NCBI GenBank assembly: GCA_050117375.1
Contig: JASFMV010000001.1
Location: 421 to 64,420, forward strand
Direction: 5' to 3'
DNA length: 64,000 nucleotides
Source of the DNA: Nitrosopumilaceae archaeon
Lineage (GTDB): Archaea; Thermoproteota; Nitrososphaeria; Nitrososphaerales; Nitrosopumilaceae
Shown here piece by piece: positions 1 through 64,000 of this stretch. Positions within the stretch are counted from its first letter, which is position 1; the number at the start of each line of letters is the position of its first letter. The notes beneath the pieces were generated by a model. That model did no database searches and was not told the origin of the DNA. It saw only the letters and a list, made by a program, of their open reading frames with translations. The translations under genes were made by a program, and so were the position numbers.

Positions 1-1
1 A

Positions 2-148
2 ATGGAAAAGCAAGGTCAGGACATGGAAGATAAAGGTTTATCTTGGTGCCATTATTGTAAGCAATATATGGAACCAGATGAAATACGATATTCTACCTTA
101 TGTCCAATACATCCAGAACGCCCAGAAGAAGAATGGGAAGATTTATAA
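2..148 (+). CDS. small Cys/His-containing protein, possibly the 3' end of an ORF cut by the window edge
   Basis: Open frame from ATG at 2 to TAA at 146-148. It has a WCHYC...CPIH pattern. No family recognised. Confidence 0.3.
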   Translation: MEKQGQDMEDKGLSWCHYCKQYMEPDEIRYSTLCPIHPERPEEEWEDL

Positions 149-162
149 CTAAAGCCTATAAT

Positions 163-195
163 CCCCCGAAGGCTAACGCCGGAGGGGCAGTTTTA
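163..195 (+). terminator. GC-rich hairpin, candidate terminator
   Basis: A CCCCC...GGGG stem encloses a GGC-TAAC-GCC hairpin and is followed by CAGTTTTA. The architecture resembles 45828-45868. Confidence 0.3.
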
Positions 196-266
196 ATGCA
201 GCCTATAGCCGGTCCCAAGCCCGGATAAATGCAGAGGGGAAAATAACGTTAATAAAGGAGAGCAGT

Positions 267-572
267 ATGGATTTAAAACAAAATGATTTTGAGTATTTGC
301 AAAATCAGATACAGCAAGGAAAAATGACACCTGATGAAGCAAATATAGAAATAATTAGGATGCAAAGAGTATTATTGGTAACGGGAAAAATCCCGGCAGA
401 AGTAAGAAAGGCTTTAAATAATGCAGTAAAAACAGGGTATCTTTTTCATTTAAAAAAAGATGGAAATAAGCCAGAAGTTTATTTTCATCCAAATTTTGAT
501 TACCTGGCCAAACAGGAAAGGTATGAACACGAATTAAAGGTATTAAATTCTTTAAAATCAGTTTGTACATAA
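267..572 (+). CDS. hypothetical protein
   Basis: 101-aa ORF behind an AAAGGAGAG RBS. No family recognised. Confidence 0.6.
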   Translation: MDLKQNDFEYLQNQIQQGKMTPDEANIEIIRMQRVLLVTGKIPAEVRKALNNAVKTGYLFHLKKDGNKPEVYFHPNFDYLAKQERYEHELKVLNSLKSVCT

Positions 573-586
573 AAAGGAGAAATAAA

Positions 587-934
587 ATGATAAAATATAC
601 GTTTGGTCCGTGGGAAATTGATGGCGAAGAGATAGGTGTTAATATAAATGTAAATGGGGAGAGGTTTTTTAAATCTATTGCTACAATTGATCCTTTCCCG
701 GGACTATATCAAACTACGGATGCATTAAAAGAAGGAGAATGCAACGCTTGTTTAATTGTGTCGGCACCTGAAATGCTTGAAGTTATTATGGATGCATTTT
801 TTGGGGAGGTGTCGGCGAGCGAAGATGTGCGTTACAAATGGCAAAAAATTATTGAGAAAGCAACGGGGAATAAAATTGAACAAATTTTAGAAGAAAATAA
901 AGGAAAAATAAAATGGGCGAAAAAGAGTTTATAG
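587..934 (+). CDS. hypothetical protein
   Basis: Start moved to ATG 587, directly behind the recurring RBS AAAGGAGAAATAAAATG. Confidence 0.6.
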   Translation: MIKYTFGPWEIDGEEIGVNINVNGERFFKSIATIDPFPGLYQTTDALKEGECNACLIVSAPEMLEVIMDAFFGEVSASEDVRYKWQKIIEKATGNKIEQILEENKGKIKWAKKSL

Positions 935-1023
935 AAAACATTAAGAATTTAGACAGGACAGAAAAAGAATTGTCTGTAAAAGAATGCAAAGCAAAAGCAT
1001 ACAAAGAAGTTTTTGATTTATAG
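913..1023 (+). other. 36-aa mosaic ORF, likely a recombination remnant
   Basis: The first ~50 nt are near-identical to the start of 2683..3093 (MxEKEFIENIKNLDRTEK). Bases 959-984 are identical to 2393-2418, which lie inside 2380..2664. Confidence 0.3.
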
Positions 1024-1033
1024 TTTTGTGTTC

Positions 1034-1052
1034 GGGGACTTTTAAAGTCCCC
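1034..1052. terminator. perfect palindromic hairpin GGGGACTTT-T-AAAGTCCCC
   Basis: Seen directly. There is no clear T-run, so terminator function is uncertain. Confidence 0.25.
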
Positions 1053-1399
1053 TTGCATAAGATTATAAATTATATAATACGTTACAAAAAATAAAATAAC
1101 AGGAGTATTATAATATTAATGACAGTTATTTTAAATATAGGGAAACCTTGCTATATAAAAGATTTGTTTAATTTTGACGGAACAGATAAATTATTTATAG
1201 GTAATTTTCTAGGCTTTAAATATTGCCGGCATTGTTCTAATATATCTGTTTTGTCTTTTATCTCCTGTCAAAAATTTGAAGAATTATTTTATTGTCATTC
1301 TTTATCATTTTTTATTATCAAGAAATTAGAATTAATTAAAATTATTTGTAATTTAATTTTTAAAAGAAATTGGAAATTAATGTTTTACGGGAGAAAAAA

Positions 1400-1651
1400 A
1401 TGGTATATGTAGATAATGCAAACATTCCTTTTAGAAATATGCGTATGTCGCATATGGTTGCAGATAGCACAAAAGAATTAAATGACATGGCGCAAAAAAT
1501 CGGATTATCTAAGAAATACATACAACATGAAAATTCATTTAATGAGCATTATGATGTTTGTGTTTCTAAGAAAAAATTAGCAATTAAATACGGGGCTATT
1601 TTAATTGATAGTAAAGAGTTAGTTGCTATTATAAAAAATAAAATTAAATAG
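1400..1651 (+). CDS. DUF4031-like protein
   Basis: The MVYVDNANIPFRNMRMSHMVADS...ELNDMAQKIGL...HYDV pattern matches my recollection of DUF4031. Start set at ATG 1400 behind GGGAG. Confidence 0.55.
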   Translation: MVYVDNANIPFRNMRMSHMVADSTKELNDMAQKIGLSKKYIQHENSFNEHYDVCVSKKKLAIKYGAILIDSKELVAIIKNKIK

Positions 1652-1663
1652 AGGAGAACAACA

Positions 1664-2005
1664 ATGAACTACAGGGAAATTTATAATAGTAAAGTTGAAC
1701 AGTTTAAAATACAGACTGTAAGTCAAATGTTAATTGATCGTGGGTGTGTATATGATACTGTAAATAATAAATATGATATTGGTTCAGTTATTAAGTTCAG
1801 TACTGATTGTATTGTATTGTCAGTTGATTTTACTAAAGATCATATCAGGATAAGAAGTGATTACACTGATAGAACTGGAACTAATCGACCTGTTGATGAA
1901 TTCATTATTGATGAAATTTCATATGAAAAAAGTCCTGACGATATAATCAGAATAATTGATGATATATTTATGCAACGTATTGAAGACTGTAAATATTTCA
2001 AATAA
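1664..2005 (+). CDS. hypothetical protein
   Basis: 113-aa ORF with a GAGGAG RBS, followed by a terminator. Confidence 0.6.
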   Translation: MNYREIYNSKVEQFKIQTVSQMLIDRGCVYDTVNNKYDIGSVIKFSTDCIVLSVDFTKDHIRIRSDYTDRTGTNRPVDEFIIDEISYEKSPDDIIRIIDDIFMQRIEDCKYFK

Positions 2006-2020
2006 TTGATAACTCTCTAA

Positions 2021-2058
2021 CAGCCCCAATAGGATTTTGTCTTTGTGGGGCTGTTTTT
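2021..2058 (+). terminator. rho-independent terminator
   Basis: Stem CAGCCCCA/TGGGGCTG followed by TTTTT. Confidence 0.65.
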
Positions 2059-2074
2059 GTAAGGAAGGTAACAC

Positions 2075-2377
2075 ATGAAAACAATATCATTAAAAAAAGC
2101 AAAAAACTTAAAACGTAAGTGGAGAATGGTTGTTGATGTATATCCTACTATGCGGCAGGTTGTAAGGGATCACAAGGACGAATTATTAAAAGACGGTTTT
2201 GAGCATTGTGTAATTGGTACCGGTGTTACTGCGTATACACATGATCGCTGTGTATATTTACAACCGGTTCAATCAATCAAATTTTTGAATGGCTGGTATC
2301 TTATTATAGGTGAGGGAACACCGGGAAGAAGAAAAAAGTATACTGGTTGGTGTATAAAGGTTGATTTGGAGGTGTGA
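2075..2377 (+). CDS. hypothetical protein, paralogue of 16691..16996
   Basis: Collinear similarity by eye over the full length (KRKW..., DELLKDGF, IGTG..AYTH, LIIGEG.PGR.K, GWCI). Confidence 0.65.
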   Translation: MKTISLKKAKNLKRKWRMVVDVYPTMRQVVRDHKDELLKDGFEHCVIGTGVTAYTHDRCVYLQPVQSIKFLNGWYLIIGEGTPGRRKKYTGWCIKVDLEV

Positions 2378-2379
2378 TA

Positions 2380-2664
2380 ATGGGTGTAATAACAGAAAAA
2401 GAATTGTCTGTAAAAGAAGAAATAAAAAAGAGACCTATGTCTTTGGAAAATTATTTTAAAGACAAGGATTTTTGTTTAGAGCAAATGAGGGAGGCGAGAG
2501 AGTTATTTGGAAATAGAAAAACAACTCCCGAACAATATCAAGCAATATATAGGGTAATTGGATTTGTGTTGCTTTATGGTCCTGAAGAAATTAGATATAT
2601 GGCGCAGGCACTAATTGACGAAGTAGCGAGGAGAGAAATATTTTTTATTACAAATGTTTGGTAA
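2380..2664 (+). CDS. hypothetical protein
   Basis: ATG 2380 lies behind GGAGG. Confidence 0.55.
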   Translation: MGVITEKELSVKEEIKKRPMSLENYFKDKDFCLEQMREARELFGNRKTTPEQYQAIYRVIGFVLLYGPEEIRYMAQALIDEVARREIFFITNVW

Positions 2665-2682
2665 GTAAAAAGGAGAAATAAA

Positions 2683-3093
2683 ATGGACGAAAAAGAGTTT
2701 ATAGAAAATATTAAAAATTTAGACAGGACAGAAAAACAATTTGTTGAAATTGTTAATAACTTGTTTCAAGACAAGGGATTAGAAAGCAGACTAATTATAA
2801 AAGATAATTCTGATCCTGAAGTTGACTTGGCTTTCAGTTTACACGGCCCGACAAGCGAAGAACAACAGGCTGCTGAAATTGTGAGCACTGCAATGAAGAC
2901 ATACACCATAAATGGATGTAAAAATGTTATTCATGGGAATATTGGACAAAACCATGAATTACGTGATTTAGAAATTGTAGAAAAACAAATAAAAATGATG
3001 TTGCACTTGCATGAGAAAACAGCACAGCAACTAGGACTAACACCGGAAGAATACGAAAACCGGATGGACAAATTATTTGAAAGCCTACATTAA
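2683..3093 (+). CDS. hypothetical protein
   Basis: 136-aa ORF behind the AAAGGAGAAATAAAATG RBS. Confidence 0.6.
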   Translation: MDEKEFIENIKNLDRTEKQFVEIVNNLFQDKGLESRLIIKDNSDPEVDLAFSLHGPTSEEQQAAEIVSTAMKTYTINGCKNVIHGNIGQNHELRDLEIVEKQIKMMLHLHEKTAQQLGLTPEEYENRMDKLFESLH

Positions 3094-3106
3094 AGGAAGT
3101 ATTTTT

Positions 3107-3229
3107 ATGAAATGTTTTACTTTGATTTATTTTACAAAGCAATTTGATAAATTTGAGTATGTAGAAAAAGAAATACCAAGTACATATGATAAAAAGATTG
3201 TTTTAAAAGAAAATGAAAAAAAAATGTAA
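3107..3229 (+). CDS. small hypothetical protein (40 aa)
   Basis: ATG behind AAAGGAAG. It is below the ORF-track length cutoff. Confidence 0.25.
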   Translation: MKCFTLIYFTKQFDKFEYVEKEIPSTYDKKIVLKENEKKM

Positions 3230-3323
3230 ACAGTCAATGTCATAAAATGGTAAGTAAAGGATTTTTATTTTCAAGATTTGTTAATAATACATGGGAATTT
3301 AAAAAAAGAAGAGGTGAAAATAA

Positions 3324-3524
3324 ATGAATAAAAATAAACCAGTATTTACTGAAGTTTGCTATGGAACAATTACGCCTGATATGACATTACGTGATTATTT
3401 TGCTGCAAAAGCAATGCAAGGAATGAAAGCATCAGAAACAGAAATGGTTGGTTATAGCGTTGAAAATCTTGTTAAAAATGCTTATATCATTGCTGATCAA
3501 ATGTTGTTGCAAAGGAAAAAATAA
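3324..3524 (+). CDS. hypothetical protein
   Basis: 66-aa ORF behind GAGGTG. Confidence 0.5.
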   Translation: MNKNKPVFTEVCYGTITPDMTLRDYFAAKAMQGMKASETEMVGYSVENLVKNAYIIADQMLLQRKK

Positions 3525-3534
3525 AAAAAAATAC

Positions 3535-3563
3535 TTTACTAAAATGTCTTTTAATAGTATTTT
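3535..3563 (+). promoter_or_regulatory. sigma70-like promoter, class A (TTTACT-N17-TATTTT)
   Basis: Same AAAAA(G)TACTTTACT core as the promoters at 16332, 19789, 41596, 45458, 45890 and 39215(-). Confidence 0.45.
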
Positions 3564-3581
3564 AACTATAAAGAGGCAAAA

Positions 3582-4334
3582 ATGAACAACATAACTGATT
3601 ATACGTATGCTGAAATAAACTATGATATTTGTTTTATTAAAAAAATAACTCCTTACCTTGATGATATAAAAGACAAAAACGGAAGACCGTTAAGAAACAA
3701 AGCCCGTGCCTATGCCTGGTATTATGTTTTTAATAATAATATTAAGGCAGATGCTTATAGACGGGCCTACCATAGTAGATATAATCCTGAAACCGGAAAA
3801 TTAGAAGAAATAATTAGAGGTGATTTGACAAAAAAAGAAGCGAAGGCCAGAAATGTTCGTATTTCAGTTAAGGCAAATGAGCTGCATTCTTACCCTTATA
3901 TCCAGCAATGTGTAGAACTTATTGAAAAAGACCACATAAAAAAAATAAAAAAAACCTTACCGCAAAGTATGTTAGAACAATTAGTTATACATGCCACCTA
4001 CGATCCATCTATGTTTTTTACTCCGCGTGGAAGAGTGGCCTTTAAAACCTGGGAAGAAATACCGGAAAAATACCGGTGTTGTGTTGAAGGAATAGAAACA
4101 AGGGCATATGGAAAAGATGGAAATGTAAGAATATCTACAATAAAATTAGTTGATAGGGACAAGGCCCGGAAATATTTACTACAAATTTGCCCCGGCCTGT
4201 TAGAAGCTGAAAAACATGAAATAATACATAAGACAATAGATGAAAACGGAGCAGTTGTTGGAATGGACGTAAAAAAACTTACGGATGCAGAGTTAATTCA
4301 AAAATATCAGGAACTGAAGAACAGGGAGAAATAA
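3582..4334 (+). CDS. terS: terminase small subunit (putative)
   Basis: The N-terminal ARAYAWYY..NIKADAYRRAY segment and the C-terminal DRDKARKYLLQI segment resemble Terminase_2-type small subunits. Position is upstream of the packaging genes. Confidence 0.5.
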   Translation: MNNITDYTYAEINYDICFIKKITPYLDDIKDKNGRPLRNKARAYAWYYVFNNNIKADAYRRAYHSRYNPETGKLEEIIRGDLTKKEAKARNVRISVKANELHSYPYIQQCVELIEKDHIKKIKKTLPQSMLEQLVIHATYDPSMFFTPRGRVAFKTWEEIPEKYRCCVEGIETRAYGKDGNVRISTIKLVDRDKARKYLLQICPGLLEAEKHEIIHKTIDENGAVVGMDVKKLTDAELIQKYQELKNREK

Positions 4335-4336
4335 AC

Positions 4337-4672
4337 ATGGAAACAGGCAGCATTGTGGCGTTGATTACATCCGGCTTTACTATGCTGGGCGGGATATTAA
4401 CAATAATGAAGGTGTTTAGCATGATACATAAAAAAGCAAAAGAGGAAGGACGCAAAGAAGAACAGTTTTGTGAAATTATTAAAGACGTGAACGGTTATGG
4501 TAAGAGATTATTAGAAGCTGAAAAAGATAATATGATAACAAAGAATAAAATAAATAAGCTTGAAAATGAAATATCTGCTAAGCTTGATGTTATCATTATT
4601 AAAACAGAGAGTACAGAAAAGAGAATGGACAGAATAGAAAATCATATATTTAATCAGGGAGAGAGAAAATGA
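4337..4672 (+). CDS. membrane-anchored coiled-coil protein
   Basis: Hydrophobic N-terminal segment (IVALITSGFTMLGGILTIMKVF) followed by a charged helical region. Confidence 0.55.
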   Translation: METGSIVALITSGFTMLGGILTIMKVFSMIHKKAKEEGRKEEQFCEIIKDVNGYGKRLLEAEKDNMITKNKINKLENEISAKLDVIIIKTESTEKRMDRIENHIFNQGERK

Positions 4673-4921
4673 ACGCATTGCAAAATTTAAAAAAAAAGAA
4701 TAATCCGGGACGACAAAGGAAATTTTAAAGGGTACAAGGGAAATCCATTGTTTCATCCAAATCCCAATATTAAAGGTTTTTCCAGTACAGAAAAAAGGCT
4801 GAAGGGGATTTGCACCAGGTAAATAAAAAGCAAAGCAAAGAGAGACGTGGAAAACTGGTAAAGAAAATATAAAACCCACTATCAAAAAGCGGGAAAATTA
4901 AAATATAAGTGGAGGAACCAA

Positions 4922-5215
4922 ATGAAAATAATTTCAGGTTTACAGTATTTAGTTACAAAAGTAGTATCAGTATTTAAAATAATAAAAAGGCTTTATAATA
5001 AAGATAAATTAAATTTATCTAAAACAATAACAATCCCTTTTACAAACAGAAATGTTACAGTTGTATTTGGCTGGTTGGTCCGGGACAAATGGGCCTTGTT
5101 TTCTGTATCTATGTTCCAGGTAGAATGGGATTGTTGTTTATCTGTTTTTGAATTAAAAGTTTTAAAATTCAGAATACATATAATCACTTATAAAAGAAAA
5201 GGAACATCAAAATGA
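4922..5215 (+). CDS. hypothetical protein
   Basis: ORF behind the strong RBS GTGGAGGAACCAAATG, which recurs at 22985 and 29710. Confidence 0.5.
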   Translation: MKIISGLQYLVTKVVSVFKIIKRLYNKDKLNLSKTITIPFTNRNVTVVFGWLVRDKWALFSVSMFQVEWDCCLSVFELKVLKFRIHIITYKRKGTSK

Positions 5216-5448
5216 AAATAGGCAAAAGACTGGGAAAACATTCTTTTTATTTATTGTTTTCCTTGATTATTGTCTTTGTTGTTACGGAGCTAATAAAGCC
5301 TTTTGTACTGTTTGGAATGTCTATAGAAAGCTGGCAATTGGTCCTGGGAACAACACTGGCCCTACACGGAAGTGTCTGGGGATGTGTGGCAACAAAGAAT
5401 TTTCGTAAACAGATTAACAAAGACAGTACATTACCTGGAGGAAATTAA
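5212..5448 (+). CDS. small two-TM membrane protein (holin candidate)
   Basis: Two hydrophobic stretches and a charged C-terminus. It lies just upstream of the cell-wall hydrolase gene. Confidence 0.4.
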   Translation: MKIGKRLGKHSFYLLFSLIIVFVVTELIKPFVLFGMSIESWQLVLGTTLALHGSVWGCVATKNFRKQINKDSTLPGGN

Positions 5449-5449
5449 A

Positions 5450-5590
5450 ATGATTTTAGAATATCCTATATCACAAAAATTTAATACTGACCCGGATATC
5501 GAAGAACAAGAAAAAAAGGATTCTATGAATAACAAAATAGATAAAACAAAAAAAGAAGATCAATATGAAAGAGGAGTGCGGAATGGATAA
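5450..5590 (+). CDS. small acidic/basic protein (46 aa)
   Basis: ATG 5450 behind GGAGGAAATTAAA. The upstream part of ORF 5372..5590 overlaps the previous gene. Confidence 0.35.
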   Translation: MILEYPISQKFNTDPDIEEQEKKDSMNNKIDKTKKEDQYERGVRNG

Positions 5591-5825
5591 AGTATTAGTA
5601 GCTATTCGGGTTAAAGGACATTGTATTATTCAGGGAAGTGATAAAAAAGTAACTGACTGGGAAATTTTGGGAATATACGGTATAGAGAACAGGGGAAAGG
5701 CTATACAACGTTGTAACCGGATTGGGGATATATTAGTTAGTCTCCCCTTTAATACAGATTTTCCTGATGAAGTGCAATATTTCGGAAAAGATGAAATTGT
5801 GTTTCAAAATACACAATATGCATAA
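5583..5825 (+). CDS. hypothetical protein
   Basis: ATG 5583 behind GAGGAG. Confidence 0.5.
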   Translation: MDKVLVAIRVKGHCIIQGSDKKVTDWEILGIYGIENRGKAIQRCNRIGDILVSLPFNTDFPDEVQYFGKDEIVFQNTQYA

Positions 5826-5837
5826 AGGAGAAAATTT

Positions 5838-6710
5838 ATGAAACAACTAACATACGGACAAAGACTTTTTGAAGATTTATTTGAATTAAATAATTTTGAT
5901 ATAAGAACAATGCAGGCACGACCAAGCGTGTTTGTTATTCGTAATTGTTGTATAGGTCAAAATGGAACAGATTTCACGTATGCAAAAGATACCGGGGACA
6001 ATATTTGTGATTCGATTATATTATATTCTCCAGTAAACGGGGAATATAATATTGTTGAAGGCCGGACTATCCCGCATAGAAAATATCAAAAAAGAATGGT
6101 AGAGGGAACAGCACGGGCAAATTATATTTCGCCTGGACTATACCCGTTTGCATTACGAAAAGGACATCATAGAGGAAAAGAGGCATTAGTCCAAAACAAG
6201 GCATATATAATTTTTCGTTCTGCCGATATGATTTTTGGTAATGAAGACGATTATGCTGATCCGGACGGATTTGTGGCTGATAACCTGCATGGCAATGCTC
6301 CCTATTCTGCCGGGTGTATTACTATTGCCGGCGATATGATAATAAATGAAAAAACAGGTGAAGAAATAAGAACAGGAGACTGGGCAGAAACGCATGACTG
6401 GATTTATAACATAAATAAATCACAAACATTTTTTAATACGGGAATATTTAATTATTCTGATATAAGTTCCCGAAACAGGAACAATTGGAAATTGATGCCC
6501 GGTAGCTACGGAGAAAGGGTAGCAATGTTGCAATCCGGCCTGAGGATTAAACCGGATGGGGACTTTGGTCCAGTGACGTTTTTTGCATTAAGAAAAAAAC
6601 AAGAGGAACTGGGCTTATTTTCTAATGGTATTTTTGATATACGGACAAGGAATATCTGGGACCAGATGCAGATATTAGACGTTGCAAAAAATCCTACAGA
6701 GGAAATTTAA
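5838..6710 (+). CDS. cell-wall hydrolase / endolysin candidate with C-terminal peptidoglycan-binding domain
   Basis: The C-terminus GERVAMLQSGLRIKPDGDFGPVTFFALRKKQ looks like PG_binding_1. The central LHGNAPYSAGCITI resembles the YkuD-type H...SxGC catalytic motif. Confidence 0.55.
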   Translation: MKQLTYGQRLFEDLFELNNFDIRTMQARPSVFVIRNCCIGQNGTDFTYAKDTGDNICDSIILYSPVNGEYNIVEGRTIPHRKYQKRMVEGTARANYISPGLYPFALRKGHHRGKEALVQNKAYIIFRSADMIFGNEDDYADPDGFVADNLHGNAPYSAGCITIAGDMIINEKTGEEIRTGDWAETHDWIYNINKSQTFFNTGIFNYSDISSRNRNNWKLMPGSYGERVAMLQSGLRIKPDGDFGPVTFFALRKKQEELGLFSNGIFDIRTRNIWDQMQILDVAKNPTEEI

Positions 6711-6721
6711 GGAGAAATAAA

Positions 6722-7054
6722 ATGAAAAAAATATTTTTAATACTTTTAATTTTTTTGTATGGTACTATATTATTTGTCGGGTGTGCGTCTATGAAAAAGC
6801 CGGATATTGACAAAGATTATACCGGTTTTACGGTTACAGAAAAAAAGATGCAGTATGAATATGATATGTGCTGTTATGCGCAACAATTTAGCAAAATAGA
6901 TTTGAAGTGCGACAACATAAAAGACAGGAACCAAAAAGTAAATATGATCCTGTTATATAACACATTAAAGAATACGGATGCCCTCCCGATTATTTATAGA
7001 AAAACCGGTGAAGAAATAATGACGTTTGACGATTTTAATAAATATATACAATAA
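6722..7054 (+). CDS. lipoprotein (spanin or exclusion candidate)
   Basis: Signal peptide ending in the lipobox LFVGC. Confidence 0.55.
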   Translation: MKKIFLILLIFLYGTILFVGCASMKKPDIDKDYTGFTVTEKKMQYEYDMCCYAQQFSKIDLKCDNIKDRNQKVNMILLYNTLKNTDALPIIYRKTGEEIMTFDDFNKYIQ

Positions 7055-7063
7055 GGGGACAAA

Positions 7064-7585
7064 ATGATTAAATATAAAAACATACAATTAAAATCAGTTT
7101 ATGATTTAACACATTATTTAAAAAATATGTCGATAAAAGATAAATCATATTTATTTATTCGGGAGAATGAATATAAAATTGAAAGCACGATATGGGAAGA
7201 AATGTTTGAAATTTATCTAGAGACTATTCCGGTTGGTTTTGTGTATATCAATAAGCAAGTGGAACACCGTAAAGCTGTTATTAATGGAATATATATTATT
7301 CCTGAATATAGAACCGCACATATTGCATTAATGGCAATGTTATGTGTTTGTGTTTATATTTTTAATTTTTTAGGATATAATAAAATAGAATCATCTACAA
7401 TCGAACATAATAGTCCCAGTTATGTGTTTCAGGATTCCTATATGAAAAAGGAAGGAACACAAATACAGTCATTGTATTATCAAAGAAAGTTTTATGATCA
7501 AAGTCTCTTTGGTTTACGTTTGTTTGAGTTTGAAGAATTATTAGAAAAACATAAAATTAAATTAAGCGATGTTAGAATAATATGA
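7064..7585 (+). CDS. hypothetical protein, weak GNAT-like motif
   Basis: GIYIIPEYRTAHIALMAM resembles the GNAT motif A region. This is weak evidence. Confidence 0.3.
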   Translation: MIKYKNIQLKSVYDLTHYLKNMSIKDKSYLFIRENEYKIESTIWEEMFEIYLETIPVGFVYINKQVEHRKAVINGIYIIPEYRTAHIALMAMLCVCVYIFNFLGYNKIESSTIEHNSPSYVFQDSYMKKEGTQIQSLYYQRKFYDQSLFGLRLFEFEELLEKHKIKLSDVRII

Positions 7586-9087
7586 CAAGTGTAAATTCTA
7601 TGATTGCCGGAGATTTTGCGGCACAAATGTATAGAGAGTTAGAAATGAGACAATTAGCACGGTCTCATTTAGCTCCCTTTACGCAGTACCTGTTCCCCAT
7701 GTATCAACTAACAGGGATACATAAAGAGTATGCACAAATATTAACATTGTTTGCGCGGGGAGAAATAAAAAAATTAATTATTTCAATGCCGCCTCAGCAT
7801 GGTAAATCAGAATTGTCTACTTTGCGACTTCCGGCATTTATGTTTGGACAGAATCCAAATTTAAAAGCTGCAATTGCTAGTTATAACGCAACAAAGGCAC
7901 GGGGATTTAATACAAAGCTGCAACGGATCATTGCAGATCCATTATATTTTAATTTGTTCCCGGAAACAACTATCAGTAGTACTCCTTTTAGCCAAAAGTC
8001 TAAAACGGGAATGAAGTTTCAAAGAAAACAAGAAGAATTTGAAATAATAAATTATCAGGGTAGTTGTAAAGCGGTGGGAAGAGGGGGAGCCCTTACCGGT
8101 GACCCGGTGGATTTAATCCTTATGGATGATTTATACAAAGATTATGCGGAAGGGAATAGTCCTGTTGTTCGGGAAACGGTAATTGATTGGTATACTGCGG
8201 TTGTTCGTACAAGACTGCATAACAATAGTCAGCAATTAATTGTTTTTACCCGGTGGAACGAAGAAGATTTAATTGGATTTATAGAAAGGTCGGACGACGA
8301 AAAGGTTATTTTACTTACCGAAAAAACACAATTAAATAATATTGACATTGATGCCTGGTATAAAATTAATTTCCCTGCTCTTGCAACAAAAGAATCGGAA
8401 TTAAATGAATTTGATGGAAGAAAAGAGGGTGAACCGTTATGGCCGGAAAGACATAGCCAAAAAAAATTAATAAACGATAGAAACTTAGACGAAGAAAAAT
8501 TTGAGTCCCTACATCAAGGAGATCCGAAGCCTTCTAAAGGATTATTATATAAAGGATTTAATATTTACATAACTAAGCCGGCCTTTAAGTGGAGAAAAAA
8601 TTATACAGACGTTGCCGACACGGGAAAAGATTATTTGTGTAGTATTTGCTATGAAGTCGGAGTAGACGACATGATATATATTACTGATATTTATTATACA
8701 GACGAACCGCAGGATAAAACAGAAATTGAAACGGCCGAATTATTAGACCGGAACAAAGTTAATATTGCATATGTAGAAAGTAATGCCGGTGGCCGGGCCT
8801 TTGCAAGAAATGTAGACGGGTTTACAAAGGGCCGGCATGTGTTGGAAACATTTTATCAGGGAGACAATAAGGAAAGCCGGATTATTTCTAATTCAGCAGC
8901 TATACAAAGAAAAATTTTATTTCCCATAAACTGGACTACGCGGTGGCCAGAATTTGCAAGGGACATATTACGATTTAAAAGAAATTTTAAAGCAAATTCA
9001 CATGATGATGCACCGGACGCTTTAACAGGAGTTTATGAAAAAAGCGGGTTGGCTCCAATTGATACAAAATCATTGTGGAGAAAATAA
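7582..9087 (+). CDS. terL: terminase large subunit
   Basis: Walker A-like ISMPPQHGKSE, Walker B-like LILMDDLY and the C-terminal nuclease motif SHDDAPDALTG. Overall it has the Terminase_6 pattern. Confidence 0.85.
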   Translation: MTSVNSMIAGDFAAQMYRELEMRQLARSHLAPFTQYLFPMYQLTGIHKEYAQILTLFARGEIKKLIISMPPQHGKSELSTLRLPAFMFGQNPNLKAAIASYNATKARGFNTKLQRIIADPLYFNLFPETTISSTPFSQKSKTGMKFQRKQEEFEIINYQGSCKAVGRGGALTGDPVDLILMDDLYKDYAEGNSPVVRETVIDWYTAVVRTRLHNNSQQLIVFTRWNEEDLIGFIERSDDEKVILLTEKTQLNNIDIDAWYKINFPALATKESELNEFDGRKEGEPLWPERHSQKKLINDRNLDEEKFESLHQGDPKPSKGLLYKGFNIYITKPAFKWRKNYTDVADTGKDYLCSICYEVGVDDMIYITDIYYTDEPQDKTEIETAELLDRNKVNIAYVESNAGGRAFARNVDGFTKGRHVLETFYQGDNKESRIISNSAAIQRKILFPINWTTRWPEFARDILRFKRNFKANSHDDAPDALTGVYEKSGLAPIDTKSLWRK

Positions 9088-9089
9088 AA

Positions 9090-9272
9090 ATGGAAAATGA
9101 AAAACTATATAGAATAGAATTATATTATGCAGTATTCGGAATTGTAGTAAATGTAAAAGATAATATTATCGTAGATGCGCCCCCTATAGCGCGTTGGATG
9201 GTAGGAAAACCGTTAGCTAAAATTAAAGTTTGGGTTGATAAGAAAAACGGTACAATTACAAAGATAAAATAA
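9090..9272 (+). CDS. small hypothetical protein
   Basis: ATG 9090 follows directly after the terL stop. Confidence 0.45.
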   Translation: MENEKLYRIELYYAVFGIVVNVKDNIIVDAPPIARWMVGKPLAKIKVWVDKKNGTITKIK

Positions 9273-9283
9273 AGGAGAAAATA

Positions 9284-9931
9284 ATGAAATGTTTTTATTG
9301 TGGATCAAATTGTGATAAAAAATATTCAATAAAAGAATATGTAAAAAAAACGTTTACAAATTATGATATAGTGGCTTGTCCTGATTCTCAATATGTCTGT
9401 GATGATTGTGTTTGGGCATTTGGCAGCAATTCTGAAATACAAATGATAGATGGAGAAATTAGAAATGGAAGTCCCCGTAATTATTCCTGGTTTATAACAA
9501 AAAATAAAAAAATAGCATTTACTAAAAAGCATATTGAGGAAATAAAATATTTATTATTTCATATCAAAAAAAAACCATTCAAATTAGTTATTGCAGATTC
9601 TGGACAAAAGCATTTATTATTTAGAGCTCCATGGAACTTTGATAAAAATAATTTTATATTGCAGTTTGAGGAACAACAAATTATAGTTGATTTGAAGGAA
9701 TTGGCAAAACGAATATTTATATGTAATAGACTAAGTGCTGCTATAGGAAAAGTAGCAATATTGAATCCTGATAAAGTACAATATGCAATAGCTGTTCAAA
9801 AATACTGGAATGATTTAATTGAGTATGAGAAATGGCTCAAAATACATATGCAACCATTGTCACAGTTGGCGGTATGGTTAGCAAAAAATAAACAGGAGGC
9901 TCAAAATGAATATCAATCAGTTAACACCTGA
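9284..9931 (+). CDS. csf1: Csf1-like (Cas8-like) zinc-finger protein, type IV-B-like
   Basis: N-terminal CFYCGSNC...CPDSQYVCDDC cysteine cluster. It is the first gene of a translationally coupled operon whose order matches csf1-cas11-csf2-csf3. Confidence 0.45.
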   Translation: MKCFYCGSNCDKKYSIKEYVKKTFTNYDIVACPDSQYVCDDCVWAFGSNSEIQMIDGEIRNGSPRNYSWFITKNKKIAFTKKHIEEIKYLLFHIKKKPFKLVIADSGQKHLLFRAPWNFDKNNFILQFEEQQIIVDLKELAKRIFICNRLSAAIGKVAILNPDKVQYAIAVQKYWNDLIEYEKWLKIHMQPLSQLAVWLAKNKQEAQNEYQSVNT

Positions 9932-10346
9932 AGAGTTCCGTTTAAAAATAGCAGGGCTATTGGACCCGCTGGGACAAATGGATGATTTGGGTAAAAAATC
10001 AATGGAAGATGAGGTTATAAGATTTGTATCAATATTGCCTGAAGTGTTTGGTGATAATTTGGACCGCAAAACACTATGGGAACGAATTGGCAATGGACTT
10101 GTTTCTTCATTGGCAAAAGCCGGTGGTGATGTTGAACTTTTTGTTAATCATTGTTTGGATTATGTTAAAGCAGATAGTGGTAAAGCTGCAGCAAATGAAA
10201 ATTTACATTATTTTATTTCGACATTATCAACAAGAGATAAAGAATGGAAACAACAATTTCTACGTACAATTGAAAAAAAACATTATCTTATTATTGTTAA
10301 ATCCCGTGATACTTGGAATAAAAATAAAAAGGGAGGCACGAAATGA
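9906..10346 (+). CDS. cas11: Cas11-like small subunit (putative)
   Basis: 146-aa protein with helix-favouring composition, in the Cas11 position between the csf1-like and csf2-like genes. It has a strong RBS (CAGGAGG). The call rests mainly on position. Confidence 0.35.
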   Translation: MNINQLTPEEFRLKIAGLLDPLGQMDDLGKKSMEDEVIRFVSILPEVFGDNLDRKTLWERIGNGLVSSLAKAGGDVELFVNHCLDYVKADSGKAAANENLHYFISTLSTRDKEWKQQFLRTIEKKHYLIIVKSRDTWNKNKKGGTK

Positions 10347-11287
10347 ATAAAACAGTAAGACCAAAAGTAAAACGTAGAAAAAAAGATATAGGAACAGTTA
10401 AAGTTCATTGTGTGTCTGAGACTTTGTCCCCATTAACGCACATGATGGAGACAGCTGGAAATGAGTCAATAATCAATAGGGAAAAGGTTATCCATAATGG
10501 TATGGAAAAATGGATACCTGTTTTGTCTGGAAATTCAATTCGTCATAAATTAATTCGTGATTCCGGTATGCATTATCTTCTTAATGCATGTAGCATGAGA
10601 AAGAAAATTGACATTAAACAGGCTAATTTTTTGTTTTATGGCGGTGGATTAACTGAAAGCAGCAACTCTGAGAAAATGAAAGAAATTGCCGAAATGTATG
10701 AATTGTTTCCACTTGTGAGGCTATTAGGGGCAAGTCTTCCGTGGCAAATAGTTGCAGGAAGTCTCATTGTGTTTCGCGGGAAATTAATTTGTGAAGAAAA
10801 TAAACATTTTATTTATGAGTTATTGCCCGAAAAATTTGATATTGATTTGAATTGTCAACTGAAATCAAGTGAAGATTTTATTCACGCATATCAATATACA
10901 AGAGGCGATATTACTCGACATAAGGATGTTGTTGAGATCGTTTCTCAAGATGAATTAGCATCGGATAAAAAAACCGGTTTAATGATTTATAACGGACAAT
11001 GCATTATTACCGGATCATTATTTTATCACGGCTTTATCTTGAATAGAATATCGCGTAAAGAGGTCGGTGCCTTTTTTTTATCTTTGGAAACATGGCAGGA
11101 ATCCGGTGCGTTTCTTGGTGGCTATTCAAGAATTGGACATGGTAAATTGAAATTGAACGTCATGATCGAAGACAGCAAGGATTTTATTTCCGCCAGCGAT
11201 ATTGACGACTGCATTGACGAATACATTAATCATGTTGAGGTTAATAAAGCCAAGTGTATCGAATGGCTTGATAAAAATTTTAAGTGA
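10343..11287 (+). CDS. csf2: Csf2/Cas7-like RAMP protein (putative)
   Basis: IPVLSGNSIRHKLIRD resembles the RAMP/Cas7 motif (G/S)xS(L/I)(R/K)GxLR. The C-terminal LGGYSRIGHGKL resembles a glycine-rich RAMP loop. Size (314 aa) fits. Confidence 0.55.
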   Translation: MNKTVRPKVKRRKKDIGTVKVHCVSETLSPLTHMMETAGNESIINREKVIHNGMEKWIPVLSGNSIRHKLIRDSGMHYLLNACSMRKKIDIKQANFLFYGGGLTESSNSEKMKEIAEMYELFPLVRLLGASLPWQIVAGSLIVFRGKLICEENKHFIYELLPEKFDIDLNCQLKSSEDFIHAYQYTRGDITRHKDVVEIVSQDELASDKKTGLMIYNGQCIITGSLFYHGFILNRISRKEVGAFFLSLETWQESGAFLGGYSRIGHGKLKLNVMIEDSKDFISASDIDDCIDEYINHVEVNKAKCIEWLDKNFK

Positions 11288-11295
11288 GGTCGTTT

Positions 11296-11976
11296 ATGGC
11301 AATAGAAAATTTTAAAGTAACGGCTTATTTGGTTGCACCAGTGGTGGGGGAAATACCACCACTGGACTCATTGTTGACTTATCAGCTTGCATTTTATATG
11401 AATACATTCAAATCAAAAAAATATACAAAAGCAACACCTATAACTGAATTTGAACGTTTGCCGATACCGCTTACTGAATATGATGTTGGAGGAGATAAAG
11501 TTAACTGTTGTTCTGATCCGGTTTATATAATTGAAACAGAATGGCATGATAAATTGGCAAAAAGATTTGAAACAGATATGCTTAGCACAATCATAGATCC
11601 ACTAAAGAGAAAAACCATTAATATAGGGGGTGGGTATTTACGTTCAAGATTTCAGACGCTGCATGCTAAAATAATTAGTAGGGTGGTTTGGTTTGCTAGG
11701 GGGGACTCTGAGCAGGCATTACGATTATTGAAATATGTTAACTCGCTTGGTTATTTTAGAAAAATAGGATATGGTATTGTAAATAAATGGAATGTTGAAA
11801 TAATAAAGGAAAATTTTTCAATATCCGCGCGGTGCTCCGGGAAAAAAATATTGATGAAGACTCTGCCTGTTTGTGATGCTACTCGAAACATGGACGGTAT
11901 TCGTTATGGATTTGGTGCATACAAACCACCCTACTGGCATCCAGAAAATCAGTGTGAGGTTGTGGTTCCATGTTAA
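11296..11976 (+). CDS. csf3: Csf3/Cas5-like RAMP protein (putative)
   Basis: N-terminal APVVGEIPPLDSLL and the glycine-rich LGYFRKIGYGIV loop. ATG 11296 lies behind GAGG. Position follows the cas7-like gene. Confidence 0.45.
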   Translation: MAIENFKVTAYLVAPVVGEIPPLDSLLTYQLAFYMNTFKSKKYTKATPITEFERLPIPLTEYDVGGDKVNCCSDPVYIIETEWHDKLAKRFETDMLSTIIDPLKRKTINIGGGYLRSRFQTLHAKIISRVVWFARGDSEQALRLLKYVNSLGYFRKIGYGIVNKWNVEIIKENFSISARCSGKKILMKTLPVCDATRNMDGIRYGFGAYKPPYWHPENQCEVVVPC

Positions 11977-12515
11977 ATGGTTATTATATAATACAACAAT
12001 ACGCAAATGTGATTCAGGATTATCCATTGTTTTTTACTTTTGCTAAAAAAAATAAATTATGGAAGTATATTTATCCACACTATAGGTGGGACGTGTTGCA
12101 AATTATAGCACTTGTTTGCCTGTCTCCTGGAACTCTAAATGAAAAATATAATTTTTTACAAAGAGAACTTTATTATTTTTATAATAAAATTGTTTGTACT
12201 TTTCATTTAAAAAAGAAAAATAAATGCAAACAAAAAAGGAGTATACCAAAACATAAAAATCATTGCGATATTTGTGGAAAAGATAAATTAGAATATATGA
12301 CTAAATCATTATTTCCTGGAAAAAAAGTTTGTAATTATTGTTATATGCAGCATAAGCGCAAGTATGTGAATAAATATTATGGGCGTCTGATAAAAACATG
12401 TGAATTATGTGGAAAAGAAACAAGAACAGGATTATATACAAGTGTTTTTCCTGGAAAAAAAGTTTGTATGAGCTGCTATCAAAAAGAAATGTATAGAAGG
12501 AAAAAAAAAAAATGA
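11970..12515 (+). CDS. double zinc-ribbon protein
   Basis: Two tandem copies of C(D/E)xCGK-x12-15-FPGKKVCxxCY, with a lysine-rich C-terminus. It overlaps both neighbours. Confidence 0.6.
   Translation: MLNGYYIIQQYANVIQDYPLFFTFAKKNKLWKYIYPHYRWDVLQIIALVCLSPGTLNEKYNFLQRELYYFYNKIVCTFHLKKKNKCKQKRSIPKHKNHCDICGKDKLEYMTKSLFPGKKVCNYCYMQHKRKYVNKYYGRLIKTCELCGKETRTGLYTSVFPGKKVCMSCYQKEMYRRKKKK
12501..12512 (+). repeat. A12 homopolymer at the gene junction
   Basis: Twelve consecutive A run straight into the overlapping ATGA stop/start of 11970..12515 and 12512..12925. Confidence 0.9.
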
Positions 12516-12925
12516 GAGTGGTTTTATATAATGTTGGACGTAATTTAAATCGTGCATATCGTACTTGTTTTAGTTTTGGAATTGAAAAATTAATTTTAGT
12601 AAATTCACAGGATATAAGTATAAAATGGGAATTGAAAGGAAATCTGTTTGAAGCAAAAAATAAAGTTAAAATAATAGAAACTAACATGATGCCATTGATT
12701 GATATGCATACAATTGCACTCGAAAATTATTATAAACAATCTATATATAATATCACATGGAACAATCTTGATACTATACTGATAGGTGGAGAAACGAAAG
12801 GGCTCCCTAAATTGATTAGTTGCCAGAAAGCAACAATACCAACAATCAATAATTTTTGTTTGACAGTAGAGGCATCATTAGCAATTGCCCTGTCGGAATG
12901 GAGACGAAATGTTAATACAGTGTGA
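12512..12925 (+). CDS. minimal SPOUT (SpoU/TrmH/TrmL-like) RNA 2'-O-methyltransferase
   Basis: VVLYNVGRNLNRAYRTCFSFGIEKLILV (motif 1-like) and ILIGGETKGLP...ATIPT...CLTVEASLAIALSEW (motifs 2/3-like). Confidence 0.6.
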   Translation: MRVVLYNVGRNLNRAYRTCFSFGIEKLILVNSQDISIKWELKGNLFEAKNKVKIIETNMMPLIDMHTIALENYYKQSIYNITWNNLDTILIGGETKGLPKLISCQKATIPTINNFCLTVEASLAIALSEWRRNVNTV

Positions 12926-13622
12926 CAAGCATACACAACAGGATTTAGAAATTTGGGATAGTTATGAGGAAGCCGATTTGATTTATTATAATAATCATAA
13001 TATGGTGGAAAAAGAACAAAAAGCTATTGATACTATTATCAATTTTGATAGTGATTATGTTAGTACTTCATGGGGCAAGGACTCAACTGTTTTGGTGCAT
13101 TTGTGTTATAGGGCACAAATTAAAATACCATTGGTGTGGATTATTGTTAAAGATATTGTAAATCCTTATTGTTTTGATGTTAGAAATTATTTTTTAAAAA
13201 CTTATAATGTTAATTATTATGAGATAACCGAAAGCAGGTGGTATGATGGTAATCGCTATAGGGCCACAGGTGTTTTAGAAAATGGTTTTAAAAAAGCAGT
13301 TAAACAATTTGGAAAAAAATATATATCCGGTGTACGTGCTGAAGAGTCTGGAATAAGAAAAATGTTAACAAAAATTTATGGTGTAAAGACAGAAAAAACC
13401 TGCCGTCCGTTGGCATATTGGAAACAATCAGATATTTTTGCCTATTTGGCTCATTATCAATTGCCGGTTCATCCAAATTACGGGATGTTGGGTGGTGGGA
13501 GATATAACCGTGAACATATACGGGTTGCTTCATTGGGCATTAAAAGAGGCGATGCTTTTGATAAATTGCTATGGGAAAAAGAATACTATCAAAATGAATT
13601 AAACAAAATTGGAGGAATATAA
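12909..13622 (+). CDS. CysH-like PAPS-reductase-family PP-loop protein
   Basis: PP-loop variant YVSTSWGKDSTVLVHL, plus ISGVRAEES and PLAYWKQSDIFAYL blocks. It lacks the C-terminal Cys motifs of true PAPS reductases. ATG 12909 lies behind GGAG. Confidence 0.65.
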   Translation: MLIQCDKHTQQDLEIWDSYEEADLIYYNNHNMVEKEQKAIDTIINFDSDYVSTSWGKDSTVLVHLCYRAQIKIPLVWIIVKDIVNPYCFDVRNYFLKTYNVNYYEITESRWYDGNRYRATGVLENGFKKAVKQFGKKYISGVRAEESGIRKMLTKIYGVKTEKTCRPLAYWKQSDIFAYLAHYQLPVHPNYGMLGGGRYNREHIRVASLGIKRGDAFDKLLWEKEYYQNELNKIGGI

Positions 13623-13623
13623 A

Positions 13624-14865
13624 ATGGTAATGGAAGCACTGCGCACAGACGGCTGGTCAAATTTAATTGCCGGTATCGGTGTAAAGAAAAAAGATAAAAC
13701 AGAAAATACATATTTTGTTGAAGATTATATTTTGGAAGATGAAGACTTGTCCGCGTTGTATGATGGAGAAGGACTGGCGGCAAATATAATTGATGCTGTA
13801 CCGGATGATATGACACGGGCCGGGTGGACAATAGCAAATGACGAAAAAGAAAAAATACAAAATGAAATGAAAAGGATTAAAGCGGTATATTATTTAAACA
13901 AGGCATTAAAATATGCCCGTCTATATCGTGGGGCTATTGTTGTTATGATTACAGAGCGGGGAGAATTAGACAAGCCTATACCGGCTAATCCTGGAAATGT
14001 AAAACGCCTGCGTGTATATTCTGCAAAAAGAATAATATTAACATCAACTGATATTGTAGAAGATCCGAATTCAGAATATTTTGATGACGTTGAAATATTT
14101 CATGTTTTAACCCGTTCCGGGAAAATGCTAGATATACATAGATCGCGTTGTTTGTGGTTTGGAGGCGAACTTGTATCTGATGATTTTGAATTAGATCTTA
14201 CCTATCAATATTGGGGACTGTCTACAATGCAAAGAATATGGGCCCGGTTAAAAAATTACGGAGCAGTGGAAAGGGCTGTTGCAAATTTGCTTTTGGAGTT
14301 TAATTTGGGGATATATGAATTTTCTAATTTAGCTGAAATATTAGCTATGAATAAAGAAGAAATGATGAGTGCTGTATACACACGGTTAGAAGCTATAAAC
14401 GCATGCAAGTCTATGTTAAACGCTGTTATGATCGGTGAAGGGGAGTCTTTTACAAGGGACTCTGCGAACCTGTCCGGTTTAGCGGACATTATAGATAGAA
14501 TGATGATTAATTTAACCGGTGTTGCAAAGATCCCGGCAACTAAATTATTTCGGCGATCTCCTGCGGGAATGAATGCGACAGGCGAAAGCGATATAACTAA
14601 CTATTATGATGATGTGAGTACACAACAGACACAAAAACTTGAACCGGAACTGCAAAAATTAATTAATGTAATCGGAAAAGCTGTTTATGGCAGCAACAAA
14701 GAAAATAAATATACAATTACTTTTAATTCTTTGTGGGAGCCGACTGAAAAAGAAAAAGCCGAAACAAAAAAATTAAATGCGGAAACACATTCAACTGATA
14801 TTGCAAATCAAGTTATAGATGCGGAAGAGTCTCGTAAAATAAGGTATCCAGATTTGGAGGTATAG
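13624..14865 (+). CDS. portal protein (DUF1073-like)
   Basis: N-terminal ALRTDGWSNLIAGIGVKKKDK is typical of DUF1073 portals. Size and position fit. ATG 13624 lies behind GGAGG. Confidence 0.75.
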   Translation: MVMEALRTDGWSNLIAGIGVKKKDKTENTYFVEDYILEDEDLSALYDGEGLAANIIDAVPDDMTRAGWTIANDEKEKIQNEMKRIKAVYYLNKALKYARLYRGAIVVMITERGELDKPIPANPGNVKRLRVYSAKRIILTSTDIVEDPNSEYFDDVEIFHVLTRSGKMLDIHRSRCLWFGGELVSDDFELDLTYQYWGLSTMQRIWARLKNYGAVERAVANLLLEFNLGIYEFSNLAEILAMNKEEMMSAVYTRLEAINACKSMLNAVMIGEGESFTRDSANLSGLADIIDRMMINLTGVAKIPATKLFRRSPAGMNATGESDITNYYDDVSTQQTQKLEPELQKLINVIGKAVYGSNKENKYTITFNSLWEPTEKEKAETKKLNAETHSTDIANQVIDAEESRKIRYPDLEV

Positions 14866-14866
14866 C

Positions 14867-15088
14867 ATGTTTACTGTTTTATTTATGATTTTTCTTTTGG
14901 GAATAGGTCTATTGTGGTCTATTAGAAAATGCTTATTATTAGAAAAAGAAGTAGTTCAAATTCATAAGGCAATAAGAGAATCAATGGAAATTATGGCACA
15001 TGGGCCCGTGGATGTTTCGTCTTTAAATGCGAATACAGAATACTTGAAAGAGAAACTTAAAAAGGACAAAAATGACAGACATAAATAA
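14867..15088 (+). CDS. small membrane protein
   Basis: One N-terminal TM segment. Confidence 0.45.
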   Translation: MFTVLFMIFLLGIGLLWSIRKCLLLEKEVVQIHKAIRESMEIMAHGPVDVSSLNANTEYLKEKLKKDKNDRHK

Positions 15089-16097
15089 AAAATTATTTTT
15101 AGAATTATTAAAATTAAAAAGAAAAGAAATGGGGCCCGGAAACAGGGCAAGGTCCAAAAATCCCGTAAAAGGAATTAATTGGATTTATCCGTTTTCTGTT
15201 GAGCGCAAATATGCAAAATGGCTACAGTCTATGATGCAACAGATTATTGAACCGGCTACAGAATTTGTCCGGGCGAATGTCGGAAACTGGATAAAGGAAT
15301 ATGCAGAAATGACGGCAGACGCCTATCCCGGTGATTTAAGAGTCAATATTGAAGATATTGAAAAAACGCTAAAGCAGATATATGAAGAGAGGGGCGAAGA
15401 AGTCCGAACACTGATTGCAGATTTTGGATTTCAGGTATCCGGGCAAAATATACAACAATGGAAAAAATTTACAAAAAAAGTTTTGGGAGTGGAGTTTGTA
15501 ATAACAGAGCCCTGGGAAATTGAAATAATAAAAGCCTGGGCGGAAGATAATTTCACATTGGTAAAATCCTTATCACAGGAATATATAAAAAAAGTTAATA
15601 CAATAGTTTCTGAAGCAGTAACGACAGGCCGGACAGCTGGGTATTTAGTTAAACAGCCGACATTCAAAGAAATAGAACAAGGAGTTTTTAGAAAGCTTAA
15701 AAAATGGAATAAGAATTATGCGGAATACCGGACAAGACTTATTGCACGGGATCAAGTAGGAAAATTACAAGGACAGTTTACCCAGCGCAGGCAGGAAGAC
15801 GCCGGAATAGATTCTTATTTTTGGGTAACTGCCGGGGATGAACGAGTCCGGGGAAATCCGGCCGGCCCGTGGAAAAATGCTGTTCCGTCCCACTACATTA
15901 TGAGCGGTGTATTGTGTCGTTGGGATAATGTTACGTTGTATTCTGAAAATAACGGGAAGACGTGGAAAAAAAGAAAGGCGAAAATGCCGAAAGCACATCC
16001 GGGACAAGAAATACAGTGTCGTTGTTCCGCTATTCCAAATATGATAGATCTAGTCGAACAAGTTGATAAATTAATTGAAAATGAAAAAGCAGCATAA
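15072..16097 (+). CDS. head morphogenesis protein (Mu F / SPP1 gp7-like)
   Basis: GDERVRGNP...H...G...W...HPGQEIQCRCS is a C-terminal pattern typical of Phage_Mu_F. The gene is adjacent to the portal. Confidence 0.7.
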   Translation: MTDINKKLFLELLKLKRKEMGPGNRARSKNPVKGINWIYPFSVERKYAKWLQSMMQQIIEPATEFVRANVGNWIKEYAEMTADAYPGDLRVNIEDIEKTLKQIYEERGEEVRTLIADFGFQVSGQNIQQWKKFTKKVLGVEFVITEPWEIEIIKAWAEDNFTLVKSLSQEYIKKVNTIVSEAVTTGRTAGYLVKQPTFKEIEQGVFRKLKKWNKNYAEYRTRLIARDQVGKLQGQFTQRRQEDAGIDSYFWVTAGDERVRGNPAGPWKNAVPSHYIMSGVLCRWDNVTLYSENNGKTWKKRKAKMPKAHPGQEIQCRCSAIPNMIDLVEQVDKLIENEKAA

Positions 16098-16106
16098 GGG
16101 GAGAAA

Positions 16107-16271
16107 ATGCACGACGAAATAGTGATTTATAAAGTATTAGAAAGGGTGGAAGAATTAATCAAGGAAATTAAATATGGAAAAATTGTAATTGAATTACAAG
16201 AAAACAGTGATAAAATAGATATTGTTTCGGAAGTCCGGGAAAGATTTACAAAAAATAAAAAGCCGCATTAA
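16107..16271 (+). CDS. YezD/DUF2292-like small protein
   Basis: 54 aa. The IKYGKIVIELQENSDKIDIVSEVRERF pattern fits. RBS is GGGGAG. Confidence 0.35.
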   Translation: MHDEIVIYKVLERVEELIKEIKYGKIVIELQENSDKIDIVSEVRERFTKNKKPH

Positions 16272-16280
16272 ATAATCCCT

Positions 16281-16394
16281 CATATTATCAGTACTTATAA
16301 ACATAAAAATATATCAAACAATAAAAAGTACTTTACTTTATTTACCTTTATTGCTATTTTATGTACATAAAGTTAATAAAGGAGATTTGAAATG
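16281..16394 (+). repeat. promoter/5'UTR cassette, copy 1 (class A promoter TTTACT 16332-16337, TATTTT 16355-16360)
   Basis: About 115 nt shared with 45404-45521 and, inverted, 39150-39270: CAGTACTTA...AAAAAGTACTTTACTTTATT...ACATAAAGTTAATAAAGGAGAT...ATG. Confidence 0.7.
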
Positions 16395-16562
16395 AATAAA
16401 GTTTATGAAAAAATGATAGAAAGAATTGAAAACAATCAGGACCCAATTACAGGAGAAAAAATACAAACCGTTGGACAAATTTTCGTGAAAAACGGTAAAG
16501 CATGTGACACAACTGGAAAAGAGGTAATATTAAATGATAAAGGAACATGGATATACAAATAA
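16392..16562 (+). CDS. small hypothetical protein (56 aa)
   Basis: First ORF behind cassette copy 1, with RBS AAAGGAG. Confidence 0.45.
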   Translation: MNKVYEKMIERIENNQDPITGEKIQTVGQIFVKNGKACDTTGKEVILNDKGTWIYK

Positions 16563-16710
16563 AAAATACTGGGATTGCTTATGTGAAAGCAATTATATTC
16601 ATTCTAAAAATGTTAGATGGTGTCTTAAATGCGGAGCAGATAGAGACGAGCAACCTGATTCTATTCAATCGGAGGTAGAAAAATATTTAAATGAAAACAA
16701 TAACAATTGA
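16534..16710 (+). CDS. small zinc-ribbon protein (58 aa)
   Basis: CLC...CLKC pattern. It overlaps both neighbours. Confidence 0.3.
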   Translation: MIKEHGYTNKKYWDCLCESNYIHSKNVRWCLKCGADRDEQPDSIQSEVEKYLNENNNN

Positions 16711-16996
16711 AGAGGCTGTCAAGCTCCGTAGAAAATGGAAATACGTTGCTAGTTGTTACAAAAATATGGTCGCTCTTAAAAATGACCATATGGACGAACT
16801 ACTAAAAGACGGTTTTGATTTTTGTATTATCGGAACAGGGGATTCAGCATATACTCATTCCCTCCGTGTTTCTATTCAATTTGTAAAATCCAGTTTATAT
16901 TTAAACGGACAATTTTTAATTATAGGGGAGGGCTTTCCAGGAAGAAAAAAAAGTGTGCGTTATTTGGGCTGGTGCATACGAATTGAAAAAGATTAA
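16691..16996 (+). CDS. hypothetical protein, paralogue of 2075..2377
   Basis: Full-length collinear similarity to 2075..2377. Confidence 0.65.
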   Translation: MKTITIEEAVKLRRKWKYVASCYKNMVALKNDHMDELLKDGFDFCIIGTGDSAYTHSLRVSIQFVKSSLYLNGQFLIIGEGFPGRKKSVRYLGWCIRIEKD

Positions 16997-17017
16997 AAAT
17001 AACTTGAAGGTTTTATT

Positions 17018-17212
17018 ATGTACAAAATCAAATTTTTTAGAAATCATATATTTTTTGATGAGATCAAGTTAAAAACTTTTAACGAGGTTGTCCATTATTG
17101 TGGTTCTGTGTCTAAATTGGATTATGGGTTGGATGATTGTCGTTTTGAGGTTTTTTTCTCAGATCCAGGTTCTAAAAAATTGGATGAATTTATTGATATT
17201 TATTTTTTTTAA
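17018..17212 (+). CDS. hypothetical protein
   Basis: 64-aa ORF. Confidence 0.4.
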   Translation: MYKIKFFRNHIFFDEIKLKTFNEVVHYCGSVSKLDYGLDDCRFEVFFSDPGSKKLDEFIDIYFF

Positions 17213-17226
17213 ATAAGGAAATTTAA

Positions 17227-25239: not shown

Positions 25240-25629
25240 ATGGCAGGATTTACAAATGCAGTTGCAGCGGCTACGCTAAATGCTTTTATTTCTGATTTAA
25301 GTACTAATTGTTATTTGGCATTATATACTGTTGTTCCCGGAGAGGATGGAACAGGCGGAACGGAAGCGGATTATACCGGATATGCAAGACAGCAAATAAC
25401 GAATTGGAATAGCGCAACCCTTGCCGATCCGTCAGTTAAATCAAATAACGAACAAATTAATTTTCCTCAATGCACTGCAGGATCTAATACAATAGTCGGC
25501 TGGGCAATTGTAAATGCTCTTTCAGGTGGGACAGTACAATTTGTTGGTTCGTTTACAAGTAGTTTAGAAGTTAGTAACGGCATTACTCCGATTATCGGGG
25601 ATGAAGATTTGGAATTAAGGCTGGATTAA
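25240..25629 (+). CDS. hypothetical virion protein
   Basis: The LALYTVVPGEDGTGGTEADYTGYARQ motif is one I recall from prophage structural regions. Confidence 0.45.
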   Translation: MAGFTNAVAAATLNAFISDLSTNCYLALYTVVPGEDGTGGTEADYTGYARQQITNWNSATLADPSVKSNNEQINFPQCTAGSNTIVGWAIVNALSGGTVQFVGSFTSSLEVSNGITPIIGDEDLELRLD

Positions 25630-25639
25630 GGATAATATA

Positions 25640-27085
25640 ATGGCAGTTGTTTGGTGTAATCCTGCTAATGTAGGAACAGAGGACGGAATAACAAGGGCGA
25701 CAGGTTGGGTCTACATGGCTGACGCTCTTATAGACGGAAATTTAAATACAACTGATGGCATTCGTGTAGCTGATAGTGGAGACGGTGCCGTTTTGCCTGG
25801 CACACTTGCATGGGTAGAGGGAAGTATAACAATAAACACCAGTGAAGATCTTACCGGAAGTTTGACCGCTGGTGATTTTATCGCTAAGTCGGATTTTGAT
25901 ACAGACGACAATGAAACTCCGCATGAAATTGCGTCTATTACTAGTTCAGTCATAACACTCACAAAAGTGTATGTGGGCGCAACGGAAACAATAAGTGGAA
26001 ATATAAAAATTTCTACGTTCGACGATTTAAACTGGTCCTTAAATGTTGCATCTATTCCGGTTAGTTGTGGATGGAAAAGCACAGATACTACAGAGGCAAC
26101 AGGCTGGACATTTTTAAGAAAAACCGGAACTAAAACTGGCACTGGAATTGATATTGCTGCAAATGGTGTGTCTTTGTATCGGGCTGGCGCATTTAGATAT
26201 GACAGAAATTTAGAAGTATATGGAATATATATAATTACTATTATAAATTTTTATGCTCTTAGTGCTGCCGACGAAAGTATGTATATACAAACAACAATAA
26301 AATCTTATTTTGAAAATATCTGGTCTTGTGGAAGTGACGACCAGGGAATATATATGGGGTATGGAATTAAAGATACAGAATTTTTTAATGTGCATTGCCA
26401 CGCAAACGATGATGGAATTTTGTTTAGCGGGAACCGACCTTATTTTTGCAGCGTTTATTGTTACTATAATACTTATGGAATATGGTGTAATGAAAATGAT
26501 TTTTTTGCAACAAACGTACATCTAAAAAATAATACGCATGGAATTGATATATTTAATTCCGGTGATCATACGTTAATAAATGTTGAATTTGATGGAAATA
26601 CTAATAATATAACTTTTGGTGGTAGTTATGATGTTAGTTCGGAGCGTCCTGGCTTAGCGATACAAAATTTTAATCTTGTTGCCGGTGATAATAGAAGCTA
26701 TTTTAAAAACGGAACTATTATTGCAGAGACTACTGAGGTTAGGACAACAAACAGCAGAAAATTTGAGGCTACCTCTGCAACGGAATACATAATAGAATGT
26801 TGTAAATATTTTCCGGTTAATTCCGGTGTTTCTGCTACATTGTCTTTTTATGCAAAAAATGACGTGAGTTTTAACGGAAATTTTGAAGCAAGTGTCTGGT
26901 TTGAAGGAATTAAAATAACCGATTGGACAGAAAAGACATTAACAACAGATTTTGCACAATATACAATTGTTGCTAATGCTATAGATATAGACAAAGACGG
27001 ACATGTGGAATTAAGGCTGCGCGCAAGAGGAACGGCCGGAACTGTTTATCTTGCTGATGATTCTACAGACTATGGAGTAAGCTAA
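25640..27085 (+). CDS. parallel beta-helix repeat protein
   Basis: Repeated short N/G/I-rich units (GIYMGYG, DDGILFSGN, YGIWCNEN, THGIDIFNSG, NNITFGG) fit a right-handed beta-helix. Confidence 0.5.
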   Translation: MAVVWCNPANVGTEDGITRATGWVYMADALIDGNLNTTDGIRVADSGDGAVLPGTLAWVEGSITINTSEDLTGSLTAGDFIAKSDFDTDDNETPHEIASITSSVITLTKVYVGATETISGNIKISTFDDLNWSLNVASIPVSCGWKSTDTTEATGWTFLRKTGTKTGTGIDIAANGVSLYRAGAFRYDRNLEVYGIYIITIINFYALSAADESMYIQTTIKSYFENIWSCGSDDQGIYMGYGIKDTEFFNVHCHANDDGILFSGNRPYFCSVYCYYNTYGIWCNENDFFATNVHLKNNTHGIDIFNSGDHTLINVEFDGNTNNITFGGSYDVSSERPGLAIQNFNLVAGDNRSYFKNGTIIAETTEVRTTNSRKFEATSATEYIIECCKYFPVNSGVSATLSFYAKNDVSFNGNFEASVWFEGIKITDWTEKTLTTDFAQYTIVANAIDIDKDGHVELRLRARGTAGTVYLADDSTDYGVS

Positions 27086-27903
27086 TGTATGTGAACGGAT
27101 TATCTTTATTTATTTATGATAACAGGGCATATATTAATGGTCTTGCTCTTTTGCTATATGTTGTAGAAAGTACAAACTTATCTGGATTTGGATTAAGTGA
27201 AAGCAACGAAGAAAGTACATTAACCGGAACAGGTAGTTTGAATGGAAATGAAACAAGTGTTTCTGATAGCCTGTCTTCTATTTTTGCAATAGGAAATTTA
27301 TTTGGATTCGGATTAAGCGAAAGTACCGCAGCAGCAAGTTTTTTGTCCGACGATTTGCCAAAAATAGAAACTTGTCAGGAATTTTTTAAATTTTTAAGAA
27401 CGTGGATAAATAAAATACTAAATGAAGACCGGGGATTGTCTGTACAAATTATTAAATCACATCAAAATGCTCCGGCATTAAAAGCGCAACATATTGTTAT
27501 AGACTATAGTCCACGTAGAACAAAAACAGGTAGAGCAACAAAAACAGATCCGGCCCCGGCCCCGGAAAATCCCGGAGACATGGAAGAGGGACTGGTCTAT
27601 ATAATTGAAGACTATTCTTACGTAGTAGAGTTACGTGAAGAAAATGGATGTGGAGATTATTTAAAATATATTGTTGATAGTATTGAAACGCACGATACAC
27701 AGCAATTATTTTTTGAAAATAAAGTTTCTTTTTTACGGTCAGGGGATATTCAAAATGTCCCGCGACTTGATGATACGTTTTGGAAAAAACAAGCAGTTGT
27801 TGAAATTGAAATAGGTCTTCCGACATATCTTAAAGATATGGGTGAAGGTTGGATAGATGAAATTAACTACACTGCAACTATTGGAGGTTTACAAAATGAG
27901 TAG
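27085..27903 (+). CDS. hypothetical tail-module protein
   Basis: Located immediately upstream of the sheath gene. Confidence 0.45.
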   Translation: MYVNGLSLFIYDNRAYINGLALLLYVVESTNLSGFGLSESNEESTLTGTGSLNGNETSVSDSLSSIFAIGNLFGFGLSESTAAASFLSDDLPKIETCQEFFKFLRTWINKILNEDRGLSVQIIKSHQNAPALKAQHIVIDYSPRRTKTGRATKTDPAPAPENPGDMEEGLVYIIEDYSYVVELREENGCGDYLKYIVDSIETHDTQQLFFENKVSFLRSGDIQNVPRLDDTFWKKQAVVEIEIGLPTYLKDMGEGWIDEINYTATIGGLQNE

Positions 27904-29248
27904 TTTAAATAATGTCGTAAGTGTTTCTATTAGTAGAGAAACACAATCAGTCACTCAGGCAGCGTTCGGGACTCCGGGAATAATAGCTGAATTTTCTACT
28001 ACAAAAACAACAGTTGAATTTGATAGATATCGGGAATATGCTTCACTGACAGAAATGTCAGAAGATGGATGGGGCACAGACGATGAAGTTTATCAGGCGG
28101 CTAGTTTAATTTTCAGCCAAAATCCAAAAGTAGATAAAGTAATGGTTGGTCGCAAAGATTCCGGTGATGCTGACTGGGACGAAGCATTAACAACAATAAG
28201 TTTATCGTCTAACGACTGGTATGTTTTTTGTATTATCGCAAGTCATGCAGGAACAGTTGTTTTTGATGCTGACTTTGTCGCTTCTAATGCGATTGATTTT
28301 ACAATTAATGATACAGTAGTTACTACTGTTAATTTTACTACAGATCAGGCAACCACAATGTCCGCTATTAAAGCACAAATCGAAAGCGATGTAACCGGAT
28401 CATCCGTGACAATAGATTCCAGTGACCCGGATAATCGGACTTTAATAATTGAGGTGTTTGGACAAAGTGGAGTTGATAGCGTTTCTGTTGCAGTTACCGG
28501 TGGAGTATCACAACCGGCCGCGGCGATCACTTATATAAATGAAGATGATTATAAAGAAGCGGCAGCTTGGGCAGAGACACAAAAAAAATTATTTATTTAT
28601 TGTTCAAGCTCTTCGGCTATAAAAAATCCGAGTAGTACCAGTGATATTGCCTACTTTGTAAAAAATCTCGGGTATGAACGGACAATAAGTTGTTACCATA
28701 CCGATGCGCAAGGAGATGCAGATCCGGCATTTTTTGAAACAGGATGGATTGGTGAAACTCTTCCGTATGATCCTGGTTCACAAACATGGTGCTACAAAAC
28801 TATTACCGGATTGTCCCCGTATAGTTTGAAGTCTTCTGAAAGAACTGCTATACTTGCAAAAAATTGTAATATCTATACAACAACCGGCGGTATAAATAAT
28901 ACCGAACAAGGAAAAGTTGCAAGCGGTGAATTTATAGATGTTATGCGGGGACTGGATTGGCTTGAAGCTAGATTACAAGAGGCTGTTTGGTCCGATCTTG
29001 CAAGTGAACGGAAAATCCCATACACTGACGAAGGCGTTACAATGGTTACCGGAACTATTCGGGGAGTATTAGAAGAGGCAGCACGGGCCGGACTTTTAGT
29101 TTTAGAAAGCATTGAAATATCTGCTCCGGCCGTTGCGGATATTCCAACAGCAAGTAGAACAGCACGAACATTACCGGACATAAATTTTTCAGCTACTTTG
29201 CAGGGAGCAATTCACAAAGTAGAAATTGAAGGAATTGTGACAATATAA
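27896..29248 (+). CDS. tail sheath protein (DUF3383-like)
   Basis: N-terminal VVSVSISRETQSVTQAAFGTPGIIA pattern, size, and a tube gene immediately downstream. ATG 27896 lies behind GGAGG. Confidence 0.65.
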   Translation: MSSLNNVVSVSISRETQSVTQAAFGTPGIIAEFSTTKTTVEFDRYREYASLTEMSEDGWGTDDEVYQAASLIFSQNPKVDKVMVGRKDSGDADWDEALTTISLSSNDWYVFCIIASHAGTVVFDADFVASNAIDFTINDTVVTTVNFTTDQATTMSAIKAQIESDVTGSSVTIDSSDPDNRTLIIEVFGQSGVDSVSVAVTGGVSQPAAAITYINEDDYKEAAAWAETQKKLFIYCSSSSAIKNPSSTSDIAYFVKNLGYERTISCYHTDAQGDADPAFFETGWIGETLPYDPGSQTWCYKTITGLSPYSLKSSERTAILAKNCNIYTTTGGINNTEQGKVASGEFIDVMRGLDWLEARLQEAVWSDLASERKIPYTDEGVTMVTGTIRGVLEEAARAGLLVLESIEISAPAVADIPTASRTARTLPDINFSATLQGAIHKVEIEGIVTI

Positions 29249-29262
29249 ATGGAGGAAGAAAA

Positions 29263-29700
29263 ATGAGAGATCCACAAGTTAGAACATACGATCCCAAAAA
29301 AGTTGTAATTACTTGGGGCACAATAATTTTTACAGGATATATGTCCGGCACATTTATTACAATTGCACGTAGTGGAGATATATTTGAAAAGGATAAGGGC
29401 AGTGACGGAACAATTGACCGTATTAACAAAAACGCGGTCGATTTTGCGGTTACCGTAACGTTAAAACAAACATCTATTACAAATGATTTATTGTCGGCAG
29501 CAATGAAAATTGACATAGAAAGCAATACAAGTATTTACCCGCTAACTGTTGCAGACGTGGGCGGCACAACTTTATTTTTTGCCAGTCAAGCGTGGATAGG
29601 AAAAGATCCGGATGATGAACATTCTGATTCTTTAGTAGGCAGGGAATGGAGATTCGACACAGGTCCGGCAGAAAAATTCACCGGTGGAAATATTGCGTAA
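29263..29700 (+). CDS. tail tube protein (DUF3277-like)
   Basis: The pattern YDPKKVVITWGTIIFTGYMSGTFITIARSGD...GSDGTIDRINKN...TVTLKQTSITNDLLS fits. Confidence 0.65.
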   Translation: MRDPQVRTYDPKKVVITWGTIIFTGYMSGTFITIARSGDIFEKDKGSDGTIDRINKNAVDFAVTVTLKQTSITNDLLSAAMKIDIESNTSIYPLTVADVGGTTLFFASQAWIGKDPDDEHSDSLVGREWRFDTGPAEKFTGGNIA

Positions 29701-29723
29701 TTTAAAAAAAGTGGAGGAACCAA

Positions 29724-30203
29724 ATGGAAGAACAAAAAGAATTAATCATTGATGGGATTAAGTTTCAGTTGTACCCGCTCAATGTAATGACTGCTCTTAA
29801 GCTGGATAAAAAGGTAGTATCTTTATTACTACCGGTTTTGTCGGGAGTGGATGATTTTGATTTAGACGCTGAAATAGATCTTGGAAAAGCCATGTCGGCG
29901 TTTAGTACCAGCCTTGCAAATATGAAAGATGAAGATTTTATTTCTTTTGTAAAAGAAATGTTGTCTACAATAGTTGTAGAAGTCCCCGGACAGGCTCCAA
30001 CTCAAATTCAATCTGAGTCGGAAATAAATACAGTGTTTAAAGGATCAATTGTAACAATTTATAAATTGCTATGGGAGGTGATGAAGTTTAACAATTTCTC
30101 CCCTTTCGTGGTGGCGGATGGTGGAACAGGAATGATTCAAACAATTATCTCAAGAAAGGCAGGTCAGCAGAAAATGCAAAGTGGAAAAGGATCGGCAAAA
30201 TAG
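29724..30203 (+). CDS. tail assembly chaperone (G-like)
   Basis: Lies between the tube and tape measure genes, behind GTGGAGGAACCAAATG. Confidence 0.55.
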   Translation: MEEQKELIIDGIKFQLYPLNVMTALKLDKKVVSLLLPVLSGVDDFDLDAEIDLGKAMSAFSTSLANMKDEDFISFVKEMLSTIVVEVPGQAPTQIQSESEINTVFKGSIVTIYKLLWEVMKFNNFSPFVVADGGTGMIQTIISRKAGQQKMQSGKGSAK

Positions 30204-30397
30204 GCGATCTAACCGGGGAGTTAGAATGGGAATGGCCGGTATGGAAATTATGTTTATTAAATAATATTCCTTTATCTGAAATAAAAAATCACTGGACCTT
30301 AAAGGATGTGCAAAAGGCTCTTGATTTTTTAGAAATGCAAAACGATTATGAAACGGCTTCCCATGCATTTTTTGAAGACAGAATAAAGAAAAAATGA
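30195..30397 (+). other. -1 frame extension of the chaperone (GT-like frameshift product)
   Basis: The -1 frame is open from the GCA-AAA-TAG site (30195-30203) to TGA at 30395-30397. It has no start codon of its own and ends in an ATGA overlap with the tape measure start. Confidence 0.45.
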
Positions 30398-32010
30398 CAG
30401 TACGGGAACTTATAAATAAAATTGGTTTTAAAGTAGACCAAGGACAGGCAAAAAAGGCAGAAAAGTCTGTCAAAAAAATGTCTACTAAAATGAAGCTTGC
30501 AATCGGTAGCGTTGTTGCCGGAGTGCTTTGGATTGGTAAATCTGCAATTAGTGCCGCAGCGGACATGGAAATGCTAACAACACAATTTGAAGTTATGTTG
30601 GGAAGTACGGAAGCAGCGAATGATATGATGCAGCAATTAAGAAGTTTTGCTGCATCAACTCCGTTTGCGTTAGAAGATTTAGCAAAAGGCACACAAACAT
30701 TATTATCATATAAAGTTAGTTCTGAAGATGTGTTAGGCGTTATGCGAATGCTTGGCGATACTGCCCAGGGAAATTCTGAAAATTTAAAAACTTTGTCTAC
30801 TGCATTCGGCAGAATTACCGCTGACGGTAAAGCTACTGGAGAAACATTAAATATGATTCAGGAAAGGGGCATTGGAATTTATTCAGAATTAGCTGAAATG
30901 AAAGGAACAACTGTTGTACAATTAAGAAAAATGGTATCGGCCGGACAAATATCTGCCGCAGATGTTAAAGCGTCGTTTGAACGGATGACAAGTGAAGGCG
31001 GAATGTTTTTTCAAGGAATGGAAAAACAATCAAAAACATTTCTTGGACTTGTTTCTACAATGAAGGATAATTTTAAAGACTTATTAGCTGAGGTCGGATC
31101 AGCGTTACTTCCTGTTATGAAAGAAGTTGTAGAAATTATTACAAAGCTTGTACAAGGTCCGCTTGGTGAATTAATAGCAGTAATTGTAAATAATTTAACA
31201 CCTGTTTTACAAATGCTTGGACAGCTGCTAGGCCCGTTGTTTGAAGCATTAATTCCGGTTTTTATGGCATTAAATGCAGTTATTAAACCGTTTATAGAAA
31301 TACTAACAGGTATATTATTACCGGTACTTCAAGCCGTTGTCCCGTTATTTCAAGTATTTTCCGAAGTGTTTTTAATAATCGGAGAGATTTTAACTCACTT
31401 AGTTCCGTTATTTCAGGCACTGGGACAAATTATATTTTTTGTTGTTAATATTGTTGTTTTGATGTTACAAGTTCTTATGCCTCTCATAGAAGTGATAGGA
31501 TGGATTATAGGAATTGTTGCAGATATCTTGACACCGATATTTGCTATTTTTGCGGATCTTTTAAGCATTATATTTAGTATTCTTGAACCGTTGATGCCTT
31601 TATTTGTTTTGTTCGGAAAAGTTTTATCCTGGGTTGCTAAAATTTTGGGAGTTCTTTTGTGGCCGATTAAAATAATTGTTGAAGGTATTAAATGGGTCGT
31701 GGATAGAATAAAAGATTTGGTTGATTGGATTATGGGGGAAGACGAAGACAAAAAGAAAAAAGAAGAAGACGAAAAAAAGAAATCTCTAAAACCAACTACT
31801 TTAAAAATGAAAGCTTCATCCTTAGCAAGTAATATGAAAGGTGGAATGAAGGGCGGAAATGTTGCAAATGTAAATATGACAAATAATGTTGGAGTAAATG
31901 CCCAGGGAAATATTGGCAGTAAGGCCGGGGCCGAACGTGTAATGAAAGAGGCTGCTAAATCTGTATTTACAGTAGAGTTACAAAAAATATTAATTAATTC
32001 CGGGTACTAA
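30394..32010 (+). CDS. tape measure protein
   Basis: N-terminal tape-measure-like region, a long hydrophobic/helical central part, and the expected position. Confidence 0.75.
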   Translation: MTVRELINKIGFKVDQGQAKKAEKSVKKMSTKMKLAIGSVVAGVLWIGKSAISAAADMEMLTTQFEVMLGSTEAANDMMQQLRSFAASTPFALEDLAKGTQTLLSYKVSSEDVLGVMRMLGDTAQGNSENLKTLSTAFGRITADGKATGETLNMIQERGIGIYSELAEMKGTTVVQLRKMVSAGQISAADVKASFERMTSEGGMFFQGMEKQSKTFLGLVSTMKDNFKDLLAEVGSALLPVMKEVVEIITKLVQGPLGELIAVIVNNLTPVLQMLGQLLGPLFEALIPVFMALNAVIKPFIEILTGILLPVLQAVVPLFQVFSEVFLIIGEILTHLVPLFQALGQIIFFVVNIVVLMLQVLMPLIEVIGWIIGIVADILTPIFAIFADLLSIIFSILEPLMPLFVLFGKVLSWVAKILGVLLWPIKIIVEGIKWVVDRIKDLVDWIMGEDEDKKKKEEDEKKKSLKPTTLKMKASSLASNMKGGMKGGNVANVNMTNNVGVNAQGNIGSKAGAERVMKEAAKSVFTVELQKILINSGY

Positions 32011-32567
32011 TGATGGCTGATTTGCCTTTTAATTTATTTTTTAAATATAACAGAGCTTACGGAGTAGGCAATATAAAATTTGATTTAATAATGAGCGAAG
32101 ATCATAATTTTGAATCTGACGTTACGGACCACCCGGTTGAAGATGGTTCTAATATAACAGACCACATACAAAACAGACTAGAAAACGGAACGCTTACCGG
32201 AATTATTTCAAATTTTAGTATTAACACACCCGGTCTATATTCTAACAGGGCACAAGATGCATTTGATGCGTTAGTAGCTCTCTGGAAAGAAAAAACATTA
32301 GTGACAATAACTACTGTTTTACGGGTGTATGAAAATGTAGCAATTGTTAGTATTCCTATTGCACGTGATACAGATTCCGGGGAGAGCATTACTATTCAAG
32401 TTTCTTTTAAGCAAGTAAAAACAGTAAAATTACAAGAAGTTACTTTGGAATTAGATGTAAAAGTTCAGGATTTAAAAAGTAATAAAAACAGACAGGTAGC
32501 AAAAAAAACGGAAGTAGGCCGGACAACAAAACAAAATACAACGGCAAACCCGTACTGGGCAGGATAA
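32010..32567 (+). CDS. tail/baseplate protein
   Basis: Assigned from its position after the tape measure gene. Confidence 0.45.
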   Translation: MMADLPFNLFFKYNRAYGVGNIKFDLIMSEDHNFESDVTDHPVEDGSNITDHIQNRLENGTLTGIISNFSINTPGLYSNRAQDAFDALVALWKEKTLVTITTVLRVYENVAIVSIPIARDTDSGESITIQVSFKQVKTVKLQEVTLELDVKVQDLKSNKNRQVAKKTEVGRTTKQNTTANPYWAG

Positions 32568-32926
32568 TGGATAATATACCGACATATCAAGACACTTCGA
32601 GCAGCTTTGAACAAGAAATTATTTTAGGCGATCGCTTGATGATTATAACATTGTTTTGGAACTCTCGAAGTGGAGCGTGGTACATGGATATAGAAGACAA
32701 TGAAACCGGGGACAGCGTAAGCGGTGTAAAACTTATTCCTGATTGGCCGGTTTTAAGACAGTACCGGGCCTATATCCCGGATTTTGACGGTGACATAATG
32801 GTAATTGCTATAGATACGGATGTGGACGAACGAATTACATATGAAAATCTAAATGACGGGTATGAACTAAACTATATAACAGCTGAAGAACTTGAGCAAT
32901 GGGAAGATTATAATGGCGTGGGATAG
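32567..32926 (+). CDS. tail/baseplate protein
   Basis: Assigned from position. Confidence 0.45.
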   Translation: MDNIPTYQDTSSSFEQEIILGDRLMIITLFWNSRSGAWYMDIEDNETGDSVSGVKLIPDWPVLRQYRAYIPDFDGDIMVIAIDTDVDERITYENLNDGYELNYITAEELEQWEDYNGVG

Positions 32927-33770
32927 GTATACAAAAATAACAGTTACAAATGAAGGTACCGGACTGGTTATTAGTGATCTTGATATAGATTTTGATATTA
33001 ACCGGTCTATAACGCTGGCAGAAAACACGGCAGAATTGACCGTATACAATGCTCAAGAAACTACCCGGAAACAGGTTTTAAAAAAAGGAGCTACTATAGT
33101 ATTTGAAGCCGGATATAAAGATGAATCAGTGGCTACTATCTTTGCCGGGAGTATTACAAAAAGCAATTCGTATAAAAACGGAAATGATGTTATTACAGAA
33201 ATAAAAGCAGTTGCTGGAAGGGGATCAAACATAAGTTTAAAAAATATTGATATTAGTATTTCTTATTCGGCTGGAACATTTCTGAGTAGACCTATCCGGG
33301 ACATTGCAGCGCTTATGGGGCTTGTTATACACGGAATAGAAACGGCAAACATTAAACTACCTAATGGGTGGGTTTTTGCCGGAAGTGTAAATGGTGCTTT
33401 AAGATATATACATGATGTGCTTAGTTCTTCCGGTATAAATATGTATATAGATAATAATGAATTAGTGATACATAATGTTACCGGGACAAGCCGTTTTAAT
33501 ATTGTTTTATTATCCTATGAAGGTGGATTATTAAAAATAGAAGATATTACGGAAGCAGAAAATCAATCATCCACTTCTAAAAATAAAAGCAAAGAAGTTA
33601 AAAAAAAATTAAAATTTGATTCTTTGTTAATATCTCAATTACAAATAAATTGTCCGGTAACATTTAGAACAGAAAATTTAAATGCTACTTATATTGTAGA
33701 AAAATTAAGATTTTTTGGAAATAATTACGGCGGTGATTTTAATTGTGAAGGTGAGGTAATAGAACAATGA
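32913..33770 (+). CDS. baseplate hub candidate (XkdQ / gpD-like)
   Basis: Size and position fit a PBSX-like baseplate gene order. ATG is at 32913. Confidence 0.4.
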   Translation: MAWDRYTKITVTNEGTGLVISDLDIDFDINRSITLAENTAELTVYNAQETTRKQVLKKGATIVFEAGYKDESVATIFAGSITKSNSYKNGNDVITEIKAVAGRGSNISLKNIDISISYSAGTFLSRPIRDIAALMGLVIHGIETANIKLPNGWVFAGSVNGALRYIHDVLSSSGINMYIDNNELVIHNVTGTSRFNIVLLSYEGGLLKIEDITEAENQSSTSKNKSKEVKKKLKFDSLLISQLQINCPVTFRTENLNATYIVEKLRFFGNNYGGDFNCEGEVIEQ

Positions 33771-34354
33771 TTGAAGGCACAGTAGACATATTTGAAAAGT
33801 TTTTTAAGAGTCGCGAAGAGTGTATTCATACTTGTCTGCCGGGAAAAATAACAAGATATGATGCAGACAAAAGAAAAGCGGTTGTTAAACCACTTGTAAA
33901 AATAAAAAATAAAAACGGGGCAATAATAGAAGTCCCGGCAATAAGTGAAGTTCCGGTTATTTGTCCCGGCGGTTCAAATTTTTCTTTAACATGGGATATT
34001 AAAAATGGAGATGGTTGTTTAATTTTGTTTGCCGAAACAGGGATAGGAAATTATTTAAATAGTTCCGGGCAGGTTGTGGAAGCCGATGATATGTCCCGTT
34101 TCTCTCTTACGGATGCAATTTGCATTCCGGGATTGTTCCCGTTTTCATCTGTGCCGGACAGTAATGTAATAATTGAAAGTACATTAAATTCAAAATTAAA
34201 AATAGAAAATAAAACAGAAAATTTAAATACATTGTTACAAGATTTAATTACAGCAATAAAAGATATAACAACTACCGGAGGGTATTCTGTAAATCCGGCC
34301 AGTCAATTATCTCTAACAAATATAGCAACCAGGATAGAAACATTATTGGAGTAA
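33767..34354 (+). CDS. baseplate spike / puncturing-device protein (Gp138_N/gpV-like)
   Basis: The pattern CLPGKITRYDADKRKAVVKPLV...VPAISEVPVICPGG...GDGCLILFAE fits. Confidence 0.5.
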   Translation: MIEGTVDIFEKFFKSREECIHTCLPGKITRYDADKRKAVVKPLVKIKNKNGAIIEVPAISEVPVICPGGSNFSLTWDIKNGDGCLILFAETGIGNYLNSSGQVVEADDMSRFSLTDAICIPGLFPFSSVPDSNVIIESTLNSKLKIENKTENLNTLLQDLITAIKDITTTGGYSVNPASQLSLTNIATRIETLLE

Positions 34355-34356
34355 TT

Positions 34357-34719
34357 ATGAAAAATTTATATTTAAATAAAGAAACAAGTGATTTAGAATT
34401 AAAAAATTTTAATTTAAGATTAACGGAAAATAATACTGAGTGGCTTTCACAAAGAATCGAAAACGAATTTAAGTTTTTTTATGGGGAGTGGTTCGCAGAG
34501 CAGACAAGGGGCCTAGATCATTTTGGCAAAGTTTTAAAAAAACAAGTCGACGTTGATCAGGTATATGCATTATATTATGATTTTCTTAAAAATATAACAG
34601 GCGTTAGTTCTATTGAAAGCTTTGAGGTTGATTATGTTCGTGAAACAAGAACATATACAATTAATTTTGTGGTTATAAGTGAAGAAAATGAAACAGTTGA
34701 AGGGAGCGTGACAGTGTAA
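34357..34719 (+). CDS. baseplate wedge protein (gp25/W-like)
   Basis: 120 aa, immediately upstream of the baseplate J-like gene. Confidence 0.45.
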   Translation: MKNLYLNKETSDLELKNFNLRLTENNTEWLSQRIENEFKFFYGEWFAEQTRGLDHFGKVLKKQVDVDQVYALYYDFLKNITGVSSIESFEVDYVRETRTYTINFVVISEENETVEGSVTV

Positions 34720-36182
34720 TGGGTTATTTTATAGATTCTACCGGATTCCATAAAAAAACATATTCTGAATTAAAAACAGAATATGAAAACGAATTTAAAG
34801 CAGCGTTTGGGGATGACATTGATCTTGATCCGTCCGGTCCGTTTGGGGAACTGGTCGGGTTACTTGCTCAAAGGGATTCAGATATTTGGGAAGGTGTAGA
34901 AGAAATTTACAATAGCAGAGATCCAAACGCAGCTGAAGGAATGTCTTTAGATAAAATAGCAGCCGAAACCGGTATTATACGACAGGAAGCCACAGAGACT
35001 TCAGTATATGTCGTATTGTTATACGGAACCGAAGGCACATTAATTGAAGCTGGAAAAGAAGCCCGGCAAAGTATCGGAGACTATTCCGATATGAGCTATG
35101 TTTTACAAGAAAATACAACAATTACAAAAACGGCAGCAAGAGAAATTGAATTAACTGTACAAACTCCCGCGGATTTGGAAGTATTTACAATTACAATAGA
35201 TAGTGTAGATTATAGTTACGCTGCTAGTGTTGGAAGCGATGACGCTGAGGAAGTTGCTTGGCAATTAAAGACAGCGATCGAGGCCGGAGTATTTACCGGA
35301 ACAGTTGCGCAAAACGGAGCAACATTGACAATAACAGATACTAACACCGCCAATGACGCTATGAACATAGATTGGACAGCAAATATTGATTTAGATTTGT
35401 TAGCAAGTGGGGGAACTTTTGAGGCCTCTCTTGCCGGCGAAATTCCGTTAAGCGCGAACAGCTTAGACACAATTGTTACGCCGGTGTCCGGCTGGGACAG
35501 TGTTATAAATCCGAATTCCGGTATAACAGGAAGAAAAAAAGAAACTGATTCTGAGTTTCGTATTCGGCGTGCAAATACATTATTTACCGGAAATGCAACA
35601 GATGATGCGATGATCCGGGCAATTAGTAATAATGTTTCCGGGATTACTGCGGTGTCTATGACGAGCAATCGGGAAGAAACAACAAGCAGTGAAGACATAC
35701 CTCCACATAGTTATGAAGTTGTCGTGGTTGGGGGGGATGAAGACGACATTGCACAGCAAATTTGGTTGACACAACCATCTGGGATAGGAAGTTACGGGAA
35801 CACAGAAAAAACGGTTGTCGATTCCCAGGGAATTACTCAGACAATCTATTTCAGCCGGCCTACTCCGGTGTATATACATGTCCGAGTCAGCCGGGATTTA
35901 TATGATGAAGAGTCCTACCCATCTAATGGGGATGATTTGATAAAAGAATATATTGTGGATTGGTCCTTGATAAATCAAACAATCGGAAAGGACGTAATCC
36001 CGCAAAGATTAAGTACTCCAATTTATCAAGTTCCCGGAGTCGGAAAAATTTTAATTGAGACAGACGGGACGGCCAGCCCCGGCGATGCTCCGTCATATTC
36101 TACAGACATCATTGAAATTGCAAATAGAGAATATGGGGATTTTGCAACAGATAGAATTGTTGTACAAGACTTAACACCGTAA
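34719..36182 (+). CDS. baseplate J-like protein
   Basis: N-terminal YSELKTEYENEFKAAFGDDIDLDPSGPFGELVG...EEIYNSRDPNAAEGMSLD pattern. Confidence 0.65.
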   Translation: MGYFIDSTGFHKKTYSELKTEYENEFKAAFGDDIDLDPSGPFGELVGLLAQRDSDIWEGVEEIYNSRDPNAAEGMSLDKIAAETGIIRQEATETSVYVVLLYGTEGTLIEAGKEARQSIGDYSDMSYVLQENTTITKTAAREIELTVQTPADLEVFTITIDSVDYSYAASVGSDDAEEVAWQLKTAIEAGVFTGTVAQNGATLTITDTNTANDAMNIDWTANIDLDLLASGGTFEASLAGEIPLSANSLDTIVTPVSGWDSVINPNSGITGRKKETDSEFRIRRANTLFTGNATDDAMIRAISNNVSGITAVSMTSNREETTSSEDIPPHSYEVVVVGGDEDDIAQQIWLTQPSGIGSYGNTEKTVVDSQGITQTIYFSRPTPVYIHVRVSRDLYDEESYPSNGDDLIKEYIVDWSLINQTIGKDVIPQRLSTPIYQVPGVGKILIETDGTASPGDAPSYSTDIIEIANREYGDFATDRIVVQDLTP

Positions 36183-36195
36183 AAGGAAAAATAAA

Positions 36196-36717
36196 ATGGA
36201 CGGATATTCAATAGAACAAAAAACATACACGAATGCAGAACTTTTAATTTCTCAGTTTTCGGATAGTGATAAATTAAAAAGTATTGTAAATGCAGCCAAT
36301 GCACGGGCAGACGATATAGAAACAGCCGTTTTTGAAATTAGAAGTGAGTTTGATTTAGATGTTGCCGTGGGAGTACAGTTGGATATTTTGGGCAGTATTT
36401 TTAATGAAGACCGGGACGGCCGGACAGATACGGTTTACCGGACAGCTATAAAAAGCAAAGGAGCTAACCAATTTTCCGGGGAGCCGGAAAGTATTATATC
36501 AATTTTAACAAGTACTTTTTTAGCAACATATGTACATTATCGACCATTTTATGATGCAAAATATTATATATCAACAGATATTGATATTTCATCTGAGGAT
36601 TTAGTTCCGTTTTCTCCGGCAGGAGTAAAACCACTTGTCGAGGCGTATTATGTTACAGACGGAAATGGAAATTATGTTGTAGACGGACAGGGAAAAATTT
36701 TAACAGTGATTAAGTGA
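36196..36717 (+). CDS. baseplate/tail-fibre-associated protein (DUF2612-like)
   Basis: LDILGSIFNEDRDGRTDTVYRTAIK pattern and position. Confidence 0.4.
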   Translation: MDGYSIEQKTYTNAELLISQFSDSDKLKSIVNAANARADDIETAVFEIRSEFDLDVAVGVQLDILGSIFNEDRDGRTDTVYRTAIKSKGANQFSGEPESIISILTSTFLATYVHYRPFYDAKYYISTDIDISSEDLVPFSPAGVKPLVEAYYVTDGNGNYVVDGQGKILTVIK

Positions 36718-36729
36718 AGGAGAAATAAA

Positions 36730-38139
36730 ATGGCATATACAACAATTAGTCCGCCTGATTTTGATCCGGCAACCAGTTTAAATTTAACTGACATTTTATG
36801 GGCAATGCAGGGAGTAGCAGCGGACAGGGACAAACAAGTTCCATTATCTCTACTAAAAGAATTTATCAACACAGACATAACGTTGACCGGAACAATGATT
36901 CACGGGCCGGGCAATTATACAGTTTCTACTCAGGCCGGATTTAATGAACTGATAGAACGAACTGCCGCGAATACATATAAACTTAAAGACGAAGTAATTA
37001 CAATAAAATTAAAATACTTGTCTGGCGGTTATTTGTGTTATGGCGGGACTTCTTATTTATCGGACGGCGATACCTGGGGAGTATTGCAGACAAATAATTG
37101 TACCCGGTTTGAAATAGAAGACGGCGGGCATTTAGCAGTCGGGGACGAACCATTTCAATTATATATAGAAGAGGGCGGTTACTTTAAAGTTCCATGTGAG
37201 GGGATAGGCTCAGCCGCTTTTTCTGCAACTGATACTAGTAGTCATTTTTTCTGTGCAAATAGTGGTATAGTATTAGATCAATGTTCAGTAAAAAATCGGC
37301 TTGTTGAAGCGGACACTATTTATAGAATTTTTCATGGTAACGTGCAAGATAATTGTCTTTTTAGAAATTGTTTTGTTCAAAATTTTAATAGTGATGCTGC
37401 CTCTGTTTTTGGTGTAGTTGTTTTTAGTCGTTGTTTTTCTGTTAATGGTTGTTGGGCAGATACTATTTCTACTGGTGCTTATCAGCTTGAGATTTTTGCA
37501 GAATCTGGATATTTAAATAATACTAGAGCAACAAATATTTCTGGAACAGGAAATGGTGACATATTCGTTTATCATGATAATATTGTTATTGCTGGAGCAT
37601 ATGTAAAAAATATTATAAATTCAACAGGCAGCGGAAATGTTTCTGGATTTTATCAATGTGATCAAATATCTGCTTGTCAAATACAAACAATAGAAGCATA
37701 TTCTGGTTCCATTTACTGTTTTTATGCATGTGATCAAATATCTGCTTGTTTTGTAGACGATGCAGAAACAGTAGACGGAACTATTTATGGATATCAGGGT
37801 TGTAATCAAATTTCTGCGTGTAAAGCAAGTACTTTTGTCAGTACTGGAACTGGTCTTATTTTTGGATATAGACTATGTTATGCACTATCGTCTTGCAAAG
37901 CTACAAGTTTTCAATCAAATTCTGGAAATGTATATGGATTTTATGAATGTCATGATATGGCAGCATTAATCACAACATTATTGAGTTCTACTTCTGGTAC
38001 AGTTAATGGATATTATAATTGTACTGAAGGAGCAGCGTTTGAAACAGATGTGGGAACAAATAGTGCCAATGATTATATGGATACTGCAGACACAAATGTT
38101 ACAAATAAAAATTCAATACAAGATATTTTTACAACATAA
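36730..38139 (+). CDS. tail fibre / receptor-binding protein with Cys-rich repeats
   Basis: It is the last gene of the tail block. The C-terminal half holds repeats of G.(I/V)YGFY.C(D/N)QISAC. Confidence 0.55.
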   Translation: MAYTTISPPDFDPATSLNLTDILWAMQGVAADRDKQVPLSLLKEFINTDITLTGTMIHGPGNYTVSTQAGFNELIERTAANTYKLKDEVITIKLKYLSGGYLCYGGTSYLSDGDTWGVLQTNNCTRFEIEDGGHLAVGDEPFQLYIEEGGYFKVPCEGIGSAAFSATDTSSHFFCANSGIVLDQCSVKNRLVEADTIYRIFHGNVQDNCLFRNCFVQNFNSDAASVFGVVVFSRCFSVNGCWADTISTGAYQLEIFAESGYLNNTRATNISGTGNGDIFVYHDNIVIAGAYVKNIINSTGSGNVSGFYQCDQISACQIQTIEAYSGSIYCFYACDQISACFVDDAETVDGTIYGYQGCNQISACKASTFVSTGTGLIFGYRLCYALSSCKATSFQSNSGNVYGFYECHDMAALITTLLSSTSGTVNGYYNCTEGAAFETDVGTNSANDYMDTADTNVTNKNSIQDIFTT

Positions 38140-38144
38140 TAAAA

Positions 38145-38168
38145 AAGTCCGGGACTGCTCCCGGACTT
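38145..38168. terminator. bidirectional terminator between convergent genes
   Basis: 10-bp stem AAGTCCGGGA/TCCCGGACTT flanked by an A-run upstream and a T-rich stretch downstream. Confidence 0.7.
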
Positions 38169-38175
38169 AATTGTT

Positions 38176-38637
38176 TTAGTCTATTTTATACCGAATACCT
38201 ACTATAATTTTATTGTAGGTGATCGGTGCCGGCTTTTCTTCATATTCAAAATAATACACATGTTTGCTAACATAATACTGCCCTATACTAGAAACAACAA
38301 TGTGTCCGCACATGTGTTCTACTTCTATAAAAAAGAAATCTAAAAAAGTAACACCTATTCCATATGTGTATTGTTCGTAATAGGGACTGTTTTTTAGAAA
38401 ATCCCCGTCAGTCGGGTAAAACCAGCTCTTCAATCCGCCATAAAAATACGGAGAAAAATATTTAAAATCAGTCCCGTATTTTATTTTCAGATCGATTGTA
38501 CCGACAGTATTATGATCATTCATTTCATAATACCGTCCGCATCCTGCATTAAATTCCAGCCATCCGGGAATAACTCCCTGATAACTAAATGCGTTTGTTG
38601 AAATAAATAATAAAAGTACAAATATTATTTTTTTCAT
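38176..38637 (-). CDS. secreted aromatic-rich protein, small beta-barrel outer-membrane protein candidate
   Basis: Signal peptide MKKIIFVLLLFISTNAFS, followed by alternating aromatic/Gly-rich segments. Start set at 38637 behind GGAGG. Confidence 0.4.
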   Translation of the reverse strand: MKKIIFVLLLFISTNAFSYQGVIPGWLEFNAGCGRYYEMNDHNTVGTIDLKIKYGTDFKYFSPYFYGGLKSWFYPTDGDFLKNSPYYEQYTYGIGVTFLDFFFIEVEHMCGHIVVSSIGQYYVSKHVYYFEYEEKPAPITYNKIIVGIRYKID

Positions 38638-38772
38638 TTTTGATCCTCCAATTTTTTTAACTTTGATTAAAAATACCGGGGCATTAAGCCCCGGTATCAT
38701 CACACTTTTTAAAACATTTTCTGAGGTGTATTTTTGAAACTCCCCGGTTTTGCGGTTGCCCGAGGAAAACCG

Positions 38773-38901
38773 TTAACAAGATAAGTGACACATTGCAATA
38801 ATGGTAACCATTATTACAGACGCTATCAGCGCGGTGATAACTACAGAAGCGATAAATATTTTAATATCAACTTTAACGCTTTTTTTATCACCTTTTTTCA
38901 T
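38773..38901 (-). CDS. small single-TM membrane protein (42 aa)
   Basis: MKKGDKKSVKVDIKIFIASVVITALIASVIMVTIIAMCHLSC behind a GGAGG RBS. It is not in the ORF track because it is under 60 aa. Confidence 0.45.
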   Translation of the reverse strand: MKKGDKKSVKVDIKIFIASVVITALIASVIMVTIIAMCHLSC

Positions 38902-38987
38902 TTTAGACCTCCAATTTTAATTTTTGTCCTGTCTCTTCAGTGCCGGGTGGACAGTTCCGGCAGACGCCCATAAGGGCGTTTCGACTT

Positions 38988-39152
38988 TTAATGATGTTTC
39001 TTTTCTATACATTCGTCATCGTCTTGATCCCAGATTTCCCAGTTCTTTAAACCCAAATCAAAAATCACATCGTAGCAATCATGAACTGATGGGAACTCCC
39101 CGACAAAAAATCTTTCGTTTGTTTCTTTGTTATATTCCATTAACTCTAACAT
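38988..39152 (-). CDS. small acidic protein (54 aa)
   Basis: First ORF behind the inverted cassette copy (AAAGGAGAT RBS), followed by an ACGCCC/GGGCGT hairpin. Confidence 0.45.
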   Translation of the reverse strand: MLELMEYNKETNERFFVGEFPSVHDCYDVIFDLGLKNWEIWDQDDDECIEKKHH

Positions 39153-39270
39153 TTCTGATCTCCTTTATTAACTTTGTTATATTAATAATATACGGAATAA
39201 AGATAATAAAGTAAAGTACTTTTTTATGCATAAGAATAAAAATATATTCGTAAGTACTGGTTTTATGAGT
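39150..39270 (-). repeat. promoter/5'UTR cassette, copy 3, inverted (-35 at 39210-39215, -10 at 39187-39192)
   Basis: This is the reverse complement of the cassette at 16281-16394 and 45404-45521. Confidence 0.7.
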
Positions 39271-39272
39271 GG

Positions 39273-39695
39273 TTATTTAACCATTTCAAATATGTTAGAA
39301 ATTTGGGCATCTTTTTTATCAGATTTCCGTTTCATAGCATCTATTTTTGCGCTTTGTCTAAGAAATGGCTGGGTTGCTTCGTGGATTCTAATTAGCATTG
39401 TTTCTACTATATTATTTGTGTCTTCTTGCAATATAGTTAATTCATTTTCTCTTTTGCGTAGATAATTATATTTTTCTCTATTAGAACTAATTTGTTTTTT
39501 TAATTTAGAAATTTCATTATTTTTTTGTACAATAATTTGTTGTAATTCTTTTTTAATTTCTTGTATTTGTTTTTTATTTTTTTCTTGATATTCTTTTTTT
39601 GTTTCCTGCCGGCCCTGTTCCCGGCCTTTTTTTATTCCGTCTCTTCTTGCTTTTTTAACCTGCTTTGATATAATTCTAAAAAATAATTTTTTCAT
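39273..39695 (-). CDS. basic coiled-coil protein
   Basis: 140-aa K/E/Q-rich ORF. Confidence 0.55.
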   Translation of the reverse strand: MKKLFFRIISKQVKKARRDGIKKGREQGRQETKKEYQEKNKKQIQEIKKELQQIIVQKNNEISKLKKQISSNREKYNYLRKRENELTILQEDTNNIVETMLIRIHEATQPFLRQSAKIDAMKRKSDKKDAQISNIFEMVK

Positions 39696-39707
39696 GGTTT
39701 TCTCCTT

Positions 39708-40052
39708 TTATAAAGTTATCCCGTTTAAAGAAAATTCTGGAATGTTGTCCCCGTCTACGCAGTAAAAAAGATGAAAACAATATTTATGAATATTTATATA
39801 ATTTTCTTTTTTGGGAAAAATCATTATTACTTTTTTATCTGTTCCGAAAAATAAGTTTTTAATATATAATATTTCTTCGTGTGGCGGATACCGATTTGGC
39901 CTCGACAAAGACAAATGCCACCATCTTTTGTCGTCATTTTCTATGTTGCAAGAACAAATCACAAGTAAATTTCCTTTCCGATACATAGCCCCATCTGTTC
40001 GTTTTTCTATCAGATCAAAATTAGCTTCTTTAATTTTCTGCTCATTTATCAT
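39708..40052 (-). CDS. conserved phage-type hypothetical protein
   Basis: The WWHLSLSRPNRYPPHEEILYIK motif resembles one I recall in prophage proteins. Confidence 0.5.
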   Translation of the reverse strand: MINEQKIKEANFDLIEKRTDGAMYRKGNLLVICSCNIENDDKRWWHLSLSRPNRYPPHEEILYIKNLFFGTDKKVIMIFPKKENYINIHKYCFHLFYCVDGDNIPEFSLNGITL

Positions 40053-40214
40053 ATGTCTAATCCCACTATTTTATATTTTAGATTTTTTAAATACGGTTTT
40101 TGCATATAGTCTTTTGCTCCCTGTTCGCTGTTAAAAGCAACTAAATGATTTGTCCCCTCCCAGCATAGGGGATATATTTGATTGTCGAATGAACTTTTAA
40201 AAAGAATAAAATAT

Positions 40215-41318
40215 TTATTTTCCATTTTCTCTTCCTACAAACATAACGATTGCAAAAGAAATTGGAGCAATTAAATCTATAAATATAGCCGGGAATACAC
40301 TCAGCCAAAATTGTATCATTTCCGGCTTCCATCTAAAAATAGAATTCATCCACAAATAAAAATCAGGCGGACTTTTTTTAACAATTGTTATGTTTTTATT
40401 TTTTCTTAAATTAGTTAATTTTTTTAATACATTATTTAATTCTTTTTTTGCGCTGTAGTATCTCCAACGAAAAGCATTATATTGTTTTTTGTTTTTTTCA
40501 ATATTTTCTTTTGTCGTGTATTGAGATAACACAGATTGTAGTTGTTTTATATCCTCTTTAAGTATCCTGGCCCGTTCCTGGTATTCCTGTTTTTGTTCCG
40601 CATATTCCATATTTTTTATATCATTTTCTGCAATCAATTTTTCCTGTTTGTATTGCAAATTAAGTTTTTCTATGCGGGCATTATACTGTCCGGCCACGGT
40701 ACTGATCATAGAAAATACAGTAACAATAATCCATAATAAAGAAAAAACAAAAATTAAAGCATATTGTTTCTTTTTAAAAAACAGTACTATTAATTCAAAC
40801 GCACTAACAGCAAAAGCAACCATTATGGTTGCTAATAACAAAGACCGGAACGGACTCAAAAATTCCCGGAGCCAGTTGTCTGAATAATACACAGACATGT
40901 ACGTGGCTCCTATACCGATAACTAATAATATATATTTCAAAATTGATATCCAGTTATTAAATTTAATAACCGGTTTTTTAAATTGAGTAACATCTAATTT
41001 AACAGTGTCTTTTTTTTGTTTGATTTTATTTACAACTTTTTTAACCGGGAGTTTTTTTATTTTGTCCGGCAGTTGGCTGATCGTGAGTTTATTATTTTCA
41101 ACCAAAAGAAACTTTTTGTTTTTGAGATAGGACAATATTTTGTAAATAGAATTTTTATCCAATCCGGTTTCTTCCTTTATATACGAAAGTTTTGGAATTT
41201 TTCCGTATTTTTTAAAATAATATTCTAAAATTTTTTTCATTTTTTCAATATCATTCAATGATATTGTTTTAGGTTCCGGTTTTTTCATTCTTTTTATTTT
41301 TCCTTTAATTGTTTTCAC
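40215..41318 (-). CDS. winged-helix N-terminal domain + multi-TM + coiled-coil protein
   Basis: GTG start overlapping the upstream stop. Domain order: MarR-like N-terminus, about 4 TM segments, a coiled coil, and a C-terminal TM. Confidence 0.55.
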   Translation of the reverse strand: MKTIKGKIKRMKKPEPKTISLNDIEKMKKILEYYFKKYGKIPKLSYIKEETGLDKNSIYKILSYLKNKKFLLVENNKLTISQLPDKIKKLPVKKVVNKIKQKKDTVKLDVTQFKKPVIKFNNWISILKYILLVIGIGATYMSVYYSDNWLREFLSPFRSLLLATIMVAFAVSAFELIVLFFKKKQYALIFVFSLLWIIVTVFSMISTVAGQYNARIEKLNLQYKQEKLIAENDIKNMEYAEQKQEYQERARILKEDIKQLQSVLSQYTTKENIEKNKKQYNAFRWRYYSAKKELNNVLKKLTNLRKNKNITIVKKSPPDFYLWMNSIFRWKPEMIQFWLSVFPAIFIDLIAPISFAIVMFVGRENGK

Positions 41319-41488
41319 TGAGGCAACTCTGCTACCATCACAACTCTTAGTTTTTCTTTAGATGCTATATTATGCGCCATTTTAGATGCAGATTTAAAAT
41401 TGTTCGCGGGAAGTTCTATTTGTTTACAAGATTTTGCCTTAGCACTATCTGAAGTTTTTTTAAAAAATATTCTATAGGTATATTTCAT
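41315..41488 (-). CDS. small basic protein (57 aa)
   Basis: ATG behind AAGGAG. It is the first gene of the minus-strand operon. Confidence 0.4.
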   Translation of the reverse strand: MKYTYRIFFKKTSDSAKAKSCKQIELPANNFKSASKMAHNIASKEKLRVVMVAELPQ

Positions 41489-41518
41489 GCTGCACTCCTT
41501 TTTTCCGTTAATAGTTAT

Positions 41519-41547
41519 ATTATACTATTTTAAACACAAAAAGAAAT
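41519..41547 (-). promoter_or_regulatory. promoter class B on the minus strand (ATTTCT-N17-TATAATATAA)
   Basis: The reverse complement reads TTTCTTTTTGTGTTTAAAATAGTATAATATAAC. Confidence 0.5.
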
Positions 41548-41595
41548 AATTATTTTCCAAAAAGTGAAATTTTTTTAAAAAAAATTAAAAAGTAC

Positions 41596-41623
41596 TTTAC
41601 TTGATCACTGTTTTTGTTATTTT
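41596..41623 (+). promoter_or_regulatory. promoter class A (TTTACT-N16-TATTTT)
   Basis: AAAAAGTACTTTACTT core, divergent from the minus-strand promoter. Confidence 0.45.
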
Positions 41624-41652
41624 AGTATTAAAGTTAAAAATTGGAGGTTAAA

Positions 41653-42087
41653 ATGGAAGAACAAAAACAACAAGAAGTACAATTTTTGTACGAATTGCTA
41701 AAACGTTGTAATTCGCTTACAATCGAATGTTTTTTAAAAGGGAAAGCGTTACCTTTGTCTATTCGTAAACGAGGAATAGATAAAGTATCGGTTGTAAAAA
41801 TGAATGAAATGCAGTTCGAAGATTTTAAAAATAATATATTTATTTTTAAAGTCCGTGATGTGAATTCCAAATTTATAATCGGAGCGGAGGAAATTGAATC
41901 TATTGTTCCATTATATCAAGAACACGCTATTAAAATAGAAATGGACGAAGACGAACAAGTGTCCTTTGAAGTTTCTAAAACATATTCAAAAGTGCAAAAA
42001 ATTTTAATTGTGTTGATAGATGGAATGCACGTTGAAATTTCATTTAAAACGTCCACAATAGCAAAAAAACAAAACGAACCGCATTAA
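41653..42087 (+). CDS. hypothetical protein
   Basis: ATG 41653 behind GGAGG. Confidence 0.55.
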   Translation: MEEQKQQEVQFLYELLKRCNSLTIECFLKGKALPLSIRKRGIDKVSVVKMNEMQFEDFKNNIFIFKVRDVNSKFIIGAEEIESIVPLYQEHAIKIEMDEDEQVSFEVSKTYSKVQKILIVLIDGMHVEISFKTSTIAKKQNEPH

Positions 42088-42109
42088 GCGGTTTGTTAAA
42101 ATTAGCTTT

Positions 42110-42139
42110 AACGGCCCCATGTTCCGGGGCCGTTTTTTA
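42110..42139 (+). terminator. rho-independent terminator
   Basis: AACGGCCCC/GGGGCCGTT followed by TTTTTT. It is near-identical to 44463-44492. Confidence 0.7.
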
Positions 42140-42161
42140 AAAATCTAAAAAGGAGAAAATT

Positions 42162-42746
42162 ATGAATTGTTCCGTAGTAGAAGAAATGTATTATGGTTAT
42201 AATAATTTATTGCACCAAAAAGTAAATAAATATTTTATTTTAACCGGGGTAGACCGGGAAGAATTACAAGGCCAGGCAAATTTAATTTTTATGGAGTGTG
42301 TCACATCATTTTTAAAAATACCAAACAGAAAACATTCTTTTTCTACTCATTTATGTAATTCCCTGGAATGGGAAATTATACGATTTTTGGAAAAAGAAGA
42401 AAAAAAAAGAAAATCAGAAATCAGTATTGTTACAAAAATAGATGATGCTGAATATTATGGAAATGAATATTACATTGATCCGTTAGCACACGATGATTAT
42501 TGTGTGCAAACAATTGAACTTAATGATTTAATAAATAATTTAAATGGGGATCTGGCAAAAGAGTGTAAATATATATTACGTTTAATTTTGCATCCTACGG
42601 AAAAACAAAAACGAGAGTTCCCGTATAAAAGCAGAAAAATGAGCCGGAAATCCATACAAAAATATCTGAGAGAAAAAGGGTGGAAAATTACCACCATAAA
42701 AAATTGCTTTAGAAAAATAAGGCAGGAAATAATAAATGAATTATAA
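42162..42746 (+). CDS. sigma-70-family (ECF-like) sigma factor candidate
   Basis: Region-2-like DREELQGQANLIFMECVTSF...FSTHLCNSLEWEIIRFL and a C-terminal HTH-like SRKSIQKYLREKGWKITTIKNCFRKIR. Confidence 0.4.
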   Translation: MNCSVVEEMYYGYNNLLHQKVNKYFILTGVDREELQGQANLIFMECVTSFLKIPNRKHSFSTHLCNSLEWEIIRFLEKEEKKRKSEISIVTKIDDAEYYGNEYYIDPLAHDDYCVQTIELNDLINNLNGDLAKECKYILRLILHPTEKQKREFPYKSRKMSRKSIQKYLREKGWKITTIKNCFRKIRQEIINEL

Positions 42747-44043
42747 ACATAAACTTTTACGGCCCTATCAAAACATACATATAAATAAAATGATTAATAT
42801 TTTACAAAAACAGGGAGCAGCCCTGGATGGGAGTGATACCGGAACCGGTAAAACATATACATCAATAGCATTGGCAAAATTATTAAAATGTAAAATAATC
42901 GCCTTAGTCCCAAAAAATAGTATTTCTACATGGCAGGAAATTGCTGATGCATTTGAAGTTCCCATAATAGCTTTTAACTACGAACAATATCAAAGAGGGA
43001 ATATAGAATGTTTACGTAGAACAGAATACATGCAAACATTTTATGACAGAAGAGGAAAAAGGAAAAAAAGAAGAGTAGTAAAATTTCAATGGCTGACTGA
43101 TAAAAATGATCTTATTGTTTTTGATGAGGCCCACCGGTGTGGGAGTTATTCTACATTGAATGGAAAAATATTAAGATTTTCTAAAAAAACAAATAGCAAA
43201 ATATTGTCCCTGTCTGCAACCATAACAGATAAGGCAACAGATATGTATAATATTGGGTTGGTGCTGGGACTTTTTTCTGATTGGATGGGATTCCAAACAT
43301 GGGGATATAATAGAGGAATTACAGATGGGCATTTCGGTGGATTTGATTTTAATGCGTCCAAATCCAATTTGATAAAAATACATAATGATATATATCCAAA
43401 ATACGGGGCAAGAATGAAGGCAAGTGAAATACCAGGCTTTCCAAAAAACAATATTATCAGTGAAGCATATGATATGGAGTCGGCCGTAAAAATACAAAAC
43501 CTATATGATGACATAAAAGGAATCATAGAAATCACAAAACGGATAAAGGCCCGGCAGGAAATAGAATTATTAAAAGTATCTACTATGATAGAAATGACTA
43601 GTGATTTGCTTGCAAAAGGGCATAGCGTTTGTTTGTTTGTGAATTTCAAGCAGACAATAACAGAACTATCAAAAAAACTAAAAACAAATTGCATTATAGA
43701 CGGGGGCGTTGCCGGAAAAAATCGAATAAAAAACATGAGGGATTTCCAAAATAATAAAAGCAAAATAATATTATTGAATTCCAGGGCTGGCGGTGAATCC
43801 ATATCTCTGCACGATACTCAGGGAGGGCACCCGAGAGTAAGTATAATAAGTCCACCTGAAAGTGCTAAAAATCTAAAACAGGTTTTTGGAAGAACTGTCC
43901 GGGAGGGAACAAAGGCAGATTATGTAACTCAAAAAATAATATTTTGCAGGAATACCATAGAAGAAGAAGTCGCAAAAAATTTAAAAAGAAAAATCCGTAA
44001 TATTGACATGATTAATGACGGAGATTTTGGAGAGCTAATATGA
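42736..44043 (+). CDS. SF2 (SNF2/DEAH-like) helicase
   Basis: Walker A GSDTGTGKTYT, DEAH box FDEAHRCG, and motif VI-like QVFGRTVREG. Confidence 0.7.
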   Translation: MNYKHKLLRPYQNIHINKMINILQKQGAALDGSDTGTGKTYTSIALAKLLKCKIIALVPKNSISTWQEIADAFEVPIIAFNYEQYQRGNIECLRRTEYMQTFYDRRGKRKKRRVVKFQWLTDKNDLIVFDEAHRCGSYSTLNGKILRFSKKTNSKILSLSATITDKATDMYNIGLVLGLFSDWMGFQTWGYNRGITDGHFGGFDFNASKSNLIKIHNDIYPKYGARMKASEIPGFPKNNIISEAYDMESAVKIQNLYDDIKGIIEITKRIKARQEIELLKVSTMIEMTSDLLAKGHSVCLFVNFKQTITELSKKLKTNCIIDGGVAGKNRIKNMRDFQNNKSKIILLNSRAGGESISLHDTQGGHPRVSIISPPESAKNLKQVFGRTVREGTKADYVTQKIIFCRNTIEEEVAKNLKRKIRNIDMINDGDFGELI

Positions 44044-44318
44044 TACTTAGTATTATTCATTTGTTGTCACAAGAGAAAAAAAGATTTATTATAGAAACAA
44101 ATAAATTTCCTGATTATGTTTTAATGTCTTCTACTACACTTTTAGATTTAGAAAAAGAAGTACAAAAGCAAAATAAAATGGAACATAATCAAAATGTGCA
44201 TTTACATAAATTTGAAAATATGAATATATTATTATTAGAAGATTTAAGAAAAAACGAATTTATTTTTTATGATAAAGAAAAATTAAAAGAATTTATGTAT
44301 CGATCATTTTATAGTTAA
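44040..44318 (+). CDS. hypothetical protein
   Basis: 92-aa ORF with an ATGA overlap. Confidence 0.5.
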   Translation: MILSIIHLLSQEKKRFIIETNKFPDYVLMSSTTLLDLEKEVQKQNKMEHNQNVHLHKFENMNILLLEDLRKNEFIFYDKEKLKEFMYRSFYS

Positions 44319-44333
44319 TTTTGGAGAATTATT

Positions 44334-44450
44334 ATGAAAAAATTTAAAGACCTGTCTATCGGTTTTATTGTCGGTATTATTGACAGCTATGGGGCTGTGC
44401 ACTCTAGGTTTGATGATGATTGTAATGTCCAATTTTTAGAATTGGACTAA
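44334..44450 (+). CDS. small hypothetical protein (38 aa)
   Basis: ATG behind GGAG, followed by a terminator. Confidence 0.3.
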   Translation: MKKFKDLSIGFIVGIIDSYGAVHSRFDDDCNVQFLELD

Positions 44451-44462
44451 ACATAAAACTTT

Positions 44463-44492
44463 AACGGCCCTTATGTTTCGGGGCCGTTTTTT
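44463..44492 (+). terminator. rho-independent terminator
   Basis: AACGGCCC/GGGCCGTT followed by TTTTTT. Confidence 0.7.
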
Positions 44493-44509
44493 ATTTTAAG
44501 AGGTATTCA

Positions 44510-45400
44510 ATGTTTAATGCAAAAGCATTTTGCGAAGATTATGATATAACTATTCCAGATACAATAAAAAATACACAAGAGGGCTGGGTAAATATTTGCT
44601 GTCCTTTTTGCGATGATAGAACAAATCACGGCGGAATAAATATTGACGGCGGATATTATTATTGCTGGAAATGTGGATGGCACCCGTTATATGATTTAAT
44701 TTTAGAATTAACAAATTCTAATCCAAATAAAATTATACAACAATACTCCCGTCCTTTTATCCAAAAGAAAAAAAGAAAAAAGAAAGTTAAAGAACTTAAA
44801 CTGCCAGCAGAAACTATTCCGTTGCAAAAACCGCATAAAGATTATTTAATAAAAAGAAATTTAAACCCGGAACAATTAGTTATAGAATGGAACATTAAAG
44901 GAACAGATATCATTGGACCGTATAGTTATAGAATATTAGCACCGATCGAATATAAAAAAAGAATTGTTTCTTATCAAGCAAGGGATATTACCGGGAAATC
45001 TAGTTTACGTTATAAGGCTTGTAAAATAGATAATGAAATAATACAACATAAACATATTGTATACGGAATAGATAAAATAAAAAATAAAACAGGGATATTA
45101 GTTGAGGGCCTGATTGATGTTTGGAAGATTGGGCCGGGTGCTGTTTGTACGTTCGGTACTGCTTTTACTATTCAGCAAGTTCGATTTATAATAAAACATT
45201 TTGATAGAATATTTATTTTATACGATCAGGGACAAAAAGCACAAAAAAAGGCAAAAGAATTATCATATCAATTAAGTCCTTTTATCGATGTCGAATTATT
45301 AAAAATTTCTGGAAAATTTTCTGATCCGGGAAATATGACAAATAAAGAAGTTAGCTATTTAAGAAAGCATACAATCAAAAAATGGTATAATGCTAAATAA
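44510..45400 (+). CDS. DNA primase (zinc finger + TOPRIM)
   Basis: CCPFCDDRTNHGG...YYCWKCGWH zinc finger. TOPRIM-like ILVEGLIDVWK and ILYDQG. Confidence 0.65.
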   Translation: MFNAKAFCEDYDITIPDTIKNTQEGWVNICCPFCDDRTNHGGINIDGGYYYCWKCGWHPLYDLILELTNSNPNKIIQQYSRPFIQKKKRKKKVKELKLPAETIPLQKPHKDYLIKRNLNPEQLVIEWNIKGTDIIGPYSYRILAPIEYKKRIVSYQARDITGKSSLRYKACKIDNEIIQHKHIVYGIDKIKNKTGILVEGLIDVWKIGPGAVCTFGTAFTIQQVRFIIKHFDRIFILYDQGQKAQKKAKELSYQLSPFIDVELLKISGKFSDPGNMTNKEVSYLRKHTIKKWYNAK

Positions 45401-45403
45401 CTG

Positions 45404-45521
45404 CTCATAAAACCAGTACTTATAAATATAAAAATATATTAAGCAGTAAAAAAGTACTTTACTTTATTTACTTTATTCTGTATATTATATACATAAAGTT
45501 AATAAAGGAGATTTTAAAATG
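45404..45521 (+). repeat. promoter/5'UTR cassette, copy 2 (TTTACT 45458-45463, TATATT 45481-45486)
   Basis: See the entries for 16281-16394 and 39150-39270. Confidence 0.7.
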
Positions 45522-45668
45522 AATAAAAAACAAATTAAAAAAGCGTATAGATTTTATAACAAAGTTATTGAAGATAATTCTTTAAGATCAGAAATATCTA
45601 AACAAATTAAAAAACATTCGTTTAAACATTTTTTGTCTGTTTTAGAATTTGCTAACAGACAATTTTAA
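45519..45668 (+). CDS. small basic protein (49 aa)
   Basis: First ORF behind cassette copy 2. Confidence 0.4.
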   Translation: MNKKQIKKAYRFYNKVIEDNSLRSEISKQIKKHSFKHFLSVLEFANRQF

Positions 45669-45827
45669 AATAGACCTAGATTAACTCAAGTTTTAATTAC
45701 TGCATATCCGGCCAGGTGCAGTAGTTTGGGAAAAGGATGTACAGTTTTAAGAGTAGGATATAATTCTATTGGATTTTCTTGGAAAGCTGGCGCATACGGA
45801 TGTATATTATCTTATTAAGCCTTTATT

Positions 45828-45868
45828 AACTGCCCGAAAGCCGGCAACCGGCCGTAGGGCAGTTTTAT
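45828..45868 (+). terminator. terminator
   Basis: AACTGCCC/GGGCAGTT outer stem with an inner GCCGG/CCGGC stem, followed by TTTT. Confidence 0.55.
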
Positions 45869-45889
45869 ATAAATTTTTTTAAAAAATCC

Positions 45890-45920
45890 TTTACTTTTAT
45901 TTAGCATTATTTTATATAAT
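45890..45920 (+). promoter_or_regulatory. promoter class A (TTTACT ... TATATAAT)
   Basis: AAAAAATCCTTTACTT core. Confidence 0.4.
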
Positions 45921-45954
45921 CCTTTATGAAAGTAAAATTTATAAAATAAAAGAA

Positions 45955-45990
45955 GAAACAGGAAACAGCCGGATTTTCCTGTTTCTTTTT
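45955..45990 (+). terminator. leader terminator 1
   Basis: 11-bp stem GAAACAGGAAA/TTTCCTGTTTC followed by TTTTT. Confidence 0.6.
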
Positions 45991-45997
45991 GTTTATT

Positions 45998-46058
45998 AAA
46001 GGGTAATTATCATATATTCGGCCCCCATTTTTGGGGATATGGTGATTACCCTTTTTTT
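45998..46058 (+). terminator. leader terminator 2 (long composite hairpin)
   Basis: AAAGGGTAATTATCATAT pairs with ATATGGTGATTACCCTTT. There is an inner CCCC/GGGG hairpin, followed by TTTTTTT. Confidence 0.55.
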
Positions 46059-46079
46059 ATTCCCCGGAGGTACTTGTAA

Positions 46080-47276
46080 ATGATAATTAGAGTACAAAAA
46101 AACAAAAATAATCCATATGTAATAATTAATAAAAATTTTTTACAAAATAAAAATCTTTCTTGGAAAGCAAAGGGATTGTTATCTTATTTGCTGAGTTTGC
46201 CTGATAATTGGGAAATTAAGGTAGAAGATTTAAAAAACAGATCTACAGATGGAAGGGACTCTACCAATACTATTATTAAAGAACTTATTACGTACGGATA
46301 TATAAAAAGAAAACCAAAACCAAAAGAAAAAGGAAAATTTGGTGGATATGATTATATGGTTTATGAGGAACCGTTACTGGAAACCCGTAACGGTTTGTCC
46401 GTAACGGAAAACCCGAAAGTAGTAAATAATAATAATATAGTAAATAATAAAGAGGAAATAAATGACTCTAGCGAGTCAAAAACATCTTCTATGAATAAAA
46501 TAACAAAATATTGGAATAGTCTAAGCCATACAAGAAAACATAAGGAATCATCTAAAAAAACAAATCAAAAAATAAATCAGCTAATATTAGATTTAAAAAA
46601 TGGTAAATTTTCTAATTACTTTTGGGACAAAGAGTTTTTAAAAACAAATAAAATATCTAAAAAATATTTGTCTAAAAAATGGACAGATCAGGAAATCGAA
46701 AAAATATTAAAACGAGTTAATAATTTATACCGGTCAGAATATTGGCCGTATGATAAAACTAAATTGCCCCGTGATCTTAGTACCGTTTTTTATAATCAAT
46801 CAACAGGCAAATCGTTTTTTTTATTATGTCTCAAAAACCCGCCGCAGTTATTAAATAAAGAAAAAAGACAAAAACCGAAAAATGTAGAAATGTTTAATAA
46901 ATTTTTAGAGCTGTTTCCCAAAACTCCCCCATCCAAATTTGTAAAAATATTTAATGAATATTGGGAACGGGTGGAAAAAATAATGAATGAAATTGAGCCG
47001 TATTATCGACACACTTCATTCGGTTCCTATTTGGGAAATATAAAACATATGCATAGATTTGTGGATTTTCATATTGCATGGATAAAAAAACAAAGTAGCA
47101 TTTTCCCCGGACTTTTGAAAGGATGTCCGTGGGAAAATTTCAAAGATTTTGTATTATCTGAACATGGATATTATTTAGAACCGGATTCAGATATTATGAA
47201 ATTAATAATTAGAGATTGGGAACGGTCTCAAAGAAGATCAAAAAGGAGAAAAAAAAATGAGTACCTTGAAATGTAA
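46080..47276 (+). CDS. replication initiator / replisome organiser candidate (N-terminal wHTH)
   Basis: NPYVIINKNFLQNKNLSWKAKGLLSYLLSLPDNWEIKVEDL...IIKELITYGYIKR is a pattern typical of phage/plasmid replication-protein N-terminal domains. Confidence 0.5.
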   Translation: MIIRVQKNKNNPYVIINKNFLQNKNLSWKAKGLLSYLLSLPDNWEIKVEDLKNRSTDGRDSTNTIIKELITYGYIKRKPKPKEKGKFGGYDYMVYEEPLLETRNGLSVTENPKVVNNNNIVNNKEEINDSSESKTSSMNKITKYWNSLSHTRKHKESSKKTNQKINQLILDLKNGKFSNYFWDKEFLKTNKISKKYLSKKWTDQEIEKILKRVNNLYRSEYWPYDKTKLPRDLSTVFYNQSTGKSFFLLCLKNPPQLLNKEKRQKPKNVEMFNKFLELFPKTPPSKFVKIFNEYWERVEKIMNEIEPYYRHTSFGSYLGNIKHMHRFVDFHIAWIKKQSSIFPGLLKGCPWENFKDFVLSEHGYYLEPDSDIMKLIIRDWERSQRRSKRRKKNEYLEM

Positions 47277-47697
47277 AGCTTGGAATAAAAAAACAAAAAA
47301 AATGTTTCGTGGAGGCCCGGCTGATTTGCTTATGGATTTTCGTGACAGTAAAATTTATGAGTTTGATTTTGAGAATAATGATTGGAACGAAACAAACGAT
47401 TATGAAATATTGCAATATACCGGATTAAAAGATAAAAACGGTAAAAAAATTTATGAAGGGGATATTATACTTACTCAAACTTATTCTACCCGTCCTTATT
47501 CTGTTAACGCAAAATTTAAAAGATTTAAGGCTGTTGTTGAATTAGTAATAGATACTACTTGTGATGTGTCTGAGTATCGGGCAATTATAAAAGAAAAAAT
47601 GGAAAATTATAGATATTCTTCGTTTGGTGATTTTTTTGATTGTGAAGTGATAGGTAATATATATGAAAATCCGGAATTGTTAAAAGAGGAAAAATGA
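47257..47697 (+). CDS. YopX-family protein
   Basis: KAWNKKTKKM...ILQYTGLKDKNGKKIYEGDII...GNIYENPELL. Confidence 0.8.
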   Translation: MSTLKCKAWNKKTKKMFRGGPADLLMDFRDSKIYEFDFENNDWNETNDYEILQYTGLKDKNGKKIYEGDIILTQTYSTRPYSVNAKFKRFKAVVELVIDTTCDVSEYRAIIKEKMENYRYSSFGDFFDCEVIGNIYENPELLKEEK

Positions 47698-49088
47698 ATA
47701 TGAAAATAATCAAAAAGAAAATTGATTCAGAGCCGGAAAAGGATTTGTTAATAGGACTGATTGTTTCAGACAGGTTTATCCGGGAAATATTTCCTATATT
47801 GGATTTGTCATACATTCAAATCAGTTATATTAAAAAAATAGCTGGGTGGTGTGTTGCATATTATAAAAAATATAATAAAGCACCTTTTCAGGATATAGAA
47901 AAAATATTTAAACAAGAAAAACGAAAAGGTAAACTGAAAGATGAAATGATTGAGTTGATAGAAGATTTTTTAATTCAGCTCAATAAGCGATATACAGAAT
48001 TAGAAAATTTTAATGAAAAATATTTAATTGATTCCGCGGAATTTTATTTAAAAAAACGCAACATGGAATTATTGCGGGATGATTTGGATGTGTATTTGAT
48101 TCAAAATGAAATTGGAAAAGCGGAGTTGTTGTTATCGTCTCATAGCAGGATAGAAAAATTACATTCTAATTATATAGATGTCATAAAAGACCATAAAAAA
48201 ATAATTTCTAGTTTGATGCAGGATGATAATGAAATATTTAGTTTTCCCGGGGCGTTGGGAGAGTTGGTAGGCCCAGTATGTAGAGGTGATTTTTTTAGTT
48301 TTATTGCGCCTGCAAAAAGGGGAAAATCCTGGTGGCTGATTGATTTTGCAGTTCGCTCATTGTTCAAGCAGCTTAAAGTTTTATTTGTGAGTATGGAAAT
48401 GCCGGAGAAACAATTGTTGCAGCGCATACACCAGGGAATGCATGGACAAAGCAAAAAAGAAAGACATGAAATACAGATACCGTTTTTTACAGAGAAAAAT
48501 GAATTACGGCATACATTTGAAAAAAGAAAAGGGCTGAGTGTAAAAAAGGTAATTGAGAAAGCAAAAAAATTAGAGGTGATGATTGGACAGGGGCAATTAA
48601 ATATTGTTTGTTACCCGTCCCGGAGTGTGAATTTAGATATGATAAAAAATGAAATACAAAATGCAGCTCACTATACTAAATTTTACCCTGATGTAATTGT
48701 TATAGACTATTTGGATATTTTAAAACCTGAACCCAGTTCCCCACGTGAAATACGGCATGCAATTGATTATACCTGGTCTACTGCTAGGGGACTTGCTCAA
48801 GAAATAAATTGTATTGTGGTAACTGCCAGCCAGGGTAACCGGTCTACATTTAAAAAAGACATTGATGAAGAGGGAGTTGCTGAAGATATTAGAAAGTTGG
48901 CGCATGTAACACATATGATAGCATTAAATCAGAGCAAAGAAAATAAAGAAAATAATGTTATGCGTTTGGGATCTCTAGTTGTCCGGGAAGAGGAATTTTT
49001 TGTCGGTGAGGAAGTGTTAGTGGCATACCAATACGGGATAGGGAAGGCATACCTGGATAGCCGGTGGGAGAAAGATGTTCTTTTTTAA
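47694..49088 (+). CDS. DnaB-like replicative helicase
   Basis: Walker A APAKRGKSW, Walker B VIVIDYLDIL, and the RecA-fold segment VVTASQGNR. Confidence 0.65.
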   Translation: MNMKIIKKKIDSEPEKDLLIGLIVSDRFIREIFPILDLSYIQISYIKKIAGWCVAYYKKYNKAPFQDIEKIFKQEKRKGKLKDEMIELIEDFLIQLNKRYTELENFNEKYLIDSAEFYLKKRNMELLRDDLDVYLIQNEIGKAELLLSSHSRIEKLHSNYIDVIKDHKKIISSLMQDDNEIFSFPGALGELVGPVCRGDFFSFIAPAKRGKSWWLIDFAVRSLFKQLKVLFVSMEMPEKQLLQRIHQGMHGQSKKERHEIQIPFFTEKNELRHTFEKRKGLSVKKVIEKAKKLEVMIGQGQLNIVCYPSRSVNLDMIKNEIQNAAHYTKFYPDVIVIDYLDILKPEPSSPREIRHAIDYTWSTARGLAQEINCIVVTASQGNRSTFKKDIDEEGVAEDIRKLAHVTHMIALNQSKENKENNVMRLGSLVVREEEFFVGEEVLVAYQYGIGKAYLDSRWEKDVLF

Positions 49089-49095
49089 AAAAAGT

Positions 49096-49124
49096 TTTCT
49101 TTTTTTTTCATAAAAACGTATAAT
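49096..49124 (+). promoter_or_regulatory. promoter class B (TTTCTT-N17-TATAATATAA)
   Basis: See the entry for 18064-18092. Confidence 0.5.
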
Positions 49125-49153
49125 ATAATTATAAATAACAAAAGGAGAAATAA

Positions 49154-49753
49154 ATGAAAAAACAAATAATTGCAGCAATTAAGGATATTTCAGAGCTGGG
49201 AGTGGATTTTGATATATCGCTGGATGAAGCTGAAAAATATGGCGAGGATGTTTTGATTGCAGAATTGGAAGAGGCGGCTGTCATTTTGGAAGACGGCGAC
49301 AAATTACAAAAATCTACAGTTGATACTTTTACAGAATTGGAAATTGATATACCGGCAGGAATAAAAATTGTCCCGTCTAAAAAACCAGTTACCAAAAAAC
49401 CGGTTTCCAATAAAAAATCTAAAAAGCAAAAAAAAGCACCGATTAAAAAATCTAAAAAAAATGAAAAACCAAAATCTGCAAAACCAAAAACAGATAAAAA
49501 AGAAATTAAAAAATCCCAAAAAAATAAATACCGAAAAAAAAGCAGTGATTTGAGTAATGAACTGGCAAAACTTTTAGAAGAGGCAGATTACACACAAAAA
49601 GAAATCAGGGAGGAGTTGTTTGATCGTTTTGATGGAAAGATACCAAAAAAAAGAATTTCTGATTTGCTTTCCTGTGTGAAAAACCCTAAATATAATATTT
49701 TTGATAATTTGGTTGTTATTGATGATGATGGGATAATGAAATTTGAAAAGTGA
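49154..49753 (+). CDS. acidic N-terminus / lysine-rich low-complexity protein
   Basis: Central KKPVTKKPVSNKKSKKQKKAPIKKSKKNEKPKSAKPKTDKK tract. Confidence 0.55.
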   Translation: MKKQIIAAIKDISELGVDFDISLDEAEKYGEDVLIAELEEAAVILEDGDKLQKSTVDTFTELEIDIPAGIKIVPSKKPVTKKPVSNKKSKKQKKAPIKKSKKNEKPKSAKPKTDKKEIKKSQKNKYRKKSSDLSNELAKLLEEADYTQKEIREELFDRFDGKIPKKRISDLLSCVKNPKYNIFDNLVVIDDDGIMKFEK

Positions 49754-50807
49754 ATATGATTATATTTGGCATTTAAAAAATGCTGACTTTAAAAAAGATA
49801 AGGGAAAAGTTTTTTCCGGTTTTGCTGGTGGTGGCGGTTCAACAATGGGATATAAACTAGCTGGGTTTGATGTTATTGGATTTAATGAAGTGGATAAAAA
49901 AATGGCTGAATGTTATATTCAAAATCACAATCCAAAATATTCATATGTAGAACCAATACAAAAATTTAAAATTAGAAATAATCTGCCTGATGCTTTATAT
50001 GATCTTGATATATTAGACGGCAGTCCGCCATGCTCTTCTTTTTCTATTGCCGGCAATCGGCATAGGGATTGGGGCAAAGAAAAACAATTTAGAGAGGGAA
50101 TGGAAAAGCAAATCCTTGATACATTGTTTTTTGATTTTATTGACTTGGCAAAAAAATTACAATCAAAAGTTGTAGTGGCTGAAAATGTTCATGGTATTTT
50201 GCTTGGCATGGCAAAAAAATATATGAAAAATATATTGTATGCATTTGATGCAGCTAATTATTTTGTTGATTTTAAATTATTGGATTCTTCTTTGATGGGA
50301 GTTCCTCAAGTTCGGCGGCGTGTTATATTTTATGCAATACGGAAAGATTTGATTAAAAATATTAAACATACTGGCATGCATATAAAAAAACCGGTACTGG
50401 ATTTAGATTTTAATTTTGATACGATTTTTTTTGAAAAAATAATGGATGAAAATGGAGACAAAATAACAAAACATAATTATGATATTTGGAAACATAGAAA
50501 ATATGGGGAAAAGGTTATGTTTCGCACTAAAAAAAGAATTGGAATGAAAGCAAGTAATTTTCCATTGCAATATGTTTACAAAGAAAATGTTATGCCAGTT
50601 ATACCGTCTACCGGGAAAAACGCATTGTGTTTGTTTCATAAACCTTTAAAGGTTAGTGAAACTGAAATTATAAAAGGATCAACGTTTCCATTAGATTATA
50701 ATTTTTGCAATGCAAATATTAATTATGTGTGTGGGATGTCTGTTCCACCTGTTATGATGGCAAATATATCAAAAAGGATTTATGATCAATGGCTGAAGAA
50801 TATATAG
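49743..50807 (+). CDS. DNA (cytosine-5)-methyltransferase
   Basis: Motif I FSGFAGGGG, motif IV GSPPCSSFS, motif VI AENV, motif VIII QVRRRV, and motif X GMSVPPV. Start is TTG. Confidence 0.8.
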   Translation: MKSEYDYIWHLKNADFKKDKGKVFSGFAGGGGSTMGYKLAGFDVIGFNEVDKKMAECYIQNHNPKYSYVEPIQKFKIRNNLPDALYDLDILDGSPPCSSFSIAGNRHRDWGKEKQFREGMEKQILDTLFFDFIDLAKKLQSKVVVAENVHGILLGMAKKYMKNILYAFDAANYFVDFKLLDSSLMGVPQVRRRVIFYAIRKDLIKNIKHTGMHIKKPVLDLDFNFDTIFFEKIMDENGDKITKHNYDIWKHRKYGEKVMFRTKKRIGMKASNFPLQYVYKENVMPVIPSTGKNALCLFHKPLKVSETEIIKGSTFPLDYNFCNANINYVCGMSVPPVMMANISKRIYDQWLKNI

Positions 50808-53038
50808 ATTTTTTAAAAAGCAAAATTAAAAAAATTGATAATTGTGGGTTTGATATTGGTGTTGAAAATATAAACCCGGTTTTATATAAATTTCAAAAAT
50901 ACATTGTTTCTTTGTCTTTGAAAAAAGGCAAGTTTGCTGTGTTTGGAGAAACAGGGACAGGCAAAACAGCAATACAATTATCCTGGGCAGAAGAGGTTGT
51001 TAAAAAAACAAAAAAAAATGTTTTGATATTTGCCCCTTTGGGAGTTAATGCACAAACAATACAAAAAGGAAAAAATACATTTAATGTTATTGTCAACAAA
51101 TTACAACATTTTGATGAAATAAATGCTCCGGCAATTTATATTTCTAATTATGAGCAAATTGATAATATAAATATTAATGATTTTGTTGGTATTGCATTAG
51201 ATGAAAGTAGTATTTTAAAATCTTTTTGTGGAAAAATGAGAAATAAAATAATTGATGTTTGTAAAGATGTAAAATACAAATTGGCACTTACGGCTACACC
51301 GTCCCCGAATGATCTTATGGAACTTGGAAATCATTCTGAATTTTTAAATGAAATGTCTTATAGTGAAATGCTGGCAATGTTTTTTGTTCATGATGGTGGG
51401 AACACATCAAACTGGATTTTAAAAAATCATGCAAAAAATGATTTTTATTCCTGGGTAGGTGAATGGGCGGTTGTATATACTAATCCGGCTGATTTGGGTT
51501 TTAAAAATGAATCTAAAATGTATGAATTGCCGGATATACAATATAATGAAATAAAAATAAAAACACCGAAAAAAAATAATGGATTGTTATTTAATGATTT
51601 TGCTGTTAATGCAACTTCGTTTAACAAGGAATTGCGAAGAACAATTGAAATCAGAATGAATGAAGTTAAAAAAATTATTGATGGCAACAAAAATGAATTT
51701 ATTATTGTATGGGTAAAACAAAATGCTGAGGCTGACTATTTAAAAAATATTTTGAATGGCTATGATTATAGAGAGGTCAGAGGCAGTGATCCAATACAAA
51801 AAAAAGAAAAAAATCTGATAGGATTTTTAAATAAAAAATTTAAAATACTTATTACAAAAGAAAGTATTGCCGGTATGGGTTTAGATTATTCGCATTGTCA
51901 TATTCAAATACATGCCGGGCTTGATTTTAGTTTTGAAAAATTATATCAATCGGTTCGGCGTAGTTACCGGTTTGGTCAAAAAGAAAAAGTACATATACAT
52001 ATTATAACTACAGACACAATGCACAATGTAATAGCAATAATAAAAAGAAAGGAAAAAACATTTAACATGATGAGGGACGAAATGAAAAAAGTTGTTAATA
52101 AAAAAAGGAACAAAAAAATAAAGTTGGCAAATGATACTGATGTATTTACAATTGATGATTGTATTTTGGTGAAGGGTGATTGTGTTCAAAAAATTAAAGA
52201 CATAAAAAGTGAAAGTATTGGCTATAGTATTTTCAGTCCGCCTTTTGCCAGCTTGTATACATATAGTGATCACATTGAAGATATGGGCAACAGTAAAAAT
52301 TATAAACAGTTTTTTCAGCATTTTTCTTTTTTGGTTGATGAACTGTACCGGGTGATTGAAAGCGGGCGCAATGTTTCTGTGCATTGTATGAATATTCCCA
52401 CAAGAAAACAATTTGACGGATATATTGGTTTGTATGATTTCAGAGGAGATATTATTAATTTATTTAAAGAAAAAGGGTTTATTTATCATTCAGAGGTTTG
52501 TATCTGGAAAAATCCTGTTGTTGCGATGCAAAGAACAAAAGCGCTTGGGCTGTTGCACAAGCAAATAAAAAAAGATTCTACTATGTGCCGGCAGGGACTT
52601 CCTGATTATTTAATCACATTCCGTAAACCAGGTGAAAATAAAAAACCTGTTGCCGGGGAGTTTGATCATTATTGTGGTGAAGATAAATTTTTCGGAAATA
52701 AAAATATGTCTATTGAGATCTGGCAGCGGTATGCCAGTCCTGTGTGGATGGATATAAACCCGTCTAATACATTGCAGTTTAGAAATGCAAAAGATGAAAA
52801 TGATGAAAAACATATCTGTCCATTGCAGCTGGATGTTATACATCGTGCATTACAGTTGTGGTCGATTGAAGGGGATATTGTATTAGATCCGTTTTCCGGG
52901 ATTGGCAGTACGCCGTATGAATCGTTATTGCTAAATAGGTTGGCATATGCGATAGAACTAAAAAGTTCTTACTATGAAGAAGCAAAAAAAAATATTAAAT
53001 TGGCGGTAAATGAAAAAATGAGAAAAAAATTTTTTTAG
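50789..53038 (+). CDS. SF2 helicase-like domain fused to an N4/N6 DNA methyltransferase
   Basis: The N-terminal half has GETGTGKT, LDESS and TATPSPND, then YQSVRRSYRFGQ. The C-terminal half has SPPF (motif IV) and, later, LDPFSGIGST (motif I), which is the beta-class order. Confidence 0.75.
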   Translation: MAEEYIDFLKSKIKKIDNCGFDIGVENINPVLYKFQKYIVSLSLKKGKFAVFGETGTGKTAIQLSWAEEVVKKTKKNVLIFAPLGVNAQTIQKGKNTFNVIVNKLQHFDEINAPAIYISNYEQIDNININDFVGIALDESSILKSFCGKMRNKIIDVCKDVKYKLALTATPSPNDLMELGNHSEFLNEMSYSEMLAMFFVHDGGNTSNWILKNHAKNDFYSWVGEWAVVYTNPADLGFKNESKMYELPDIQYNEIKIKTPKKNNGLLFNDFAVNATSFNKELRRTIEIRMNEVKKIIDGNKNEFIIVWVKQNAEADYLKNILNGYDYREVRGSDPIQKKEKNLIGFLNKKFKILITKESIAGMGLDYSHCHIQIHAGLDFSFEKLYQSVRRSYRFGQKEKVHIHIITTDTMHNVIAIIKRKEKTFNMMRDEMKKVVNKKRNKKIKLANDTDVFTIDDCILVKGDCVQKIKDIKSESIGYSIFSPPFASLYTYSDHIEDMGNSKNYKQFFQHFSFLVDELYRVIESGRNVSVHCMNIPTRKQFDGYIGLYDFRGDIINLFKEKGFIYHSEVCIWKNPVVAMQRTKALGLLHKQIKKDSTMCRQGLPDYLITFRKPGENKKPVAGEFDHYCGEDKFFGNKNMSIEIWQRYASPVWMDINPSNTLQFRNAKDENDEKHICPLQLDVIHRALQLWSIEGDIVLDPFSGIGSTPYESLLLNRLAYAIELKSSYYEEAKKNIKLAVNEKMRKKFF

Positions 53039-53051
53039 GAGAAAATTATAT

Positions 53052-53396
53052 ATGTATAATAATATTAGGGTTTATGTTGCTGGAGCGTATAGTGCATGCA
53101 ATGTTTTAGATGTATTAAAAAATATTGGAAAGGGAGAAAAATTGTCTTTAGAGGTTTTTAAAGCGGGGTTTTGTCCGTGGCATGATAAGGATTTTATTAT
53201 ACATGATCCTGATTTTGAATATACAGTTGATATGTTTTATAATTATTCCCTTGCTTGGTTGGAAGTTTCTGATTGTGTGTTGTTGGTTCCAGGATGGGAA
53301 AATAGTATTGGAACCAAAAAAGAAATTGAAATGGCAAAGGAATTAAAATTAAAAATATATTATTCTTTGGAAGATTTAAAAAATGATTATAATTAA
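53052..53396 (+). CDS. DUF4406 / nucleoside 2-deoxyribosyltransferase-like protein
   Basis: VYVAGAYS...CVLLVPGWENSIGTKKEIEMAKEL pattern. Confidence 0.45.
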   Translation: MYNNIRVYVAGAYSACNVLDVLKNIGKGEKLSLEVFKAGFCPWHDKDFIIHDPDFEYTVDMFYNYSLAWLEVSDCVLLVPGWENSIGTKKEIEMAKELKLKIYYSLEDLKNDYN

Positions 53397-53410
53397 GGAG
53401 AAAATTATAT

Positions 53411-54427
53411 ATGGAAATTAAAACTGATGAATTAAAAAATGTATTAAATACTCTGTTTGCTTATGTATCGAAAAAAAATAATATAGTGAGTGATGTGTTT
53501 AGCAAATTTATTTTTGATAATGATAAAATATTTATTGTGAATGAAGAATATGCATTTGAGATCCCGTTTGATATTGATTTATCGGCTGTGCTGGGTGTTG
53601 ATGAAATGATTAAAATCATAAACGGAATATCTGCTGAAAAAATAAATATGAAAATAAAAGATGATTTTTTGTTGATAAAATCCGGCAATACAAAGGCCAA
53701 GATAATTTGCAATGAAGTAAAAGAAGAAAATAAAAAATTTATTGATGTTAATTATAAATGGAAAAAAGTGCCGGATAATTTTAATATGGGAGTTGGTCTG
53801 TGTATTTTTTCTGCTGCAAAAGATGATTATATGTATGTGTATAATAATATACACATACATGATAATATGATTACCAGTACTGATAATTTAAGGATCAGTA
53901 AATTTTTATTGGAAGAAAAAATGGACGAATTTTTGCTTCCGTTAATTTCTGCAAAATTTTTATGTAAACACAAAACAAAAAAATATTTTTTAGAAAAAAA
54001 TATGGTGCACTTTAAAAATGATGACGGAACAATTTTTCATTCAAGAATTGTGTCTGGGGATTTTCCTGATATAAATCAATTTTTTATTTTGGATAAAAAA
54101 AATATTTTTTATACATTTCCTGATGATATTAAAAATACAATTAAACTTGTTTCTACTCTTGCAGAGGGGGAGTTTGATGTAGATAAAAGAATAGAAATAA
54201 AAATACAAAATAATAGTATGAAATGTAAGGCAAAAAATACAAAGGGGTGGATTGAAAGTGATATAAAGCTTGATATTGGAATTGATTTTGAATTTAAAAT
54301 AAACCCGGTATTTTTGTTAGACATTTTAAATTTATCTATGAAGTTTACAATTATTGATGATAGGTTTATATTTATCAGTGATAATTTTTTCCATTCATTT
54401 ATGGTGGATTTGATGGAAGGCAAATAA
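53411..54427 (+). CDS. sliding clamp candidate (DnaN-like)
   Basis: Size (338 aa) and position next to the polymerase, with a clamp loader nearby. No strong motif. Confidence 0.3.
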   Translation: MEIKTDELKNVLNTLFAYVSKKNNIVSDVFSKFIFDNDKIFIVNEEYAFEIPFDIDLSAVLGVDEMIKIINGISAEKINMKIKDDFLLIKSGNTKAKIICNEVKEENKKFIDVNYKWKKVPDNFNMGVGLCIFSAAKDDYMYVYNNIHIHDNMITSTDNLRISKFLLEEKMDEFLLPLISAKFLCKHKTKKYFLEKNMVHFKNDDGTIFHSRIVSGDFPDINQFFILDKKNIFYTFPDDIKNTIKLVSTLAEGEFDVDKRIEIKIQNNSMKCKAKNTKGWIESDIKLDIGIDFEFKINPVFLLDILNLSMKFTIIDDRFIFISDNFFHSFMVDLMEGK

Positions 54428-56971
54428 ATGAATGGATTTTTTTATGATGAAAAAGAAAAAAAGAAAAAGTTTAAAAAGAAAAATAATAAAATAACGGAGT
54501 ATACTTGTAGTAGTTGTGGATTAAATGAACAATGTGAATCTCCAAAAATGAAGCCATCCGGTTCTGGGAAACTGAATATATTAGTAGTTGCTGAAGCTCC
54601 TGGCAAAAAAGAAGACCAAACAGGAACGCAGCTGGTTGGAGAATCCGGGCAGGAGTTAAGAAAGCATTTGAAAAATCTGGGATATTCCCTTGATGAGGAT
54701 TTTTGGAAAACCAATGCAGTTACATGCCGGCCGCCTGGAAACAGGAAACCGACTATTAAAGAAATCAGATGTTGCAATCCAAACTTGATGAAGTTTATAA
54801 AAGAAAAAAAGCCGGACAAAATAATAGCTTTGGGCGGTACGGCCTTTCAATCTCTTACAGGGGAAACCGGAATAGAAAAATGGAATGGATATGCTATACC
54901 TGATCAGAAATTGGGCTGTTGGATATATCCATTAAATCACCCGTCTTTTTTGATCCGCAACAAAAATGATGATCTTTTAAAAAAACAATTTAAAAGCGGA
55001 CTAAAGTTTGCTATAGAAGATGATAGAGAATTTCCTGTATATTCTGATATAGAAGAATTTGTAGAAGTTTTAAACAGTCCGTTTGAGGCAATTATTTTTA
55101 TGCAGGGAATTTTGGATGGAACAATTACTGCAAATGATATCGAAACAACCGGCAAAGCTCCGTACAAAAAAGGACATGAAATAATATGTGTTTCTATTGC
55201 TGTGTCTGTTAACAGGGTTGTTGTTTTTCCATTTTTCAAAGACAAAGAATTTAGAAAGGAATTTAAAAAGTTTTTGAAAAATAAAAAAATAAAAAAAATA
55301 GCGCATAACATGAAGTTTGAAGACAAATGGTATAGGGTTATTTTAAAAACAAAAACAAAGGGCTGGTATTGGGACACAATGATCGGGGCACATATTGCCG
55401 ACAACAGACGAGGAATAACCGGTTTGAAAGATCAGGTATATATCAATTATGGGATAAGGGGATATGATGATGAAATATCGCCTTTTTTTGAATCAGGCGA
55501 TAAATCGTCACATGCTTTTAACCGCATAAAAGAATGTGATTTGAGAAAGTTAATGATATATTGTGGGTTAGATAGTTTGTTTTCTTTGTGTTTATATAAA
55601 GAACAAGAAAAAAATATGAGTGCAATTGATTTTGTATCGTACGATTTACTACATCAGGGAGTTTTGGAATTTTGTGAAATAGAACAAAACGGGATTTGTG
55701 TAAATACTGAATATTATAATAAAGCAGTTAATCACGTAACTAAAAAAATGGACAAAATAGAAAAAGATATAATGAATAGTAAGGAAGTTGGAAAATGGGA
55801 CGGAAGAAAAGAATTTAAATTTACGTCCAATAAAGACCTGCCGCACTTACTATTTGATATTTTAAATATTCAATCGATTATAAAAACAAAAAAAGGGAAT
55901 AAATCTGTATCAGGAGAAGCACTGGAAAAAATAAAATATCCGTTCGTTAAAAAAATAGTTAAGTGGAGAAAATTAAAAAAAATACGGGACACCTATTTAC
56001 AAGGATATATTCGGGAAAATGTAAATGGAAAAATGTATCCGTCATTTCATTTAAATACAACAGTCACCTACCGCCCTAGTTGTTCCAATCCAAATTTTGC
56101 TAACATACCAAAACATGAGGAGCGTGCAAAAAAATATACCCGTAAAGGGATTATTCCAAGTCCGGGAAGGCAGCTAGCTGAGGTTGATTATTCTCAAATT
56201 GAAGTTCGTATTGGTGCCTGTTATCACAAAGATCCGGCCATGATTAAATATATAAAAGACACGTCTACAGACATGCACCGTGATCAGGCAATGGAATTAT
56301 TTTTGTTAAAAGAAAATGAAATAACAAAAGAACATAGACAACTTTCTAAAAATAAATTTGTGTTTCCGCAGTTTTATGGGGACTGGTGGAAGTCGTGCGC
56401 GGAAGCAATCTGGAAAGATTTAGACAATGAAACAAAAATCCATTTGAAAAAAAATGGAGTAAATGGTTTAGGAAGGCTGATTATAAAAAATGGTAAGATC
56501 TTGGATTGTACTGGATTTTATAAACATGTCCAAAAAGTTGAAAAAAAATTATGGAATGAAAAATTTCCTGTTTATAATCAGTGGAGAAATGATAATTGGA
56601 AAGCATATCAAAAAACCGGGACAATAAAAACATTATCTAATTTTGAACTTATAAAAAAAATGGACAGAAAGGACGCCTCTAATTATCCGATCCAGGGGAG
56701 TGCTTTTCATTGTTTATTACTAAGTATGATTTATATAAATAAGTATCTAAGAAAATATAAATTCAAAACGAATATAATAGGACAAATTTATGACAGTATT
56801 GTTTTTGATATGTGTCCTGAAGAAAAAGAAAAATTAAAGCCAGTTATTCGTTATGTGATGACAAAAAAAATTAAAAAAATGTTTCCGTGGATCATTGTCC
56901 CGTTAGAAATAGAAATGGAAGTTTCTGAAATAGACGGGAATTGGTATGAAATGCATGAGGAGAAAATATGA
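54428..56971 (+). CDS. family-4 UDG-like domain fused to family A DNA polymerase with 3'-5' exonuclease
   Basis: The UDG-like domain has VVAEAPGKKEDQTG and LNHPSF. Exo I is NDIETTG. Pol motif A is DYSQIEVRI, motif B is KNKFVFPQFYG, and motif C is QIYDSIVFD. Confidence 0.8.
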   Translation: MNGFFYDEKEKKKKFKKKNNKITEYTCSSCGLNEQCESPKMKPSGSGKLNILVVAEAPGKKEDQTGTQLVGESGQELRKHLKNLGYSLDEDFWKTNAVTCRPPGNRKPTIKEIRCCNPNLMKFIKEKKPDKIIALGGTAFQSLTGETGIEKWNGYAIPDQKLGCWIYPLNHPSFLIRNKNDDLLKKQFKSGLKFAIEDDREFPVYSDIEEFVEVLNSPFEAIIFMQGILDGTITANDIETTGKAPYKKGHEIICVSIAVSVNRVVVFPFFKDKEFRKEFKKFLKNKKIKKIAHNMKFEDKWYRVILKTKTKGWYWDTMIGAHIADNRRGITGLKDQVYINYGIRGYDDEISPFFESGDKSSHAFNRIKECDLRKLMIYCGLDSLFSLCLYKEQEKNMSAIDFVSYDLLHQGVLEFCEIEQNGICVNTEYYNKAVNHVTKKMDKIEKDIMNSKEVGKWDGRKEFKFTSNKDLPHLLFDILNIQSIIKTKKGNKSVSGEALEKIKYPFVKKIVKWRKLKKIRDTYLQGYIRENVNGKMYPSFHLNTTVTYRPSCSNPNFANIPKHEERAKKYTRKGIIPSPGRQLAEVDYSQIEVRIGACYHKDPAMIKYIKDTSTDMHRDQAMELFLLKENEITKEHRQLSKNKFVFPQFYGDWWKSCAEAIWKDLDNETKIHLKKNGVNGLGRLIIKNGKILDCTGFYKHVQKVEKKLWNEKFPVYNQWRNDNWKAYQKTGTIKTLSNFELIKKMDRKDASNYPIQGSAFHCLLLSMIYINKYLRKYKFKTNIIGQIYDSIVFDMCPEEKEKLKPVIRYVMTKKIKKMFPWIIVPLEIEMEVSEIDGNWYEMHEEKI

Positions 56972-57141
56972 GTTATGATAAAATTATTGATGAAATTAGT
57001 AGAGAAATTGATAAAACATACAAACAGCTTTTTATTGATGGGCCTTATATAGAATATGATGGCGGATATTTGCTTGGTTTAATTGCAGCTTTGGAAATAA
57101 TTAAAAAATACAATAATAAGGAGAAACAAAATGGCACTTGA
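56968..57141 (+). CDS. small hypothetical protein (57 aa)
   Basis: ATGA overlap with the polymerase stop. Confidence 0.35.
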   Translation: MSYDKIIDEISREIDKTYKQLFIDGPYIEYDGGYLLGLIAALEIIKKYNNKEKQNGT

Positions 57142-58036
57142 TAAAAAATATCGGCCGGGAAATTGGGATGATTTTTATGGAAATATTCCTACTGTAAAAA
57201 GTTTGAAGGCAGTGATTTCTAAGGATGATCCGCCCCATTCTTATTTTTTTTCCGGTCCGCCTGGTTGCGGTAAAACGACATTGGCAAGGATTTTGACAAA
57301 TGAATTGGAATGCCATGTTAATGATTTAAGAGAAATTAACATGGGAAATAATCGTGGAATAGATACGGCTAGAGAAATAATTAATAATGTATATTTCCAG
57401 CCTATGTATGGAAAAACGAAAGTATATTTGCTGGATGAGGTGCATAAATCCACGTCAGAATTTCAAAATGCAATGTTGAAAATAGTTGAGGAACCGCCGG
57501 AACATGTTTATTTTGTTTTTTGTACCACGGAGCCGGAACGGGTAATAAATACAATTAAGTCCCGGTGTGCTTGTTATTCGGTTTCTTTGCTGCCTGAAAA
57601 AAGAATTAAAAAATTGTTATTTTCTATTTGTGAAAAAGAAAATATTGAATTGAAAGAGGAGTATTTTGATGAAATAGCAAAAGCCAGTGCCGGTTCACCC
57701 CGGCAGGCACTAATAATTTTGGACCAGGTGAAGGGTGTTGAAGAAAAATATATAACTAAGTCTATACAGAAATACAGTGATAGGGATGCCGTTGATGTAA
57801 AAAAATTATGCCGTGCTTTGTTAGAAAGAAGAAACTGGAAAGTAATTTCTAAAATTATTAAGGGGATAGAGGCAGAGCCGGAAACGGTAAGAAGAGCTGT
57901 ATTAGGATATATGGCTGCGGTTGCGTTGAATAATTCTAATTCTCAAGCCTTTATTGTTATAGATAATTTTCAGGATAATTTTTTTGATTCTGGAAAGGCT
58001 GGTTTAGTATTAGCATGTTATTCATCTTTGCTATAA
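57131..58036 (+). CDS. clamp loader AAA+ subunit (DNA pol III gamma/tau-like)
   Basis: FSGPPGCGKTTLARIL, LLDEVHK, and the sensor IKSRC. Confidence 0.75.
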   Translation: MALDKKYRPGNWDDFYGNIPTVKSLKAVISKDDPPHSYFFSGPPGCGKTTLARILTNELECHVNDLREINMGNNRGIDTAREIINNVYFQPMYGKTKVYLLDEVHKSTSEFQNAMLKIVEEPPEHVYFVFCTTEPERVINTIKSRCACYSVSLLPEKRIKKLLFSICEKENIELKEEYFDEIAKASAGSPRQALIILDQVKGVEEKYITKSIQKYSDRDAVDVKKLCRALLERRNWKVISKIIKGIEAEPETVRRAVLGYMAAVALNNSNSQAFIVIDNFQDNFFDSGKAGLVLACYSSLL

Positions 58037-58042
58037 AAAAAG

Positions 58043-58071
58043 TTTCCTTTTTCAATTTAAAAATGTATAAT
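58043..58071 (+). promoter_or_regulatory. promoter class B (TTTCCT-N17-TATAATATAA)
   Basis: The block 58037-58075 is almost identical to 18058-18096. Confidence 0.55.
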
Positions 58072-58095
58072 ATAATTATATAAGGAGAGTTTAAT

Positions 58096-58668
58096 GTGAA
58101 AAAAAGAAAAAATACAAGTCGCTACGATTGTTTAGAAATTGAAAAGCAAGAAAGCGAAGAAAAAGAACAGAAACCTCAAAATGATTATGAAAAAGATTTA
58201 AAAATTAACAAGTATGATCTTGTTAATGAATTTAATAATCATCCGTTTTTGTATATGAAATATGTCAAGCTGGCAACGGAAGCGGATATTGAGGTAAGGA
58301 GGCTTAGAGAAAAAGTTGATTTTATCAAGGCAGAATTATACGTGCGTATTCGGGAAGAACGGGAAATGGCTAAGGAAAAGGTTACAGAGACAATTTTGGA
58401 TAGTCTAATAAAGTTGGATGATAACTATCAAAAAGCATATGAAGACTATTTAGTAGAATTAGAAAACAGCAAAATATTGTCCGGGGCGGTAGAGGCTTTT
58501 TCACAAAGAAAATCCGGGCTGGAAAACACAGTAAAATTATTTTTGAATAATTATTATTCTCATCCTGTTGAGAGTAATGATGAAAATAAAAGATCTCTGG
58601 AACAAGAGGGATTACAAAAACTTTCAAGGAAAAAAAGGAGAAAAACTAATGACAAAAAAGAGAAATAA
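58096..58668 (+). CDS. coiled-coil hypothetical protein
   Basis: GTG start behind AAGGAG. Confidence 0.5.
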   Translation: MKKRKNTSRYDCLEIEKQESEEKEQKPQNDYEKDLKINKYDLVNEFNNHPFLYMKYVKLATEADIEVRRLREKVDFIKAELYVRIREEREMAKEKVTETILDSLIKLDDNYQKAYEDYLVELENSKILSGAVEAFSQRKSGLENTVKLFLNNYYSHPVESNDENKRSLEQEGLQKLSRKKRRKTNDKKEK

Positions 58669-59758
58669 AAAAGGCAAAAAAAAAGGTAGTGTGAGTGATG
58701 CTCTCCGGAAGAGTGTAGACAACAGTGTAGAGGAAAGAAGCTCTGAGGGAACCGGATACGGAATTTTAAATTTTTCCAATTTGGATGTGAGTACTGATGA
58801 ACTGCCTTTTTTTAAACCGAATAAAGGGAAAAACAGAATTGATGTGATCCCGTTTTGGGTAGAAACAGATAAACATCCGTCTGAAAGCGCCCGAAAAAAT
58901 GGGGCAGATTATCGGATAAATGTTCATGTACATAAAGGCCTGGGCCCGGATAGAAACAAAACGTTGATCTGTCTGGAAGAAACGTATGGTAAACCATGTC
59001 CTGTTTGTGAAAAAAGACGAAAATTGCAGGAACAGGGAGCGAGTGCAGATTTAATTAAGATGTTAAAACCACAGTACCGGGTTTTGTACAATGTGATAGA
59101 TTTGGACAATGAGGAAAAAGGGATTCAAATTATGGATGTTGCCTATTACTCATTTGAGAGGAATATTGTGGATGATGTTACTGACGGAAAAAAGGGACGG
59201 ATATATTTTCCTGATCTGGAAAATGGAAGTACAATTATTTTTAAAGCAAAACCCAGTAAATTTCAAGGTCATTCTTTTATGAAAATTCTGGAAGGGAGTT
59301 TTGCTCTGGAAGATCGGGAAGAGGCTTATGAAGAATCTATTGTTGATGAAGCTTTTAAACTGGATGAAATGCTTATTGTTCCCACATATGAAGAAGCTAA
59401 AAAATTGGTTAATATGGTATCAGATGAAGATATGGATGAAGACGAAGATGATGATGATTGGGATGATGATGACGATAACGAAGTAGAGGAAGAAGAAGAC
59501 GATTTTGATGATGACGATGATGATTGGGATGATGATGACGAAGATGATTATGACGATGATGATGATTGGGATGATGATGACGATAACGAAGTAGAGGAAG
59601 AAGAAGACGATTTTGATGATGACGATGATGATGAAATAGAGGAAGAGCCCAAAAAATCGGTTAAACGCAAAAAGTCAACAACTGAAAAAAAGACGAAAAA
59701 ACCGGCAAAAACAAAAAGCATAAAATCTAAAAAGACGAAAACCAGGAATAGAAAATGA
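58649..59758 (+). CDS. gp32-like single-stranded DNA-binding protein with repeated acidic tract and basic tail
   Basis: RIDVIPFW, the zinc motif C...CPVCEKR, and YRVLYNVIDLD...GIQIMDV are arranged like T4 gp32. The acidic D/E/W tract is long. ATG 58649 lies behind AAGGAG. Confidence 0.55.
   Translation: MTKKRNKKGKKKGSVSDALRKSVDNSVEERSSEGTGYGILNFSNLDVSTDELPFFKPNKGKNRIDVIPFWVETDKHPSESARKNGADYRINVHVHKGLGPDRNKTLICLEETYGKPCPVCEKRRKLQEQGASADLIKMLKPQYRVLYNVIDLDNEEKGIQIMDVAYYSFERNIVDDVTDGKKGRIYFPDLENGSTIIFKAKPSKFQGHSFMKILEGSFALEDREEAYEESIVDEAFKLDEMLIVPTYEEAKKLVNMVSDEDMDEDEDDDDWDDDDDNEVEEEEDDFDDDDDDWDDDDEDDYDDDDDWDDDDDNEVEEEEDDFDDDDDDEIEEEPKKSVKRKKSTTEKKTKKPAKTKSIKSKKTKTRNRK
59451..59631 (+). repeat. 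direct repeat, 73 nt x 2 with 108-nt period, inside the acidic tract
   Basis: 59451-59523 is identical by eye to 59559-59631 (ATGATGATTGGGATGATGATGACGATAACGAAGTAGAGG...). Confidence 0.8.
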
Positions 59759-59955
59759 AAAAGGATTTAATAAAACTCAAAGACGCAATGGATATTGTTG
59801 AGCAATATCGACCCCGGCCACGGCGACAGACTATGTATTTTTGGGTTTTGAAGGAAAAAATCGGGGAATTTATTGACGGTCATTATTTTTTTGACCGTCA
59901 AAAACTTATTAAAATGCTTGAGGAAAAATATGGCAGCCAGAAGAAAAATAGTTGA
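59755..59955 (+). CDS. small DNA-binding-like protein
   Basis: 66 aa with an ATGA overlap. Confidence 0.45.
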   Translation: MKKDLIKLKDAMDIVEQYRPRPRRQTMYFWVLKEKIGEFIDGHYFFDRQKLIKMLEEKYGSQKKNS

Positions 59956-60988
59956 AGAAATTGAAGAACGGGTGAAACGTCCCAAGTCAAATGAAAATAA
60001 AAAATTATTATCTACTGGATGTACTATTTTGGATTTGGTTACCGGCAAGTATCCGTATGGCATTATTAATATTGTTGGTGATACTTCTACCGGGAAAACA
60101 TATCTAACATTAGAAACACTGGCCTATCTTATACAAAAAAATAATAAAAAAATAAAATGGTTTTGGGATAAGGCAGAGGGCCGGTTTTCTTGGGACACAC
60201 AAAGTCGGTATGGGTATGAAATTTTAACTGAGGAAATGGAAAACCGAAAATCCAAAACGGTTGAGGACATGGCATTTAATTTACAACATGAACTTAAGTC
60301 TTTAAAAAAAGATACTGTTTTAGTATATGTTGTAGACTCTCTTGATGGCCTGTCCAGTGATGAGGAAATTATCCGGGACGAAAAAAAATATCAGGCAAAA
60401 TCAAAAGGTAAAAAATTAGAAAAAGGAACATATGGAATGGGAAAGGCGCGTGATATGTCCCGGTTTTTTCGATTACGCACAAAAGACATAGAAGATAAAA
60501 AATGTCTTTTAATAATAATATCCCAGGTTAGAGAAAATATTGGGGTTTCGTTCGGGAGAAAATACCGGCGTAACGGCGGAAAGGGACTAGACCATTACGC
60601 TAATAGTATTGTGTGGTTGGCTGTTGCTGAAAGACATAAAAAGAAAGGTCGGGAAATTGGGGCAACAATAAAAATCAAGCCCGATAAAACTAGCAACGGA
60701 ACTCCCGGCCGTGAAGGATTTATTGAGTTAATTTATGATTATGGTGTCGATAATGTTGGTACTAACATAAATTTTCTATATGACCTTAAAACGGATACCG
60801 GAAAAAATATATCTGATATGCATAAAAAATTATTAGACTGGGACGGGAAGGAACTAACCAGAAAAAAACTAATACGTTACATAGAAAAAAATGATTTAGA
60901 AGATGAATTGGAACGGAGGGTGGTTAGTAAGTGGAATGAAATTGAGGATAGTATTTCTAGTAAGGAGAGAAAACCGAAATGGCAATAA
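59930..60988 (+). CDS. RecA-family recombinase (UvsX/RecA-like)
   Basis: Walker A GDTSTGKTYL and Walker B VYVVDSLDGL. The segment LLIIISQVRENIGVSFG...NGGKGLDHYA is RecA-like. Confidence 0.7.
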   Translation: MAARRKIVEEIEERVKRPKSNENKKLLSTGCTILDLVTGKYPYGIINIVGDTSTGKTYLTLETLAYLIQKNNKKIKWFWDKAEGRFSWDTQSRYGYEILTEEMENRKSKTVEDMAFNLQHELKSLKKDTVLVYVVDSLDGLSSDEEIIRDEKKYQAKSKGKKLEKGTYGMGKARDMSRFFRLRTKDIEDKKCLLIIISQVRENIGVSFGRKYRRNGGKGLDHYANSIVWLAVAERHKKKGREIGATIKIKPDKTSNGTPGREGFIELIYDYGVDNVGTNINFLYDLKTDTGKNISDMHKKLLDWDGKELTRKKLIRYIEKNDLEDELERRVVSKWNEIEDSISSKERKPKWQ

Positions 60989-61371
60989 AAACAAGCAGTG
61001 CAAAAGCTAAGGGCCGGAACTTGCAAAAATGGGTATGTAAAAAATTGGCCGACGTGTTTAAACTTTCGCATGGTTATGCGGATACTGCGGACATAAAGCC
61101 CCGGCCAATGGGACAAAGCGGTGTTGATATTATTTTTAATTCGGATCAAGCGCAAGACCTATATCCATATTCCATAGAGTGCAAATCAACAGAGCACTTT
61201 AATTTAAATGAAACATTAAAACAAGCCAAGAAAAATTGTGTTTCGGGAACAGAGTGGTTAATAGTTTTAAAGAAAAAAAGTTTTAAAAATCCGATCGTAA
61301 TTATGGATTTTGATGTTTTTGTTTCTTTAAATATAAGTAGGTTGTTTCGGATGGGTGCTATTGATGATTAA
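60979..61371 (+). CDS. PD-(D/E)XK nuclease candidate (Holliday-junction-resolvase-like)
   Basis: AKGRNLQKWV...GVDIIF...YSIECK fits a D...ExK pattern. Confidence 0.4.
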   Translation: MAIKTSSAKAKGRNLQKWVCKKLADVFKLSHGYADTADIKPRPMGQSGVDIIFNSDQAQDLYPYSIECKSTEHFNLNETLKQAKKNCVSGTEWLIVLKKKSFKNPIVIMDFDVFVSLNISRLFRMGAIDD

Positions 61372-62278
61372 AAAATTAGTTATAAATAATTTTCAAAATT
61401 GGGAAAATGCAAAATTTAATTTTTGTCCCGGTGTTAATATAATTGTGGGCCCGACTGATTCCGGGAAATCTGCTTTTTATAGGATATTAAAATGGATTTT
61501 TCAAAATGTTCCGTCCGGTGACGGCTATGTCCAGCATGGTCAAGATATGTGCAAAGGGATTGTTGTGTTAGATGACAACACAAAAGTAATAAGAAAAAGA
61601 ATAAAAAATAATAATGAGTATAAAATTATAAAAGGAGAAATTAAAAAATCATATAAAGCCTTTGGACAGAAAGTCCCTGAAGATATACAAACAGTAATAA
61701 ATTTAGAAGATATTAATTTTCAGGACCAGAGCGATTCTCATTTTTTGCTTTCTAAAAGTTCCGGCGAAATTTCCAGATATTTCAATAAAGTTGTTGATTT
61801 GGAAAAAATTGATGATGTGATTAAGGGAGCGGAAAAGGAACGGCGCGAAACAGTAACAAAAATAAACTATATTGATAGCGAAATAAAAGAAGAAGAAAAA
61901 GAGTTACTTGAATATGAATGGATAGATGCGGCTGAAAAAGAATTATTGCAGTTAGAAAAATTGGAAAATGCAGTAGACAAAATAAAAGATAAAGTAATTA
62001 AGATTGATGAAATAATATTAGAAAATAAAAAAATAGAAGATTATCAAGTCGAAATAAATTTAAAAAATGCAAATAAAGAATACCGGGAAATTAATGTGAA
62101 ACACGAAGAATTAAAAAGACATAAATCTATCTTGGAAAAATTAAAAAATATAGAAACATCTTTAAATGAATTAAATATCGGGATAGAGCAAACAACCAAA
62201 TTAATATCTAAAAGCCAAAAAAAATATAATGAGGTAATGGGAGACCGTTGTCCCCTTTGTCAGGGAGAGATAAAATGA
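61364..62278 (+). CDS. SbcC/Rad50-like ATPase, N-terminal half ending at a CxxC hook
   Basis: FQNWENAKFNFCPGVNIIVGPTDSGKSA (Walker A), then a coiled coil, ending in GDRCPLCQGEIK-stop. Confidence 0.5.
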   Translation: MIKKLVINNFQNWENAKFNFCPGVNIIVGPTDSGKSAFYRILKWIFQNVPSGDGYVQHGQDMCKGIVVLDDNTKVIRKRIKNNNEYKIIKGEIKKSYKAFGQKVPEDIQTVINLEDINFQDQSDSHFLLSKSSGEISRYFNKVVDLEKIDDVIKGAEKERRETVTKINYIDSEIKEEEKELLEYEWIDAAEKELLQLEKLENAVDKIKDKVIKIDEIILENKKIEDYQVEINLKNANKEYREINVKHEELKRHKSILEKLKNIETSLNELNIGIEQTTKLISKSQKKYNEVMGDRCPLCQGEIK

Positions 62279-62469
62279 TATCTAAAATTTTTATAACAGT
62301 ATATATTATAATAACAATTGGATGGGTTTCTTTTTATTATAATTCAAAAATAAAAGAAATTATATATGATGATAATTTTAAAATTAAAGAAAATAATATC
62401 AATATAGCTACGGCTATTTGGGTGTCTATTGCAATTATTTGTATAATTTTATTATGGAGGAATGTATGA
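62275..62469 (+). CDS. small two-TM membrane protein
   Basis: ATGA overlap and hydrophobic segments. Confidence 0.45.
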   Translation: MISKIFITVYIIITIGWVSFYYNSKIKEIIYDDNFKIKENNINIATAIWVSIAIICIILLWRNV

Positions 62470-62711
62470 AACTTTTAAAAATTAAAATTAGATTGTCTAT
62501 ATATGTATTATTTTTATCTGTATTGATTTTAGCATGGGCGTTTGCTGTCTTGTATCCGTTATTTTTTTGGTATGAAAATCCTCAATGTACCCAGATGCAA
62601 ATTTTAAGAAGATTTTGGAAAACATATTTAGTTTTTCTTTTAAATCTTCCTGTTATTTTTCATATGTTATATGTTTTGCGAAAGTGTAAAGGACAAAAAA
62701 ATGACAAATAA
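62466..62711 (+). CDS. small membrane protein
   Basis: ATGA overlap behind GGAGG, with hydrophobic segments. Confidence 0.45.
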   Translation: MKLLKIKIRLSIYVLFLSVLILAWAFAVLYPLFFWYENPQCTQMQILRRFWKTYLVFLLNLPVIFHMLYVLRKCKGQKNDK

Positions 62712-63576
62712 AGTGGATGCAATTTTTTGTGCTGATTTGCACTTAATGGAACGGGTTCCGCCTTGTCGAACGGACAAAGATTTTATTAAAATACAATTAG
62801 ATAAAATTTATTGGATTCTTACGTGGCAGGATAAATATGAATGCCCGGTGTTTGTTGCCGGGGACATTTTCGACAAATCCCGTTTGTCTAAAGAATCGGA
62901 CATCAGGTGGATAGAAGTTTTCAATACTTCAAATAGGGGATTGTTTGTAATTCCTGGACAACATGATTTGCCGAATCATAATATAGAAAAATTTGGCGAT
63001 TCTTCTTTGGGAGTTGTTGAAAAGTCTGTTGAAGATTTCTTTGTTGATCCTGTTCCGTTCGAAACAATAAGTACTTATTGGAAGATAGGCAACAGAAACA
63101 TTGCAATGATACACAAATTAATTCATAAAAATAATGACAGTAAAATTAAAGCAGACGGAAAAATAATTTCATATAGTGCAAAACGGATACTTAAAGAAAA
63201 CCCGGATTATGATGTAATAGTTTCCGGGGATAATCATAAAACGTTTGTGCAAGAGTGCCAGGGCCGGCTGCTTGTTAATCCGGGTAGTATGTTGCGTTTA
63301 ACTGCGGCACAAATAGATCACCGGCCGTGCGTATTTTTGTATAATGCAGAAAACAATACAGTACGGCCGGAATATTTTCCGATTAAAAAATCGTCCGTTG
63401 TCCGGGACTACATAGATATAGAAAAAGAACATTCTAATGAAATGGACGCATATGTGGACCGGTTAAACGATAATGAAGAAATTGGCTTGAGCTACGATAG
63501 TAATATGAAAAAGTTTTTACAAAAAAATAATATAGAAAAATCGGTTGTTAAAAAAATTTGGTCTTGGATGGAGTAG
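62701..63576 (+). CDS. SbcD/Mre11-like metallophosphoesterase nuclease
   Basis: The calcineurin-like motifs FCADLHL, AGDIFD, PGQHD and SGDNH are present in order. Confidence 0.65.
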   Translation: MTNKVDAIFCADLHLMERVPPCRTDKDFIKIQLDKIYWILTWQDKYECPVFVAGDIFDKSRLSKESDIRWIEVFNTSNRGLFVIPGQHDLPNHNIEKFGDSSLGVVEKSVEDFFVDPVPFETISTYWKIGNRNIAMIHKLIHKNNDSKIKADGKIISYSAKRILKENPDYDVIVSGDNHKTFVQECQGRLLVNPGSMLRLTAAQIDHRPCVFLYNAENNTVRPEYFPIKKSSVVRDYIDIEKEHSNEMDAYVDRLNDNEEIGLSYDSNMKKFLQKNNIEKSVVKKIWSWME

Positions 63577-63579
63577 GTT

Positions 63580-64000: not shown

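Follow-up and report, generated by a model that had tools for sequence, protein, structure and literature searches.

The CRISPR-Cas complex of type IV-B binds heterogeneous RNA of 55–60 nt without sequence specificity; its published structure shows no density for Csf1 or Csf3, and the RNA cargo came from heterologous expression (PMC7937560). In type IV-A systems, Cas11 and CysH are absent, and the loci have a CRISPR array, Cas6/Csf5 and the helicase DinG (PMC7038947). The 'CasCysH' proteins are defined by the presence of a PP-motif and the absence of the catalytic cysteine (PMC8175902). Type IV systems were earlier noted in prophages, lytic phages and an archaeal virus (PMC10848311, PMC11656645). 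Here we analyse a 64 kb stretch of phage DNA (the window), in which a sequence-only reading had recognised an arrayless type IV-B-like operon. A predicted RNA 2'-O-methyltransferase in this cassette points to RNA as the target of the long-unexplained IV-B system.

Results

Seven tightly packed forward-strand ORFs (window positions 9284–13622) are wedged between terL and the portal gene, in the order csf1, cas11, csf2 (cas7), csf3 (cas5), Zn-ribbon gene, SPOUT methyltransferase gene and CysH-like PP-loop gene. Overlaps of 26, 4, 7, 4 and 17 nt join them, with gaps of 8 nt before ATG 11296 and 1 nt before the portal ATG 13624. AGGAG/GGAGG-type sites lie 6–9 nt upstream of csf1, cas11, cas7, ATG 11296, ATG 12909 and ATG 13624; an SD-like GTGAGGT precedes ATG 11296 and TGGAGGA precedes ATG 13624. 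This arrangement agrees with the sequence-only reading in the positions of all seven ORFs, their overlapping stops and starts and their GGAGG sites. Since Shine-Dalgarno-type sites are present at ATG 11296 and ATG 12909 and the homologue alignments begin at the matching residues, we favour these starts over those of the longest ORFs (GTG 11284 and TTG 12885). The motifs singled out beforehand, IPVLSGNSIRHKLIRD, LGGYSRIGHGKL, LGYFRKIGYGIV, PPLDSLL and an N-terminal CxxC...CxxC, all occur in the translations and are conserved or invariant across the homologue alignments. In composition the cassette matches the remaining genome, and neither promoter nor terminator signals stood out.

The cassette is flanked on the left by the large terminase TerL (7582–9087, forward strand; Pfam Terminase_6N 7.5e-8 plus a T7 RNaseH-like domain; phrog_38 3.6e-87) and on the right by the portal protein (13624–14865, alternative start 13609, forward strand; Phage_portal_3 1.6e-85; phrog_146 9.2e-104). 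Between terL and csf1 lies a small forward-strand ORF (9075–9272; 65 aa if it starts at GTG, about 60 aa if at ATG 9090) that has no family match in Pfam, NCBIfam, PHROGs or PADLOC and no homologue in any of the related loci; as RNA, these nucleotides have no folding advantage over their shuffled versions (z = -0.17). The 64 kb encode a sheath, a baseplate and a full replication module, and no integrase was found among the scanned ORFs, in keeping with the virulent-looking myovirus proposed earlier. The phage genes are of bacterial type, with a sigma-factor-like protein, RecA, DnaB, PolA and Shine-Dalgarno sites. The cassette is a translationally coupled accessory block in the terL-portal junction of a virulent-looking bacterial myovirus.

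The four Cas-family matches are far above chance (PADLOC, rounded, 1e-62, 3e-44, 8e-84 and 1e-32) and bear out the roles that had been read from the sequence. The first gene, csf1 (9284–9931), encodes a Cas8-like type IV large subunit that carries a Zn finger at its N-terminus (PADLOC typeIV_Cas8 9.9e-63, Csf1_0_IV 7.3e-31; NCBIfam cas8u_csf1 3.6e-12, under that model's cut-off). Its profile (A3) matched solved Csf1 (8rc3_G) at 2e-4, and in the homologue alignment C39 and C42 are invariant and C3 and C6 nearly so. The small subunit encoded by cas11 (9906–10346) matched PADLOC typeIV_Cas11 over its full length (PDLC01570 2.7e-44, PDLC01573 4.1e-38), and 45 of the 52 related loci described below have the gene between csf1 and cas7. 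Against solved chains, 7JHY Cas11 included, the Cas11 profile gave no sequence match.

The RAMP backbone subunit Csf2 or Cas7 (10343–11287) was identified by PADLOC typeIV_Cas7 (8e-84) and phrog_22746 (2e-72). Its profile (A1) matched PDB 11fs_C 'Cas7c' at 4.6e-15 and 7jhy Csf2 at 1.9e-8; single-sequence phmmer against 7JHY Csf2 gave an E of only 1.3e-3. When the AlphaFold (AF2) model of Cas7 (pLDDT 86.1) was searched with Foldseek, the top 27 PDB matches were type IV Csf2 chains (for example 7xg0_D, 2.3e-13), followed by the type IV-B Csf2 of 7JHY (7jhy_a, 4.3e-9, TMt 0.71) and then by type III Csm3. Csf3 or Cas5 (11296–11976; 11284 in the longest ORF) matched PADLOC typeIV_Cas5 Csf3_0_IV (1e-32) and phrog_34599 (5.4e-30), and its profile (A2) matched solved Csf3 (8rc3_F and 7xfz_B) at 5e-8 over its full length. 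Both putative RAMP subunits thus resemble RAMP proteins, the Cas7 model leading to Csf2 and the Cas5 profile to Csf3.

The window lacks a CRISPR array, as the sequence-only reading had noted: TRF, a search for spaced direct repeats and a k-mer chain scan all failed to reveal one. Cas6, DinG/RecD and adaptation genes were likewise not found in the 64 kb. Based on the PADLOC profiles, the matches to solved structures, the Csf2-first ranking of the Cas7 model, the CasCysH features described below and the missing array, Cas6, DinG, RecD and adaptation genes, the cassette is, at least with near certainty, a genuine, intact, arrayless type IV-B effector set csf1-cas11-csf2-csf3 accompanied by a CysH-like PP-loop protein.

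The Zn-ribbon accessory protein (11970–12515) has a conserved domain at its N-terminus, together with a basic linker and a tandem pair of Zn ribbons (CxxCGK...FPGKKVCxxCY); its Pfam matches are weak Zn-finger matches only. Homologues with one Zn ribbon each occupy the same position in L004 and L010/L058. Small wHTH-like ORFs that fill this slot in other loci turned out to be unrelated on comparison.

The next gene (12512–12925) encodes a minimal SPOUT (SpoU/TrmL-like) methyltransferase, in line with the extra RNA modification that had been suggested (Pfam SpoU_methylase 1.8e-7; its 31.8 bits barely exceed the cut-off of 29.7). The best Foldseek matches of its AF2 model (pLDDT 85.7) are all SPOUT RNA 2'-O-methyltransferases, with TrmH (1v2x; 2.2e-7, TMq 0.76) ahead of RlmB, TrmL/YibK and TrmJ, and the protein is predicted from this model to be an RNA 2'-O-methyltransferase. 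Among 37 homologues of about 135 aa, all seven whose contexts were fetched adjoin a CysH-like gene and six of the seven are also beside csf genes; in L062, the SPOUT and CysH-like context is without an annotated csf gene. For six further homologues, the longest contig has the same length as that of a Cas7 homologue, which suggests that both lie on one contig. The enzyme genes of L063 and L038 stand between cas7 and cas5. Of the CysH sequences linked to SPOUT, six group in a single clade, and a further two make up a pair at some distance. The SPOUT gene occurs in just 8 of the 52 related loci and is therefore not essential for IV-B function generally, and the mechanism may differ between IV-B subclades. 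A literature search found no published description of a link between SPOUT and CysH-like or csf genes, and the methyltransferase may be the part of the finding that is new.

The last ORF (12909–13622; 12885 in the longest ORF) encodes the CysH-like PP-loop ATP pyrophosphatase-type protein that had been expected there (Pfam PAPS_reduct 6.4e-11). Its profile (A5) matched CysD (1zun, 6.9e-9), the PAPS reductases 1sur and 2o8v (about 4e-6) and TtuA (1e-3). In the alignment, the SWGKDS PP-loop shows no variation at S62, G64, D66 and S67 and hardly any at W63 and K65; a GxRxxES motif has invariant R151 and E154, and a C-terminal WExEYY is conserved. The alignment contains no conserved C-terminal cysteine; with its PP-motif and without the catalytic cysteine, the protein has the features of a CasCysH.

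Our collection of related loci has 52 distinct members; IMG/VR viral contigs supplied 38, and Cas7 identities to the window are 21–66%. The order csf1-cas11-cas7-cas5 and many invariant residues are kept across them, and an ATGTTAA stop/start junction stands 3' of cas5 regardless of the next gene. In L010, the nearest relative showing both genes, TerL is 61% and the portal 54% identical, and the cassette follows the portal gene; related phages have it behind the portal gene, next to PolA or upstream of the terminase. Placement between terL and the portal gene is specific to the present phage. The cassette behaves like a moron and belongs to a phage-borne clade that occupies different genome positions in different phages, and the Zn-ribbon protein and the SPOUT methyltransferase are co-inherited extensions of it. 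The 'new context' of the sequence-only reading was consequently an overstatement: the terL-portal site is indeed specific, but type IV systems had already been noted in phages (PMC10848311, PMC11656645), relatives of the cassette sit on 38 IMG/VR contigs, and PHROGs already includes the Cas7 and Cas5 families. In some relatives, a long PAPS_reduct+DUF3440 protein and a partner with ParB_N are present in addition; this resembles DNA-modification modules and weighs against the RNA-based explanation given below.

Discussion

Our best explanation overall, which we hold tentatively at a little under an even chance, is an RNA-binding Csf filament serving RNA to two enzymes, one that adenylates and one that 2'-O-methylates. 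By analogy with the solved Mycobacterium IV-B complex, RNA of about 55–60 nt would be bound, and kinked every 6 nt, by an assembly of several Csf2 subunits with a minor filament of Cas11, capped by Csf3 and Csf1. The bound RNA might be cellular, phage or host-CRISPR RNA; because there is no array and no Cas6, it would not be a phage-encoded crRNA. The Csf filament would then be a platform presenting RNA to the two enzymes. The linkage of the SPOUT and CysH-like genes to each other and to csf genes speaks for these enzymes as partners of the complex. Since its ATP-pyrophosphatase loop is intact and the catalytic cysteine absent, the CysH-like protein would adenylate its substrate rather than reduce PAPS, and this substrate may be DNA, protein or a small molecule instead of RNA. 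Methylation of ribose 2'-OH groups would be the task of the SPOUT enzyme. As an 'RNA-modifying platform', a mechanism that we infer, the cassette is a possibility that we place clearly short of even. Every ribonuclease whose nucleophile is the 2'-OH is blocked by 2'-O-methylation, and for this reason the likeliest benefit to the phage would be that chosen RNAs are shielded from host RNA-cleaving defences or that captured host guide RNAs are disabled; such a specific protective or counter-defence role is nevertheless doubtful. The position of the cassette within the head-morphogenesis operon suggests late expression, which is unusual for a counter-defence needed early and counts against the proposed role. 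Adaptive immunity is not a likely role of the cassette.

It is unlikely that the Csf filament is a passive RNA sponge or anti-CRISPR, sequestering host crRNAs or small guide RNAs, with the enzymes not acting on the bound RNA. This hypothesis has been published for plasmid IV-B systems (PMC7038947, PMC7937560, PMC8175902) and fits the RNA binding of the complex without sequence specificity (PMC7937560) as well as the arrayless, phage-borne state of the cassette. However, it leaves without a role both the near-universal CysH-like partner (short CysH, 40 of 52 loci) and the co-inherited SPOUT enzyme, whose gene is placed within the effector operon in some loci. The late-type operon position also speaks against it, and even those who put the hypothesis forward regard an anti-CRISPR of such complexity as unlikely (PMC7038947).

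Quite unlikely, too, is that crRNAs from a host CRISPR-Cas6 system are loaded and guide the binding of competing phages, plasmids or host genes, with the enzymes acting on the target. Type IV-A provides a precedent for crRNA-guided binding without a nuclease (PMC11656645), and the IV-B locus of an archaeal Fuxivirus has a mini-array (PMC10848311). In the distant relative L059, the same SPOUT and CysH pair occurs with type IV Cas5, Cas7 and Cas6 and two CRISPR arrays, so the pair can operate in a guided setting. Yet none of the 57 sources scanned (the window and L001–L056) held an array of at least three repeats within 10 kb of the cassette.

We consider it improbable that the CysH-like protein modifies phage DNA near packaging and thereby evades restriction, with the Csf proteins as a DNA/R-loop-binding scaffold. 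The PAPS-reductase family includes the DNA-modifying DndC (PMC8175902), the CysH-like protein has a weak BrxP match (3e-5), the cassette adjoins packaging genes here and in L010, L021, L061 and L063, and the PAPS_reduct+DUF3440 additions with ParB_N would fit as well. However, the catalytic cysteine required for phosphorothioation is missing, the solved structures closest to the SPOUT fold all act on RNA ribose, the solved IV-B complex contains RNA (PMC7937560), and the phage encodes separate C5 and N6/N4 DNA methyltransferases. A decaying, functionless passenger, acquired horizontally, would explain the missing array, Cas6, adaptation genes and nuclease and the related protein P0050, which looks like a Cas7-CysH deletion fusion, but is very improbable given seven intact, translationally coupled ORFs with upstream ribosome-binding sites, a genome-like composition and gene order and invariant residues kept across 52 loci of such divergence.

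With the type IV-A Csf-crRNA-DinG complexes (7XG0, 8RC3), the cassette shares homologous Csf1, Csf2 and Csf3; the Cas7 model has its closest structural matches among them (2.3e-13), and the Cas5 and Csf1 profiles have their top sequence matches there, but none of the IV-A-specific parts was found in the 64 kb. Type III-A Csm, with its Csm3 backbone, shares the filament logic and the Cas7 fold and gives the next-best structural matches after type IV. Here, Cas7 residues 35–40 form a disordered loop adjoining the invariant G39, N40 and E41, approximately at the position of the Csm3/Csf2 'catalytic loop'; in contrast to type III-A, the cassette is without Cas10, cyclic-oligoadenylate signalling and an array. 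In box C/D RNPs and in bacterial Pnkp-Hen1 RNA repair, an RNA 2'-O-methyltransferase marks RNA and protects it from cleavage. Fibrillarin and Hen1 are Rossmann-fold methyltransferases and not SPOUT enzymes, and the scaffold proteins are not homologous; the likeness would be a functional analogy only.

The archaeal 'Fuxiviridae' virus likewise combines a IV-B effector module with a CysH-like gene in a head-tail virus; it differs in its mini-array, its archaeal host and in that no SPOUT methyltransferase is reported for it (PMC10848311), the phage genes here being bacterial-type. The type IV-B system of the JS623 plasmid (PDB 7JHY) has csf1, cas11, csf2, csf3 and a cysH-like gene in the same order, and lacks an array, Cas6, helicase and adaptation module as well; the Cas7 profile and model match its Csf2, and a CysH-like PP-motif without the catalytic cysteine is shared. 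In sequence the two are very divergent, as the phmmer value for Csf2 and the unmatched Cas11 profile indicate. Furthermore, the carrier is a plasmid there and a virulent-looking phage here, where two extra linked genes, for the SPOUT methyltransferase and the Zn-ribbon protein, are added.

Results

Layout of the cassette

Seven tightly packed plus-strand ORFs had been claimed between the large terminase gene terL (7582-9087) and the portal gene (13624-14865), and all seven are present there. The terminase flank matches Terminase_6N, and phrog_38 at 3.6e-87, while the portal flank matches Phage_portal_3 at 1.6e-85. The cassette (9284-13622, +) comprises csf1 (9284-9931), cas11 (9906-10346), csf2/cas7 (10343-11287), csf3/cas5 (11296-11976), a zinc-ribbon gene (ORF E, 11970-12515), a SPOUT gene (12512-12925) and a CysH-like gene (12909-13622), with junction overlaps of 26, 4, 7, 4 and 17 nt and otherwise gaps of 1-8 nt. 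AGGAG/GGAGG-type sites were found upstream of csf1, cas11, cas7, ATG 11296, ATG 12909 and ATG 13624. Since such sites precede ATG 11296 and ATG 12909, these starts, which the sequence-only reading had chosen, are preferable to the longest-ORF starts GTG 11284 and TTG 12885, and homologue alignments begin at the same residues. All peptide motifs quoted in that reading occur in the translations, on conserved or invariant columns. The cas5 product ends in ...PC at an ATGTTAA stop/start junction, and the next gene, whichever it is, therefore begins with ML.

Two candidate RNA elements were rejected. A G+C-rich 10-bp hairpin inside cas5, towards the 5' end of the gene (11338-11365, +; CCAGTGGTGG...CCACCACTGG; z = -3.1 versus shuffles), was considered as an RNA handle, but its complementarity is missing in eight homologous sequences. 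The stretch before csf1 (9088-9283) showed neither structure suggestive of a non-coding guide (z = -0.17) nor an Rfam match and is more likely a small ORF. Promoter and terminator scans between 5 and 17 kb gave counts near the shuffled expectation.

Cas proteins and subtype

To the first four products the sequence-only reading had assigned Csf1, Cas11, Csf2 and Csf3, and PADLOC/CRISPRCasTyper-derived profiles agreed in every case. The csf1 product matched the typeIV_Cas8/Csf1 profile (E 9.9e-63); its CxxC...CxxC cluster is conserved, and a profile built from its homologues matched the solved Csf1 of 8RC3 at 2e-4. The cas11 product matched two typeIV_Cas11 profiles over its full length (2.7e-44 and 4.1e-38); its homologue profile gave no sequence match to solved chains. 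The csf3 product matched the typeIV_Cas5 profile at 1e-32, and its homologue profile aligned over the full length with the solved Csf3 chains 8rc3_F and 7xfz_B at 5e-8. PADLOC labels of the form 'CAS-IV-A' are names of the source profiles and not subtype calls.

For the csf2 product, a match to the typeIV_Cas7 profile (8e-84) was accompanied by homologue-profile matches in the PDB to 11fs_C 'Cas7c' (4.6e-15) and to the type IV-B Csf2 7JHY (1.9e-8). The sequence-only reading had named likeness to RAMP folds as the point on which it could fail, and we found this likeness by structure as well: in Foldseek searches with the AlphaFold2 model of Cas7 (pLDDT 86.1, pTM 0.83), the first 27 PDB matches were type IV-A Csf2 chains, down to 2.3e-13, followed by 7JHY Csf2 (4.3e-9, TMt 0.71) and type III Csm3. 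In the model, residues 35-40 are a loop of low confidence adjoining the invariant G39, N40 and E41. In position only, this loop corresponds approximately to the 'catalytic loop' of Csm3 and Csf2 that has been discussed for 7JHY.

Standard annotation misses these genes. Pfam-A recognised none of the four products, and NCBIfam recognised Csf1, Csf2 and Csf3 only far under its cut-offs, which explains why GenBank labels Cas7 'hypothetical protein PVI88_00110'. With an NCBIfam score of 46 against a cut-off of 140 bits, csf1 would be overlooked by automatic annotation; present cut-offs thus overlook these Cas genes.

The presence of Cas11 sets subtypes IV-B and IV-C apart from IV-A. Because its gene content fits the literature definition (PMC7038947, PMC8175902), the cassette gene set is subtype IV-B. 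The finding is real and was rightly interpreted.

The absence of a CRISPR array, also claimed from the sequence, held in scans by TRF, spaced direct repeats and k-mer chains, which covered 64 of the 65.4 kb of the contig (~1.4 kb lying outside) and leave room for a mini-array of two diverged repeats. A 30-nt pair at 37648/37720 lies within a 469-aa ORF and was taken as a protein repeat. Across 57 sources (the window and the related loci L001-L056), the k-mer chain scan, taken to 10 kb around the cassette, revealed no array with at least three repeats; its sole match, a tandem repeat of 9 nt in L038, is coding sequence. Among the helicases and nearly all non-structural ORFs of at least 110 aa, PADLOC, Pfam or PHROGs gave no match to Cas6, Csf4, Csf5, RecD, Cas1 or Cas2. 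The helicases of the window are generic SF2 proteins or a helicase-methyltransferase fusion and neither DinG nor RecD. Types IV-A, IV-D and IV-E were rejected, as the window scans found no DinG/RecD helicase, Cas6 or array.

CysH-like and zinc-ribbon proteins

The last gene (12909-13622) had been read as a PP-loop CysH-like protein, and this reading stood: the product matches PAPS_reduct at 6.4e-11 (Pfam) and carries an SWGKDS loop. Profile comparison linked the product to CysD and PAPS reductases and, less strongly, to the tRNA-thiolating TtuA. Among 30 homologues, the PP-loop residues S62, G64, D66 and S67 never vary and W63 and K65 hardly do; a GxRxxES motif has invariant R151 and E154, and a C-terminal WExEYY is conserved. 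No Cys in the C-terminal region is conserved across these homologues. A bona fide PAPS/APS reductase with an ECGLH-type C-terminal Cys was therefore rejected, and the protein is CysH-like in fold only and not an auxiliary metabolic gene of sulfate assimilation. Taylor et al. distinguish 'CasCysH' from true CysH and DndC by a PP-motif (SGGxDS/T-like) without the catalytic C-terminal Cys (PMC8175902), which is exactly the combination seen here. The term 'CasCysH' occurred in a single paper of the literature searched.

The zinc-ribbon protein (11970-12515) begins with a conserved domain, followed by a basic linker and a pair of CxxCGK...FPGKKVCxxCY zinc ribbons; its few homologues have one ribbon copy each. 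In six related loci (L005 6860-7099, L007 3998-4264, L020, L041, L042 and L047), inspection by eye revealed a small wHTH-like ORF of 63-89 aa between cas5 and cysH, which always begins with ML at the ATGTTAA junction. We considered kinship between these ORFs and ORF E, but hhalign found no relationship.

A SPOUT methyltransferase linked to CysH and csf genes

The product of 12512-12925 exceeded the Pfam SpoU_methylase threshold only narrowly (31.8 versus 29.7 bits), and its profile gave no match to PDB sequences. As the profile-to-PDB search was blank, the assignment was settled by structure prediction. An AF2 model built on 34 homologues (pLDDT 85.7) found its best Foldseek matches in the RNA 2'-O-methyltransferases TrmH, RlmB, TrmL/YibK and TrmJ (TMq about 0.7-0.8), and the top 50 matches listed were all SPOUT-class or putative RNA methyltransferases (TMq 0.62-0.82). 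G92, E94, I109, L117, T118 and E120 are invariant in the 34 homologues. The product shows the SpoU_methylase domain in its knotted alpha/beta fold, with SAM-binding motifs at the C-terminus, and by fold is a predicted RNA 2'-O-methyltransferase.

A search with the SPOUT protein alone retrieved 37 homologues of ~135 aa. In all seven contexts fetched, a PAPS_reduct gene directly adjoins the SPOUT gene, and in six of them csf genes lie beside it as well; the seventh, L062, has none annotated. For six further SPOUT homologues the longest contig equals in size that of a Cas7 homologue, which suggests that they share contigs with Cas7 homologues. Enzyme genes can sit within the effector operon, as the order cas7-cysH-spoU-cas5 in L063 and a cysH between cas7 and cas5 in L038 demonstrate. 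In a neighbour-joining tree, the SPOUT-linked CysH sequences form one clade of six and a distant pair, to which L059 belongs.

L059 (RFGV01000537.1, from a MAG binned as Chloroflexi) holds a type IV-like locus at 174-7218 with Cas5, a 467-aa Cas7, Cas6, a Y_phosphatase2-like gene, the same SPOUT family and a CysH-like gene. It has two CRISPR arrays, at 174-659 and, with nine repeats, at 4343-4962, and represents a relative of the phage cassettes that, unlike them, bears arrays. A phosphatase-like gene is present in L060 too.

No paper in the literature searched, which did not cover all relevant type IV papers, joined SpoU, cysH, CRISPR and type IV. The SPOUT protein is a recurrent accessory enzyme, apparently not yet described, and given this incomplete coverage, priority on the link is uncertain.

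Related loci and phage carriage

A large protein database yielded 65 Cas7 homologues of 43-66% identity; among 1.84 billion representative proteins, the Cas7 family has 111 members at <=1e-30 and 749 at <=1e-10. While a scan of IMG/VR with the single Cas7 protein found nothing, alignment-based scans retrieved 38 viral contigs from IMG/VR, together with 12 MAG contigs under various bacterial labels. Removal of near-duplicates left 52 distinct loci, in which genes within 6 kb of cas7 were counted. Cas5 was found in 51 of the 52 loci and Csf1 in 45; Cas11, its position conserved, likewise in 45. A short CysH-like protein accompanied cas7 in 40/52, SPOUT in 8/52, a long PAPS_reduct+DUF3440 protein in 7/52 and the zinc-ribbon protein in 3/52.

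The place of the cassette among phage genes varies. The order TerL-portal-cassette occurs in L010/L017/L058 and in L021/L057, cassette-terS-TerL-portal in L061 and L063, and PolA-cassette in L006 and L023. In L010, whose TerL and portal are 61% and 54% identical to those of the window, the cassette lies on the opposite side of the portal. This varying position marks the cassette as a mobile accessory block.

The sequence-only reading had regarded phage carriage as a new context. This did not hold, since IV-B carriage by phages is common in metagenomes, as the 38 viral contigs attest, and already documented: type IV systems have been noted in prophages, some lytic phages and an archaeal virus (PMC10848311, PMC11656645). 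Both families, Cas7 and Cas5, are already in PHROGs, annotated 'unknown function'.

In many cassettes, the long PAPS_reduct+DUF3440 protein (370-440 aa) is present in addition or instead (L002 5512-7220; L006 6782-8535; L016, L022, L026, L027, L033 and L039). In L002 and L006 it is followed by a ParB_N protein, a combination that may resemble the IbrA/IbrB pair. A metagenomic protein of 451 aa, P0050, appears to fuse the first ~238 Cas7 residues to a CysH-like domain, with cas5 and the C-terminal part of Cas7 missing; this could reflect a deletion or an error of assembly.

Carrier phage and host

The claim of a myovirus was confirmed: the window encodes a contractile-tailed phage with head protease, HK97-type capsid, sheath, tape measure and baseplate wedge. 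Its replication set comprises primase, DnaB, clamp loader, SSB, RecA, exonuclease and PolA with an N-terminal UDG domain, and two DNA methyltransferases are encoded. No integrase was seen among the scanned ORFs. GenBank phages showed no DNA similarity beyond ~190 nt of terL and no tblastn match for Cas7, and the best capsid match among isolates reaches only 37% identity.

In GenBank, the contig (65,406 bp) belongs to a MAG that bears the name Nitrosopumilaceae archaeon. A sigma-factor-like ORF (42162-42746), a bacterial-type RecA (59873-60988) and strong AGGAG Shine-Dalgarno use point to a bacterial host, and the gene content makes an archaeal (Nitrosopumilaceae) host unlikely. With DnaB and PolA, among others, the gene content is that of a bacteriophage, and the contig was probably mis-binned.

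Several further features were seen in the window. A Hammerhead_II ribozyme (Rfam, full-length model, 40.7 bits versus a gathering score of 37) at 38923-38986 (-) has a minus-strand ORF on either side and falls in the one block of the window that is encoded on the minus strand (38.1-41.3 kb), which also shows a flip in GC skew. An unusually long tRNA-like gene (94-96 nt) at 18223-18318 (+), called tRNA-Asn with anticodon ATT by ARAGORN and scoring 29.2 bits in Rfam (threshold 29), may contain an insertion or intron or be a mis-call. PolA (54428-56971, +) is fused to its N-terminal uracil-DNA-glycosylase-superfamily domain, as in L005 and L006; PolA homologues of about this length also adjoin the cassette in L023 and L042. 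The methyltransferases are a C5 cytosine enzyme (49743-50807, +) and a 749-aa protein (50789-53038, +) in which an SF2/SNF2-like helicase is joined to an N6/N4 DNA methyltransferase. Directly upstream of terL, in the slot that a small terminase might occupy, lies a GNAT-like acetyltransferase ORF (7064-7585, +). A homologue of pyrimidine-dimer DNA glycosylase (17227-17685, +) follows further downstream, past the head genes. The SSB-like ORF (58568-59758) contains a 108-nt direct repeat of GAT/GAA-rich codons at 59423-59632 (+), which encodes an Asp/Glu-rich tail.

Discussion

A Csf2/Cas11 filament on RNA is known only for the Mycobacterium system, where this IV-B filament forms on heterogeneous RNA that is ~55-60 nt long and kinked every 6 nt (PMC7937560). 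The CysH-like protein of the cassette retains an ATP-pyrophosphatase loop without the reductase cysteine, and the SPOUT protein is modelled with an RNA 2'-O-methyltransferase fold. We propose that the filament might serve as a platform that holds RNA for CasCysH and SPOUT. CasCysH would perform adenylation-type chemistry on the held RNA and SPOUT would methylate its ribose 2'-O positions. RNases whose nucleophile is the 2'-OH are blocked by a 2'-O-methyl group, so protection of RNA from host RNA-cleaving defences is a plausible payoff; alternatively, captured guide RNAs would be inactivated. A wider reading, which we consider unlikely, is that type IV-B as such is an RNA-modifying ribonucleoprotein rather than an interference system. 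RNA gripped by Csf2/Cas11 would then be presented at 6-nt intervals to CasCysH and, in this subclade, to SPOUT, and phages would use the complex to make phage transcripts, tRNAs or captured guide RNAs resistant or useless to host RNA-cleaving defences. Since cassettes are found time and again next to genes for terminase, portal and MuF, the complex could possibly be made late and carried with the virion into the next cell.

Four points weaken the platform reading: SPOUT is confined to a minority of the loci, the substrate of CasCysH could be something other than RNA, some relatives carry the DNA-modification-like PAPS_reduct+DUF3440 and ParB_N proteins, and the late-operon position suits early counter-defence poorly. 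Among the rivals, a passive RNA sponge would bind RNA without altering it; it suits a filament on heterogeneous RNA and leaves the CysH-like and SPOUT enzymes without a role. Scavenging of host crRNAs for guided binding can point to L059, in which the SPOUT and CysH-like pair accompanies Cas6 and arrays, and has against it the array-free surroundings of the cassettes scanned. DNA modification at packaging could draw on the terminase neighbourhood and the DUF3440 relatives, and has the predicted RNA-directed fold of SPOUT against it. A decaying relic fits poorly with cassette proteins that are conserved and translationally coupled.

Reviews to late 2024 list the function of type IV-B as unknown, alone among the widespread CRISPR-Cas subtypes (PMC11656645), and the role of its signature CysH-like partner is regarded as the key question (PMC7038947, PMC7937560, PMC8175902). 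To this question the platform reading brings a specific proposal, namely that RNA held by the Csf filament would be the substrate of the accessory enzymes, and the seven-gene cassette of ~4.3 kb offers a handle on IV-B function. Here the partner of the CysH-like gene is an enzyme whose predicted chemistry, 2'-O-methylation of RNA ribose, is far more narrowly defined. The pairing recurs in independent phage lineages, inside the effector operon in some loci and beside Cas6 and CRISPR arrays in one distant locus. Compared with known type IV systems, the cassette is a known subtype in a documented though little-studied context; it leaves the classification unchanged and adds a compact, intact phage-borne version of IV-B.

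Follow-up and report, generated by a model that had tools for sequence, protein, structure and literature searches.

What would an RNA methyltransferase do inside a type IV-B (Csf) CRISPR-Cas cassette carried by a phage? A JBC 2024 review still counts the function of type IV-B among the unknowns. The CysH-like gene that accompanies it has so far been the field's sole clue to this function. The locus described here holds two further genes, one encoding a zinc-ribbon protein (ZnR) and the other a small SPOUT protein. The reading that we favour, at somewhat better than even likelihood, is that the latter is an active SAM-dependent SpoU/TrmH-class RNA 2'-O-ribose methyltransferase, which would act as a dedicated accessory of the phage-borne type IV-B cassette and would take its substrate from the Csf filament.

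The type IV-B cassette and its two additional genes

The window, that is, the whole 64-kb stretch of DNA that was analysed, contains the gene order csf1-cas11-csf2-csf3-ZnR-SPOUT-cysH, a type IV-B cassette without an array. It is located between the phage terminase and portal genes, with ZnR and SPOUT placed between csf3 and the cysH-like gene. All genes are encoded on the + strand:

7582..9087, +, large terminase subunit, flanking the cassette on the left (Pfam Terminase_6N, 7.5e-8; T7-type RNaseH-like nuclease domain)
9284..9931, +, csf1-like large subunit, Cys-rich motif at the N terminus (TIGR03114 cas8u_csf1, E 3.6e-12, under the curated cut-off; homologues in related loci match Pfam PF27781 Csf1)
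9906..10346, +, probable cas11-like small subunit, 146 aa (assigned by location, with csf1 on one side and csf2 on the other, and by a family conserved there in other cassettes)
10343..11287, +, csf2, Cas7-like backbone subunit (TIGR03115, E 7e-11; phmmer match to the solved IV-B Csf2 structure 7JHY, E 1.3e-3)
11284..11976, +, csf3, Cas5-like (TIGR03116, E 6.7e-8; homologues match Pfam PF27782 Csf3)
11970..12515, +, ZnR, accessory protein, 181 aa (N-terminal helical bundle of ~76 aa, basic linker, two zinc ribbons, Lys tail)
12264..12341, +, zinc ribbon 1 (Cys99, 102, 121 and 124; invariant in family alignments)
12399..12476, +, zinc ribbon 2 (Cys144, 147, 166 and 169; internal duplication)
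12512..12925, +, SPOUT, minimal SpoU/TrmH-class methyltransferase, 137 aa (PF00588, AF2 model, Foldseek, motifs)
12909..13622, +, CysH-like PP-loop enzyme, the IV-B hallmark gene (PF01507, 6.4e-11)
13609..14865, +, portal protein, flanking the cassette on the right (Pfam Phage_portal_3, 1.6e-85)

The csf1, csf2 and csf3 genes form an operon of overlapping genes, and their best profile matches are TIGR03114/5/6, with E values from 4e-12 to 7e-8 that all lie under the curated cut-offs. The cas11-like product matches no public profile, and its family is conserved at the same slot in 11 loci of the first set and in further cassettes of the viral survey. As the preliminary description of this DNA had reported, both additional genes overlap their neighbours: the csf3 stop and the ZnR start share 7 nt (ATGTTAA), the ZnR stop and the SPOUT start share 4 nt (ATGA), and the SPOUT stop overlaps the start of the cysH-like gene by 17 nt. 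The last figure applies to ATG 12909, which was chosen from the alignment of homologues, the longest ORF beginning at TTG 12885. Since the genes overlap from start to stop, they are predicted to be co-transcribed and are probably translationally coupled. A scan of positions 7000-16500, which are AT-rich, gave promoter-like matches only modestly above shuffled controls and no convincing terminator inside the cassette.

The cassette shares with the type IV-B system of Mycobacterium sp. JS623 (PDB 7JHY) the core genes and their order, the cysH-like gene at the operon end, the location on a mobile element and a Csf2 that matches 7JHY. Both are also devoid of CRISPR array, cas6 and helicase; no array-like repeats occur anywhere in the 64-kb window, and ORF and profile scans of the cassette revealed no cas6 and no DinG or RecD helicase. 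It differs in the two extra genes between csf3 and cysH, in core proteins that are very divergent and score far under the curated cut-offs, and in its position among the packaging and head genes of a phage. The CysH-like protein belongs to the PAPS-reductase/DndC/CysD branch, with PAPS reductases and CysD as nearest solved structures. Its PP-loop SxGKDS is invariant across 15 divergent homologues and none of its cysteines is, so that the family lacks a redox cysteine. Loci with cysH-like genes were searched with two subgroup alignments, a single alignment of all subgroups being too divergent for the locus finder.

A minimal SpoU/TrmH-class enzyme

The 12512 product had been described from its motifs as a SpoU/TrmH-type protein of 137 aa; the ORF and the quoted motifs are present, and the assignment holds at the sequence, profile and predicted-fold levels. 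SPOUT scores 31.8 bits against PF00588 (gathering score 29.7), with residues 2-126 aligned to profile positions 3-140 of 142, and the family profile matches TrmH 1zjr (E 7.9e-5). The AF2 model (pLDDT 86.5, pTM 0.83) was compared with the PDB using Foldseek, and the top 50 matches are knotted SpoU-class enzymes throughout, of the TrmH/TrmL/RlmB type (TMq ~0.75); every characterised protein among them is an RNA methyltransferase. In 22 sequences with identities as low as 43%, Asn11 and Arg17 of motif 1, Thr18, Gly92 and Glu94 of motif 2 and Ile109 of motif 3 are invariant, and Pro110 is nearly so. These motifs align to the N...R-T, G-N-E and I-P of A. aeolicus TrmH.

SPOUT thus resembles TrmL (YibK) and TrmH in size, in predicted fold (TMq 0.74-0.76) and in having all three SpoU motifs with the motif-1 catalytic Arg, whereas sequence identity is 16-20%. 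With 15.9 bits against the TrmL equivalog TIGR00185, whose cut-off is 190.6, SPOUT is ruled out as a TrmL or TrmH orthologue, and the labels 'TrmL' and 'SpoU' attached to its homologues (JGI) are family-level names only. Moreover, motif 3 carries an invariant LTVEA instead of the S-L-N (SLNVS) of TrmH, and because of this replacement the chemistry or the substrate of SPOUT could differ from classical 2'-O-methylation. The protein lacks an RNA-binding extension of its own.

Confinement of the family to Csf/CysH cassettes

The SPOUT family is rare and discrete. Searches recovered 37 homologues among 5.8 billion clusters and ~67 representatives at E<=1e-10 among 1.84 billion, and in the latter set generic SpoU proteins of 240-270 aa emerge only at E>=1e-8. 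In all 46 distinct loci recovered, SPOUT is directly flanked by csf and/or cysH-like genes, in orders as varied as csf3-SPOUT-cysH, cysH-SPOUT-csf3, cysH-PTP-SPOUT-csf3 and PTP-SPOUT-cysH-csf1. Homologues in unrelated contexts, which the preliminary description had said would speak against its proposal, were surveyed and none occurred; unlike TrmL and TrmH, SPOUT is never a stand-alone housekeeping gene. Its divergence correlates with that of cysH and csf3 (Mantel rho 0.29 and 0.38, respectively, p 5e-4), the value between cysH and csf3 being 0.44. The homologues recovered are without exception found in such cassettes although gene order is shuffled, which strongly supports the proposed connection in function of SPOUT with the CysH-like PP-loop enzyme and the Csf genes.

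Cassettes of this kind are frequent in phage genomes, and the unbiased IMG/VR survey collected at least 92 distinct IV-B loci. Only 8 of these 92 contain SPOUT and 84 do without it. Because ~90% of phage IV-B cassettes lack the gene, SPOUT modulates type IV-B rather than defining it. The descriptions of canonical IV-B that were consulted do not include such genes, in agreement with the preliminary description, and no published description of SPOUT or zinc-ribbon genes in IV-B cassettes was found. Among 50,697 INPHARED phage records, tblastn recovered no SPOUT and only weak matches to the CysH-like protein. One of these weak matches exposed an unannotated canonical IV-B cassette, without SPOUT, in Skermania phage SPI1. 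In the lineage of the source phage the cassette is embedded among the packaging and head genes; several other phages have a terminase gene a few kb downstream of the cassette. The csf3-cysH slot accommodates unrelated cargo in other phages, e.g., a Dam-like methylase or ParB/IbrA-like pairs. ADP-ribosyltransferases were also observed in some IV-B loci.

Phosphatase partners and CRISPR arrays among the relatives

A phosphatase is adjacent or fused to SPOUT in 19 of the 46 loci, a rough proportion, as many of the loci counted as having none are short contigs. Three unrelated folds are represented, PTP, HAD and metallophosphoesterase. Fusions exist in both orders (PTP-SPOUT, SPOUT-PTP, SPOUT-HAD and HAD-SPOUT), and the stand-alone partners comprise PTP, HAD and one lambda-phosphatase-like metallophosphoesterase. 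Among the SPOUT-less cassettes, of which the viral survey contains 84, a phosphatase occurs just once. The association of PTP with SPOUT is significant among the 92 viral cassettes (Fisher p 1.2e-4); the survey used separate SPOUT and PTP HMMs free of carry-over from fusion proteins. For the PTP-type domains, the matching Pfam families (PTP-NADK, Tc-R-P and PTP-SAK) are ones known from conflict systems centred on nucleotides.

This recurrent partner is not visible from the window alone, whose cassette has no phosphatase gene. A single metallophosphoesterase is encoded in the window (62671-63576); its gene follows one for an SMC/SbcC-like ATPase (61355-62278), and it resembles SbcD. Kinase, ligase and Hen1-type domains were absent from the cassette and from the 38 window ORFs scanned; a scan of 20 ORFs elsewhere in the window likewise gave no RNA-repair ligase or kinase.

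CRISPR arrays accompany three SPOUT-bearing relatives (L003, L032 and L049) and Cas6 one of them, in contrast to type IV-B, which by definition lacks both. The preliminary description had suggested a role other than crRNA-guided interference, a wording that these relatives show to be too strong. In L003 the gene order is Cas6-PTP-SPOUT-cysH; the products of Cas6 carry a 2',3'-cyclic phosphate end. The spacers of the array-bearing relatives gave no meaningful local matches, and two exact-core scans of IMG/VR were empty. An array in L031 adjoins a TnpB/Cas12f-like gene and was not counted as a type IV array; the repeats in L033, L075, L086 and L138 were rejected as CRISPRs, being short-period coding repeats.

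A proposed role for SPOUT on Csf-bound RNA

The Csf filament is known to wrap an RNA of ~55-60 nt that is kinked every 6 nt. Structural work has described its RNA binding, with a base flipped out every 6 nt (PMC7937560). We infer that the filament formed by Csf1, Cas11, Csf2 and Csf3 would hand RNA to SPOUT, which would be supplied with its substrate in this manner as it has no RNA-binding extension, and that SPOUT would act beside the PP-loop CysH-like ATP pyrophosphatase. The gene identities, the predicted fold, the conservation of catalytic motifs, the exclusive co-location with the cassette and the fusions are observed; contact with the Csf complex, RNA as the substrate, the methylated position and the biological role are deduced, and all that concerns the substrate comes from gene neighbourhood. 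The likeliest target would be a ribose located at an RNA end or close to it, because a phosphatase is fused or adjacent in many relatives. In these relatives, a terminal phosphate or 2',3'-cyclic phosphate would be removed first, and the freed 2'-OH would then be methylated by SPOUT, rendering the RNA resistant to exonucleases and to nucleases that depend on the 2'-OH. Such end-healing logic would be that of HEN1 and Pnkp-Hen1. The window cassette carries ZnR instead of a phosphatase and, lacking that enzyme, may do without end-healing.

More specifically, the RNA of the Csf (Cas7) filament, a crRNA in the array-bearing relatives, might position SPOUT, while the phosphatase and the PP-loop adenylating enzyme would act on the bound RNA end or on a complementary target RNA, with RNA modification as the output; we regard this version as tentative and put it well short of even likelihood.

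The parallel with known systems is one of function only. Like Pnkp-Hen1 and T4 Pnkp/Rnl1, the SPOUT family pairs a 2'-O-methyltransferase with a phosphoesterase and an ATP-consuming nucleotidyl-transfer enzyme; the phosphoesterase is of the HAD type in T4 Pnkp and of the lambda-phosphatase type in bacterial Pnkp. Unlike Pnkp-Hen1, the cassettes have no kinase or ligase, SPOUT is not a Rossmann-fold Hen1, the ATP-consuming enzyme is a PP-loop protein and an RNA-binding Cas7 filament is included; the phosphatase itself is found in SPOUT relatives only, the window having none. Box C/D s(no)RNPs and HEN1 likewise couple a guide or small-RNA ribonucleoprotein to a 2'-O-methyltransferase, with unrelated proteins; any guide direction or 3'-end restriction of the methylation by SPOUT would be hypothetical.

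These results add a second and a third enzyme to the clue that the CysH-like gene has provided for IV-B, namely a ribose methyltransferase family found only in such cassettes and phosphatases of three unrelated folds, which together point to chemistry on the 2'-OH and terminal phosphate groups of RNA. The function of this long-unexplained CRISPR subtype becomes a question that can be assayed. Were an RNA-modifying Csf effector confirmed, it would represent a Cas-built prokaryotic or phage analogue of box C/D RNPs or HEN1 and would explain the role of type IV-B; if methylation were in addition guide-directed, CRISPR-derived machinery would gain a new functional class, with possible use as a programmable tool for modifying RNA.

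Alternative explanations

The suggestion that the substrate might be tRNA corresponds to an explanation in which SPOUT is a free-standing TrmL/TrmH-type tRNA (or rRNA) 2'-O-methyltransferase, acting on host or phage tRNA, e.g., against anticodon nucleases, and merely a passenger of a variable slot. TrmH and TrmL are indeed the best structural matches, source annotations name homologues TrmL or SpoU, and the csf3-cysH slot does hold unrelated cargo elsewhere. The window also contains the tRNA-like gene reported at 18224-18317, ~5 kb from SPOUT, which is real but atypical: in a focused search only, it reaches 29.2 bits against an Rfam tRNA gathering score of 29, and it combines the long variable arm of class II with an anticodon loop, GGATTGC, that places G at position 33 and an ATT anticodon with A34. 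TrmL, however, methylates C/U34, and tRNA genes were detected by ARAGORN near only 3 of 20 related loci. Together with the lack of TrmL orthology, the confinement of the family to csf/cysH cassettes in 46 of 46 loci despite order shuffling, and the phosphatase fusions, which are no feature of tRNA Nm enzymes, these observations make a tRNA enzyme unlikely. Still less can be said for a coincidental neighbourhood or an inactive structural relic. Beyond the modest scores against public profiles nothing specific favours it, and the invariant motif-1 Asn and Arg and motif-2 G-x-E, the exclusive and recurrent context and the existence of fusions render it highly improbable.

An accessory acting on Csf-bound RNA could also disable rather than protect. 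The cassette would then be an anti-defence device, in which the array-less Csf filament sequesters guide or signalling RNAs of the host, for instance crRNAs, and SPOUT, the CysH-like enzyme and, where present, the phosphatase inactivate them chemically. RNA cleavage that proceeds through the 2'-OH is prevented by 2'-O-methylation, the cassettes are located in phages, and IV-B complexes bind heterogeneous RNA. IV-B also co-occurs negatively with other CRISPR types, and an Acr-like function has been proposed (PMC7038947), although an Acr of such complexity was judged unlikely by the authors of that paper themselves. The arrays in three SPOUT-bearing relatives, one with Cas6, fit the use of own guides instead, and we consider an anti-defence role improbable. 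It could be argued, too, that the enzymes work on DNA, through DndC-like chemistry of the CysH-like protein, or on a nucleotide or second-messenger small molecule, with SPOUT and the phosphatases tailoring a nucleotide and not a polymer. Relatives of the CysH-like protein such as DndC act on DNA, and a non-RNA substrate is therefore conceivable for the system as a whole. The PAPS-reductase/DndC/CysD affiliation, the match of the PTP-type domains to nucleotide-centred families and the ADP-ribosyltransferases of some IV-B loci would agree with this. Nevertheless, DNA offers no 2'-OH to methylate, the one IV-B complex of characterised structure is a filament of RNA and protein, and the characterised structural matches of SPOUT are all RNA methyltransferases, which leaves a DNA or small-molecule substrate quite unlikely.

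The zinc-ribbon protein

The 11970 product carries the two tandem CxxC zinc ribbons and the Lys tail (RRKKKK) that had been noticed previously. Ribbon 1 reads HCDICGK...FPGKKVCNYCY (Cys99/102/121/124) and ribbon 2 TCELCGK...FPGKKVCMSCY (Cys144/147/166/169). They reflect an internal duplication: shifted by 135 nt, the sequence matches itself at 64 of 120 nt (other in-frame offsets, mean 37, maximum 48), and within it a 22-nt stretch at 12312 recurs unchanged at 12447. The cysteines of ribbon 1 are invariant in all family members aligned; ribbon 2 is missing from P0039, P0040, P0041, P0042 and P0044, and is also present in the L001/P0043 lineage. Conservation of the first 42 residues in homologues shows ATG 11970 to be the true start, and the public 139-aa gene call (P0038) is therefore truncated.

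The CxxC...CxxC spacing recalls zinc ribbons and DksA/TraR-type C4 zinc fingers, and matches to the latter are weak and sub-threshold (PF01258, 13.8 bits against a cut-off of 24.9; NF008243, 16.8 against 96). Unlike these proteins, ZnR has an N-terminal helical domain, for which no relatives were detectable. The structure search that had upheld SPOUT gave no such assignment for ZnR: its AF2 model (pLDDT 78, pTM 0.40) found no PDB match with E below 0.1 in Foldseek, only generic zinc-finger matches at E>=0.19. A diverged Cas11 or Csf1 domain was considered and discarded (hhalign probabilities 0.1% and 6%).

Only 7 clusters of the family were found among 5.8 billion proteins, and every context examined lies in or beside a csf/cysH cassette. 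ZnR and SPOUT, which the preliminary description had named together, are not a pair: ZnR is absent from most SPOUT loci and occurs in the SPOUT-less cassettes L016 and L159. The family is thus restricted to IV-B cassettes, independently of SPOUT. According to the model, ZnR consists of a predicted helical domain followed by zinc ribbons, and the protein, which is very basic, would be a Csf-complex subunit particular to its lineage that binds nucleic acid or acts as an adaptor.

Organization of the cassette and its phage setting

The type IV-B-like cassette belongs to an unbroken series of genes that overlap or abut on the plus strand (window 7582-14865).

Genes of the cassette and its flanks (window coordinates, strand, assignment)
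7582-9087, +, terminase large subunit (Pfam Terminase_6N)
9075-9272, +, 65-aa ORF
9284-9931, +, csf1-like (TIGR03114, 3.6e-12)
9906-10346, +, 146-aa ORF in the place of cas11, without a library match
10343-11287, +, csf2/Cas7 (TIGR03115, 7e-11; match to the solved IV-B Csf2, 7JHY)
11284-11976, +, csf3/Cas5 (TIGR03116, 6.7e-8)
11970-12515, +, zinc-ribbon gene (ZnR)
12512-12925, +, SPOUT gene
12909-13622, +, cysH-like PP-loop gene (PF01507, 6.4e-11)
13609-14865, +, portal (Phage_portal_3, 1.6e-85)

Since every Csf profile score falls far under its curated cut-off, the cassette is very divergent. It includes neither cas6 nor a helicase gene, no CRISPR array was detected in the whole 64-kb window, and in GC content it does not differ from the phage (32% and 33%). 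When the ORFs were re-read, the preliminary description proved exact as to the sequence motifs, the Lys tail and the overlaps between genes.

Outside the cassette, the window represents a tailed phage whose replication genes are of bacterial type (PolA-UDG fusion, DnaB, a Pol III clamp-loader subunit and RecA; e.g., 54428-56971, 57131-58036 and 59873-60988), and Dcm and N6/N4 methylases are also encoded. This bacterial-type gene content makes the 'Nitrosopumilaceae archaeon' label of the bin doubtful, and the contig probably belongs to a bacterial phage and was mis-binned under an archaeal MAG. A SPOUT protein identical to that of the window and a ZnR protein with 99% identity have been deposited from a single 65,406-bp contig of a MAG bearing that same name. 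The cassette lies within the terminase-portal-MuF head module (window 7582-16097; L008 1815-10503; L001 5453-12781; L012 3900-11437), where its position differs among closely related phages: the order is TerL-cassette-portal-MuF in the window, and TerL-portal-cassette-MuF or portal-cassette-MuF in the relatives. Several other phages have a TerL gene a few kb further downstream than the cassette.

A type II hammerhead ribozyme (Rfam RF02276, 38923-38986, minus strand; 40.7 bits where the gathering score is 37, E 7.4e-5) is the sole gathering-level Rfam match across the window. A tRNA-like gene of class II, GC-rich (59%) and with a variable arm of 22 nt (18224-18317, plus strand), scores 29.2 bits against 29 for Rfam tRNA in a focused search only; its anticodon loop, GGATTGC, has G33 in place of U33 and the anticodon ATT (tRNA-Asn(att) by ARAGORN), and the gene may be non-canonical or decoding-altered. 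A 396-aa ORF lacking a Pfam match (58568-59758) contains dense short-period tandem repeats of 9-15 nt at 59423-59677.

A SPOUT family confined to type IV-B cassettes

The proposal that the 137-aa product is a SPOUT enzyme was confirmed, as it passes the Pfam threshold (31.8 versus 29.7 bits), and a 22-member family profile matches TrmH structures (1zjr, 7.9e-5). The AlphaFold2 model built from the 22-member alignment is confident (pLDDT 86.5, pTM 0.83), and the best 50 PDB matches of this predicted structure are all SpoU-class (TrmH, TrmL/YibK, RlmB, TrmJ, Tsr and AviRb; query-normalised TM of about 0.75). The family shows no variation at the motif-1 Asn, the equivalent of the TrmH catalytic Arg, the G-x-E of motif 2 or the Ile of motif 3, and almost none at the motif-3 Pro. 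An orthologous relationship to TrmL was rejected (15.9 bits versus a cut-off of 190.6), and tRNA, previously suggested as a possible substrate, is not supported.

A word-indexed search of 5.8 billion clusters retrieved 37 homologues, nearly all of 129-142 aa, and 1.84 billion representatives searched exhaustively with a profile yielded 67 at E<=1e-10, of which 24 reach E<=1e-30. The family is small and discrete, as ordinary SpoU enzymes of 240-270 aa appear only from E>=1e-8. Genomic contexts came from three sources: exact protein look-up; scans of IMG/VR, JGI metagenomes and GTDB genomes with back-translated patterns; and a separate scan that started from the CysH-like protein. ORFs were labelled with HMMs iterated from the window proteins. 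These labels are consistent with the Pfam calls (Csf1, Csf3, PAPS_reduct) precomputed for the look-ups and, for two distant loci, with NCBIfam.

In the first set, all 41 distinct SPOUT loci have cysH-like and/or csf genes as nearest labelled neighbours, which in most cases overlap the SPOUT gene or lie within about 100 nt; wider gaps correspond to fused extensions or small unlabelled genes. With the viral survey added, the same adjacency holds for 46 distinct loci; among the loci recovered, the SPOUT family is found only in type IV-B cassettes. The weaker case is L051, a contig end where the sole neighbours of SPOUT are a ParB-like gene and a large PAPS-reductase homologue of IbrA-like type. 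The commonest order is csf3-SPOUT-cysH, but cysH-SPOUT-csf3, cysH-PTP-SPOUT-csf3, csf3-PTP-cysH-SPOUT-csf1 and PTP-SPOUT-cysH-csf1 also occur, a variability that looks like selection for co-expression rather than one frozen inherited arrangement. SPOUT divergence follows that of cysH and csf3 (Mantel rho 0.29 and 0.38, p 5e-4) about as closely as these two follow each other (0.44).

Phosphatases as partners of SPOUT

A phosphatase, a partner that could not be seen from the window by itself, adjoins or is fused to SPOUT in 19 of the 46 distinct loci. Thirteen are PTP/DSP-type cysteine phosphatases (Y_phosphatase2/3, DSPc) whose CX5R motif is exemplified by CFHGRDRTG; another six are small enzymes of HAD type, with DLDGT, DFDGT or DFDNV as motif I; and one locus (L010:7241-8005) encodes a lambda-phosphatase-like metallophosphoesterase (GDTHG...GDYVDRG...GNHD). 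An additional domain of some 100 aa is present in about 19 of the 67 family representatives. Fusions are found in all arrangements: PTP-SPOUT (P0037, P0063, P0075, P0078, L042), SPOUT-PTP (P0060, P0062, P0065, P0081, L039), SPOUT-HAD (L014, L040, L046) and HAD-SPOUT (P0051). By contrast, among the SPOUT-less cassettes, which number 84 in the viral survey, only one (L074) has a phosphatase of such a type, and PTP and SPOUT co-occur across the 92 viral cassettes (Fisher p 1.2e-4). Phosphatases are absent from the clade of the window (window, L001, L008, L012, L021). That three unrelated folds provide one activity beside one enzyme is a non-orthologous displacement, and it speaks for dephosphorylation and methyl transfer as successive steps on the same substrate.

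Relation to canonical type IV-B systems

Type IV-B cassettes are common in phage contigs, as 92 of the 94 distinct loci from the cysH-seeded IMG/VR scan have csf genes. Among these 92, SPOUT occurs in 8 (9%), a PTP-type phosphatase in 5 and ZnR in 1. SPOUT carriers are spread over at least three divergent CysH subgroups, each of which also has SPOUT-less members. SPOUT is outside the canonical gene set. The accessible papers on type IV-B describe the CysH-like protein and, occasionally, an ADP-ribosyltransferase, and in a review of 2024 the function is given as unknown. No mention of a SpoU/SPOUT enzyme or phosphatase was found in the accessible IV-B literature, which largely excludes subscription journals, so that mention elsewhere is possible. 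The cassette of the window is an accessory-gene variant of type IV-B for which that literature gives no earlier description.

By definition, type IV-B lacks arrays and Cas6, whereas three SPOUT/cysH-bearing relatives have arrays directly next to the cassette. The Chloroflexi MAG contig L003 carries two (7 and 9 repeats, period 73; 174-659 and 4342-4957) and a Cas6 gene that directly precedes PTP-SPOUT-cysH; in L032 (572-681 and 2017-3106), 15 or more repeats lie upstream of csf1; and in L049 an array (994-1304) begins 7 nt past cysH. Arrays thus occur in 3 of 41 SPOUT loci, while none was detected in 84 SPOUT-less viral cassettes (p 0.03, with small numbers and differing sampling). The spacers are unique and 30-46 nt long, and neither local matches nor IMG/VR scans revealed targets.

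SPOUT is absent from the canonical cassette of Skermania phage SPI1 (L053, KR011061; 3024-6657), where Orf40-Orf44, all annotated as hypothetical, correspond to csf1-cas11-csf2-csf3-cysH-like; as a cultured actinophage, SPI1 is a possible experimental system for IV-B. It is also absent from the variant csf2-cas6-csf3-cysH-cupin-csf1 on the Gloeobacter morelensis plasmid pGMOR1 (L054, 4358-8827); cupin genes also lie within the cassettes of L071 and L143. The csf3-cysH slot is a hotspot for other cargo (L079, L084, L102, L104 and L114; cargo also noted in L086, L089, L091, L092 and L128), namely a second PAPS-reductase-like protein of 375-427 aa with a ParB-like protein (IbrA/IbrB-like pair), or a Dam-like DNA methylase.

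A possible role in RNA modification

SpoU-class SPOUT enzymes transfer methyl groups to the 2'-OH of RNA, and PP-loop enzymes adenylate their substrates. RNA 3' ends are healed by HAD-type (T4 Pnkp) and lambda-phosphatase-type (bacterial Pnkp) modules, after which Hen1 2'-O-methylates the healed end. Cas6 cleavage leaves a 2',3'-cyclic phosphate, and the Cas6-PTP-SPOUT-cysH order of L003 therefore fits a dephosphorylate-then-methylate sequence. The preliminary finding is real, and the link that it drew between the Csf complex, SPOUT and the CysH-like protein is sound at its core. We slightly favour the general model in which SPOUT works with Csf and CysH on RNA.

The IV-B Csf2/Cas11 filament wraps about 55-60 nt of RNA, with a base flipped every 6 nt (PMC7937560). 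SPOUT is minimal and has no RNA-binding appendage, and the Csf complex would hand RNA to it for methylation of a ribose; in phosphatase-bearing relatives, this ribose would be the one freed when the RNA end is dephosphorylated. The product would be an RNA shielded from nucleases that require a 2'-OH. The modified RNA could be the one bound by the complex itself, in a HEN1-like manner, or a captured or complementary target, in a box C/D-like or anti-defence role. That the whole is a CRISPR-derived effector with RNA modification as its output, in which RNA carried by Csf positions SPOUT and the phosphatase and PP-loop enzyme act alongside, is a tentative and rather improbable model. The enzyme content of the cassette narrows the possible functions of IV-B to RNA ribose and end chemistry.

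ZnR, a second accessory protein

The ZnR family comprises only seven clusters, profile query included. Every member has a conserved domain of some 76 aa at the N-terminus (PLFFTFAKHN...YIYP...QIIAL...LQRELY), then a linker rich in Lys and Arg, and one zinc ribbon; a second ribbon, present in the window protein and the L001/P0043 lineage, arose in the former by an internal duplication of 135 nt. Conservation of the N-terminus places the translation start at 11970, so the deposited 139-aa call is truncated. The AF2 model (pLDDT 78, pTM 0.40) predicts a helical bundle followed by two ribbon-plus-helix units and has no significant structural neighbour in the PDB. Kinship with Cas11 or Csf1 was rejected, as profile-profile comparison (hhalign) detected no relation. 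Given its charge and zinc ribbons, the most plausible role for ZnR is that of a subunit that binds nucleic acid or serves as an adaptor.

ZnR lies in or beside a csf/cysH cassette in all five distinct loci examined (lineages of the window, L001, L008, L015, L016 and L159): after csf3 in the window, L008, L015 and L016, before csf1 in L001, and between csf2 and csf1 in L159. ZnR P0042 and SPOUT P0023 both come from 4,401-bp contigs. The suggestion that ZnR and SPOUT form a pair did not hold, since L016 and L159 contain ZnR and lack SPOUT; ZnR thus represents a second, independent and lineage-restricted accessory of IV-B. In L015 (2305-3671), two successive csf3-like genes (227 and 225 aa) lie upstream of the ZnR gene.
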